From Tubulanus polymorphus (lineage: Eukaryota; Animalia; Nemertea), in assembly GCF_964204645.1 (NCBI RefSeq), contig NC_134029.1, forward strand, positions 11,062,850 through 11,126,849: DNA of 64,000 nt. Reading direction: 5' to 3'. Numbering within the stretch: position 1 is the stretch's first letter; each line of letters opens with the position of its first letter. The notes under the pieces are model-generated. The model saw only the letters and a program-made list of their open reading frames with translations, ran no database searches and was not told where the DNA came from. Below, one piece after another: positions 1 to 64,000 of this stretch. A program made the translations under genes and the position numbers.

Positions 1-1089
1 TTTGGTTTTATCGCCCGCGACAATTCATTTTTTGGATTTGTCGCCCGTGAATATTCAATATTCTGGTTTTATCGCCCGCGACAATTCATTATTTTGGTTT
101 TATCGCCCGCGACAATTTTTTTTTCTTTTTGTCGCGGTTTATCGCCTGCGACACTTCAATATTTTGGTTTATCGCCTGCGACAATTCATTATTTTGGTTT
201 TATCGCCTGCGACAATTCATTAATTTGGTTTTGTCACCCGCGACAAAACAATATTTTGGTTTTGTCGCCCACGACAATTCATTATTTTGGTTTTATCGCC
301 CGCGACAGTTTTTTTTTCTTTTTGTCGCGGTTTTATCGCCTGCGACACTTCAATATTTTGGTTTTATCGCCTGCGACAATTCATTATTTTGGTTTTATCG
401 CCCGCGACAATTCATTATTTTGGTTTTATCGCCCGCGACAATTCATTATTTTGGTTTTGTCGCACGCGACAATGGCGACAATTCAAGATTTTGGTTTTAC
501 CACCCGCGACAATTCATTAGTTTGGTTTTGTCGCCCGCGACAATTGAATATTTTGGTTTTGTCGCCCGCGACAATTCATGATTTTGGTTTTATAGCCAGC
601 GACAATTCATTTTTTTGGTTTTATCGCCTGCGACAATTTATTATTTTGGTTTTATCGCCGCGACAATCCATTAGTTTGGTTTTATCGCCCGCGACAATTC
701 AATATTTTGGTTTTATCGCCCACGACAATTCATTATTTTGGTTTTATATTTTGTTTTTATCGCCCGTGCCAATTCAATATTTTGTTTTTATCGCCCGCGA
801 CAATTCATTATTTTGGTTTTGTCGCCCGCGACAATTCATTATTTTGATTTTCTCGCCCGCGACGATTCAATGTTTTGTTTTTGTCGCCCGAGACGATTCA
901 TTATTTTGGTTTTGTCGCCCATGACAATTCATTATTTTGATTTTGTCGCCTGCAACGATTCATTATTTTGGTTTTATTGCCCGCGACAATTCAATATTTT
1001 TGTTTTATCGCCCGCGACAATTCATTAGTTTGGTTTTGTCGCCCACGACAATTCAATATTTTGGTTTTGTCGCCCGCGACAATTATTTT

Positions 1090-2342
1090 TCAGTCCACTT
1101 GGGACTTTAGTCCCAGCGGGCTATTGCGTTCACTTTTCGTCCGTCCGTCCGTCCATAGACGGAATCCAGTTATTTTGGGAAGTTTTGAAGACGCTTCAAG
1201 GTAATGTCTTGATATTTGGTTTATACATGTATCTACCCTAGACACATCGTCAGCCCAAAAACTGGCCCTGTCAGATTTAAGATGGCCGACTGGCAGCCAT
1301 TGTTGTTTGCCAAAATCAGCACTTTTTAAACATTTTCGAAGTTTTCGTGGGAAATTTTGAAGACGCTTTGATCAATTACCTTGATCTTTCGTTTATATTT
1401 GAATCTACCAAAGGCCCATCAGCATAAGAAAATTGGGTCGATCTGACTCAAGATGGCCGTCCTATGACCTTTTTAGTGCCCAAAAATGTCAATTTTGGCC
1501 AGAATTCTAGGTCACGTAGCTTCCTACTGGTTTGCCATTTCTCATTGCAATTGCTGTTGGGTATTCTTTAGACAGGGATGTTTTATACCTGGGACAGGTA
1601 TTTTTGATCAGCCAATTATGACGCAATTGGCGGCCATCTTGGTGTCATCAGTACTCATTCGTAGGTGGGAAAAAATTTTTCCACATTAAATTGATACCTA
1701 AGCATATTGTGTTACTATATTCAATTGGAAAGTTGCAGCCCATAACGTGTTCTATGATTTTGGTGAGTTTCAAGGTCATTGGTTTTTGTATGTGGCCATC
1801 AGGGGGCGTTGAATAATACAATAACTTAGTATTGCTATATTTGTACCAAGGCATATTTTGTTACCACGATCAATTGCAAAGTTGTAGTTCATGACATCGT
1901 CTATGATTGTGGTGAGTTTTTAAGGACATTAGTTATTCCATATAGTCACCAGGGGGCGTTGAATAGTAGAATGGCTTATGTTTCCTTATTAGATTGGTAC
2001 CTAGGCATATTTTGTTACTATGATCAATTGCAAAGTTGTATTTCATGACATGTACTACGATTGGGGTGAGTTTTAAGGTCATTGGGTTTTGCATATGGTC
2101 ACCAGGGGGCGTTGAATAGTAGAATAACTTAGTATTTCCATATTAAATTGGTAACGAGGCATATTTTGTTATCACAATCGATTACAAAATCATAGCTGCT
2201 CACATGTTCTATGATTGTGGTGGGTTTCAAGGTCATTGGTTTTTGTATATTGTCACTAGAGGGCGTTATGTATTGAAATTGTTAGATAGTTGAGCATTTG
2301 AAACCACTTCCCAAGTGAGCATGGTGTCCCTGGACCCCTAGT
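1090..2342 (+). mobile_element. Non-autonomous Helentron/HINE-type element, copy 1
   Basis: Inserted in a T-run. Subterminal IR CACTTGGGA...TCCCAAGTG, (GTCC)n microsatellite near the 5' end, internal ~120-bp tandem repeats (CACCAGGGGGCGTTGAATAG), and a 3' hairpin followed by CTAGTT. Confidence 0.75.
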
Positions 2343-5300
2343 TTGGTTTTGTCGCCCGCGACAATTCATTATTTTGGTTTTGTCGCTTCGACAATTCAAT
2401 ATTTTGTTTTTGTCGTCCGCGACAATTCATTATTTTGGTGTTATCGCCCGCGACAATTCAATATTTTGGTTTTATCGCCCCCGACAATTCATTATTTTGG
2501 TTTTATCGCCCGCGACAATTCATTATTTTTGTTTTGTCGCCCGTGACAATTCAATATTTCGGTTTTGTCACCCGCGACAATTCATAATTTTGGTTTTGTC
2601 ACCCGTGGTTTTGCCGGAACATTAAGTTTTTTGGTCGAACAGTGTATTAAGGTCGTTTTGGAAATTTACTCGGTCTGGTATATTTTGGATTACTGTGTAT
2701 GTCATTTGTCAGGACATTAAACAGAAGACGACTTAGGATACTACCTTGCGTTGATTTCGGTTACAAGTTTCCGTTCAGAGATAACTGCTGAGCCATTTGG
2801 GCGACCTGTCATTGATACTGTTTCCTAATAGCCTGTTTAGTAATGGCCGATGTTGAGCCTTATCAAATGCGTTGTTGAAATCCACCGTTGAACAGGATTC
2901 TAAGACTGTGCAGAAAACCCGTTATCGCTGCTTTGCAGCTATATTTATTATTATTTTCTTCCACACTATTTTTACCAAAAGAACATAGGCTTTGTTACCT
3001 TACCGCTGTTTCATATACAATCCATATAATATCGTTCAGCTCACTGAGATCTACAAATAGCCCGCGTGTTTTTTCACGAATCATCGTTACAAAAGCGCTG
3101 TCGGGCCGTAAACATCGAAAATTTAGCCCCATTCAATGGGGCGACATGTTTTTCGAGTCGTCATCCCGAAATCAACCCGCAGGCCGACTGTCACTTCGAT
3201 AATCAATTCAAGTATAAATGAACTAATTTATTGCCGCAGACTTCACATTCAGTCGCGGTCTTCAAACAGTGATTTTAACAATAGCCCATTTTCCTCATCA
3301 AATCATACGAATCGACGTGTGTTACTACATCGACGTTCCGGGGATGAGCTGCGAGTTTCTCCTCATCATGAGAATCAAATCGAGTACAAATTAATTTATT
3401 ACTACCAGTGATTTGGCTGCGGGTTTCAAGGAGTTAGTTTAACAATACCTATTTTTCTTTACCGAATTAACCGTGTATTTACAAAGATAAATCTTTAGTG
3501 TACCGGGGAATCGTAGGCCTAAACTAAACAGGCCGAAGAGATATGGCGGAGAAAAGCTGTTATGTCGACGAGGTATCAAAATAAAAGAATATATTACTTT
3601 ATTCGGCCGCGGGCTTCAACCATTTATCAATACTCTATATTTCCTACAGTACATACCGATCATTGTCAAATGCACAAGGTATTTACTAAATACAAGTATA
3701 TAACACACTCCTATCCGTATGCTGGACTCACACTTGACATTCGGAGTAAGCGTTCGCTTTTGGGGAAAGGAGATCGTTCGCTGTGTCGCTTGAAGTGTTT
3801 ATCGAGTTTTACGCGACCTTAAGGCTTTAGTATGGTGGCTGATAAGATAAAAAAACACGAATATGCAAATGAGCGCGACATGACGACAAAACGACAAAAC
3901 TAAAATAACGCGAGAAAACAATGATTTTGGTTTTGTCGCCCGCGAAAATTCAATATTTTGGTTTTATCGCCCACGACAATTCACTACTTTGGTTTTATCG
4001 CCAGCGACAATTCATTATTTTGGTTTTGTCGCCCGCGACAATTCTTCTTTTTGGTTTTGTCGCCCGCGAAAATTCATTATTTTGGTTTTATATTTTGTTT
4101 TTGTCGCTCGCGACAATTTTTTTTTTGTGGTTTTGTCGCCCGCGACAATTCAATATTTTGGTTTTATCGCCCGCGACAATTCAATATTTTGGTTTTATCG
4201 CCCGCGACAATTCATTATTTTGGTTTTGTCGCCCCGACAATTCTTTTTTTCGCTTTTGTGGCCCGCCACAATTCATTAGTTTGGTTTTGTCGCCCGCGAC
4301 AATTCAATATTTTGGTTTTGTCGCCCGCGACATTCGATCGTTCGCTGTGTCGCTTGAAGTGTTTATCGAGTTTTACGCGACCTTAAGGCTTTAGTATGGT
4401 GGCTGATAAGATAAAAAAACACGAATATGCAAATGAGCGCGACATGACGACAAAACGACAAAACTAAAATAACGCAAGAAAACAATGATTTTCGTTTTGT
4501 CGCCTGCGAAAATTCAATATTTTGGTTTTATCGCCCACGACAATTCACTACTTTGGTTTTATCGCCAGCGACAATTCATTATTTTGGTTTTATATTTTGT
4601 TTTTGTCGCCCGCGACAATTTTTTTTTGGTTTTGTCGCCCGCGACAATTCAATATTTTGGTTTTATCGCCCACGACAATTCATTACTTTGGTTTTGTCTC
4701 CAGCGACAATTCATTATTTTGGTTTTGTCGCCCGCGACAATTCTTCTATTTGGTTTTGTCGCTCGCGACAATTCATTATTTTGGTTTTGTCGCCCGCGAC
4801 AATTCTTCTATTTGGTTTTGTCGCTCGCGACAATTCAATATTTTGGTTTTATATTTTGGTTTTATATTTTGTTTTAGTCGCCCGCGACAATTTTTTTTTT
4901 TGGTTTTGTCGCCTGCGACAATTCAATATTTTGGTTTTGTCGCCCACGACAATTCATTATTTTGATTTAATCGCCCGCGACAATTCAATATTTTGGTTTT
5001 ATCGCCCGCGATAATTCATTATTTTGGTTTTATCGCCCGCGACAATTCACCATTTTGGTTTTGTCGCCTGGACAATTCACCATTTTGGTTCTATCGCCCG
5101 CGACAATTCATTATTTTGGTTTTGTCGCCCGCAACAATTCACCATTTTGGTTTTGTCGCCTGGACAATTCACCATTTTGGTTTTGTCGCCCCCACAATTC
5201 TTTTTTTGGTTTTGTCGCCCGAGACAATTCATTATTTTGGTTTTGTCGCCCGCGACGATTCAATATTTTGGTTTTATCGCCAGCGACGATTTATTATTTT

Positions 5301-8300
5301 GGTTTTGTCGCCCGCGACAATTCTTCTTTTTGGTTTTGTCGCCCGCGACAATTCATTATTTTGGTTTTGTCGCCCGCGACAATTCACCATTTTGGTTTTG
5401 TCGCCCGCAACAATTCATTATTTTGGTTTTGTCGCCCCGACAATTCTTTTTTTCGCTTTTGTGGCCCGCCACAATTCATTAGTTTGGTTTTGTCGCCCGC
5501 GACAATTCAATATTTTGGTTTTGTCGCCCGCGACATTCGATCGTTCGCTGTGTCGCTTGAAGTGTTTATCGAGTTTTACGCGACCTTAAGGCTTTAGTAT
5601 GGTGGCTGATAAGATAAAAAAACACGAATATGCAAATGAGCGCGACATGACGACAAAACGACAAAACTAAAATAACGCAAGAAAACAATGATTTTCGTTT
5701 TGTCGCCTGCGAAAATTCAATATTTTGGTTTTATCGCCCACGACAATTCACTACTTTGGTTTTATCGCCAGCGACAATTCATTATTTTGGTTTTATATTT
5801 TGTTTTTGTCGCCCGCGACAATTTTTTTTTGGTTTTGTCGCCCGCGACAATTCAATATTTTGGTTTTATCGCCCACGACAATTCATTACTTTGGTTTTGT
5901 CTCCAGCGACAATTCATTATTTTGGTTTTGTCGCCCGCGACAATTCTTCTATTTGGTTTTGTCGCTCGCGACAATTCATTATTTTGGTTTTGTCGCCCGC
6001 GACAATTCTTCTATTTGGTTTTGTCGCTCGCGACAATTCAATATTTTGGTTTTATATTTTGGTTTTATATTTTGTTTTAGTCGCCCGCGACAATTTTTTT
6101 TTTTGGTTTTGTCGCCTGCGACAATTCAATATTTTGGTTTTGTCGCCCACGACAATTCATTATTTTGATTTAATCGCCCGCGACAATTCAATATTTTGGT
6201 TTTATCGCCCGCGATAATTCATTATTTTGGTTTTATCGCCCGCGACAATTCACCATTTTGGTTTTGTCGCCTGGACAATTCACCATTTTGGTTCTATCGC
6301 CCGCGACAATTCATTATTTTGGTTTTGTCGCCCGCAACAATTCACCATTTTGGTTTTGTCGCCTGGACAATTCACCATTTTGGTTTTGTCGCCCCCACAA
6401 TTCTTTTTTTGGTTTTGTCGCCCGAGACAATTCATTATTTTGGTTTTGTCGCCCGCGACGATTCAATATTTTGGTTTTATCGCCAGCGACGATTTATTAT
6501 TTTGGTTTTGTCGCCCGCGACAATTCTTCTTTTTGGTTTTGTCGCCCGCGACAATTCATTATTTTGGTTTTGTCGCCCGCGACAATTCACCATTTTGGTT
6601 TTGTCGCCCGCAACAATTCATTATTTTGGTTTTATCGCCCGCGACAATTCATTATTTTGGTTTTGTCGCCCTGACAATTCTTTTTTTGGTTTTGTCGCCT
6701 GCGACAATTCATAAGTTTGGTTTTGTCGCCCGCGACAATTCAATATTTTGGTTTTGTCGCCCGCGACAATTCAATATTTTGGTTTTGTCGCCTGCGACAA
6801 TTCATTACTTTGGTTTTATATTTTGTTTGAGTCGCCCGCGACAATTTTTTTTGGTTTTATCGCCCGCGACAATTCATTATTACGGTTTTATCGCCCGCGA
6901 CAATTCATTATTTTGGTTTTGTCGCCCGCGACAATTCACCATTTTGGTTTTGTCGCCCGCGACAATTCATTATTTTGGTTTTATCGCCCGCGACAATTCA
7001 TTATTTTGGTTTTATCGCCCGCGACAATTCATTATTTTGGTTTTGTCGCCCGCGACAATTCATTATTTTGGTTTTATCGCCCGCGACAATTCAATATTTT
7101 GGTTTAATCGCCTGCGATAATTCATTATTTTGGTTTTATCGCTCGCGACAATTCATTATTTTGGTTTTGTCGCCCGAGACAATTCATTATTTTGGTTTTA
7201 TCGCCCGCGACAATTCATTATTTTGGTTTTGTCGCCCGAGACAATTCATTATTTTGGTTTTATCGCGGGCGACAATTCATTATTTTGCTTTTGTCGCCCG
7301 CGACAATTCACCATTTTGGTTTTGTCGCCTGGACAATTCACCATTTTGGTTTTGCCGCCCGCGACAATTCATTATTTTGGTTTTGTCGCCCCGACAATTC
7401 TTTTTTTGGTTTTGTCGCCCGCGACAATTCATTAGTTTGGTTTTGTTGCCCGCGACAATTTGATATTTTGGTTTCATCGCCCTCGACAATTCATTGCTTT
7501 GGTTTTATCTCCAGCGACAATTCATTATTTTTTGGTTTTGTCGCCCGCGACAATTCTTGTTTTTGGTTTTGACGCCCGCGACAATTCATTATTTTGGTTT
7601 TATACTTTGTTTTTGTTGCCCGCGAAAATTTTTTTTTGGTTTTGTCGCCCGCAACAATTCAATATTTTGGTTTTGTCGCCCGCAACAATTCATTATTTTG
7701 GTTTTATCGCCCGCGACAATTCAATATTTTAGTTTTATCGCCCGCGATAATTCATTATTTTGGTTTTGTCGCCCGCAACAATTCACCATTTTGGTTTTGT
7801 CGCCTGGACAATTCACCATTTTGGTTTTGTCGCCCCCACAATTCTTTTTTTGGTTTTGTCGCCCGCGATAATTCATTATTTTGGTTTTGTCGCCCGCGAC
7901 GATTCAATATTTTGGTTTTATCGCCAGCGACGATTTATTATTTTGGTTTTGTCGCCCGCGACAATTCTTCTTTTTGGTTTTGTCGCCCGCGACAATTCAT
8001 TATTTTGGTTTTGTTGCCCGCGACAATTCACCATTTTGGTTTTGTCGCCCGCAACAATTCATTATTTTGGTTTTATCGCCCGCGACAATTCATTATTTTG
8101 GTTTTGTCGCCCTGACAATTCTTTTTTTGGTTTTGTCGCCTGCGACAATTCATAAGTTTGGTTTTGTCGCCCGCGACAATTCAATATTTTGGTTTTGTCG
8201 CCCGCGACAATTCAATATTTTGGTTTTGTCGCCTGCGACAATTCATTACTTTGGTTTTATATTTTGTTTGAGTCGCCCGCGACAATTTTTTTTGGTTTTA

Positions 8301-10045
8301 TCGCCCGCGACAATTCATTATTACGGTTTTATCGCCCGCGACAATTCATTATTTTGGTTTTGTCGCCCGCGACAATTCACCATTTTGGTTTTGTCGCCCG
8401 CGACAATTCATTATTTTGGTTTTATCGCCCGCGACAATTCATTATTTTGGTTTTATCGCCCGCGACAATTCATTATTTTGGTTTTGTCGCCCGCGACAAT
8501 TCATTATTTTGGTTTTATCGCCCGCGACAATTCAATATTTTGGTTTTATCGCCTGCGATAATTCATTATTTTGGTTTTATCGCTCGCGACAATTCATTAT
8601 TTTGGTTTTGTCGCCCGAGACAATTCATTATTTTGGTTTTATCGCCCGCGACAATTCATTATTTTGGTTTTGTCGCCCGAGACAATTCATTATTTTGGTT
8701 TTATCGCGGGCGACAATTCATTATTTTGCTTTTGTCGCCCGCGACAATTCACCATTTTGGTTTTGTCGCCTGGACAATTCACCATTTTGGTTTTGTCGCC
8801 CGCGACAATTCATTATTTTGGTTTTGTCGCCCCGACAATTCTTTTTTTGGTTTTGTCGCCCGCGACAATTCATTAGTTTGGTTTTGTTGCCCGCGACAAT
8901 TTAATATTTTGGTTTCATCGCCCTCGACAATTCATTGCTTTGGTTTTATCTCCAGCGACAATTCATTATTTTTTGGTTTTGTCGCCCGCGACAATTCTTG
9001 TTTTTGGTTTTGACGCCCGCGACAATTCATTATTTTGGTTTTATACTTTGTTTTTGTTGCCCGCGAAAATTTTTTTTTGGTTTTGTCGCCCGCAACAATT
9101 CAATATTTTGGTTTTGTCGCCCGCAACAATTCATTATTTTGGTTTTATCGCCCGCGACAATTCAATATTTTAGTTTTATCGCCCGCGATAATTCATTATT
9201 TTGGTTTTATCGCCCGCGACAATTCAATATTTTGTTTTTATCGTCCGCGACAATTCATTATTTCGGTTATGTCGCTCGAGGCAATTCATTATTTTGGTTT
9301 TATCGTCCGCGACAATTCAATATTTTGGTTTTGTCGCACGAGACAATTCATTATTTTGGTTTTATCGCCCGCGACAATTCATTAGTTTGGTTTTGTCGCC
9401 CGCGACAATTCAATATTTTGGTTTTATCACCCGCGACAATTCATTAGTTTGGTTTTGTCGCCCGCGACAATTCTTTTTCAGTCCACTTGGGACTTTAGTC
9501 CCAGCGGGCTATTGTGTTCACTTTTCGTCCGTCCGTCCGTCCATAGACGGAATCCAGTTTTTTTGGGAAGTTTTGAAGACGCTTCAAGGTCATTGGTTTT
9601 AGTATGTGGCCAATAGGGGGCGTTGAATAATACAATAACTTAGTATTGCTATATTATATTTGTACCAAGGCATATTTTGTTACCATGATCAATTGCAAAG
9701 TTGTAGTTCATGACATCGTCTATGATTGTGGTGAGTTTTTAAGGACATTAGTTATTCCATATAGTCACCAGGGGGCGTTGAATAGTAGAAAAGCTTAGTT
9801 TTTCCTTATTAGATTGGTACCTAGGCATAGTTTGTTACCATGATCCATTGCAAAGTTGTAGATCATGACATCGTCTATGATTGTGGTGAGTTTTTAAGGA
9901 CATTAGTTATTCCATATAGTCACCAGGGGGCGTTGAATAGTAGAATGGCTTAGTATTTCCTTATTAGATTGGTACCTAGGCATATTTTGTTACTATGATC
10001 AATTGCAAAGTTGTATTTCATGACATGTACTACGATTGTGGTGAG

Positions 10046-10301
10046 ATAAATGAAGAAATCCCACACTTCGAATTTGAAATTATACTATCAAATCTATTTT
10101 TACGAAACCACAACGTTTCGGCTGTTGACTAACAGCCATCATCATCATCATCATTCCACCTGATGATGGCTGTTAGTCAACAGCCGAAACGTTGTGGTTT
10201 CGTAATAATAAATTTGATAGTATAATTTCAAATTCGAAGTGTGGGATTTCTTCATTTATCTACAGTTTACACGGATTATAGTGTTTATTCGACAACTAAC
10301 T
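10046..10301 (+). mobile_element. Penelope-like retroelement pLTR remnant forming an inverted repeat
   Basis: Near-perfect ~100-bp IR (10044-10145 vs 10161-10261). Flanked by a near-identical 12-bp duplication GATT(G/A)TGGTGAG, absent from HINE copy 1, and contains a hammerhead core. Confidence 0.7.
10156..10197 (+). ncRNA. Minimal type I hammerhead ribozyme
   Basis: CCAC-CTGATGA-T-GGCTGTT(AGTC)AACAGCC-GAAA-CG-TT-GTGG: CUGAUGA and GAAA cores, 7-bp stem II, palindromic ACGU stem III, CCAC/GUGG stem I. Confidence 0.8.
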
Positions 10302-13300
10302 GATTATGGTGAGTTTTAAGGTCATTGGGTTTTGCATATGGTCACCAGGGGCGTTGAATAGTAGAATAACTTAGTATTTCCATATTAAATTGGTAACGAG
10401 GCATATTTTGTTATCACAATCAATTACAAAATCATAGCTGCTCACATGTTCTATGATTGTGGTGGGTTTCAAGGTCATTGGTTTTTGTATATGGTCACTA
10501 GAGGGCGTTATGTTTTGAAATTGTTAGATTGTTGAGCATTTGAAACCACTTCCCAAGTGAGCATGGTGTCCCTGGACCCCTAGTTTGTTTTTGTCTCCCG
10601 CGACAATTCATTATTCTGGTTTTGTCGCACGCAACAATTCAATATTTTGTTTTTTGTCGTCCGCGACAATTCATCATTATGGTTTTATCGCCGCGACAAT
10701 TCAATATTTTGGTTTTAACACCCGCGACAATTCATTATTGTGGTTTTATCGCCCGCGACAATTCATTATTTTGGTTTTATCGCCCGCGACAATTCATTAT
10801 TTTGGTTTTATCGCCCGCGACAATTCATTATTTTTGTTTTGTCGCCCGTGACAATTCAATATTTTGGTTTTGTCACCCGCGACAATTCATAATTTTGGTT
10901 TTGTCCCCGTGGTTTTGTCGGAACATTAAGTTTTTTGGTCGAACAGTGTGTTAAGGTCGTTTTGGAAATTTACTCGGTCTGATATATTTTGGATTACTGT
11001 GTATGTCATTTGTCAGGACATTAAACAGAAGACGACTTAAGGATACTACCTTGCGTGACTCCACTAGTTAGACCGTCTCATTCCAAGATGAGGCGTTCCG
11101 TTGATTTCGGTTACAAGTTTCCGTTCAGAGATAACTGCTGAGCCATTTTAACGACCTATCATTGATACTGTTTCCTAATAGACTCTTTAGTAATGGCTGA
11201 TGTTGAACCTTATCAAATGCTTTGTTGAAATCCACCGTTGAACAGGATTCTAAGACTGTGCAGAAAACCCGTTATCGCTGCTTTGCAGCTATATTTATTA
11301 TTATTATTTTTTTCCACACATTTTTTGTCAAAAGTACATATCCTTTTTTACATTACCGCTGTTGCCGATACAATCCGTCTGATATCATTCAGCTCAGTTC
11401 GATCTACAAATACTCCGTGCGAATTTTGAAGAATCAACGTTACAAAAGCACTGTCGGGCCGTAAACATCGAAAATTGAGCCCCATTCAAAGAGCCGACAT
11501 GTTTTTCTAAGTCGTCTTTCCGAAATCTACCGCACGTTTCTTGTCACATCGATTATCAATTCAAGCATAAATTAACAAATTTATTACCGAAAGATTGCAC
11601 ATTCTGTCGCGGTTTTTAAAAACTAATTTTAACAGTAACCCATTTTCCTCATCAAATTATATTACTGATACACAGGAAATTTACTACTTTAGATTTTAAA
11701 AGCACTGTCGAGCCGTAAACATCGACAAATCGACGTGTGTCACTACATCGTCGTTCCGGGAATCAGCTGCGAGTTTCTCCTCATTCTGATAATCAAATCG
11801 AGTACAAATTAATTTATTACTACCAGTGATTTGGCTGCGGGCGTCAAGCAGTTAATTTAGCAATGCCTATTTTTCTTTACCAAATTTACCGTGTTTTTAC
11901 TAAGATAAATCATAAGTGTACCGGGGAGTCGTAGGCCTAAACTAAACACGCGGAAGAGATATAGCGGAGAAAAGCTGTTATGTCGACGAGGTATCAAAAT
12001 AAACGAATATATTACTTTATTCGGCCGCGGCCCTCTATATCAATACCATCAATACTCTATATTTCCTACAGTACATACCGATCATTGTCAAATCCACAAG
12101 GTATTTACTAAATACAAGTATATAACACACTCCTATCCGTATGCTGGACTCACACTTGACATTCGGAGTAAGCGTTCGCTGTGGGGGAAAGGAGATCGTT
12201 CGCTGTGTCGCTTGAAGTGTTTATCGAGTTTTACGCGACCTTAAAGCTTTATTATGGTGGCTGGTAAGATAAAAAAACACGAATATGCAAATGAGGGCGA
12301 CATTACGACAAAACTAAAATAACGCAAGAAAACAATGATTTTGATTTTGTCGCCCGCGACAATTCATTATTTTGGTTTTATCGCCCACGACAATTCATCA
12401 CTTTGGTTTCATCGCCAGCGACAATGCATTATTTTGGTTTTGTCGCCCGCGACAATTCATTATTTTGGTTTTATATTTTGTTTTTGTCGCCCGCGACAAT
12501 TTTCTTTTTTGGTTTTATCGCCTGCGACAATTCAATATTTTGGTTTTATCGCCCGCGATAATTCATTATTTTGGTTTTGTCGCGTGAGAAAATTCATTAT
12601 TTTGGTTTTATCGCCCGCGACAATTCATTATTACTGTTTTATCGCCCGCGACAATTCATTATTTTGGTTTTGTCGCTCGCGACAATTCACCATTTTGGTT
12701 TTGTCGCCCGCGACAATTCATTATTTTGGTTTTATTGCCCGCGACAATTCATTATTTTGGTTTTGTCGCCCCGACAATTCTTTTTTTGGTTTTGTCGCCC
12801 GCGACAATTCAATATTTTGGTTTTATCCCCTGCGACAATTCAATATTTTGGTTTTATCGCCCGCGATAATTCATTATTTTGGTTTTGTCGCCCGAGACAA
12901 TTCATTATTTTGGTTTTATCGCCGGCGACAATTCATTATTACGGTTTTATCGCCCGCGACAATTCATTATTTTGGTTTTGTCGCCCGCGAAAATTCACCA
13001 TTTTGGTTTTGTCACCCGCGAAAATTCATTATTTTGGTTTTGTCGCCCGCGACAATTCTTTTTTTTGTTTTGTCGCCAGCGACAATTCATTAGTTTGGTT
13101 TTGTCGCCCGCGACAATTCAATATTTTGGTTTTGTCACCCGCGACAATTCAATATTTTGGTTTTATCGCCCACGACAATTCATTACTTTGGTTTTGTCGC
13201 CCGCGACAATTCTTCTTTTTGGTTTTGTCGCCCGCGACAATTCATTATTTTGGTTTTATATTTTGTTTTAGTCGCCCGCGACAATTTTTTTTTGGTTTTG

Positions 13301-14586
13301 TCGCCCGCAACAATTCAATATTTTGGTTTTGTCGCCCGCGACAATTCATTATTTTTGGTTTAATCGCCCGCAACAATTCAATATTTTGGTTTTATCGCCC
13401 GCGATAATTCATTATTTTGGTTTTATCGCCCGCGACAATTCATTATTTTGGTTTTGTCGCCCGAGACAATTCATCATTTTGGTTTTATCGCCCACGACAA
13501 TTCATTATTTTGGTTTTGTCGCCCGCGCCAATTCACCATTTTGGTTTTGTCGCCCGCGACAATTCACCATTTTGGTTTTGTCACCCGCGACAATTCACCA
13601 TTTTGGTTTTGTCGCCTGGACAATTCACCATTTTGGTTTTGTCGCCCGCGACAATTCATTATTTTGGTTTTGTCGTCCCCACAATTCTTTTTTTGGTTTT
13701 GTCGCCCGCGACAATTCAATATTTTGGTTTAATCGCCCACGACAATTCATTACTTTGGTTTTATCTCCAGCGACAATTCATTATTTTGGTTTTGTCGCCC
13801 GCGACAATTCTTCTTTTTGGTTTTGTTGCCCGCGACAATTAATTATTTTGGTTTTCATAATTTTGGTTTTGTCGCCCGTGGTTTTGTCGGAACATTAAGT
13901 TTTTTGGTCGAACAGTGTGTTAAGGTTGTTTTGGAAATTTACTCGGTCTGGTATATTTTGGATTACTGTGTATGTCATTTGTCAGGACATTAAACAGAAG
14001 ACGACTTAGGATACTACCTTGCGTGACTCCACTAGTTAGACCGTCTCATTCCAAGATGAGGCGTTCCGTTGATTTCGGTTACAAGTTTCCGTTCAGAGAT
14101 AACTGCTGAGCCATTTGGGCGACCTATCATTGATACTGTTTCCCAATAGCCTGTTTAGTAATGGCTGATGTTGAGCCTTATCAAATGCTTTGTTGAAATC
14201 CCCCGTTGAACAGGATTCTAAGACTGTGCAGAAAACCCGTTATCGCTGCTTTGCAGCTATATTTTACTTCTCTTATTTGTTTGTGTTTTGTGGTCACCCG
14301 TCAACCAGTCAACCCACGATCCTTGTACATACATTGGCGACAACGTTGCGACGTGTCATCCGTCGACCGTCAACCAGCGGGTGAGATATGCACTCTATCA
14401 TCTCTCCAATGGGTCAACCAACAAACAACATAGTCAACTGTCACTAGTCGTCGGTCAACCTGTACATGAACTGTATCTTTGCCGCGCATTGATACCCAAT
14501 TATCAATGTATTCATGCGCCAATGTATTAATGCGCTGTTACATTAACCGCGCAACTTATTAACTCTACGCCAAGGCACTATACTAT

Positions 14587-14968
14587 TGTAACCGGCTGGT
14601 TGTTGTATCGGCAGGCTGGCTGGGGAACTAGCATTTACACCAGCGGTACAGGATTCTATCCATCAGGAACAACAAGGCAGTTAAACCTTATATGTACAAT
14701 CTTTATTGCATCCCGGAATGAGAATGATTATCATAGCTTTACATAGTCTTTATATACAGAATCATGAGTATAATGTGAGAACTAGGTGTCAGACAAGTTG
14801 TAGACATCAGGACTCACAAACAAACAACTAGTGACATGTTTGAGAGACATTAATTAATTATCGATGAGCACTGACTACAGCTAATTATTGTGAAAACATA
14901 TTGAGTAATGTCATATGTTGATTACGACCTTAAAGCACATATTGACACTATAGTCATAAGTTATATTA

Positions 14969-15035
<67 letters not shown>

Positions 15036-16661
15036 ATGTAGTAGAGCTATGAAATGTTATGAACTGTTCGATATGACATTGTAGATCTATATGATTACGA
15101 AATATGCAAATTATATCAGGGTGACAGATGCCCCCTTGTCCAAATAAATTTGGTCCTCCAAATTTCGGAAAACGCAGATGCCATAAGTTCATTAAAACTC
15201 CTTCCACTGCGAGAACGTGTAAAATTGAGTTTCACCGCGCGAAAAATGTGCAAACGCTGGATAGTAACGTCCGGATTATCAGTCATTCACGAAAGAGTCA
15301 CATGTTGTCGTTATATACGGACGATGCGATGATACGTTAACTGTAATTTTGAATGATCTGCAAAGGATCCCCGAATTCTGGCTGATTCTGCGACGAAGGA
15401 ACAGAAGTAACGACGTGTTGTGTAGTTATAGCGTCCTGAAGTCCAGTTGGTGATTGCAAGTAGTACTGGAATGCATTTCTCCGTTTTGAAGATCTTTCGA
15501 TTACTGACTGGAAATAACTTCGTGACACAATGATAGTAACATGCAACATTTGACATCAGAGCAGAGTTCAGGCAATGACACAACACAAATACAGTTACCC
15601 TCGTCAACCAAAAGGAAAAAATTATCATCATCCAAAATAAGTGGCCAGGTGTAACTGAGATTATATATTTGTCCACATAAAAATTCAACCAATTCATCTT
15701 CATGTTTTAGTCATACTAACAAACAAAAAATATGAACCTATGAAAATGAAAATTGCCGATTAAACCTTTAGTATAGTCGAAATAGTTTGTTGCGAAAAAA
15801 GTATAGATACGCACTGTATTGTAAGTAGATGAATTAATTAACCTTAGACATATCCCCTGAGAAGTGTTCCGTATTCTAATACTTATAGTATGAAATGAAA
15901 CTAAAATTGATTTATACTGATTGGAACTAGATGCGTAGAAAAAAAAAATTGTGAATCATACTATTTAAACCGGCGATAACTTTTTTGATCGTACGGTAGT
16001 ATCTTATATCCAAATTCCTATAATTTTCTATCATGTTCATCTGACCACTAATTCGAGACAAAGAAGCAACTGTATTACCTTCGGCTGACAAAAAGTTACC
16101 GTAATGCATTGTATCCACTGAAACAGCAGCAATGTTCACGATCAGTACGGCCATCTCGTCACAGGTGTAGTTGAATACGATCTTCTCGTGAGGTCAACGT
16201 TCCAGTCACAACCAATAGTTAACAGCTTAATCTGTACTTGTGTAAGTCACGAGGACTTAAATTCGGGTTCTCCACCATCTGTAACCGGCTGGTTGTTGTA
16301 TCGGCAGGCTGGCTGGGGAACTAGCATTTACACCAGCGGTACAGGATTCTATCCATCAGGAACAACAAGGCAGTTAAACCTTATATGTACAATCTTTATT
16401 GCATCCCGGAATGAGAATGATTATCATAGCTTTGCATAGTATTTATATACAGAATCATGAGTATTATGTGAGAACTAGGTGTCAGACAAGTTGTAGACAT
16501 CAGGACTCGCAAACAAACAACTAGTGACATGTTTGAGAGACATTAATTAATTATCGATGAGCACTGACTACAGCTAATTATTGTGAAAACATATTGAGTA
16601 ATGTAATATGTTGATTACGACCTTAAAGCACATATTGACACTATAGTCATAAGTTATATTA

Positions 16662-16705
<44 letters not shown>

Positions 16706-16806
16706 CATTATTAATATGTAGTAGAGCTATGAAATGTTATGAACTGTTCGATATGACATTGTAGATCTATATGATTACGAAATATGCAAATTATATCAGG
16801 GTGACA
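14587..16806 (-). mobile_element. Non-autonomous LTR retrotransposon (TRIM/LARD-like)
   Basis: Direct repeats 14587-15126 and 16280-16806 with TG...CA ends and 4-bp TSD CTAT. PBS TGGTGGAGAA on the minus strand next to 16280 and a purine tract on the minus strand at about 15127-15141. No gag/pol recognised. Confidence 0.88.
14968..15033. repeat. (TTA)n microsatellite inside the LTR (shorter copy at about 16662-16713)
   Basis: Read directly from the sequence. Confidence 0.95.
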
Positions 16807-18614
16807 CTATGCTATATCCGACTTGGGCCGTGCTTGTAACTGCTGTGATGGTGGGAGCTAGGCTATTGACTAAAAAGCTCCTTTTAAAAGTTTTTCGGAT
16901 ACAGAAAAATCAATTTGATTTGAGTTCTCCAGATGGATACCCCAGTAAGGTCTTATAGTAAAATTTATTCGTTCACCATGAAATACCTGTTGAAATGTTA
17001 ACTGCATCGATCGTTCTGTTGAACTTTAGTTGACTTGTTATAGAATCTAGGCCTATGTGACATGGTGTCTGAGTAGGTTTTTAGGTAGTATACACGTGTA
17101 AGTTTGTATAATGTCTCATTCCTAAGCTAGTTTTCACACGAAACAGAACGTTAAGCCTTTTCTTGTCGTTATTTTCTTATCCAATGGTGATACGTCATCT
17201 TTGCAACAATACCGGGGTATCGTACACGCATTAAGCCGGGCGTAGGTCGGTCTTGACTCGACGATCGTCACGTTGCATCATTAATGGAGGAGATAGGAAT
17301 CCCGAAAAGAAATTTTAGGATCCCTTCAAAAGATTATTCAAAAACGTGCGTCGCTGGCAGTAGCGCGTAGCGTATGAGTGGGTCGTTACTGGCGGTCGCA
17401 GTGTGAATCGCGTCGCAATGAGTCGCAAGAGCTGTCGCAAGGACCCCGAACATTCGAAGACAGTCGTAACTACGCACGCAAGAGTCGGATAATTAACGCT
17501 AGCAACTGCATTTCTGAAACCCCTCTAACAGTTATTATCAAAATTGATATCGTAGTAAAATCACACTTGAAACGATCCTCAACAGTGTGATGAAAGAAAC
17601 GAAGAACGACTGAATTCGGTGAACGATATACCGTATAGTAACTGATTATTATTCAGGAAACACACGCTAACCACGTGAGCCTGCTGCTGTTAGTAGATAG
17701 GACCTACGAGCAATTATCTGAACAGATAATTGCTCGTAGATAGGACGGGGCATGCGTGTTTAGTAAATACAACATTGTCTCATGTGAGTGGTTTACCACA
17801 GCATCCCCCTCTCCCTCTCCCCCACTCTCCCTCTCGAATTTAGTCGAATTAACGCTCATAAATATATGGTGGCTGATAAGTATGGTGGCTGATAAGGGCC
17901 AAATGCATTAATTTTATACACGACCTCGATTATAGAAAAACGCAAAACGAAACCTATAGAGCAAAAACGAAAATTCGTTTTTGCTACCGCGCAAAAACGA
18001 ACTTTTCGTTTTTCCTAGGAACGAAACATTATAGCGCAAAAACGAAAATATTCGTTTTTGCTCTATGATTTTTCGTTTTTGCTACCCCGCAAAAAACGGG
18101 ATATTATAGCGCAAAAACGAAAATATTCGTTTTTGCTCCATAAAATTCGTTTTTGCGCCCTAGCAAAAACGAACTTTCGTTTTTGCTACCCCGCAAAAAC
18201 GAAATATTATAGCGCAAAAACGAAAATATTCGTTTTTGCTCTATGACATTTCGTTTTTGCTCCATAAAATTCGTTTTTGCGCCCTAGCAAAAACGAACTT
18301 TCGTTTTTGCTACCCCGCAAAACGAAATATTATAGCGCAAAAACGAAAATATTCGTTTTTGCTCTATGATTTTTCGTTTTTGCGCCATAAAATTCGTTTT
18401 TGCGCCAGTTTGCCCCGTATTCATGCCACGCCGTAGCGTAGCGGATGAATGAAAAAAGAAACAAAACAAGTCATTCATCAAATTGATTTTTATATGTAGT
18501 AGGTAACTATAGGTAACAATACTAGATACTATACTACGTGGGAGACAAAGACAAGCCAAGCAAGCGCTAATTTGCAGTACCTATTATTTGTACCTAGCCT
18601 ACGAACGTACTAAG

Positions 18615-18985
18615 ATGGACGACAAGGTGAGTCACATTATATTAGGCCTATCGATGCAAACAATGGCCCATGAACTTAATGTATTCTGCGGGTCCGTTGC
18701 TTGGGGTCGCAGCCACATTGCAACTGTTTGGACTGCCGTTGAGTTCCGCTCGCGAAATAAACAATTTAATTCACCCGTCACCCCCCCCCCCCCACCCAAC
18801 ATAATGTCTAAATTATCTACCTTACTGTGCCTTTCGTAATTATGGTTTTAGTAATCTATGAACTAATCAACTGAAAATTGAAGCCTATGAACTAGCGCTT
18901 AACTATTGGTATTCTCTTTTAGCTGGAGAAAATTCTGGTGGACCTTGAACTTGGTGAATGTATAGCAGCATTCAAAGAGCAAAAG
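18615..18985 (+). pseudogene. Two exons (18615-18626, 18923-18985) encoding the start of a SAM-like domain: MDDK|LEKILVDLELGECIAAFKEQK
   Basis: ATG GAC GAC AAG|GTGAGT donor, TTCTCTTTTAG acceptor, AAG|GTTAGT donor. The peptide matches the SAM N-terminal pattern LxxLxLxxxxxxFxxxx. Confidence 0.5.
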
Positions 18986-19327
18986 GTTAGTGATAAGCTG
19001 GCAAAATTCTCCTTAAATTGCTGATCGCTGGAATGACCTAACTAGGCCTCGATCTGGACCTTGGTGACTCTGGCCCCACCTACAAACCCAATCCTAGCAA
19101 GGATTAATGTGATTGCAGGGGCCAGGTTTTAAGAGGGCTCTGACAAGATTGATGCCAGAATGCCGAGAAAACAAACTTTGAGTAGTATCACATTAAACTC
19201 TAGTGTCACATTAAGGGTTTCTATGAAACATGGGTAGGCGGATTGGGGCCCCACATGGGGCCCCATCATATATATTAAACCGGGGTGGTTTGATATCAGA
19301 TATTGACGCCGATAAACGTGGACCTAT

Positions 19328-19729
19328 TTTTATCAATTGATTTAGAAGAGCTGTCTAAAAAGTTGTTTGAATTCCGACATATTAGTAAGTAAAGTTTTGA
19401 AGTGGGTCGCCGGATCATGCGTGTACCAGTCAAACGGAAACCCTCACTTGCCTATATATGATTCGTACAAAGGATGTGGTCTAATATTTAGCTTCGGGGA
19501 GGAATTGGCTGTACTAGTAAAAAATGGAGCAAGTTCATCTTAAGCGAGTATGATTAGTATCTGTTTAGTTTGATGTAAATGTTTGGTGATAATGAACAGC
19601 TGATTCAGTGTTTTCGGTTTTCCGTAAGACTGGTGCCTGGTGATCCGCGGCCCACTTCAAAACTTCAGTTACCGATATTTCGGAATTTAGAACGATTTTT
19701 AGGCCGCCTCTTCGAAATCAATTGATAAA
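19328..19729. mobile_element. Degenerate MITE with ~90-bp imperfect inverted repeats
   Basis: TTTATCAATTGATTT...TTTTGAAGTGGGTCGCCGGATCA is mirrored by TGATCCGCGGCCCACTTCAAAAC...AAATCAATTGATAAA. Confidence 0.55.
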
Positions 19730-20834
19730 CAAGAAAATTAATTTTAGAAAATTATTTGACGCCTGGGAAAAAATGTAGAATTTCTGGGCTAAGCTAATGT
19801 GGAATTGCAAATTTGAAATCGAAGTTTTAAGAAATTTGGGGAATGATGTGATTTGGCGATTGGGTAGATGATACAGGTCTTCGACTCTAGGAGTGGTTTA
19901 AATTTTTGTATTGAAAATTCTCAATAATTGATCGCGAACTTGCGACCGACTTCATTTACTTATGCCTCTAAGCTGGTCTGCAACTTCATTGCCTCCATGG
20001 ATGAAGAAAGAGCTCTTCTGATGTCTGCTTCATCATGACTTCGAGCATATCGTGTGGCCTAGCCAGCCGGCCCGGTCCCCGGGCCCGGGCCACGGGTTTG
20101 GCTGTCACTCGATATCCTAGTAGAGTCTTGAGTCTGGGTGGGTTAAAGTAGACATTGTCATTTAAAATAACATGCTTATGTTGTTCTGTATGAATTACCC
20201 GTGTGTCATGTATGTTGTATTAATTTATCTTAAAATTTGTATTTATTGAATTTGGGAATTTTATCCCGGAATTTCAATGTAATAAGGATCAATAAAGAAT
20301 TGAATTGAATTGTCACCTAATACACATGCCATCAGAGGACACGGAGCCGTATATGACAGCTATGCTATTATAAATTGCTAATCTCACGAAACTTGCATAC
20401 TCCTAATATCAAACATATTTTCACAAACGATTGAATATTGAAATTATATGTTTACACATTTTCATATTGACCGCTTGTAGCCGCTGATGAAATTCACGCC
20501 GGCCCTACACACATCCTAGATAGCTTCGTCATTCCACCGGCATGCCCACGTCAGGGTCTGACTTTTATATCAGACTTCCGCATCGTGTATACATCCGCCA
20601 TTTAACCGAATAATCCGATTTACTTATCATTTCTATTTATGCCTGCCGCTTCTGATATAATCATACATCCTTTACTATTACAATACGTCTTCTAATGATA
20701 TTCAATGCAATATAACATTTCGACGTTCAAATATAGGTCATTATATAATAAGAGGAAGCCATTCTACATCTATGTCAATAATATTTTGCCAGATAGTTTG
20801 TTTGTGTACACATAAACCTGTGACGTTTTGCACA
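19729..20834 (-). mobile_element. Helentron-like non-autonomous element, homologous to the insertion at 40236-41413
   Basis: Near-identical to 40234-41326 over about 1.1 kb; begins AACAAGAAAATTAATTTT...TTGACGCC. Confidence 0.7.
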
Positions 20835-21020
20835 ATTGGTGAAATGGGCGAGAACACTACCACTGAAAGGTACATGTAGATAGTCAACCAAACGATTAGT
20901 ACTTTACGAAGAACCAGCTTTGAAATTTACATAGGCCAAGTTTTACATTGTTTCTATAATCTATTGATCAACTTCGTTTTGCAGGGACGGTGCTACTTTT
21001 GTTACACTACGTGACATGTA

Positions 21021-21134
21021 TGTACATACATACATACATGCACGCACGCACGCACGCACACACGCACAGACACACACGCACGCACACACACACAGACAGA
21101 CACGCACGCACACACACACACACACACACACACA
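21021..21134. repeat. Compound microsatellite (TACA)n(CACG)n(CA)n
   Basis: Read directly from the sequence. Confidence 0.95.
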
Positions 21135-21333
21135 TAATCTAACGCCTCCTTGTAATCATTGGCATTTTAAACTATGTTAAAAACCTACCCAAAGTTCATT
21201 AGGACCAAAGAATTGTCACATTAATATGAAACACCCCACCCAATAACCGTTGTGCTCCAAAATACCTCCAAACGATTTATATCGATATCTAGATATACCG
21301 TATATGTACGATACGATCGACTTTATTTTTCAG

Positions 21334-21581
21334 GAGAAGGCTTTACGGATTTGATTAGATTCATCACCGGTCTTGAAGAAATACCAATTTTGGGATTCAA
21401 CCCAAGTCTGACGTTACAGTTGCGACATCCTGATGATGTTGAGGGCTGTACAAGAGAGTTTCTGATCGCTAATACTTGTGCTAACATCCTGTCAATTCCT
21501 GTGCATAACACCTATGAGGATTTCAAAATGTTCATGGAATATGCTGTCAAAGGTGCAAGTCACACCTTTACAGATTCATAA
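21334..21581 (+). CDS. Terminal exon encoding a HECT E3 ligase C-lobe (G2E3-like), probably transposon cargo
   Basis: Acceptor TTATTTTTCAG at 21333. Peptide LIRFITGLEEIPILGF...ANTCANILSIPVHNTYEDF has the HECT F-x-T-G and catalytic-Cys motifs. AATAAA at about 21660. Confidence 0.75.
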
Positions 21582-21659
21582 GGTGTTCCTAAGTTACGGG
21601 ACTATCTTGTGATGTTGATACTGGCATTTGCTACATAGACTAATTTAATGCCAAACTTT

Positions 21660-22150
21660 AATAAACCATTTTACAGTTGCTAGCCGCCATTTTGTTAGGG
21701 TACTTTTGTCCCGTATTGTTGGGTCATTTTTTTCTCTTTTTTAAAAACTATCCGTGATGTGTGTTGTATCATATTTCATCTGTCCATGGATGGATTTTGA
21801 CAGTTTCAGCAACATTCAAACCGCATAAATCTCTAGTTTTCAGTTATGTAAATATCATTTTTTAAATTTGCAACAATGCGACGTGAGAGCGATATAAAAA
21901 TTGGCGGTCAGTTTTTGCCGTGCGCATAGAAATCATGGGTACTAAACTTTGAAGTTCGTTATTTTCAGAAATAATTTTCTAAAAAATCCAAGCATTTCAA
22001 GAACTGTGCGCATAAATGCCCTCTTTCATGTGAACTTTGAAATTTTAAGATAACTTGCCTAGTTTTTTTCCTATGGCTCTTTAACTGCAGCGCGTGTATT
22101 GTCATTCCGAGATTCGGCGCTGTTTTCTTTGCGTGTATTTCAGTATATGG
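21660..22150. repeat. Interspersed repeat (partial copies at 24228-24428, 24765-24925 inverted, 26508-26620 inverted)
   Basis: TAAACCATTTTACAGTTGCTAGCCGCC and TTTGCGTGTATTTCAGTATA recur at these positions. Confidence 0.7.
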
Positions 22151-23273
22151 GTGTTATTTTTTTCATTTTTACTACACTTGTCTCTACGGAAAATGGTTTT
22201 AATTGTTGGTACGAGTATCAGGTTTAAATATTACGGCATTAATACTGTATTCCGTTCTCCGGCGCTAGTTCGTAATGGCTGTATTGGTAGTCGCTTTTAC
22301 AGCAGGCAGAGGCTTACGTAGAGACAAATGTAGTGAAAATGAAGAAATAATAGAATTCCTTGTTGCTTGTGAAACTAGATTCGAGGGTCTTCTCTGTCCG
22401 ATTCAGGCTGAATTGTACCTTATTTCCCTATTTTCCCTACCCAGAACATAATCATACCGTAAACTCTGCCTAAGTCGGATCCGGCCGAGTCGTATAACCG
22501 CTCAACTCTGTGCAATATAGAAAACATTTTCAGTTTCCTATATAAAGATAAAGTAGTGAATTCTGACAATTTATGACCGAACCAATGATGCTCGTAGTGC
22601 CGGCGCTGACGGTTCCAAACAGTAAATGAATTCTGCGGATGGGTTCGAATCCCGGATAAATGACGCTGACAGCAGAACGACTGCTGGCATGTGAGGTCGC
22701 ACCCGGCATGTCAATGCTGATGAGGGGATTCCCCGGCTACAGATTTAGATAGGGCCAATCGATCGTACATCAGACAGATGATACAAGCCGCAAACAACCA
22801 AAAATGTAGTACATATTTTATCATTTGTTTACGTTTTTTCTGCATACAACAGTTTTTATAGTGAATAAACCTTATAATAGCAACCATAGTCCTTAATAAA
22901 TGAGTTCCAAAATATTTAAGAAAATTGGTCTTCCATGTCGGACGAAATTATCGGGTGAGTTTAGGCGGAGTTTACTGTATAATCATATGATCAATTATGC
23001 ATGGTTGAAGTTTCGCGATTGAGATTCATGATGTTGAGATTCATGATGAAGTCGACTTGCAAAATTCTAACTCGATACTAATAACTAGGCACAAAAACGA
23101 CTTTTATGGCGCAAAAACGAAAAATCATAGAGCAAAAACGAATTTTTTCGTTTTTTTTCGCTATAATATTTCGTTTTTGCGGGGTAGCAAAAACGAAAGT
23201 TCGTTTTTGCTAGGGCGCAAAAACGAATTTCATGGCGCAAAAACGAAAAATCATAGAGCAAAAACGAATTTTT

Positions 23274-24474
23274 TTTGGTTATTCCTTGCAACTTCTCATT
23301 TCCACGTTTCATACAAGAAGTAGTTGAATGAAAGTACAGTTAGGCTGAACCTGACAACCCATAATGAGTGCTAGCATCGAGATTTGATTATTTCGATTTT
23401 ATTTTCGGTGTCATTGAAATTCGTAAATAAAGGTTCAATTGTCATTGTACTTAGCATAGCTTAGATTGGGTTTCATATTTCTACATTTTCTACAAGGAGG
23501 CCTTAAGGGTCGTCCCCGGGTAGAGGTCAAAACTTGGTTTATATTCTCAAGTTGCTGGAGACTACCATCTGCATTCATACCTCGATTTGTCTGGCCTATG
23601 AGAGTCGAACAACATTTTCCCATACACAGGCTTGGCTTTAGTGTAGATGAAGGTTAGGCACTGCACATTGTGGATTAACTGCAACTCTAAACTCTCAAAA
23701 TGAAACGAGTCAACAAGAAAGATCCAATAATTGAACGTTTATCTAACTATATTAATTAACAGCTTAAGAGATATACATTATACATTATAGACAAAAGAAA
23801 TCAGTTCTACATTTTATCCGAATCAAGCGTTAAAGCCACAGATTCGCTTAGCTTTGGCTTGAATTCTGGTTCCATTGCTTCGTATTCTATTGAAATCCCC
23901 TTTGTTACCTCGGAATATCGCTTAGCTTTTAAAGACTACAAATTTGGTCCCAGGAAAACCAAGTAAAGCGGGGTACTACTGTACATCAGCTGTTGACTTA
24001 TTTTTCTCTGGTTGAATCAAGTTATTACTGAATGAAATATAATCACTGCTGCTACAAGAAGTCTTTTCTCGGTATCTGTATGTCCATCTTAGCAAATCAA
24101 CTTGGTTCATGATTCCTCCTTTTATAGATAGTCTAAAAATAAGAATTGTTACATTTTTCTAACAGATGCTATGTCATTTCTTTAAAAAACCTGATGATAT
24201 TCTCACCACAGCAAATAAATTATTCGCAATAAACCATTTTACAGTTGCTAGCCGCCATTTTGTTAGGGTACTTTTGTCCCGTATTGTTGGGTCATTTTTT
24301 CTCTTTTTTAAAAACTATCCATGATGTGTGTTGTATCATATTTCATCTGCCCATGGATGGATTTTGACAGTTTCAGCAACATTCAAACCGCTTAAATCTC
24401 TAGTTTTCAGTTATGTAAAAATCATTTTTGATGGGTTTCGTCGTCAGACGAACCCATCTATGGCATCGTCGTCA

Positions 24475-24518
<44 letters not shown>

Positions 24519-25879
24519 GATGTTTCTTTATGACACGATTTAAGCTGTTTGTGTGGACCGACAATTCTGTAATTTCACACAGGTATTCTCTACTTGATGT
24601 AAATGGTGCAGCTTGGTTTATATTTGATTCCGATGGTTATAAGTGCTCTAATTTGGTTAAAAGATAATTAACGTTACTCGCTAGTTCAAGCCGCTGTATA
24701 GCGCGTTGCTACGACGACGCTCGATCAACATACTGGTACTCGCTGTGTAATACCAGGGAAGTGTGTTTGAATGTTGCTGAAACTGTCAAAATCCATCCAT
24801 GGGCAGATGAAATATGATACAACACACATCATGGATAGTTTTTAAAAAAGAGAAAAAATGACCCAACAATACGGGACAAAAGTACCCTAACAAAATGGCG
24901 GCTAGCAACTGTAAAATGGTTTATTGCGAATAATTTATTTGCTGTGGTGAGAATATCATCAGGTTTTTTAAAGAAATGACATAGCATCTGTTAGAAAAAT
25001 GTAACAATTCTTATTTTTAGACTATCTATAAAAGGAGGAATCATGAACCAAGTTGATTTGCTAAGATGGACATACAGATACCGAGAAAAGACTTCTTGTA
25101 GCAGCAGTGATTATATTTCATTCAGTAATAACTTGATTCAACCAGAGAAAAATAAGTCAACAGCTGATGTACAGTAGTACCCCGCTTTACTTGGTTTTCC
25201 TGGGACCAAATTTGTAGTCTTTAAAAGCTAAGCGATATTCCGAGGTAACAAAGGGGATTTCAATAGAATACGAAGCAATGGAACCAGAATTCAAGCCAAA
25301 GCTAAGCGAATCTGTGGCTTTAACGCTTGATTCGGATAAAATGTAGAACTGATTTCTTTTGTCTATAATGTATAATGTATATCTCTTAAGCTGTTAATTA
25401 ATATAGTTAGATAAACGTTCAATTATTGGATCTTTCTTGTTGACTCGTTTCATTTTGAGAGTTTAGAGTTGCAGTTAATCCACAATGTGCAGTGCCTAAC
25501 CTTCATCTACACTAAAGCCAAGCCTGTGTATGGGAAAATGTTGTTCGACTCTCATAGGCCAGACAAATCGAGGTATGAATGCAGATGGTAGTCTCCAGCA
25601 ACTTGAGAATATAAACCAAGTTTTGACCTCTACCCGGGGACGACCCTTAAGGCCTCCTTGTAGAAAATGTAGAAATATGAAACCCAATCTAAGCTATGCT
25701 AAGTACAATGACAATTGAACCTTTATTTACGAATTTCAATGACACCGAAAATAAAATCGAAATAATCAAATCTCGATGCTAGCACTCATTATGGGTTGTC
25801 AGGTTCAGCCTAACTGTACTTTCATTCAACTACTTCTTGTATGAAACGTGGAAATGAGAAGTTGCAAGGAATAACCAAA
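23274..25879. repeat. Long inverted duplication: 1115-bp arms (23274-24388 / 24765-25879) with a 376-bp spacer
   Basis: Arms are reverse complements. Identical ORFs appear on opposite strands (23435..23623- = 25530..25718+). The spacer holds a (GTCT)n HINE-like head. Confidence 0.95.
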
Positions 25880-28334
25880 CAATAATAAAAACAATTGAGA
25901 ATTAGAATTACTGTAGTTAAGAATTTATTCAAATAAAGTGAAAACTTCATTGTTAGCTGATACGGGTACATACATGTACATAAAACAATAACAACAATTT
26001 ATATCATGATGCACAGACAAATGAAAATAAAATATTATTTATTCATTTTCCATTTTGGGGAAGCATGATGGTAGTTTTTGGAACTGATGCAGTTTTGATG
26101 AACTAATTTTTGGCTAGTAAGTATCACGTTATACAGTGTGTCCTGAACAATTATTGTTCCTCCTGATTCAACTGAAGATTCCGACTCATGTCAACAAGGA
26201 AATGAGGTCCTCCATCAATGGATCAAAAGTTGAGCTCGGACCTCTATCTCATTTGCCGAAATTATAGCAACATTTATGGGGGACCTCTTCTTCACTCTAG
26301 CTACTATGGTCCGGCCATACGCATCTTCAAGCTACTAACCTATTAATTGTGGTCTGATGCCAGTTGAAAATGAAATGTTGAAGGGAGCCGAAGACAACAC
26401 CCTTGTAGGCGTATCTCTATAACCCGAAAAAATTCGGTAAAGATTTTGCTAGGGCACAAAAACGAATTTTATGGCGCAAAAACGAAAAATCATAGAGCAA
26501 AAACGAATATACTGAAATACACGCAAAGAAAACAGCGCTGAATCTCGGAATCACGATACACGCGCTGCAGTTAAAGAGCCATAGGAAAAAAACTAGGCAA
26601 GATATCTTAAAATTTCAAAGCGAACACCGGCAGCAGACACCGGGCCAGGAAAAATTTTCAAAACGTGTATCGTCGGTTCCTAGCATGATTTCAGCGTTCT
26701 TCGAGAATTGCCTGAAATTTCAGCGTTTTTCTGGAATTCCCTGAAATTTCAGTGTTTTATTTTCGGCGTTTCAGCGTTTCAGTGTTTCAGCTTTTTCAGC
26801 GAAGTTCAGGGACCGTTTGCGCCCTAGCAAAAACGAACTTTTCGTTTTTGCTAGAGCGCAAAAACGAATTTTAACGCGCAAAAACGAAATTTTATAGAGC
26901 AAAAACGAAAATATTCGTTTTTGCTCCATGATTTTTCGTTTTTGCGCCATGAAATTCGTTTTTCCGCCCTAGCTAAAACGAAAAGTTCGTTTTTGCTCGT
27001 TAAGTTTCGTTTTGCGTTTTTCTAGAATCGAGGTCATATGAAAATAACTCAATAGAGTAAAAACGAAAGTACGTTTTTGCAAGGGTGCAAAAACGAATAT
27101 TTTCGTTTTTGCGCTATAATATTTCGTTTTTGCGGGGTAGCAAAAACGAACATTCGTTTTTGCTAGGGTGCAAAAACGAATTTTATGGCGCAAAAACGAA
27201 AAATCATAGAGCAAAAACGCAAATTTTCGTTTTTGCTCTATAGGTTTCGTTTTGCGTTTTTTCTATAATCGAGGTCTTGTAAAAATTAATGCATTTGGCC
27301 CTTATCAGCCACCATATTATAAATACGCTTTAAACTGTTCAAATAATTTTGTTCATCACTGTATGGTTGTACACTTTGGGATTTCACAAAAAATGATATT
27401 GCAAAAATATTCACTACCTGGAGAAAAGCAGTCAGGAAACTTACTCCATTTGATATCGGGCGATGACCCAATTGAATATCAGGTGTATAATAGATTTATT
27501 AAGTTTTTCTTGTGCCATCAAACATTCGAACAATAGAATTGTCACAGCAGCGGATCTCAATGTTCAAATAATTACATCTCGAAAAATCGCGAACAAAAAG
27601 TAATTATTACCTTTTGTTCGCGATATTTCGAGATTGAAGGGAATGGACTTATAGTATACCACAAATCTACATCAGTCACATGAAGATACATTGAGTGGCC
27701 GCCGCAATCATCGACTTCAGGCACCTGTTTCAATCCGTGACTGATGAGTTGATTTTTGCGGAAACGCACGACATTATTATCGAACTATGTATTACCTGAT
27801 ATGTATGTAACTGGTCAGTGGATATATTAAATTTTGAATACAGTGGATATTTAGGGTTTTCTGTTGCTTCACAGAAAACCCTATTGAAATTCGCGTGATT
27901 ATTAGGGTTGCATGGGAATGTTGATAAATCCACGTTATAAAGGCACTGTCGAGCCGTAAACATCGGAAATTTGGCTCCGTTCAATTAGTAGCCATGTTGT
28001 GTTTTCTTTCAGAAATTTCTCTCTTCTTTTCGAGGAAGAGCTATCGAATTATTCCCTCTCTTCTCCACAATCAATTTCAAAGTCAATTTTATGAATTTAT
28101 TGCTCAGCGGGTCCGAGTCCGAGAGTTTACGAGTCCGGCGTTCGCGTGTCTGACAGGTTTACGGCAATTTGTTTGTTACCTCTTTAATATTTTGGATTTC
28201 TTGTTATTCCGGTTATTTCATTTAAGTATATTGCTGATCAGTTCATGTAACCAAAAGCGTCAATAAACAGATTTTGAATTGATCAAGTTTAAATCAAGGT
28301 CGTTGAGTCGCGGAGGGCTACTAGAATTAGGAAT

Positions 28335-28766
28335 GGCATCAGACCACAATTAGGTTAGTAGCTCGAAGATGCGTAGGGCCGGACCCCAAAAATAGTACCT
28401 AGAGTGAAGAAGAGGTCCCCCATAAATGTTGCCATAATTTCTGCAAATGGGATAGGTAACGAATTTCGGTTATATGTATGAAATCCATTGATCCTGAGAG
28501 ACAGATTGATGATGAAATAAGGGATTCCCTGGACTTTTTTTGCTTGGAGTAAGGGTACCAAACACGGTGGGGGATTCCCTTAGATATTTGGCTCGGATGT
28601 ACTGGCATACCTGTACTGGGATACCCCTCCTTTCTAAAGGTTTGATTATTTCAAAAGTTAGGTTTGGTATGTGGGGCGAAAACCACTTCAATGCGTAGCT
28701 AAGATGCTGGCCTATGAGCCATAAGCAGGATTTCCCCTGAATTTACGCGCTTATATATGAACTAAA
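28335..28766. repeat. Host interspersed repeat interrupted by Polinton 1 (continues at 44358-44425; uninterrupted copy at 45325-45817)
   Basis: 28335-28766 plus 44364 onward matches 45325-45817. A diverged inverted fragment lies at about 26250-26360. Confidence 0.9.
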
Positions 28767-28859
28767 AGTAATTGGGAAAGTAGGCTTTCATACCAGAGGA
28801 CGAGAGGACGAGACACCACTCATCACCACAAGTAATTTTTTTTCCTAATAAATGGGAGA
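28767..28859 (+). repeat. Left TIR of Polinton 1
   Basis: AGTAATTGGGAAAGTAGGCTTTCATACCAGAGGACGAGAGGACGAGAC...ATGGGAGA is the reverse complement of 44265-44357 with about 2 mismatches. Confidence 0.95.
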
Positions 28860-31800
28860 GAATGAACACCAGCCAGAAAATAATGATATTAATAAAAATC
28901 AATATTATTGCCAATATTGTAAAAAAATACGTCGATACATCTAATAAAACACGACATGAAAAAACTGCAAATCATATAAAAAATGTAATAGATTTTGAAA
29001 CTCCAGAAAATTCCAATGAAAGAAAAGAAAGATTAGAAAATATGAATGTGGATGAAATAAAATGTGAAGTTTGTAATGAATTTATAGTAAAAAGGAATTA
29101 TAATAGACATCTCGAATCACAAAAACATTATAAAAATTTAAATAAAAATGTTTTAGGATCAGAATATTTTGATAATAAACCTCAACAAGTAAAAAAATCA
29201 ACTTCAAAAACTAAATCCATTTCAAATAAACCTTACATGGAAAATGTTAGAAATTATATTGATTCACTAGAAATAAAAGATACAATTGAAATCTTAGAAA
29301 CATTACATAGTAAAATTGGTCCTGCAGCTATTATATTTAGATTTTTTAAAGGTACAACAATAGAAGATTATAGTAAATTTAATGAAATAATAGAAAAAAT
29401 ACTAGATTTGATAACAGATGTTGAATATCCAAAAATTAGTATCTCTGGGAAAGTAAGTTTTATAAAGTCAGAAGAAAAAATGGATTATAATATTCAAACA
29501 CTCTCTGAAGAAATAATTTCAAAAACACAAATAAAAGTGAAGTTAGAAAAAATATTTTATGAATTTAAACGTCATATTGAAGAAAGATATTTTGAGGGTT
29601 CTGGTTTAACATTGAATGAAATCATATATTTAGATTTAAATGTTTATAATACAAAAAGGAATAAAACATCAAAAAGTAATAAAATGTTTAAAAATGATTC
29701 AAACTTTACAACAGAAAAGGATATTAAAGCATCATCTTATATTAAATTACCATTTACAACAAAAGCAGTAATAAATATTCAAAATGAAGATAATAAATGT
29801 TTTCTATGGTCAATTATTAGTTGTTTACACCCAACAGAAGATATGACGCATAGTCTTAGAATAACAAATTACCGGAAATATGAAACATTATATAAAATTG
29901 ATCAATATCCTGTAACTATAAAAATGATTCCTAAAATAGAAAAAGTTAATAATTTAAAAGTAAATGTATTCGAATTAATGCAATTACCCAAGACAAAAGG
30001 TGAAAATATTAAAGATTATACATTGGAAGCTTTATATTTAACAGAATATTATGATGATGAAAATGCTATAGATCTGTTATATTACAAAAAAGATGAAAAT
30101 GAACATTATATGTGGTTAAAACAAATTGATTTATTCTTTAGAACAGAAAGTGATCACCATAATAAAATTTATTTATGTAGAAAATGTTTATCTAAATTTA
30201 TGACTGAGAATACATTATTAAAACATAAAGAATTATGTGATAATAAAGATTTTTGTAAATTAATAATGCCAACAGAAAAAGATTATAAATTGAAATTTAC
30301 TAATCATAAATTTAAAAATATTGTTCCATTTGTAATTTATGGGGATTTTGAATCGTTGAATAAAGAATTAACTGATCAAGATAGAAAAGAAATATATAAC
30401 AAAAAGCAATTATTAAAATCAATGGATAAAGGAAATGAATTAAATGAAGACACAATACAAGACCCACCAATTATAAGTACAATTAAAAAAGTTCATCAAA
30501 GAGCTGCTCTTATGGAATTTATATAAAATCAAATTATCCTGAATTATATGAAAGTCAATATATTTCTTTTAGAGGTGAAAATGTAGTTAATGATTTTTGT
30601 GATAAAATGATTGAATTAGAAAGTGATTTTACAAAATTATTAAACAAAAATAAAAGAATAGTTATGACAAAAGAAGATGAAATTGATTTTAATTATGCAA
30701 CTCATTGTTGTTATTGTGAAAAACGTTTTTATTCATTTGATAAAAAAGTTAGAGATCATGATCATTTGAATTCAAAATATCGTGGAGCTGCTCATGAAGA
30801 TTGCAATTTACAAGCTAAAAAAGTAAATTTCGTACCAATATTATTTCATTATTTATCAGGATATGATACCCATCTATTTATAAAACAATTATCGGGAAAA
30901 TTGGGTGCAATTAATCAAGAAATAGAAGAATATAATGCTATGAATGAAGCAAATGTAAGAAAATATGATTTTAAACTATTAGCTAAAACATCTGAAAAAT
31001 ATATTTCTTTTCAATTTGGTTGCATTAGATTTTTAGATTCTTATAGATTTCTAGCAAGTTCATAAGATAATTTATCAAAAAGTTTAGTTGATAATGATTT
31101 TGTTATAACTCGATATTATTATCCAAATGAACAAGATTTTAAATTATTGAGATATAAAGGCGCAATTCCTTATTCATTTTATAAAACACACAATGATTTT
31201 AATGTAACAGAATTATTAAAAGATCAATTTTATGATCAATTAAAAGAGGAGTATGTGAAAGACGAAGTTTTTAATAGAACATTAAATATTTGGAACCATT
31301 TTAAGATGAAAAATCATGGTGAATTAGTTGATTTATATTTAAAATCAGACGTTATGATATTGGCTGACATATTTGAAAAATTTAGAGAAGTTAATTTGAA
31401 TCATTTTAATGTTGATCCTTGTTATTGCTACTCTAGTCCTGGTTTAACCTGGCAATGTGGTTTAAAATATACAAATGTAGAATTAGATTTATTAAAAGAA
31501 CCAGATATGGTTTTATTATTTGAAAAATCAATTAGAGGTGGAATTAGTGGTGTTATGGGAGATAGGTATTTTAAAGCAAATGATGAATATAAATTATTAT
31601 ATATTGACGCCAATAATTTATATGGTTGGGCAATGATGCAACCTCAACCATATAAAAATTTTATATTAACAGAAGTTGAAAATGGTGATAAAACTGATTG
31701 GGAAAGCGCAATTGCGAGTTTAAAAGATGAAGCACCAATTGGTTATTTCTTTGTAGTTGATTTAGAATATCCTGAAAATATAAAGTTTAAAACAAGAAAC

Positions 31801-33924
31801 TTACCTTATTGCCCAGAACATTTAAGTGTAGATGATAGTTATTTAAGTGAATACCAGAAGAAAATAAAACCGAAAGATCATGTTTTTACAGAAAAATTAA
31901 TACTTACTCAAAATAATAAATACAATTATATTGTTCATTATAGAATGTTAAAATTTTATCTAAAACAAGGAATGAAATTAAAGAAAGTACATAGATATAT
32001 TGAATTTAATCAATCGAAGTGGTTAGAAAAATATATAGATTTCAATACTCAACAGAGAACAATATCAAAAACAGATTTTGAAAAAGATTTCTTCAAATTA
32101 ATGAATAATAGTTTTTATGGTAAAACATGTGAAAATATTAGAAATAGAAATGATATTGAATTAGTAAATAATTCTGAAAGATTAAGACATTTACAATCAA
32201 GTCCTAGACATTTAGGAAATAAAAGATTTGAAGATTATTTAACAGCAGTTAAATTAAAAAGAACATTAATGAAATTTAATAAACCTATATTTATTGATTC
32301 GACTGTTTTAGAAGTATCAAAATTATTAATGTATGATTTTTATTATAATGTTTTACAACCACTTTTTGGGGAAAAGCATATTGAAATATTATATTTTGAT
32401 TCTGTAACAGCTGACACCCCAATATTATTAAAATGTAATGATAAAATATTGATAAGAAGAATTTCAGAAATAATTCCAAAACAAAATGAATGTTATATTT
32501 CATATGGAGAAAAAGAATTAATACAAATAAATGGATTAATGGATGTTTGGACAAGAAATGGATGGAAAAAATTAAAGAATATTATGAGGCATAAAACAAA
32601 TAAGAAAATCTATAGAGTTAGAACTAAATTAGGGTTTGTAGATGTTACAGAAGATCATAGTTTAATTAAACGAAATGGCGATGAAATAAAACCAACTGAT
32701 ATAAAAATTGGAGATGAATTATTACATAAAAGATTTTTCCAAAGAATGAATCATATGTCATTTGATGAAATTATTGATAATATTTATAATATAGAACCCG
32801 AAACATTAGAAGAAAAAGAATATTTTATCAAAGGATTTTTCATGGGTGATGGTTCAGCAGGTGTGTATAATTATGTTTGGGGTAATAAATATTGTTGGTA
32901 TTTATGCAATCAAGACTTAAAATTATTAGAAAGAATTAAGAAATTCTGTGAAGAAGTTTATTCACATAAAACATTTAGAATCATGGATGTTATGAAATCA
33001 ACAGCAGTTTATAGAATACTTGTAAATAATCCTAAAGATTTTGCTATAAAATATAATAATGAATTCTATATTCATGCAATAGTGAAAAGTAATACTTCAA
33101 CTAAAGAGAAAATAGTGCCAGATTATTATGTATTAAATGCAAAAGATAATTTAAGAAAATGGTTCTTCATTGGATTCTATGCCGCAGATGGTTCAAAAAG
33201 TTTCCAAAACCACAAAACAATATCCTTTGCTCAAAAAGGAAAAGTTGCTATATCAGGATTGCATATATTATGTAGTTCATTAGGATTTAATATGAATATA
33301 GAATTAATTAAATCTAAACCAAATTGTTTTAATTTAAGGCATGTAGAAAAAGAATTAACAGAAGAAGTTAAAGATTTATTTGAAATATATAACCCAACTG
33401 ACTATGTTTATGATTTATCAACAGATGATGGAACATTTAATTCTGGGTTCCCATTAATCCAAAAAAATACCGACAGTTACATACTAAAAATCAAGACAAA
33501 TGACATAACAAAAGACTTAAAAACATTAAAACATTATTTTGATTTTAGCAATTATCCTAAAGATCATGAACTATTTAGCAATGATAATAAAAAGATTCCT
33601 GGTAAATTTAAAGATGAATTAGGAGGTGATGAAATGATTGAATTTGTTGGGATAAGAAGTAAAATGTATAGTTACAGAACAAAAGATCATGAAGCTAAAA
33701 AGTTAAAAGGAATAACAAAACATGTGGTTGATAAACATATAGAATTTCAAGATTATATAAAGTGTTTATATAAATCAATTGTTATGAAACACAAAATGAA
33801 TTGTTTAAGATCAGAAGATCATGAGATGTACATTAATGAAGTTGAAAAAACTAGTTTAAATCCATTTGATGATAAAAGGCATATTTTAGATGATGGTATA
33901 AAAACATTACCTTATGGCCATTAA
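28852..33924 (+). pseudogene. polB: Protein-primed family B DNA polymerase with N-terminal zinc fingers, an endonuclease VII-like insert and an intein; two frameshifts (about 28925, about 30510) and a stop at 31063
   Basis: ExoI IYGDFES, VRDHDH...RGAAH..CN, FHYLSGYD, FLDSYRF, ExoIII LYLKSDV, motif A YIDANNLYG, motif B KLMNNSFYGK, split motif C YFD|TDS. Assembled from ORFs 28862..30526, 30607..31065 and 31147..33924. Confidence 0.95.
32401..33468 (+). mobile_element. Intein (356 aa) with a LAGLIDADG homing endonuclease at the pol-c site
   Basis: In-frame insert between YFD and TDS. Block A SVTADTPILL, block B DVTEDHSL, endonuclease motifs FIKGFFMGDGS and FFIGFYAADGS, block F YVYDLST, block G LIQKN followed by Thr+1. 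Confidence 0.95.
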
Positions 33925-35238
33925 AACATAAAATCAATATCATCATACTCGAAATCACTATTGGCTTCTTCATTTTCATTTAATTGTTCAGGTTCTTCTT
34001 CCATTCCATTTTTCTCATTTAAATAAAGTTCTATCTTGTTCCACATTTCATCTCGCTCTCTTTGTTTCTTTTTGTTTGTTAATTCATCAAATGGAATTAT
34101 AATATCGATGTTTAAATAATTTACAATCTTATTTAAAAAGAATTCATAATTAATTGAATCTGTTATTCTATTTTCCAAATAATACATTAATATTTGTTTG
34201 AATATTTTTTTTATATTTTCCATATCTTCTTCTGTTAATTTAGGTTTTTCAAAATAATCGTTAAATAATAAATATAAATACATTTTCTTTTGTTTTGTGT
34301 TAAATGTTGGTGGAATAATTGTTTTTATAATATCTTTTTTAGTTATTTCACCATCTTTATTTTCTATTATTTTCATTTTTTCAAGCCATTGCATATATTC
34401 TGGTGTATGATCTTCCATAGAAAATATTTTAAAAATTTCATCTAGATAATTTAATTTTGGATCTATGAGAAAATCTCTAGTTTTTTCTTCACCCAATAAA
34501 TTCTTTAGCCATCCACATTCATTACAAAATAACACAGTACCTTCTTGTCTTAAGGTCGCATAAATACATTGTGGGCATTTTTGTTTATAATTTATTGGTA
34601 ATAGATCTTCATTAAGCTCTTGGTATTTTCTTACGTTTTCTTTATGTTTTATTGTTCTATTATGTAGATTTGAATTACTTGTTGTAATAATCAATTTACA
34701 ATATTTACAATAATATGTTTTTCTTGTTAATTCATTATATTGTTTTTCTAATTTTTCAACTGTTTCTTTATTATCTGGTAACGTTTTCTCATATTTTATT
34801 TTTTCTAATAAATTATTTTTTCTTTCATTAAATTCAGTTTCAAATTTATTAGAAATTTTATCTATATGTACTTTACGAAATTGATGATTCTCCCAATCTT
34901 CTATATTTTCAGGGCTATATTTTATTCGACAAGGCTCGCAGAGATGATCTTTTATATTATCCTTATCATAGAATAAGAAAGGTCTTTTCCAAATATCTTC
35001 AGGTTCAACTTCGGCAGAATTACTATTACTTTCATTACTATCAACATTAGCCGTTGCGCCATTAATTCTACACTTCTCTGAATGTTTTTTAACATAATTT
35101 CTTGAGAATAATTTATAACATTTTGGACAGTTTAGTTTAGGGGGTTTATAATTTTCATCATGTTTTTTTCATATGTCGAGCCATATTACTTTTTCTTAGA
35201 AGTTCACCACAAATTTCACATGCTATCTTCTCATCCAA
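33921..35238 (-). pseudogene. Multi-zinc-finger protein with a C-terminal VLTF3 (poxvirus A2-like late transcription factor)-like region; start codon reads TTG, frameshift at about 35170
   Basis: Frame open from about 35170 to 33921 with several CxxC...H motifs. The C-terminus has CPQC...G..FCNECG and KPKLTEEDMENIKKIFKQI...SINYEFFLNKI, which resembles the VLTF3 pattern by eye. Confidence 0.55.
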
Positions 35239-35306
35239 TTATTAAGGAAAAATTTTATTAAGATTAATTTTTAGTGATGAGCGGTAATTTTTTTATGTTA
35301 TAAATA

Positions 35307-36065
35307 ATGGTAGAATTAAAAGAATACAGAATATTTGTTGATTCTAGAAAACTTACAAATTATAAATCACATAATTTACTAGTACAATTAGATAGAGAAT
35401 TTAAGAATTGTGTTGATTTAAAATTAGTAAATATAAGTTTATGTAACTCATTTTACAATATATCGGATAAAACTCTTGAACATAGAGTCTTTTTAATTTT
35501 TAATAAAAATAATCATAAATGGTTTCATCTATTTTTAAAACCAGGGTTATATAATTTAGAAACATTAGCCCAAGAAATTAATCGGAAAGCACGATTAAAA
35601 CTTGAAAGTGAAGATAAATTTTCAATTAGATTTATAAAAAGTGATAGTTCTGATAAAATTAAAATAAAGTTAGATGATGAAAGCAAACGTGCATTTATGG
35701 TAAGGAAACCTTTAGCTAAACTGTTAGGAATTAAACCACAAATTGTTACAGGAAACGTAGACGGTAATTCAAATATAATACCTTTTACACATTTTTATAT
35801 TTATTGCAATTTAATCGATCCTACAAAAACATTTGAAGCAACTAAAGATACAACATGTAATTCTAGTATATTAAATATTTTACCAATGAAGAACGTTAAA
35901 CAATTTGGAACGCAAATAAATTATAATTTAACAGAATGTGATTTTAAACCATGCATTCCTAAATTTAATAATTTTAAATTAGAAATAAGAAATCATCATG
36001 GTTATTTAATTGATTTGAATAACTTTCCTGTAATTTATGAATTAGTTATAAGATGTAAAGAGTAA
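35307..36065 (+). CDS. Probable minor capsid (penton) protein
   Basis: 252 aa. IFVDSR...LKLVNISLCNSFYNI, FYIYCNLI and LEIRNHHGYLIDLNNFPVIYEL fit the Polinton single jelly-roll penton pattern. Confidence 0.7.
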   Translation: MVELKEYRIFVDSRKLTNYKSHNLLVQLDREFKNCVDLKLVNISLCNSFYNISDKTLEHRVFLIFNKNNHKWFHLFLKPGLYNLETLAQEINRKARLKLESEDKFSIRFIKSDSSDKIKIKLDDESKRAFMVRKPLAKLLGIKPQIVTGNVDGNSNIIPFTHFYIYCNLIDPTKTFEATKDTTCNSSILNILPMKNVKQFGTQINYNLTECDFKPCIPKFNNFKLEIRNHHGYLIDLNNFPVIYELVIRCKE

Positions 36066-36081
36066 TTTTTTCACTATATAA

Positions 36082-36429
36082 ATGAATATAACTGTTGGAC
36101 CGAGTATATGTTTTGGGTTTGATTTTAAACGTGAGAAAGAAATGAAATTTAACATTAATGATGTAATTACACATATCAAAAATATTGCATTTTCTAATGA
36201 AACAACATTTGAGTATGAAACAACAATAGATAAAGAAACTTTAAATGTAGAACAGATTACTAATTTTTTTAGAGAATCTTTAAGATTTTATGAATTAGAT
36301 GAAGATTTTATCATAGATGATATCAAAAACATATTATCCAAAATATATGATAATCATAAAAGTAGTAATGAAATAAATGTTGAATTAATCATAAATAAGT
36401 TAACTAAATATTTTTTGATTAATAAATGA
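36082..36429 (+). CDS. Hypothetical Polinton protein
   Basis: Intact 115-aa ORF after the element's TAAATG motif. Confidence 0.65.
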   Translation: MNITVGPSICFGFDFKREKEMKFNINDVITHIKNIAFSNETTFEYETTIDKETLNVEQITNFFRESLRFYELDEDFIIDDIKNILSKIYDNHKSSNEINVELIINKLTKYFLINK

Positions 36430-36647
36430 GTGATAATAAGTGGATAATAACTGGATTATATAATGGAGCATTACTATCAGTTGGAACTGTTGGTTATTCA
36501 ATGGTATTAAAAAAAGTATTTAAAATGGGAAGTGTTAATGTTGATAGATTTGATATAAATGATATTTTAAAATTAACATTAGCAGTTACTTTATCTAATT
36601 TAACTATTGATTATTTGGAAAAACAAAAATATATTCCTCCCATATAA
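36426..36647 (+). CDS. Small hydrophobic Polinton protein
   Basis: 73 aa with two hydrophobic helices; ATGA overlap with the upstream gene. Confidence 0.65.
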   Translation: MSDNKWIITGLYNGALLSVGTVGYSMVLKKVFKMGSVNVDRFDINDILKLTLAVTLSNLTIDYLEKQKYIPPI

Positions 36648-36672
36648 ATGCATAATTTTTTTTGCTAAATAA

Positions 36673-37092
36673 ATGGCTTCTGCAATTATAACTATTATAG
36701 GATCGGCAATTGTTAACGCTTTGGCATTTACTGGTGGTGGATATTTATTTAAACATATTGATAAAAATAGTTCATTAGAACAAAGAAGACATAACTTAGC
36801 GTTAGAGAAATACAATAAAGCTGCAGAAGAATATAGAGAAAAGAGACAAAACTATATGGATTATATTAACAAAGAATTATATAATCAGAAGATTTCACAT
36901 AGAGATTTTCAATCAGTTGATGATGCAATGAGTTTATATAACGCAGTAACCAATAAAGAAAAATTACATCTATACAAACCTAAATCATCAGATTATTATA
37001 CCCCAAGTAAAGAACAACAGAAATATGAAATAATATGGATTTTAGGTGGAACTGTTATTGTTATATTTGTAGCATATAAATTTACTAATTAG
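36673..37092 (+). CDS. Polinton protein with hydrophobic ends and a central coiled coil
   Basis: 139 aa, MASAIITIIGSAIVNALAFTGGGYLF, C-terminal TM segment, TAAATG start. Confidence 0.75.
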   Translation: MASAIITIIGSAIVNALAFTGGGYLFKHIDKNSSLEQRRHNLALEKYNKAAEEYREKRQNYMDYINKELYNQKISHRDFQSVDDAMSLYNAVTNKEKLHLYKPKSSDYYTPSKEQQKYEIIWILGGTVIVIFVAYKFTN

Positions 37093-37111
37093 TAATTTTT
37101 TTTCTAAATAA

Positions 37112-37547
37112 ATGGAAAATAAAGTTGATAGTATTGATATTATTCCTCATGATATAAATAAAACTAAATTAAAAACATATTTAGAAAAACAAATATTAGA
37201 ATTTGAAAGTGACTGAAAAGATAAAAAAGAAAAAATATTTAAAAAGTAAAATTATATATTATCTTATTATTAGTGGTTCGGTTACAATTAGTTCTGTAAT
37301 AACATTTCTAGCAATATTCAGTCCATTAACACCTTTAGCTATATCAATTGGTGTGTTAGGATTAAGTTCAAGTGTTTTAACTGGTATAAGTTCAAAATTG
37401 AATATAATAAGTAATAAAGAAAAAATTAAAACTAATATTAAAGAAATTAATAAATTAAAGAATATACTAGATTATATAATAAGTTTAAATGGTCATATAA
37501 CAGTTGAAGAACAAGATAAATTATCAAAAGAATTAATAAATTATTAA
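37112..37547 (+). pseudogene. Two-TM membrane protein (frameshift near 37200)
   Basis: TAAATG start at 37112 is out of frame with hydrophobic ORF 37203..37547. Confidence 0.6.
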
Positions 37548-37563
37548 TTTTTTAATTATATAA

Positions 37564-38951
37564 ATGGTAGATAGTTTTCCAAACGCTTTCCAATATAATA
37601 AATCAATTAAATATAATATTCCAGCAATAGATTTTAATAAAGATATTACATATAGAAATAAAGTTTTAGATTCATTAACTAATTTAGAAATTTATGTTAC
37701 TGAAACTAATAATTTTAATGCAAAGATGGAAAATATATTTCATGTATATTTAATTAATTTTAAAAAATTGAAAGATGAAAAACAATGGTTATTAAAATCT
37801 AATATGAAGTATTGGCAGAATCAATTAAATTTTGCTGTTTATTGTTCAACAACAGGATGTGGAATTAGTTGGAATAATCATTTGAATAATTCTAAATATA
37901 AATTAATTCAAAGTTTATTTAGATTTCATAATACTTTCAAATAAGAATAATATTAAATGAATTAGAGTGCGCTTTACCAGGATCAAGATATTTTAAAGAA
38001 TTAGATAATAATATTAATTTATCAAAGTTTTATAAAATTTGTAATGAATTTAATATAGATATAAATAATTCTGATTTTAGAACAAAAATTGGAACAATAA
38101 GATCACTTCCTTGCCCTAAAAAGATTGCAGAATATTGTGCACTTCCCATACCATCTAATAGTTTTTATAATATCTATAATAGTAAATTAGGTTATGGTAA
38201 AATAGAAACTAAGGATTTAGAAACATTAAATTTCAATAAATTACCGAAATTTTATGATAATTTAAAACAAGAAAACAATAATGGTTGGGTTTATTTTATT
38301 TTAGAAAATAGTGAAGGTTTTACTAAATCAGGTATAGAAAGAATAAATCAATCTATTAGAACTAATTTGATATGTATTTTAGGTGCGCAAGTTGAAACAA
38401 GATCACCGATAATTGGAAATTTGAATACATCATTTGATACACAAAAACAATTTAAAGTTTTATTTGAAGATTCCATACATAATGATAAAAATAGATCGAT
38501 TCCAGAAAACATTATAAGATATCAAAATTATTTAGATAAATCTCATGTAAGACTTAATTATTGTATAGGCCCTAATCTATTAATTATTTCTAATGATTTA
38601 GTATTAAAGATGGGAAATATAATTGGTTATAATAATCTAATTAAAACTGCAACAATAAATAATTCATTTGGATTGAATGATATAAATAAAAAGATTATTA
38701 CTGCTCCAAAATTAATGGAAGGTGAAAAAATTAAAAAACACATTCAATCAACAGAAACTAAAACTAAGAATATTAAATTGGATAATGATTCCAAAATAAA
38801 AGATTACAATACTACAGAAAATATTAAAACTGATAATATTCAACATGATATAATTAAAACTGATAATGACAATAAATCCCATGAAAATACTAAATTAGCT
38901 ATAACTTGTATAGGAATTGTAATCGGAGGAATATTATATTTTAAATTTTAA
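37564..38951 (+). pseudogene. Polinton protein (YWQNQLNFAVYCSTTGCGIS; C-terminal TM), frameshift at about 37935
   Basis: ORFs 37564..37944 and 38367..38951 are joined by an open frame in between. Confidence 0.7.
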
Positions 38952-38967
38952 TTTTTTTATTATATAA

Positions 38968-41604
38968 ATGGATGTAGAAGGTGGAGAAGGTTTTCCATTG
39001 GATCCTTTAGATGAACCTGGTATAAGTGATGAACAACCACCTGATTTTGATGAAACAAGTTTCAGTAACGAAAATGAAACAGCATATAATTCTAATTTAG
39101 TAAGACCTGATACTAATGAATATATTAGAGAAGCTAAATCGAGAATAGATCATGAAAATAAAAATTCATATTTAATGAAAAATGAACTAGAATAAGACAA
39201 ATTAACTGATGAATTGAAACCAATGTTAAAAAGATCTGGTTTCAATATAACAGATAAAGGTATGGATTATTTAGTAGAAGGTTTGAAATATTTTAATGGT
39301 GATTATTATTGGGAATTGAAAGGCGACTATTATTTTAAGATTTCAAATATTAAAAGTACCGATAAAATAATAACACAATCAACTTCTAATTTATTAGAAC
39401 AATCTAGAATTAAGAAAATCAATAATGATGTTATAACTGATGTTACACAAAAAGAAAGATCTGATAATTTAAAAGAATTTAAACAAAGAAATGCTAAATT
39501 TTTTAAGATAATTAATGAAAATTTAGAACCAGAAACAATTCCTAAAGAAGATAAAACTTCCAAAACTAGTAGACCTAATTCAAGAGAAGTTCAAACTGAA
39601 AAACTTTTACCGAAGGGATTACTTGATGCAACAGATCAAGAATTAGAAGATTTAGATATATTTTCTGATAAAGCAACTAGAGAGATTATTAGTATAAGAA
39701 ATGCATCTGATAAAATTGCGCATGATAAAAGTATAAGAGATTTTAAAATTAGAACTTTAGAAAAAGAATTAACTGATAAAAATAAAGAAATAGAACAATT
39801 AAAATTAGATAGAGATAATAAAGTTATTGAAGAAATTGAATTTAAAAAAAGAAATACATATTTAGAAAAAGAAAAAGATGATTTAGAATATAACATAGAA
39901 TTACAAAAAGAAGAAATTAAATTATTATTAAAATCATATGATTATAATATTAATAGATTAAAAGTTATTTTTAAAGATTTGTTGATAAAACCAGATTCTA
40001 AAATATCATTGAAAGATAGAATAAAATAGTTATTTAAATTAGAAGGAATAACAATTCTTTCAATTCTAACAGCTGTAACTATGTTATTTACAACAATTGG
40101 TTTAGCTATATCAAATGCTTTGAAATCTACTCCTACTCCCAATAAACCAGATAAACCACCGAGTAATAATTCTATACAAGATAAAGTTAAAGATGGTTTA
40201 AAGAAATTAGCAAAATATTTATGGGAACTATCTAACAAGAAAATTAATTTTAGAAAATTATTTGACGCCTGGGAAAAAAATGTAGAATTTCTGAGCTAAG
40301 CTAATGTGGAATTGCAAATTTGAAATCGAAGTTTTAAGAAATTTGGGGAATGATGAGATTTGGCGATTGGGTAGATGATACAGGTCTTCGACTCTAGTAG
40401 TGGTTTAAATTTTTTTATTGAAAATTCTCAATAATTGATCGCGAATTTGCGACCGACTTCATTTACTTATGCCTCTAAGCTGGTCTGCAACTTCATTGCC
40501 TCCATGGATGAAGAAAGAGCTCTTCTGATGTCTGCTTCATCATGACTTCGAGCATATCGTGTGGCCTAGCCAGCCGGCCCGGTCCCCGGGCCCGGGCCAC
40601 GGGTTTGGCTGTCACTCGATATCCTAGAGTCTTGAGTCTGAGTGGGTTGAAGTAGACATTGTCATTTAAAATAACATGCTTATGTTGTTCTGTATGAATT
40701 ACCCGTGTGTCATGTATGTTGTATTATTTCATTTTAAAATTTGTATTTATTGAATTTGGGAATTTTATCCCGGAATATCAATGTAATAAGGATTGAATTG
40801 AATTGTCACCTTATACACATGCCATCAGAGGACACGGAGCCGTATATGACAGCTATGCTATTATAAATTGCTAATCTCACGAAACTTGCATACTCCTAAT
40901 ATCAAACATATTTTCACAAACGATTGAATATTGAAATTATATGTTTACACATTTTCATATTGACCGCTTGTAGCCGCTGATGAAATTCACGCCGGCCCTA
41001 CACACATCCTAGATAGCTTCGTCATTCCACCGGCATGCCCACGTCAGGGTCTGACTTTTATATCAGACTTCCGCATCGTGTATACATCCGCCATTTAACC
41101 GAATAATCCGATTTACTTATCATTTCTATTTATGCCTGCCGCTTCTGATATAATCATACATCCTTTACTATTACAATACGTCTTCTAATGATATTCAATG
41201 CAATATAACATTTCGACGTTCAAATATAGGTCATTATATAATCACAGGAAGCCATTCTACATCTACGTCAATAATATTTTGCCAGATAGCTTGTTTGTGT
41301 ACACATAAACCTGTGACGTTTTGCACATCGATTTACGGCTGTCGTTTGTAAAATGACGCTGAATGGTTAATATTGTTTAGGTTTCATAATGGTAACGTTT
41401 TATAAGGCGTCAAAAAAATCTGCTGCAGCTTTACCTGGAGTTATTGCATCAATTGTTGGTTTTATATTAAAATCTGCAGGTAATATTCTTAACTTTGCTG
41501 CTGAACATATTATTTTATTTTTAATTACAGTTGTAAGTGCTATTATTTTTGGGTTAGTAAACATGATATCAAAAAGATATCAAGAAAAAAATAATAAAAA
41601 ATAA
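38968..41604 (+). pseudogene. Coiled-coil protein with C-terminal TM segments; stops at 39193 and 40027; interrupted by an insertion
   Basis: ...KYLWELS|KKSAAALPG is split by 40236-41413. An uninterrupted homologue lies at about 63410-64000 (-). Confidence 0.8.
40236..41413 (-). mobile_element. Helentron-like non-autonomous element inserted into Polinton 1
   Basis: Inserted in an A-run with no TSD. Subterminal IR TTGACGCC...GGCGTCAA; on the minus strand a terminal hairpin then CTTGTT. Second copy at 19729-20834. Confidence 0.75.
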
Positions 41605-41628
41605 ATAATTAATTTTTTTGTTTAATAA

Positions 41629-42721
41629 ATGAGTGGGAGTTATATAAGTCCTTCTAAGATTTCTAGAATATCTAATGCTATTAAAGCAGAAAGATCACAT
41701 CGTATAATTACTCATAACCCTTCAAATATTAATCCCGATGAAACTTTATACGTTAGAATCCCTCGATTAACACAAAATACTTTTTATGTTCCAAATAGTA
41801 TTTATTTATCGGCCGATATAAAAGTAATCGGTAATTATAATAATTATGTTGTTGATAATGTTGGAAGATATTTGATTAAAAAGTTAACAATAAAGATTGG
41901 ACCAGAAACAGTTTTCTCATTAGATGATTATAATTTATTTATGCATTATAAAGATTTATGGTTAACTAAAGAAAATAGAAATAATATGATATTCAAGGCA
42001 TCCAATCGGAAAACCATAATAAATTAAGATCAGGAGCTAATGACGCAATAGTAACTCGTGCCACAGATAATTTGATTAAAAAGATTTATGGAAGCAAATA
42101 TAAAATTCCATTAGATTTTGAATTGATAAATAATAATGCACCTTTATATAAATACGCAATTCAAGAAGATATTATATTTGAGAATATGATACAGTAACTG
42201 ATGAAAATATTTCAAGTATAAATCAAACTCAATACAATCAAGGATTTTCATTATTATATGATTATATTGATAAATTTAAAACTGTAACTATTAATGCAAT
42301 TGATGAAATAATTAATGAGAATATTAACTTCCCAAGAAGATCTATTAAAGGTATATTAATATTTTTTACCATTGCAACATATTCTAATGGCGCAATAAAG
42401 GTAGATAATTATTATAATCCTGAAATAACAAAAGTAGAAATAACTATCGAAGGAATAGCAAATAAAATATTTTGCCAAGGAATGAGAATGATAGATCAGT
42501 GGCCAGAAATTAGAAAACATTTTATGAATGAAAAAGTAAATTCATTTGAAAATTGTAATATTAATCAAATTGATTATTATACCGGCAATAAATATGCATT
42601 ATGGTTAGATTTTAGAACAACAGAGGATAATTCATTACATGGTTCTGGGAAAAAACTACAGAACACTAAAGATGGAATACAATTATTCATGAAAAAGAAA
42701 AAAGGAAGCTTAAATTTTTAA
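41629..42721 (+). pseudogene. Major capsid protein (double jelly-roll), frameshifted, with internal and C-terminal deletions
   Basis: THNPSNINPDETLYVRIP, NYVVDNVGR, NINFPRRSIKGIL, KYALWLDFRT...LHGSG. Highly similar to 62157-63376(-). Deletion at about 42180. The capsid call rests on size, context and motif recognition. Confidence 0.8.
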
Positions 42722-42722
42722 A

Positions 42723-43260
42723 AAATACTAAAGAACAATATTTAAGAAATTTATATTACAACCCTGAGAGTTCGGTTGCTTATTCTTCTACTAAAAATAT
42801 ATGGCGTAAAGTAAAACAAGATAAATTAGATAAGATAATCCCACAAAATTTAGTTAAATATAAAGATATAAATGAATTTATGTTATAACAACCAACATAT
42901 ACAACACATAAAAAAATTGTTAGAAAATATAAAACTCGTAAAACTATGGTAAGTTATGTAGATCAACAGTGGCAAGGAGATTTAATTGATATGAAAAATG
43001 TTAAGAAAGATAATGATTATTATTGGTGGTTATTGAATATAATTGATATTTTTAGTCGTTATGTATGGAGCTTCCCACTTTATAGAAAAGATGCTGTACA
43101 AACATCAAATGTTTTAAGAAAATTTCTTTCGGATGATAAACTAAAACCAGAAAAAATACAATTTGATGATGGAAAAGAGTTTGATAATTCATTTGTTCAT
43201 GAACTCTTAGATAATCATAATATTGAATATTTTTCAACAAAATCAGATAAAAAAGCAGCA
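42723..43260 (+). pseudogene. rve-type integrase, N-terminal half only
   Basis: KEQYLRNLYYNPES, QQWQGDLIDM, IQFDDGKEF. Ends at SDKKAA before the catalytic Glu and has an in-frame stop at about 42886. Confidence 0.9.
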
Positions 43261-43461
43261 GATTATTTAGTCATGACTGAAATAAATAAATGGATTGGAT
43301 ATTTATCGTTTCAATTAGGAGGATTTATGACATTATTATCAACTGGGGTTATAACATTTTCAAATATTGAAAGTAAAAATATTTCTATAATAAATGAGCG
43401 AGGTGAAAGAAGTGAAGGAATTAACTGTGAAGAAAAAACCGAGAACTCAGAAACAAATTGA
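43261..43461 (+). pseudogene. C-terminal remnant of the homologue of 58206-58808, fused to the integrase by a deletion
   Basis: DYLVMTEINKWIGYLSFQLG...STGVITFSNI matches DYLVMTELQK*VGYASFQLG...STGVITFSNI in element 2. Confidence 0.8.
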
Positions 43462-43762
43462 ATGGTCTCGGCAATTAGGAATTAAATCACAAGAATATAA
43501 AAAAGCTGTAAAAGAAAAAATAAATAATAAAAATGTTAATAAAAATGGTGAAAATATTGTTATTTCTACTCCTTCTGATAATAGAATATTTGATAAATAT
43601 TTATATTTTACAGTTGGATTTGTAATTGTATTCATTTTGATTGGGTGTAATTGGTATAAGAAATCAAATAAAATTCATGATATTAATAATTCTGAAACAA
43701 CTGCTATCAAAAATGAAAATAATTCTGAAATTCCAAAATTGATAATAAAAAAAATGGATTAA
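43394..43762 (+). CDS. Basic single-TM Polinton protein (homologue of 58801..59169)
   Basis: KKKPRTQKQIEWSRQLG vs KKKVRSEKQIKWARGLG; TM segment; both end in MD. Confidence 0.8.
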   Translation: MSEVKEVKELTVKKKPRTQKQIEWSRQLGIKSQEYKKAVKEKINNKNVNKNGENIVISTPSDNRIFDKYLYFTVGFVIVFILIGCNWYKKSNKIHDINNSETTAIKNENNSEIPKLIIKKMD

Positions 43763-43945
43763 TATTTTAGAAAAAAAGCAAAAAAAAAATAATTTTTTTT
43801 TAATTAATTGAATATCTCACTACTTTTGTCTATCACTGTGTGGGTGCCGTTTATGGCACCATCTATGCGGAGCAATTAAATTGTCCAGATAAGTCATTTC
43901 GGATTCTAGATATTCATTATTTTTATTAATTTATTTTTTTTAAAT

Positions 43946-44272
43946 TTAATCAACAATTTCTAAATCATGATGGCCATCTTCATTTTTCCCATGATAGATT
44001 ATTTTAAATCCTACTAAATCTTTCAATTCCTCAGTACTCAATGAAACCCATTTATCAGGTAAAAATACTTTAAATTCTCGCGATGTACTAACATTACAGT
44101 AGCTTAAATTAGCTGATACTTTCTCTCCATATTTAGTTTTTATCTTTTCTAATTTCAATATCTTATGTTCAATTTCTTTTGTAACATCAACTAACTTTTT
44201 TATTTCAAATTGTTTTTTTGTTGGTTTAATTCTGTTATTTATTGTTGCTAAGAATGCTTTTCTATCTCCCAT
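43946..44272 (-). CDS. Terminal hypothetical protein starting within the right TIR
   Basis: Intact 108 aa with TKYG...VFLP; ATG lies inside the TIR after TAAAT. Confidence 0.7.
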   Translation of the reverse strand: MGDRKAFLATINNRIKPTKKQFEIKKLVDVTKEIEHKILKLEKIKTKYGEKVSANLSYCNVSTSREFKVFLPDKWVSLSTEELKDLVGFKIIYHGKNEDGHHDLEIVD

Positions 44273-44357
44273 TTATAAGGAAAAAAAATTGCTTGTGGTG
44301 ATGAGTGGTGTCTCGTCCTCTCGTCCTCTGGTATGAAAGCCTACTTTCCCAATTACT
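44265..44357 (-). repeat. Right TIR of Polinton 1
   Basis: Reverse complement of 28767-28859, followed by TSD ACTAAA. Confidence 0.95.
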
Positions 44358-46051
44358 ACTAAACTCTTGAATTTCTTGTTTTTACTATAGGATATAGAAG
44401 ATTTTGAAATAGTGGTCTGAGCTCTGACAGCCAATACAGCCAAAATAACAAATTTTGAAGTTTGGATGAAATTTCACAAATTATTTTTATCTTTTGCACA
44501 TATAAGTCGTCTTGAGGCATTCATTGAGACCTAATTCGCTGATTTTAATCAGTTTCATGGTAGGATTTGGTAATATTTTTGCTTGTAGAAGGCTAGAATC
44601 GCAGATTTCGGTCAATTTTTAGGCATGAACCGTAAGATATTTTCTCGTAGGAGGCTCGGTCTAAGCTCATAAATTTATTTCATAAAGGCCATCGTTGCCC
44701 ATGCAGAATAATCACATTAATTCAGCTTTCTTTGATTAAGTTATCTAGTTTGGCTGACTTTTTGGTGCCAGATACTGTCAGGAATTTAAGGGGTAGGGGA
44801 AATGCATATTTTCGTTGAAACCATGGCAACCGAAAGGACATTGTCAGAGGCCAGTTGTGATATTTTTCCTAACTAGTACTGGTGACAACTACGCTTGGTA
44901 TATAAAATTCGTCCCGGCCGAAGGCCTGTGGACGCAGTAGGGTGCATTCGAATTAGGCCTTCAACGCAAGAAAACGCCAAATCTAAAGGTTTCAGCCAAT
45001 TCGATGATGAAAATGGCATTTTTTTCAAAAAATGCTTAAAGATTGTGTTTCTGATTTTTATCCATAGCCATATATTTATATCCATCAGTGAAAAAAATCT
45101 ATCAAGTATTCAGAAAATGTTGTATAATTGTTTTATTCATATTTTGAAATGAATGTTTGACAGAAAACTTGGATTTTGTCGCATACGCGCGATTTGTGCA
45201 TTAGCATGTAATTCCATGTGTAATTGGCCGAGAGCTATTGTATTGCGTTGTATAACTAGGGTGTCTCCACTCTTTCTAAAACTGTACAAAAACTAATGCT
45301 ATTCTTAAGTTTGGGTACTAGTCAGGCATCAGACCACAATTAGGTTAGTAGCTCGAAGATGCGTAGGGCCGGACCCCAAAAATAGTACCTAGAGTGAAGA
45401 AGAGGTCCCCCATAAATGTTGCCATAATTTCTGCAAATGGGATAGGTAACGAATTTCGGTTATATGTATGAAATCCATTGATCCTGAGAGACAGATTGAT
45501 GATGAAATAAGGGATTCCCTGGACTTTTTTTGCTTGGAGTAAGGGTACCAAACACGGTGGGGGATTCCCTTAGATATTTGGCTCGGATGTACTGGCATAC
45601 CTGTACTGGGATACCCCTCCTTTCTAAAGGTTTGATTATTTCAAAAGTTAGGTTGGGTATGTGGGGCGAAAACCACTTCAATGCGTAGCTAAGACGCTGG
45701 CCTATGAGCCATAAGCAGGATTTCCCCTGAATTTACGCGCTTATATATGAACTAAACTCTTGAATTTCTTGTTTTTACTATAGGATATAGAAGATTTTGG
45801 AATAGTGGTCTGAGCTCGAATTACGTTCGACTCAGAGAGAAAACAAACGACAGAAAAGTATCAGGTGATTATCGATAGCCTACTACGGTACACACAGTTG
45901 ACAAACAGTGTTAGGCCTATGCCGGTTGGTGCGTACTGGGAATAAATATACCGGTTGGTCAGTTGGTTCGGTTGTGAAGTGTGGAAGCTAAGCAAGAAGA
46001 AAGCCTACCTACCGGTATTTATTTGTCTATATATATAGGCCTAATATATAG

Positions 46052-46535
46052 TACCCAATAGCATTTTAAGTACATAGTTGTTACCCGTATGTGACTGTAC
46101 GGTGATCTCCCCAGGTTAACCGTACGTGAGTTCCCTACTTACGCCGTACGTGAGTTCCTAGTAGCCAATACCATTTTAAGTATATACGAAGTTGTTACCC
46201 GTACGTGACTGTACGGTGATATCCACAGGTTAACCGTTCGTGAGTTCCCTAAAAACGCCGTACGTGAGTTCCTAGGTCTATAATCTGCAAACGCGCATGC
46301 GTGAAAGAATAGAGTTTGGGTTAGGTGAGGCTAGGCTATTTATAAATCAAATTTCATCCACCCTGCAGTTACGTTCTGTGGCACAGTGGGTAAATCACCG
46401 GACTTCAACTGGATTTTTTTTCGTTTGGTTTCGAATCCCAATATTGCAAGTCTGAGCGTCAACGTACTCACATACGGCTAACCTGTAGAAATCACCGTAC
46501 AGTCACGTACAGGTAACAACAGCGTTTTAAGTATT
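46052..46535. repeat. MITE-like repeat with a duplicated ~120-bp unit and an inverted terminal copy
   Basis: GTTGTTACCCGTAYGTGACTGTACGGTGAT at about 46077 and 46191, inverted at about 46490-46520. Confidence 0.6.
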
Positions 46536-46553
46536 ACGTGAGTACGACAAGCC

Positions 46554-48016
46554 TATGGGCGGCCATTCCCGCCAAAAATCAGCGTTTCGTCTATTTGTCT
46601 GTACTTTGACAAAATGTCATAGTACACCGCCAAAATGTGTAAGCGTAACGTCAAATTGTGTAATGCGGCTAAATAACACAGGGGGGCGAAACTGTACGGA
46701 CAGTATTTTGTGGTATTTTTCTCGCTTTGCCATCATCTCAAGGTCGTCTCATTGAAATAATTTTGCGAGTATCAAATCGACAAATCGTATCATATTCCCT
46801 AAACCCAATAAATTTATTATGAATTTATTATTACTTAATTAGTTAACTCGGAACTCATAAACTCCAGATGTCGTCTCAGGTATGGAGGCCCTATATGGAA
46901 GCCCTGAGACGACACCTTGGGTTCATGAGCTCCCAAGTTCATAACTTCAGAGTTTATGATATTTCTTCACCCAGCACTGGCAGTGGTTGTCTCCACCAGT
47001 GATCTCCGTCGCTCTACGATCCTAGTGTAACCAACTGTGGTACAACTGTGGTACATCAGACACAAAGATTCTTGGTGAAGATATTTCGAGTTTATTTGGG
47101 CATGTACAACACTATGAAATTATGCGACATAAAGAATCCTATTATAAGGATGTTAAATCCGATTACGTCATGAATTAACTAAAAAAAGGATGTCCAGCAT
47201 CAACCAAGACTGGTTGACTGTGCCCAATTCTGCACTGGCAGTCATATGAAGTCGACCGGTAACCAGTCTATCATCAGACATCAGCTTTCTTAATGGTTTA
47301 TAGAAAATAAATAGATGTTTAAAAATGTCTCATAACGAGCGTTTGTTATCTTTTTCATCATTAAAACCCGAGCAGATTCATCGAGAGTCACCGGTTAATC
47401 GGAGTCACCCTTCCCTCTAGCCCGCGCACAGAAAATCCGAGCTACCTACCAGAGGAGGAACGGAAGCGCCCTTCAACATACCATTAATCGCTGGTTATTC
47501 AGTGTCGTCTGAGCCTGAGACGCGGGTCTTTGATAGGGCATCGTGTTTACATTCGACGTTTCGGTATCGCAGGCTTTTTTCATTAGACGAACTCATGAAC
47601 TTGAGAACTCAGGAAGTTATGAACTCGGAACTCATGAACTCAAGATGTCGTCTCAGGGCTTCCATAGGTTTACGGCAAAGTATTTACTTCCGCTATTTTA
47701 CCGTACATTATTACTATATATTATAGTATTAACTAACTAAAGTAACAATAAAATCATTTTATTGGGTTTAGGGAATATGATACGATTTGTCGATTTGATA
47801 CTCGCAAAATTATTTCAATAAAACGACCTTGAGATGATCGCAATGCGAGAAAAATACCGCAAAATACTGTCCGTACAGTGTCGCCCTCCTGTGTTATTTA
47901 GCCGCATTACACAATTTGACGTTACGCTAACACATTTTGGCGGTGTACTATGACATTTTGTCGAAGTACAGAAAAATGGACGAAACGCTGATTTTTGGCG
48001 GGAATGGCCGCCCATA
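46554..48016. mobile_element. Non-autonomous IS3EU-like DNA transposon
   Basis: About 260-bp TIRs beginning TATGGGCGGCCATTCCCGCC; exact 6-bp TSD CAAGCC (46548-46553, 48017-48022). Confidence 0.88.
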
Positions 48017-51000
48017 CAAGCCTACCATGCCTATGTACTACAAACACAACTTTTTCCCTCTTGTCGGCCCTCCAGTGATGTTACTATAGGGCCTAACTGG
48101 TGCCATTATAACATGGATAGGATTTGGTCAGGACTAGCCTAAAGTCTAATTCAGTCTATGTACTAATTCACTCGATAGGCCTATTTTTAAAACAATACAG
48201 TGAAATATTCACACGCAGAAAGACTAATTGATTTGAGCCATGTGATTAAGTTTGGCCAGGCCTTCTCTGACCTGCTGACATTAATAGTCAAACCAAAACG
48301 TTCATGTGGTCACGGCTTGTATACCAGAAATCATTGTAGGCCTGTACATTTTGCTGTTCGTAGGTTTGGTATACCGATTTCTCCATTCTTGACTGATAAG
48401 TGTACGGTACAGCTGAACGCATTATACAATTGTTCCAATGGGAATAGGGCCTATTGATTGGGCTTATTATTTCCTGCTATAGAATACTGAAATAAACCTA
48501 ATGTTCATTCAAATATCCAACATCGGTGAAAGTGTGATTACTGTATACATGTACTGTAGGTTTTCATGTTGTATGAATATTTTGCAGTTCAAATGGGTAT
48601 GATACTGATTCCAATGTCAAACGCATGAAGTTAGATGGTCAAGGACCGTCAACACCAAGATATCTCTCTTCGACCGATGTTGTACCATAGAAGATCTGAT
48701 TCTTTTAACTCAAGGAAAGTGATTCAACACGATCGACATAACACTGGAATAGGTTTGCAGTAACTAACGGTTCATTTCATTTAGTCCTATGTACTTTTTA
48801 GCCAATTTGGATTTGATTGTAATTGAAACTCTGGAACTGTTAACAAAAGACAAGTTGAAAAAACACAAGTTATGCTTGATTCTCATGTTCAAATTTAATT
48901 CAAATTCAAATTTATTTTATTACATCATATTTACAAAACATATCTTTGGTTCATACAGTAATAAAAATTAGAACAGAACAAATATTATTACAGAATTTCC
49001 AAAAAGGCAATGAATTTCTATAACTAAATGAACATTATTTTTCTAATAACTCGGATCAAGGGTGACTCTCCCGTTTATTAGGAAACACACGCAACTAGTG
49101 GAATAGGTTTGATTTACACACATGTTGCAGGTATCAATTGTTTATCACTATAGAATTTGTAATCCATAAAAGCCAAAATCAACATCAGCCGGAAACCCAG
49201 ACCAGATCAATTCATAATTTATTGATCGAATCTACACTACAATATATGTATTTATTCAAATATTTCAATAAAAACATTAACTTCTTAAATCTATTCGAAA
49301 TCATAGTACGTTCTTATCTGTAAATTCACTCAATCTATCGACTCAGCAGGTGCTTAAGATGAGTTCTTAATAGGACAGATCCATTTTTAAGCATGGTGAT
49401 AATACAGTATCATGATGTTTGAATGCCATAATAAATGCCTGGTCAAATAAATTAATATTTGTGATTGTACGTCCGCGTATGTTCGGTTTCAAAGCTGAAT
49501 CATATTTGACGTTTACACAGCATATTAGGTTCGAATCTGTCAATGCATTTATTCTATGTATCAATATTTCAATTTACTACAATTCCCATCATTCTGAATG
49601 GCTTTGCAGAAAACCCGTCATCGCTGCTTGGCAGCTATATTATAAACTTTGTTTACGAGTAAATATATATGTCATGTTCTGTTCCTCGTAGCTGAGACTG
49701 ACAATAGAACTTAGGTCAAGGTCTTGTGGGTTTTGTAGGGTAATCAACCATGTTCCGAAACAGTGAATAAAGCGTGTAATTTATCGCACATTTTTTTCCA
49801 GACGAGTGCTAAGAGAGAACTAATGGGGCCTACCCCTGGATGAAAGTGGCGCTGCGAAGAAGATGCTATAGAAAGGGCCATCATCTGTGCCATAAAATAA
49901 ACGCATCTCTATCCGTCCAACCATCGCTGATTTAAGCATTAGATAAATAATATTTTTGATGATTATCTATTTTATTGTTGAATAATATTACTAATGATAA
50001 TATCCAATAAAGTATTGTATACGTATGACTTATAGTTTATCTCTGTCTACTGGATATCCACCGTGCAGTTTTATAAGGAGGAAACGTTGCTGATAGGTTT
50101 TTAAAACGTTTTTCATGTTTCTGTCATGTTTCAATAAAAGGAATGAATGGACGTTTCAAAATCGGTTAAGAATAACGTTATTGAAACGTTTCTACAAGGT
50201 TTTCAAGATTTTGACAAGGTTTCGTTAATATTGTGTAAAAACGTTTGTAAAACGTTGAAAAGTGTTCACAGAATAACATTTCCGAAACGTTTCAATAGAA
50301 CGTTTCTAATACAAAACCGATACGTTTTCGAAACGTTTCTTGAATGCTTTTGTGTTAGCTTGTTATATTTTTTGCTTAGTTCTCAAAACATTTCGTTTCA
50401 TTTCGTCGAGGTTACTTTTTAATCGTACCGTAAATACATTAACTTCGTAACGTATATTCCAATTTTTATTTGAACTTAATTGTTGTGGTTATATATTTAT
50501 TTGGGATTTTCATTGAGAAATAAATTATAACTTTTCAACAATTAATTTCTTTTTTCGTCGAATTTTGTTGTGGCCAGATGGAAAACATAATAAACAACAT
50601 ATTCCACTACTTAAGACATTGTTAATTTCTACTGGTTTAAGACAATTCGTCTTTCACGAGTTTTGAAAGAAAAACACAATCGAGCTAAGTGAACTAAATT
50701 TAGAGGTTCTTAGAAATTCAAAAATCCTGTCACGTAATCGGACTCGAACCAAAGTCGACTTGCAGTTTGATATAAATTGAGAACTAAGAGATCCAACGAA
50801 AATTGTAAACGTGATCCTGAGCCATGCGATATAGACAATTCCGATGAGGTTTGCCAGGACGGTGTCTTTGAGACGATGTTGTGTCAACAGCGATCGACTG
50901 GCGTGCGTATTTGACCCGCAGATTTTGCTAACAAACACTTTTGTTAAACTGTTGAAAAGACAACTTGCTACGTTGGGGAGTCGTGTTAATTATCATCACA

Positions 51001-54000
51001 ATACCGATACCGATACAAAAAGGTTATAATCATTTTAAATCTTAGATGCGGATTCAGACCAGTTACAAATATTTGCCACCTTTCATTTATCCCCGTCTAC
51101 GGTTAGCAGGGTCGATGAAATGTACGCAAATTCCCATACCAAAGTTCTTTGCCTGCTTCAACAATATCGTTGGACGGAGTCCAATCTTGATAGACGGGAC
51201 CATGTTCCCTCGGTAGATAAATCAGTTCCCACCTATCTAGCTACAAAGCTGTGGATCAGGGTCTAACCTTGCACTTTATTCCCAGCTGAACGAACATAGG
51301 GCAGAGAAATCATCGTCCGTAGTTCAGGTGTTGAAATTGCACCAGCTACATGCAGAGTAGTCTCACTCTGCCAAAATTGTTGTATGACCACTTTGGGGAT
51401 ATAGGAAATTGAAAGTCACCTTACCGAGTCGTATTTCACTTAATCCATATAGTAATCGGCAAAAATGCGAGTTAAGCGGAGTTGACTGTACAATTAGGGT
51501 TCTCTGCGAAGTAGCAGAAAACCCTAGTAATAAACACGATACCCCTATAAAAAGTCAGTCATTCAAAAAAAACACTCAATGAAATATATACAGCACTAAA
51601 AATTTATCCTACCGTGGTATTGTTTCTCCTTCAGATCGTTTCGGTTTGTCGATATCCAATGACTGGTTCACACTACTTTCAAATGTTTCTTTTTCACTGG
51701 CGCCGATCTCTGACAATGCGTTTTTGTCTCGATTGATGGGAGGCAAATTTGGTATGGAAGAAGGCTTGACGATCCTCTCCATCATCTTTGTCATTCCTCT
51801 GCGCGCGTTGTTTTCTCGTGTGTGAGTTCTTCGGCGATGATCTATTTGTCGTCTTTTCAACAGACGAACGTCTTTTCGATCCCATTTGAATTCAACTATT
51901 TACTAAATAACCGATTTCACGCATTTATAAGTCGCTTGAAGCTACGTATCAAATGAAATTCATTCAAGACTAACTATAAGAGCTTATCGTAACGAGCCTA
52001 CAAACTGCGCCATATACGACACAAAGAACACTTGAAACAGCATAAAATCAGATCAGACTACAGCATTTTATCAGGGTTGCTACTGACGACTAATGTTTAT
52101 ATTCTATTCCTAGACTACAAATGGGGTGCTGCCATTTTTAATGATAAAAAATTTATAGCCATTGGTTAATCACGCCAAACCGAATATCGAGTGCGTTTGA
52201 CTGGTTTTCAAGAGGGGATCATTTAACTATTAAATGTGACAACTATTAAACTATTATATGAGACAATCATAACAAGGTATCAAAGCAGAAAATATTTCAG
52301 TGTATACTACTAAAGCGCATCAAACTTATCTCACCATTGGTGGGGACAAATACATTTTCAAGTATAAATTTCCAGTTTACATAATAAATAAGTCATAATT
52401 ACGCACGTATATTTAATCTGCTGGGAAATATCTTTTGAATATTTGATAATGATATTGGGAATATAGCTGCAAAGCAGCGACAACGGGTTTCTGCCGGGGT
52501 CGAGCTAACGTTTCCATATTTCAGAATACGGTGTCACTAAGCCATCAAGGCGTGTCTATATAATGACATCACTCATGTATGACGTCACTGGCAGCGGATA
52601 AAGAACTTGACTGAAGAGTTCTGTATTAGGATTGTCAAAGCGTCGAATAAACTACTGCTCAAGGAAACATTATTAACATATAATGGACTTAATATTTTCC
52701 TTATAATTGTGGGATTCTCTTTATATTTTTTAACTGATAAAATGTCTGAAAGCTCGTCGGATATGCCAATTGAGCCGGAAAAGAAGATTTATTCAAATTT
52801 TGCAGAATCAGATAACTATTCGGATTTTGATAGGCAATATTATTTAGCTGTTTTGTACAATATAATACGAGTACATACAAATAAAAAAACATGTAAAATT
52901 AAGTTTTTTTCTCAATCATCATAATTTTCTACATAAAACAAATTTTATCCGAAATATCAAAATTTATATCCCCGGCTTGGGCTCTATGTATGTATAAAAT
53001 TTTGACAACGTTTCAACACCGATGGATAATTAATTAACTTCCTGCTATGTGGGATTGAAGATTGTTTTTCATTAAATTCAGAGTACGTATTTGGATTATC
53101 TTTTGAATGTCAATTTAACAACTGAATATGATTTCTAAAAGCACAGATCCATGCCGGTTTTCTGTATGAGCAGGGAGGCCACCTCCCGGTGTGAGGCATT
53201 TTTTTAAATAACGAAAGGAGTACTGATTCCACCTCCCAGAATTCTACAAAAATCATCAATTTCATGACAATTTTTCAACGATAAATATTTTTTGGTTATG
53301 CCCGTCTTAATCTTTAGTAACGTCCATCAATCTCATGCAAATTAATTATAATTCCCACTCCTTTTTTCTGCAGTTAAAGTGGAAAATACTCAAAAAATAT
53401 AAAAATCTTGTTCTTCCATTTTGAAATGCTTATTATAAATTCTATTTTGAAATTTTTCAATACACTGATCCCTTCGCCTCCAAATCGTGAGAAAGTCCAT
53501 GCTCCGCGAGGCGGAGTAGTAAAAAGGCCTAAGGTAAGAGTACTTCCATAATTCTTAATAATTGATACAGTAAACCTTGTCTAATTTGAAAGACAAAATA
53601 AAGATTGTATCAAAAATGTTGTATGACTTAATTGAATCTGTAAGCACAATCGGCAATATTGATCGTAAGGAATCTTATGGAGCATATCAAGAGGGAATTT
53701 CTAGAAAACAGGCATTTTGAGTTTCGATAAAAAGAAATTATTAGAACATTGAGACTTGCAATATCAAAACAGAAACAGACGTGGATGAAATGTGATGATA
53801 AAATGTTGTGTATTGGCAATACAAAGTGATAGTTCTTGTGGGATTCGAACCCATCACAAAGCACCTAGGTGACGTCACTGGAATGAACTGGGAAATCCGC
53901 CATAATACATAACCCACCTACCTTATTCTGAGGTATAGAAACGTAGCTCGACCGTTTCTGCCATGCTGGTTTAAATGTCGCACTGGGAAGCGCACAAAGA

Positions 54001-54466
54001 TTTCACCAAATAATTCTTATCAGTTTATAACATGTGACTATTTTGAAGGAGCGCGACACATATCCTGGATATATGGGTCCACAAGGGCTACAACGTAAAA
54101 AGTGCTGATGTACCTTGTTTGGTGCTTTCATAGTTCCGTTGGTAGTTGCATGAACTAATCGCACCCGTTGGCATAAGGCAATTATGTGTATATGTACTTA
54201 TAAAATTACCATGTGATCCAGCTTTGAAAATCGACTAAAGCACGTGTACTCAATAAATGTTAATTGATTTCAACATGCATTCGTGAAGCATTTTGATAAT
54301 ATCACATCACTAAAGATCTAATCTTGATTTGTTCTATGAAGAACTCAATTTTATTCTGATGAGTTGACGTGCTGAACAAATTAACAGAGATTAGAATATA
54401 TCACTGTTAATTCGATAAAACGTTACCCGCTGCGCTATCGGGTCTATTCACTCAGCTACCCGTTAA

Positions 54467-55143
54467 GGGAGCGTTCATAAATTACGTACCTCCATTGGGG
54501 GGAGGGGGGGTTACTGAATTTTGGTACAAAGTGGTACATGGGAGGAGGGGGGTCAGCAAAAATGGTACGTACTTTGAGGGAGGGGGGTATTAATCAATCT
54601 TGGTACGTACTTTATGTACCAAACTCAAATGAAAATAGCCGTTGGTGTTTTATCGGCTTTTAGTACCGGGTATATAAAATCAATAAACAACAATACTTGC
54701 TTAATTCTTTTGTTACGTCATTTTTTTAATTATCGGAATTTTGTTCTAATTCACCCTAACCCTAATTCAGATAAAAAATTAAGTTTTGTGACTCTATCAT
54801 CCTACGAAAAAAATTATGCTGCCTGGCAACAGGAGAGGCTGAAACAGAAACAAACAAACAATTCCACTTGTGACTCGTAGTAGACTTCAACTGGGATTTC
54901 CCCAATACCGGGTACCGGTATCGATCTTTCACGCACTTGTTTGTACATCATTAATGAAATCAGGTATTTATATTTCTTTGATTTGTGTTCTTTGCATCAA
55001 TATAATTGGGGGGGGGGGTCATGGGAGCGATGGTACGTACCTAAGAGGGGGTCAGTGAATTTGGTACAAAGGTGGTACAAGGGGGAGGGGAGGGGGGTCA
55101 GAAAAACGGGAGATTTTGAGGTACGTAATTTGTGAACGCTCCC
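54467..55143. mobile_element. PIF/Harbinger-type MITE
   Basis: 26-bp TIR GGGAGCGTTCAYAAATTACGTACCTC, 3-bp TSD TAA, internal G-runs. Confidence 0.85.
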
Positions 55144-55342
55144 TAAGCTAATATATGATAGAACTTAATGTAGCTTATTAGATTCACGCCTACGTACATT
55201 CTTGCTCGCTCTTCTGACATGGGAAAATTCTTTTACGCGAGATTAATTCATAATAAATTACTATACGCAAATCCGAAACGGTCAGACGCTAAGTTATATT
55301 TCAGTCAGAATTGGAAATGACGTTTATAAGCTGTTAGAAGTC

Positions 55343-55535
55343 AGTAATAGGGGTTTAGTTGTTTCATACCAAAGGTCGAGAGGTCGAGAAATTTTTCAAA
55401 TGTGAAAATAACAATAATTTCTACTTGAATTAGTCGCGTACACTCCTAATTCAAGTAGAAATTATTATTATTTCACATTTGGAAAATTTATCAACCTCTC
55501 AACCTTTGATATGAAACAACTAAACCCCTATTACT
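55343..55535. repeat. Hairpin of two ~90-bp Polinton-type TIR copies with a 12-nt loop; probable terminus of Polinton 2
   Basis: AGTAATAGGGG...TTTCATACCAAAGGTCGAGAGGTCGAGA resembles the element 1 TIR. Arms are 55343-55433 and 55446-55535. Confidence 0.75.
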
Positions 55536-55776
55536 CTTAAAATATTCATATACATGAATAACATTTAAATTGACAGATTATTCAATATAAAAGTGTGAGC
55601 TCTTATAGAATAGATATATAGATATATTTTAAACATTATTTCAATATTTGTATTTGTATTATTGTATTGAGTTAGATTTTTAAACATTAGAAGTGTTAGT
55701 AAAGTGTGATTGAAATAATACATATATAAATCATTGAACTTCTAAAATCAATTTAGTAAAAAAATTTAATATTAAA

Positions 55777-56430
55777 ATGGAACCAGAACAACCTCAAACT
55801 ATCAATATTACAAATAACACTGGTGTTATAAATATATACTACAAGAAGTGTTCTAAATGTGAATTAGATAAATCAGCTTTAACAGAATTTAGTAAGCGTA
55901 AGATTAGCAAAGATGGTTTTCAATATTGCTGTAAAACTTGTACTAAACTATATACCAAACAATATCGAGAAGATAATAGCGAAACTTACAATGATTATAT
56001 GACAGAATATATGAGAGGAAGATATCAAACAGATTTTAATTTTAAAGTGAAACAATGTTTAAGGTCTAGATTAACACAATTATTCAACAAAGAAACGCAT
56101 TCAGAAACACTATCTAATTTATTGGGTTGTTCAGATGAATTCTTAAAATCATGGATAATATATCAATTCGATGATAAAATGAATATAGATAATTATGGTG
56201 AATACTTTCATATTGATTATGTGTTGCCGATTTCTAAATTTGACATGAGTGATGATTATAATAAGAAGCTAATATGGAGCTGGAGAAATTTAAGACCTTT
56301 AGAAAAGAAGGAAAACATAATTAAATCTAACAAACTAGATATGAAATTATATTTAGATCAACTGGATAAAGCAAAGACATTTGTTGAATTATGGAACTCA
56401 ACGCATAATGAAAAATACGTTGAAGCTTAA
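55777..56430 (+). CDS. Zn-ribbon plus HNH-like endonuclease of the type seen in large DNA viruses
   Basis: CSKC...DG...CKTC, then YGEYFHIDYVLP...WRNLRPL...EN..KSN. Tyr replaces the usual second His of HIDH. Confidence 0.7.
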   Translation: MEPEQPQTINITNNTGVINIYYKKCSKCELDKSALTEFSKRKISKDGFQYCCKTCTKLYTKQYREDNSETYNDYMTEYMRGRYQTDFNFKVKQCLRSRLTQLFNKETHSETLSNLLGCSDEFLKSWIIYQFDDKMNIDNYGEYFHIDYVLPISKFDMSDDYNKKLIWSWRNLRPLEKKENIIKSNKLDMKLYLDQLDKAKTFVELWNSTHNEKYVEA

Positions 56431-56866
56431 GCGCTTAGAAAACCGGTTACTCTCGATCTATGTCAAACTGCCTATATGTAATTGTATTAGCTCTTTGCAT
56501 CTGTCGCACGTTATATTCAGTTGAATGGGGTGTACCTCATTTGAATATTGATCGAATGTGCTATTTCAGTTGAAAAGGATTAATCAATTACATCACAAAG
56601 GAACAACTGTTGCTTAGACAGACAGTGCCTGGTATATTGAGCGCAGTCGCATGAAAACAGCCGAACTGAACAGACGGCTATATATAGAACGTATAAGATT
56701 TTTCTCTAGAAACACAATTAGGAGTTTACAGTTATAAATGTAAGTACTGTTTTTGTTGTTATTAAGACGCCGGGAAACGTTAAACATGTTTAAGTGCTGT
56801 AATTGATATTTGACAACTACAACTTCAAGTTAGTTTTATTCTACATTCTAGATATTTGGTAAAAAA

Positions 56867-57580
56867 ATGTCATACAGATCAAGAACTCCACCATCTACTC
56901 CAAATCTAACGCAAGAAAGTGAGGAGCCAGAATGTATGGATGTCAACACACCATCACAAGAAACTGTAATAGACATAGAAGAAAAAAATATCGAAAAACT
57001 CAGGAAACATATGGATTATTATAAACAATAAGTGTCAATTTTGGACGAAGTAATTACAACCAAACAATCAAAGATACAAGAATTACCAAAAATACCAACG
57101 CCAAGTTTAAAAACATTATTAGGACTTAAAGAAAATAGAATCAAATTGAGCGGTTGTGAACTACACGAATATTTAAAATCAAAATTACTGGATCATAGAG
57201 ATTTATCGAACTTTAGTGAAATAGACGTGCATTTATTTTCAGAAATTAGTGGATTACTGATAAGCGAGTATGAAAAATTGTTAACTAAACAAACAAATCA
57301 TCTTTGGGATTTTATAATTTTTGGGAATTCCTTCAATAAAGGGTTTGTTCTTTTTCATTCGACTCAAACTAAAAATATTTCATGGGCTAATTGGGTTAAA
57401 GAAAATATACATATTAGTGTCGGGCATGAAAGAAAACTTAGAGGCATTGGGAAATTATATTCATTTAAAAAATTTCAATTATTGGGTTTACCATTTCCTA
57501 CCGTCATTAATCATTTGACAGAAATCGAAAAAATGTTTGAAAATTACCCCGAAATCAAAGAATTCTGGTTGAAATTATAA
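56867..57580 (+). pseudogene. Hypothetical protein (acidic/Pro N-terminus, possible C-terminal HTH) with an in-frame TAA at 57029
   Basis: ATG at 56867 is in frame with ORF 57032..57580. Upstream TATA-like box and a candidate 5'-UTR intron at 56740-56851. Confidence 0.6.
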
Positions 57581-58205
57581 AATCCCAAAGATGATTTGTA
57601 ACAGTAGTTGTTTTTCATACTATGTAGATTTTTTAATGTATTATATTTACCCTATTTGCATTTTCTATTATTCTATATTCAACCGTTGTTAATGTCACGC
57701 ACAGTGACAGATGTTCTATTATACTTTATTGATTCCTGCATTCCACGCATACCTTACCGCGCATGAAATGCGCGGCTTGGAATGTGGAAATCGATAATGA
57801 TTGTAGAATAAAATATATGTGTTTATGAAATAGTATTTCCACCAGTCGTTTCTTTGAATTTATTTTCAGTTTTAGAATTTATTATCGAGAATCCGAAATG
57901 ACTTATCTGGACAGTTATAATTACTGCTCCTAATAGATAAACAATAGTAGTGAGATATTAAATCCTAATTTAAATAAAATATAATAAAAAAAACAATAAC
58001 TTCAATTAGCTAGTGAATTCTATTATATTTTTAATATTTTCTTTTCAAAAAGAGAATACTTTATATTTTGAATAGATTCAAATAGAAATTCTTTAAATTC
58101 AAATAGCTAGTATCAGTAGTCAATACTAGAATTCTTTAACTTTAACTATCTAGTATCATTTTATAATACTTATAATATTTTTCTTATTAAATTTCTCTAA
58201 TATAA

Positions 58206-58808
58206 ATGTCAAAGAAATCGAGTAAGAATAGTATTGATATTGAAAAAACATTAGATGATTTGGGTATTAGTGATAATAAAGATACAGTTGTTTCTAATTC
58301 TATTCAAGTTAATAACAATATTGATTATGAATACTACTTATATTGTAAGCATCATCTTGAATTATTAATTGCTGGCGGGAAATCTAAGGATTTCTTGGGA
58401 AAAATAATAACTTTTCAAGAATTAGATGCTATGAAACCCGATAAAGTAATAAAATATTTTAAGATTTATGAAGAAGCTAGATTAGCTAGAATAAATGATT
58501 CTATTTCAGATGGTATTGTCAAATGTTATTCGAAGTTATGTAACCAGTTAATATCAATTGATGATGAAAATAAATTATATAGTGATTTGAAAAATGACTA
58601 CTTAGTTATGACTGAATTACAAAAATGAGTTGGTTATGCTTCATTTCAATTAGGATCGGTTATGACATTAATTTCTACTGGCGTCATAACATTTTCGAAC
58701 ATCAAACCTATGGAATATAAATCAGGTAAGAATGAAACAGATGTACTACAACCAAACGGTGAAATAGAAAATGAATCAGAACAAAAATTAACTAAAATAA
58801 ATGAGTGA
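58206..58808 (+). pseudogene. Polinton protein with a TGG>TGA stop at 58626
   Basis: The frame continues past the stop, and the element 1 homologue has Trp at that position. Confidence 0.8.
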
Positions 58809-59169
58809 TGGAGTTAAGAAAAAGGTTAGATCCGAGAAACAAATTAAATGGGCAAGAGGATTAGGTAAAAGATCTTCAGAATTAAAAAAAGCTAAGAAAA
58901 AGAAATTAACTGATATAAATGAATCACAGACTTTATCTGATATTAATTCAAATAATAATCCATCTGATTCTTCTAATAGTGGAAGAAATAATTACTTATA
59001 TATTACAATTGGGTTAAGCACAATTATTATATTCTCTGGTGTAATATATAAATCAAAATTCAAATCTGATGATAAAGATGATTCCAATGATGATAAACCT
59101 ATCATACCAGAAAATAAGTCAAATCATAAAGCCATTGAAACTAAATCTAAATTATTATTAATGGATTAA
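58801..59169 (+). CDS. Basic single-TM Polinton protein
   Basis: Homologue of 43394..43762. Confidence 0.8.
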   Translation: MSDGVKKKVRSEKQIKWARGLGKRSSELKKAKKKKLTDINESQTLSDINSNNNPSDSSNSGRNNYLYITIGLSTIIIFSGVIYKSKFKSDDKDDSNDDKPIIPENKSNHKAIETKSKLLLMD

Positions 59170-59175
59170 AATAAG

Positions 59176-60267
59176 ATGAAAAAAGAACAATATTTAAGAG
59201 ATTTATATTATAACCCAGAAAGTGAAGTATCATATTCTAGCGTTTCAGAATTATGGAATAAAATTAAATCTGATAAAGGAAATGGTAATATAAAATATGG
59301 TGAATTAAAATCATGGTTACAAAATCAACCAACATATCAAATACACAAGAAAATGGATAAAACTTATTTAACAAGAAAAGTTATGGTTTCATATATCGAT
59401 CAACAATGGCAAGCAGATTTAATTGACATGAAGAACTTAGAAGAACACAACAAAGGATATTTCTGGATATTAAATGTTATAGATATATTCAGTAGATACG
59501 CATGGTCAATTCCAATCAAAAATAAAACTGGTATAGAAGTAACAAATGCTTTTAAATCAATATTTAAAGAAGCTATTCCAGATAAGATACAATTTGATGA
59601 AGGTAAGGAATTTTATAACAAACATTTCAAAAAACTATTATCTGATAACGATGTAGATTATTTTTCAACACACTCAGATAAAAAAGCATCTATTATAGAA
59701 AGATTTAATAAAACATTGAAAACTAGAATGTGGAAATATTTTACTGCTAATGAAACATATAAATATATCGATGTGTTAGATGATTTAGTGAAAGGTTATA
59801 ATAATTCTAAACATAGTTCTATAAATATGAAACCTATACAAGCTAGAAAAGAAGATAATTCGGAAATAGTATGGAATAATTTATATGGTGCGTTTGTTAC
59901 ACATGATTTTGGAGAACCTAAATTTAAAATAGGACAACACGTAAGAATATCTAAATATAGAAAAACATTTTATAAAGGTTATACCCCTAATTTTACAGAA
60001 GAAATATTCAAGATTAAAAAGATGATATTAACTAAACCTTTCGTTTATAAACTAGAAGATCTAAAAGATGAAGAAATATTAGGTTATTTCTATGAACAAG
60101 AATTATCACTTGTACCAAACCCAGATGAAATAGAATACAAAATAGAAAAAGTATTGAAAACAAAAACTCTTAAAGGAAAAAAGTATTCTTTGGTGAAATA
60201 TAAAGGATATGATGATAAATTTAATGAATGGATTTTATCTAGTAAAATTAAAAGAATAAATGAATAA
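59176..60267 (+). CDS. Retroviral-like (rve) DDE integrase with C-terminal chromodomain, intact
   Basis: WQADLID, IQFDEGKEF, IIERFNKTLK; chromodomain YKIEKVL...LVKYKGYDDKFNEWI. Confidence 0.96.
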   Translation: MKKEQYLRDLYYNPESEVSYSSVSELWNKIKSDKGNGNIKYGELKSWLQNQPTYQIHKKMDKTYLTRKVMVSYIDQQWQADLIDMKNLEEHNKGYFWILNVIDIFSRYAWSIPIKNKTGIEVTNAFKSIFKEAIPDKIQFDEGKEFYNKHFKKLLSDNDVDYFSTHSDKKASIIERFNKTLKTRMWKYFTANETYKYIDVLDDLVKGYNNSKHSSINMKPIQARKEDNSEIVWNNLYGAFVTHDFGEPKFKIGQHVRISKYRKTFYKGYTPNFTEEIFKIKKMILTKPFVYKLEDLKDEEILGYFYEQELSLVPNPDEIEYKIEKVLKTKTLKGKKYSLVKYKGYDDKFNEWILSSKIKRINE

Positions 60268-60871
60268 AGATTTATTTATATTTGAACCGCATAATATGTT
60301 AGTTACTGGAGTAACAAACTGTGGTAAAACACATTTCATATTAGATTTGTTAGAAACTATTTATAAGAATCATTTTGATAATATAATATTATTCTGTCCT
60401 ACTTATGATATGAATAAAATATATAATAGAGATATAGTTAAGATAAAAAAGTTTATTATATTAGATCCTAAAACAGTAAAAGATAATTTAGATAATTGTA
60501 TAAAAATAGCAATTGATATCTATAAAGGATCAAATACATTATTCATTGTAGATGATTGCGCTAATTTACATGATTCAAAAGTGAGAGAAAGTGAGTTATG
60601 TTACTTAGCTTTCTCTGGGAGACATTTCGGGATAACAACATGGGTTTTAAATCAAAAATATAATTCAATTGTTAAAGACTTTAGGGAGAATATAAGATTT
60701 CTAGTTTTATTTTATAACAAAGATAAAAAATCTATGCAACAATCATTGGAAGAAAATCAAATTATACCTACTGAATTACATGATGAATATATGAATAAAT
60801 TAAAGAATAATAAAGGTTCAAAATTATTACTGAGGCTTCAATTTCCATATGAATATAAATTTATAAAATAA
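60260..60871 (+). CDS. A32/FtsK-like genome packaging ATPase
   Basis: Walker A GVTNCGKT, Walker B FIVDD, arginine finger GRH, and the Q motif in VLNQ. Confidence 0.93.
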   Translation: MNKDLFIFEPHNMLVTGVTNCGKTHFILDLLETIYKNHFDNIILFCPTYDMNKIYNRDIVKIKKFIILDPKTVKDNLDNCIKIAIDIYKGSNTLFIVDDCANLHDSKVRESELCYLAFSGRHFGITTWVLNQKYNSIVKDFRENIRFLVLFYNKDKKSMQQSLEENQIIPTELHDEYMNKLKNNKGSKLLLRLQFPYEYKFIK

Positions 60872-61215
60872 CTATTTATATATCTATCTATCTAATACGT
60901 ATTAAATACGTATTAGATACGTATTAAATACATTAATACTTAAAACCCCCTTTTTAAAATAAATATTATTCATACAATTTTCAACCAATTTATTTTTATT
61001 TTTTCAACTAATATATGAATAAGTTTGAAAATAATAAAGGTTATTTATTATTACTGAGGTTTCTGATATAAATTTTAAAAAAAATATAATTTAAGGTATT
61101 TTCAAATAATACGTATTAAATACGTATTAGATATGTATTAGATATGTATTAGATACCTTAATACTTAAAACCCGCTTTTTTATTTACTATTACTTTATAC
61201 AATTTTCAACCTTTA

Positions 61216-62076
61216 TTACTTTTTGAGTGTTAGATAATTACTTTCTGAATCACTTTCATCATCACTCTCCAATTCATCATCATACCCCATCAATTTATTC
61301 AAATGCTCTACCGTATCTTCATAAATAATTGGTTTATTGATATACTTATTAGTCATCTCAACTATATCTTTATTTTCTGATTTAAGTTTCATAGAATCTT
61401 TATTATCAATGCGCTTTCCTGTAACTATATTTTCATTGTCATCTTTCTTAGTGTTTGACCTTAATATTGTATTTACAATGCTTGATTCTAATATTTTGTT
61501 AGCAGCAGATAAATCTAATTCATCATTACTAGGTTACTTAGATAAAAATTCACCTAATAAATCTTTATATAAATCTTTACCATCTACTTTTTTATTTGAA
61601 ACAAACTTTGTAACATAATTAAATGGGTGTTCTATAAATCATCTTATACCAACACGATGTATTACATTAATAATATGTGAATTTGTATTCATATGATTAT
61701 TCCAATTTGATGGAGCGTTTGAAAATTCACCTTTACAATAATCACAATAATTTCTATTTTCACTAATATTTAATATTATTTCATTATTTGATGTAGAAGG
61801 TATTGCATTATTAGATGTAGAAGGTATCGCATTATTAGATGTAGAAGGTATTACATTATTAGATGTAGAAGGTATTACATTATTATCAATTACATTACTT
61901 AAATTATCAACAACACCACTTTTATTATTATCGATTTCTATTAGTTTAGTTTTATAAATTTTGAAAATAGGATCAAATATCAAAGCTATATTACAAGGTA
62001 TTACATAATATAAACCATCATTATTTTCATGTGTATCGATGTATGGAATATGTTTATATACTTTACCTCCTTCTAT
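61216..62076 (-). pseudogene. Zinc-finger protein with 8-aa repeats (NNxIPSTS x4); start codon reads ATA, internal stops
   Basis: ORF 61639..61983 has YCDYC...HMNTNSH and 24-bp tandem repeats. The frame extends both ways, to TAAATA at 62076 and a stop at 61216. Confidence 0.6.
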
Positions 62077-62156
62077 TTATTATATAAATTTTTATTAAAG
62101 TTAAAATTCTAATACATAACACTTTTAATTGAGAATTTACAATATTTAATTGCGCG

Positions 62157-63376
62157 TCAGATATAATATAAATATGCATTTTGATGCATTTTGATGATAA
62201 ATATGCATTTTAGGCTTCCTTTTTTCTTTGTCATGAATAATTGTATTCCATCTTTAGTGTTTTGTAATTTTTTTCCAGAACCATGTAATGAATTATCCTC
62301 TGTTGTTCTAAAATCTAACCATAATGCATATTTATTACCGGTATAATAATCAATTTGATTAATATAACAATTTTCAGATGATTTTACTTTTTCATTCATA
62401 AAATATTTTCTAATTTCTGGCCATTGATCAATCATTCTCATTCCTTGACAAAATATTTTATTTGCTATTCCTTCGATAGTTATTTCTACTTTTGTTATTT
62501 CAGGATTATAATAATTATCAACATTTATTGCACCATTAGTATATGTTGCAATGGTAAAAAATATTAATATACCTTTAATAGATCTTCTTGGGAAGTTAAT
62601 ATTCTCATTAATTATTTCATCATTTGCATTAATAGTTACAGTTTTAAATTTATCAATATAATCATATAATAATGAAAATCCTTGATTGTATTGAGTTTGA
62701 ATTGTACTAGCAATATTTTCATTAGTTACTGTGTCATATTCTAAACATATATTCGATAATTTATAACCCATATCTTTAACAACGCTAGATAATACAATTT
62801 CATTTACAGGAGCAAATGTTATTTCTAATATAACATCTTCTTGAATTGCATATTTATATAAAGGTGCATTATTATTTATCAATTCAAAGTCTAATGGAAT
62901 TTTATATTTGCTTCCATATATACTTTTTATCAATTTATCTATAGAATTAGTTAATATTGCATTATGTGCTTCTGATCTTAATTTATTTTGGTTTTCTGAT
63001 TGGATTCCTTGAAATATCATATTATTTCTATTTTCTTTAGTTAACCATAAATCTTTATAATGCATAAATAAATTAAAATCATCTAATGAGAAAACTGTTT
63101 CTGGACCGATCTTTATTGTTAATTTTTTAATCAAATATCTTCCAACATTATCAACAACATAATTATTATTATTACCGATTACTTTTATATCGGCTGATAA
63201 ATAAATACTATTTGGAACATAAAAATATTTTGTGTTAATCGAGGAATTCTAACATATAAAGTTTCATCAGGATTAATATTATAAGGGTTATGAGTAATTA
63301 TATGATGTGATCTTTCTGCTTTAATAGCATTAGATATTCTATGATTCTTAGAAGGATTGATATAACTCCCACTCAT
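62157..63376 (-). pseudogene. Major capsid protein, frameshifted at about 63230 and near the C-terminus
   Basis: ORFs 63185..63376 and 62157..63134; near-identical peptide blocks to 41629-42721. Confidence 0.8.
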
Positions 63377-63409
63377 TTATTTAACAAAAAAATTAATTAT
63401 TTATTTTTA

Positions 63410-64000
63410 TCATGTTTACTAACCCAAAAATAATAGCACTTACAACTGTAATTAAAAATAAAATAATATGTTCAGCAGCAAAGTTAATAATGTTTCCTGC
63501 AGATTTCAATATAAAACCAACAATTGATGCAATAATTCCTGGTAATGCTGCAGCAGATTTTTTAAGAAAGTTCCCATAAATATTTTGCTAATTTTTTTAA
63601 ACCATCCTTAACCTTATCTTGTATAGAATTATTATCATTCGGGGGTTTATCCGGTTTATTGGGAGTAGGAGTAGATTTCAATGAATTTGATATTGCTAAA
63701 CCAATTGTTGTAAATAACATAGTTACAGCTGTTAGAATTGAAAGAATTGTTATTCCTTCTAATTTAAATAATAACTTTATTCTATCTTTTAATGATATTT
63801 CAGAATTTGGTTTTATCAACAAATTTTAAAAAATAACTTTTAATCTATTAATATTATAACCATATGATTTTAATAATAATTTAATTTCTTCTTTCTGTAC
63901 TTCTAAATTATCTTTTAAATTATTAATTTCTTTTTCTAAACGTAATTCTTTTTGTCTATATTCTATTTCATCAATTACTTGATGATCTAAATCAGACTTT
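63410..64000 (-). pseudogene. 3' part of the coiled-coil/TM protein homologous to 38968-41604
   Basis: ISLKDRIKLLFKLEGITIL...KYLWELS(+1)KKSAAALPG. Confidence 0.8.

Follow-up and report, generated by a model that had tools for sequence, protein, structure and literature searches.

A multicopy Polinton with a full-length pol-c intein in its protein-primed DNA polymerase, very likely in an animal genome

Introduction

Inteins interrupt family B DNA polymerases (PolBs) of Mimivirus, other Nucleocytoviricota and archaea at motif C, between YGD and TDS, a site known as position III or pol-c (PMC549080). Viral-like DNA polymerases with inteins are also present on nuclear scaffolds of the algae Klebsormidium and Tetrabaena and of the labyrinthulid Hondaea, and Chloropicon has inteins in Pol delta/zeta (PMC10710043); the words "animal" and "metazoa" do not occur in the accessible part of that paper. 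The locus described here raises the question of whether an intein of this kind can also reside in a protein-primed polymerase (pPolB) of a Polinton, integrated in an animal genome, and from which source it would have come.

Endonuclease domains of other types, namely HNH and VSR, are known from the pPolB2 of nematode, oomycete and mollusc Polintons (PMC10748475), and the terms "intein", "Hint" and "LAGLIDADG" are absent from the main text of that work as far as it was available. One sentence in PMC11071308 suggests, with reference to PMC10748475, that "intein invasions" lie behind the endonuclease insertions in Polinton pPolBs. The word "intein" is absent from the available part of PMC8502044, and inteins are mentioned only in general terms in those of PMC12220804 and PMC3671162. 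Apart from that one speculative sentence (PMC11071308), a full-text search of freely accessible articles, judged mostly by title and abstract, found no description of a Polinton or animal intein of such a kind.

In what follows, we analyse a stretch of 64,000 nucleotides, called the window, together with homologous proteins, metagenomic contigs and sequencing reads. In motif C of a multicopy Polinton pPolB, very likely in an animal genome, the window has a complete pol-c intein that includes a LAGLIDADG endonuclease. The account that we consider probable as a whole is that this intein likely has a giant-virus origin, and it is predicted to splice and to spread into empty copies of the gene.

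Read evidence comes mainly from X6, a whole-genome raw-read DNA run with the same species label as the runs in which the element is best represented, which belongs to one study and of which 12% was read. The contigs of four other runs (X1 to X4) support the presence of the intein only, while X5 (a small share of a marine metagenome) and X7 gave scraps that were left unused. The features of the window are collected in Table 1.

Table 1. Features of the window, with positions counted from its first letter.
Feature	Position	Strand	Evidence
High-copy host repeat split by the element	28335..28766, continues 44358-44424	.	Uninterrupted copy at 45325-45817
Host terminal exon, G2E3-like HECT ligase (outside the element)	~21334..21581	+	Match to XP_074656802.1; AG acceptor upstream
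Terminal inverted repeat, left end (93 bp, starting with AG); 6-bp target duplication 28761-28766 before it	28767..28859	+	Repeat comparison
Protein-primed PolB gene, broken; pieces 28862-30526, ~30487-31065, 31066-33924	28862..33924	+	Homologues P0055/P0089; Atlas PF03175 DNA_pol_B_2
Pol-c intein, full-length, 356 aa (Hint + LAGLIDADG endonuclease), Ser1...Lys355-Asn356; splicing predicted	32401..33468	+	Profiles, predicted fold, X6 1068-base skip
Hint region, N-terminal (blocks A, B; Thr83/His86 at 32647-32658)	32401..32730, end approximate	+	TIGR01445 residues 2-88; model secondary structure
LAGLIDADG motif 1 (block C), Asp150	32821..32853	+	Asp150 in 16/16 aligned Polinton-type inteins
LAGLIDADG motif 2 (block E), Asp263	33160..33192	+	Pfam LAGLIDADG_3 residues 253-307; Asp263 in 16/16
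Hint region, C-terminal (block F Asp338, block G Lys-Asn) and Thr+1	33358..33471, start approximate	+	Residues, model
Candidate major capsid protein gene, in pieces	41629..42721	+	Weak Pfam Capsid_N, E=0.0011; likeness to the neighbouring element's capsid-like frame
rve integrase gene, broken/truncated	42730..43461	+	Pfam rve, E=3.6e-10
Terminal inverted repeat, right end (97.8% identity to the left); second copy of the 6-bp duplication after it, 44358-44363	44265..44357	-	Repeat comparison

Identification of the Insert

The first-pass annotation, made from the letters of the window, had proposed a 1068-bp in-frame insert in the catalytic motif of the polymerase. This proved exact to the base, as the translation gives 356 stop-free codons, preceded by YFD and followed by TDS, within a long open frame, and reads of X6 leave out precisely these 1068 bases. 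The insertion point between YFD and TDS is the motif C site equivalent to YGD-TDS. All the residues named at the outset were recovered: Ser1, Thr83 and His86 of the TxxH motif, Asp338 in block F, Asn356 at the end, Thr+1, and Asp150 and Asp263 in the two LAGLIDADG motifs.

Block F is without His, and the penultimate His, which is a usual but non-obligatory helper residue, is missing from the intein, Lys355 standing in its place as had been stated. The same Lys-Asn ending is found in 79 of the 224 RNA-primed-type inteins retrieved (a redundant set), in 4/16 of the Polinton-type inteins and also in the homologue P0005. It is thus an ordinary variant of the allele family, and the lysine was rejected as a sign of decay.

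The profile searches place the insert among inteins. The Pfam profile Intein_splicing gave E=4e-7 with 30.4 bits, which is below its cut-off of 35.8, LAGLIDADG_3 gave E=4.7e-7 with 30.4 bits, above its cut-off of 22.5, and the NCBIfam profile TIGR01445 (intein_Nterm) was passed with 30.5 bits against 24.5. The AlphaFold model, built with an alignment of 11 rows, has a pLDDT of 77.8 and a pTM of 0.83, and its top full-length matches in Foldseek are endonuclease-bearing inteins: TliVMA (5e-17), PhoVMA, PI-PkoII, PI-PfuI and PI-SceI. When PDB was searched by the intein sequence, just two weak intein matches were returned. The profiles, and Foldseek on the model, thus agree on a Hint fold into which a LAGLIDADG nuclease of two domains is inserted. 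On these grounds the intein identity assigned at first reading is confirmed, and the insert can be classified from its sequence as a full-length class 1-type pol-c intein with a LAGLIDADG endonuclease, for which splicing and cleavage are predicted.

Three other readings of the insert were rejected. An assembly artefact is at odds with short contigs of other runs that span the left junction (X3, 32212-32442; X4, 32130-32534). A Hedgehog-type Hint domain does not agree with the ligation junctions, the LAGLIDADG endonuclease, the exact empty allele and the intein-type structural matches. Finally, base composition speaks for no recent acquisition, the GC content being 0.25 in the intein and 0.24-0.25 in the exteins.

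The Polinton Element and its Surroundings

Polintons, or Mavericks, are defined by terminal inverted repeats that begin with AG and by a 6-bp target-site duplication. The element has both, together with a protein-primed PolB and an rve integrase, and it is an insertion of 15.6 kb, lying within a low-GC island. The Atlas clusters nearest to the N-extein are PF03175 protein-primed polymerases (feature matches 0.93-0.95), and the polymerase pieces are 41-43% identical to the uninterrupted homologues P0055 and P0089. No direct Pfam match to PF03175 or PF00136 was obtained for the polymerase frames, as for divergent pPolB classes. The assignment of the host gene to a Polinton protein-primed polymerase is thereby upheld, since the Atlas clusters, the terminal repeats, the duplication and the integrase all agree with it.

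The capsid match lies below the cut-off of its profile and on a broken frame, and the capsid pieces are 81-95% identical to the capsid-like frame of a neighbouring element. Among the 17 frames scanned inside the element, there was no Pfam match to a packaging ATPase or a protease, two genes that complete elements typically have; tblastn of the neighbour's Pox_A32 ATPase against the first element gave no match, and PHROGs gave no name for the small frames. The polymerase is interrupted twice upstream of the intein, by a frameshift at around 30.5 kb and by a stop codon (31063-31065), so that this copy cannot encode a full polymerase. Judged from its frames, the window's copy is a deleted, non-autonomous relic that is incomplete as an element, and a dead one, with polymerase, capsid and integrase all broken, yet with the intein frame still open. 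Most of the related X6 reads differ from the window at the two lesions (248/249 at the stop and 253/305 at the frameshift), and the damage to the polymerase therefore appears largely private to this copy.

Some further observations concern the element itself. An endonuclease VII-like (HNH/zinc) segment at 30670-30815, within the exonuclease region of the polymerase (Pfam E=0.0015, and 2e-8 in P0055), would mean that the polymerase has a second nuclease-like insert beside the intein. Tail-to-tail with the polymerase gene there is a 415-codon frame with zinc-finger segments on the minus strand (33921-35168; Pfam zf-U1, E=3.6e-7). A host repeat of 1.1 kb is inserted inside the Polinton at 40234-41327 and is 97% identical to 19728-20834.

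The neighbouring element (55738-64000) is also of Polinton type and runs off the window. It has a Pox_A32 ATPase, an uninterrupted chromodomain integrase and a free-standing endonuclease VII/HNH frame at 55777-56430. At the DNA level, the capsid regions of the two elements agree at 89-95% of positions, but that of the neighbour is inverted relative to the integrase, while the two integrases are only 51% identical, which suggests an exchange of modules between Polinton lineages.

We now turn to the host. Integration in a host repeat, as had been claimed, is borne out by the split of the repeat at 28766/44358, by its intact copy further downstream and by 916 X6 reads that pass from 28766 straight into right-flank sequence, the depth there being ca 1450-1570. 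The terminal exon upstream of the element has 63% identity, along 86 aa, with a G2E3-like HECT ligase of Tubulanus polymorphus (XP_074656802.1), and the C-termini coincide; this was the sole match among 93 candidates. The Atlas clusters nearest to the exon are commonest in Chordata and Mollusca. The surroundings of the element are gene-poor and rich in satellite arrays, and Rfam gave 0 matches in the window. Positions 1-13855 are taken up by long 31-bp satellite arrays, among which units of 154 bp are scattered, and an inverted repeat pair of 1118 bp (23271-24388 and 24765-25882; 99.9% identical, 376-bp spacer) was also observed.

The exon match and the satellite-rich, gene-poor surroundings make it very likely that the host genome is that of an animal. 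The first-pass annotation had supposed an animal host, and this assignment stands, with one exon and one named match behind it in addition to the Atlas clusters. If the DNA were instead that of a protist or a symbiont, the finding would reduce to a known allele that has turned up in another gene of a unicellular eukaryote. The intein-bearing relatives do come from environmental assemblies, which would fit such an origin. However, the exon shares its C-terminus with a nemertean protein and its clusters point to Chordata and Mollusca, the host repeat to which the element is joined has very high depth in the whole-genome run X6, and the window is gene-poor with satellite arrays. A non-animal source is for these reasons highly improbable.

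Empty and Filled Alleles

Both intein-bearing and intein-less alleles were found within the species, which answers in part a check that had been proposed for the locus. In total 55 X6 reads, with 38 start places, carry the exact 1068-base skip, and from these reads it follows that empty and filled alleles coexist. The exact joint was found only in the X6 raw reads: it did not appear in the X1, X2 and X5 contigs, nor among the 15 joints listed of 85. One X1 contig contains a second type of joint, in which 1073 bases are skipped and 5 other letters stand between, giving a net difference of 1068; we read this as a diverged empty allele.

Depth over the intein adds the filled copies to the picture. 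At 85% likeness, X6 reads cover the flanking extein bins at ca 350-420 and the intein at 245, 240 and 164. At 90% likeness, the depth is 220-237 over the first half of the intein and 11 in the least-covered host bin, which gives roughly 20 or more copies of the intein, provided that this host bin is single-copy. Over the second endonuclease half (32981-33420) the depth at 90% likeness is only 84-142 compared to the 220-237 of the first half, and this lower cover suggests divergence or deletions among the copies there. An internal deletion variant, with a joint from 33107 to 33462, was seen in 2 X6 reads and 1 X3 contig and is rare.

Relatives of the Intein and its Origin

Successive homologue searches gave 35, then 128 and then 2034 matches at E up to 0.001, of which the best 150 of the 2034 were listed. 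The carriers are of two kinds, Polinton-type polymerases and RNA-primed PolBs. The Polinton-type carriers, drawn from ENA, JGI, NCBI and Logan records, have the intein at the same site and are 41-58% identical to the exteins of the window. They include the uninterrupted intein-bearing pPolBs P0055, P0089 and P0090 (1476-1509 aa), the fragments P0003, P0005 and P0007 with 65-75% intein identity, the cluster P0004 with 55 members on contigs of up to 825 kb, and the cluster P0088, whose 121 members include fragments that may lack the intein. No intein-less pPolB was among the fetched homologues, as intein-based queries would give. In the metagenome scan (15 loci) there was no close relative and no Polinton context, the best hit being L084, a mini-intein in a viral-type PolB, and a phage collection gave 2 weak unannotated matches only. 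Separately, intein relatives were observed in type II topoisomerase-like proteins, so classed by precomputed Pfam domains (P0124, P0130, P0136, P0146, P0153 and P0162), where they are non-allelic.

Sixteen complete Polinton-type inteins could be aligned. They represent about four lineages, near-copies included, and are 41-48% identical to the query. All 16 are full length (333-356 aa), and T83, H86, D150, D263, D338, N356 and Thr+1 are invariant in 16/16, as is Lys237, while Ser1 is present in 15/16. Residues kept at such identity point to long selection on both splicing and endonuclease. By this comparison, at least 4 Polinton lineages carry the same-site intein. Between these lineages the intein identity (40-47%) is no higher than the extein identity (41-54%), which gives no hint that the intein has homed from one lineage to another recently, and the similar distances fit one old capture.

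Among the RNA-primed carriers there are many giant-virus MAG contigs (80/100 loci kept) and the Chloropicon Pol delta, and 85 of the 94 homologous inteins extracted are inserted at YGD-TDS. The intein of the window is 37-40% identical (E 1e-54 to 1e-70) to the inteins of all eight viral-type RNA-primed PolBs compared (8/8), while the exteins have no significant similarity to the same eight, with a best E of 0.022. A similarity confined to the intein indicates that the intein moved without its host gene.

The phylogeny was based on 48 rows, comprising 7 Polinton inteins, 9 viral-type inteins with a shared C-terminal signature, 26 other RNA-primed ones (12 chosen and 14 random, from 111 candidates in the 320-375 aa pool) and an outgroup of six prokaryotic, archaeal-type inteins, whose archaeal label is inferred and whose branch is long. 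Mini-inteins of less than 290 aa and near-identical copies were omitted, and most of the rows termed viral are metagenomic proteins whose class was assigned only from Pfam PF00136 and the motif. The Polinton inteins form one clade (100/100), which joins the viral group with the signature G-F/Y/T/S-P-L-I-x-K-N (97/87), inside a clade of 25 rows (99/98). Two of the sister group rows, L003 and L004, are giant-virus MAG contigs. Two further trees gave the same shape. When the 35 RNA-primed rows were forced to be monophyletic, without the Polinton inteins, the cost was 5.3 log-likelihood units, and the constraint was unrejected by the AU test (p=0.146). Nesting among the giant-virus-type inteins is accordingly favoured but unproven.

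The source of the intein is thus likely, and with good support, a giant-virus PolB. Such a source, an RNA-primed PolB of the Nucleocytoviricota, was part of the original proposal; it gains from the intein-only identity and from the nested position, while the AU test does not reject a sister position. The donor could alternatively have been a cellular Pol delta of a protist, another unsampled PolB, or an allele that predates the split of the sources. To the AU result, which leaves room for this, can be added that the nuclear Pol delta of Chloropicon primus carries a member of the allele family (also PMC10710043). However, the Chloropicon intein is only 31% identical and falls outside the 99/98 clade, and giant-virus MAG contigs are among the nearest sister rows, which have the unusual C-terminal signature in common with the Polinton inteins. 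We consequently regard a donor other than a giant virus as improbable.

The original proposal had the intein crossing into a protein-primed PolB and entering the germline with the Polinton. The lateral movement of the intein and the protein-primed nature of its host are retained from it, with the qualification that the transfer was not confined to this genome. Either it occurred a single time, in a common ancestor of several of the Polinton lineages, or the intein has spread among them since.

Mechanism

Following the chemistry of class 1 inteins (PMC7765530), splicing would start with an N-O shift at Ser1, helped by Thr83/His86. Transfer to Thr+1 would come next, and Asn356 would then cyclise without a penultimate His. 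Ligation of the exteins would rejoin the D-T-D catalytic motif, which implies that the intein-carrying copies need splicing for an active polymerase. By analogy with the biology of homing endonucleases, the excised protein could then cut the motif C site of an empty copy, and repair off a filled copy would convert it. For the capture itself, a single event is conceivable in which a Polinton virus and a giant virus co-infected one cell, followed by inheritance and by spread among Polintons.

Endonuclease domains are expected to decay without homing, according to the homing-cycle model. Both catalytic aspartates have been conserved over a long time, which argues that homing paid off; this bears on the past and leaves present activity apart. 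The persisting empty alleles fit an ongoing invasion, resistant sites or a weak enzyme alike. It is also conceivable that splicing has been kept and homing lost, the intein being one old gain inherited with its Polinton lineage and the empty alleles representing a sister sub-lineage that was uninvaded or has resistant sites. The similar divergence of inteins and exteins between lineages would agree with this, as would the persistence of empty alleles, one of them diverged at the site (the X1 joint), and the fall in read cover over the second endonuclease half together with the 33107 to 33462 deletion variant. On the other hand, the LAGLIDADG aspartates and Lys237 are kept in every one of the 16 inteins at an identity of only 41-48% to the query, and none of these inteins has lost its full length. 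Inheritance without homing is in our judgement unlikely.

The most far-reaching extension of the giant-virus origin and predicted homing proposed here is a live homing cycle in animal genomes, in which a giant-virus-derived clade travels in Polinton viruses between animal lineages, still converts empty Polinton copies in the germline, and has made the replication of most copies in this family dependent on splicing in animal cells. We put this forward tentatively, as a possibility that is somewhat doubtful in its full form.

Comparison with Known Systems

Hedgehog Hint domains cleave without ligating exteins and have no endonuclease. The intein of Chilo iridescent virus lies in ribonucleotide reductase. 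It is named in PMC549080 and resembles the present one in being the intein of an animal-infecting virus, but it is of the glutamine type and belongs to a large iridovirus, outside chromosome-resident elements. With the Hog-Hint of Hedgehog (PMC7765530) the present case has in common a Hint fold in an animal genome; the present insert, however, ends in Asn ahead of Thr+1, bears LAGLIDADG motifs and is precisely absent from the empty allele.

The closest similarity is to the pol-c inteins of other PolBs (PMC549080), with which the site in motif C, Ser1, TxxH, the terminal Asn, Thr+1 and the endonuclease are shared; the intein is 30-40% identical to the pol-c inteins of giant-virus MAGs. Unlike these, it resides in a protein-primed PolB without detectable extein similarity, in an integrating Polinton with many copies and in a likely animal genome. 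The nuclear cases of PMC10710043 are alike in that an intein entered a eukaryotic nuclear genome within a viral polymerase gene, but they concern endogenised viral-like polymerases of algae and a labyrinthulid, whereas the present carrier is a Polinton family whose host is likely an animal and in which alleles with and without the intein occur together. In PMC10748475, too, Polinton polymerases (pPolB2) have acquired endonuclease domains, but of the HNH and VSR types and described as fusions, while here a complete Hint and splice junctions interrupt the catalytic motif. The present intein belongs to an allele family already known, while its host gene is of a new class and its host genome very likely of a new kingdom.

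Conclusion

Several consequences would follow for inteins and for Polintons. Intein-bearing pPolBs are prone to mis-alignment or omission in Polinton surveys. The presence of empty and filled copies side by side in one species makes the homing cycle accessible to study in a single genome. A multicopy, conserved and endonuclease-bearing intein in what is very likely animal chromosomal DNA would extend the known range of inteins. It also shows that the gap between RNA-primed and protein-primed family B polymerases, which have little in common apart from D-T-D, can be crossed by an intein allele, a step that by ordinary homing was considered implausible even between closer PolBs (PMC549080). If the giant-virus source is correct, the intein would testify at the molecular level to an encounter of animal-associated Polintons with giant viruses inside one cell.
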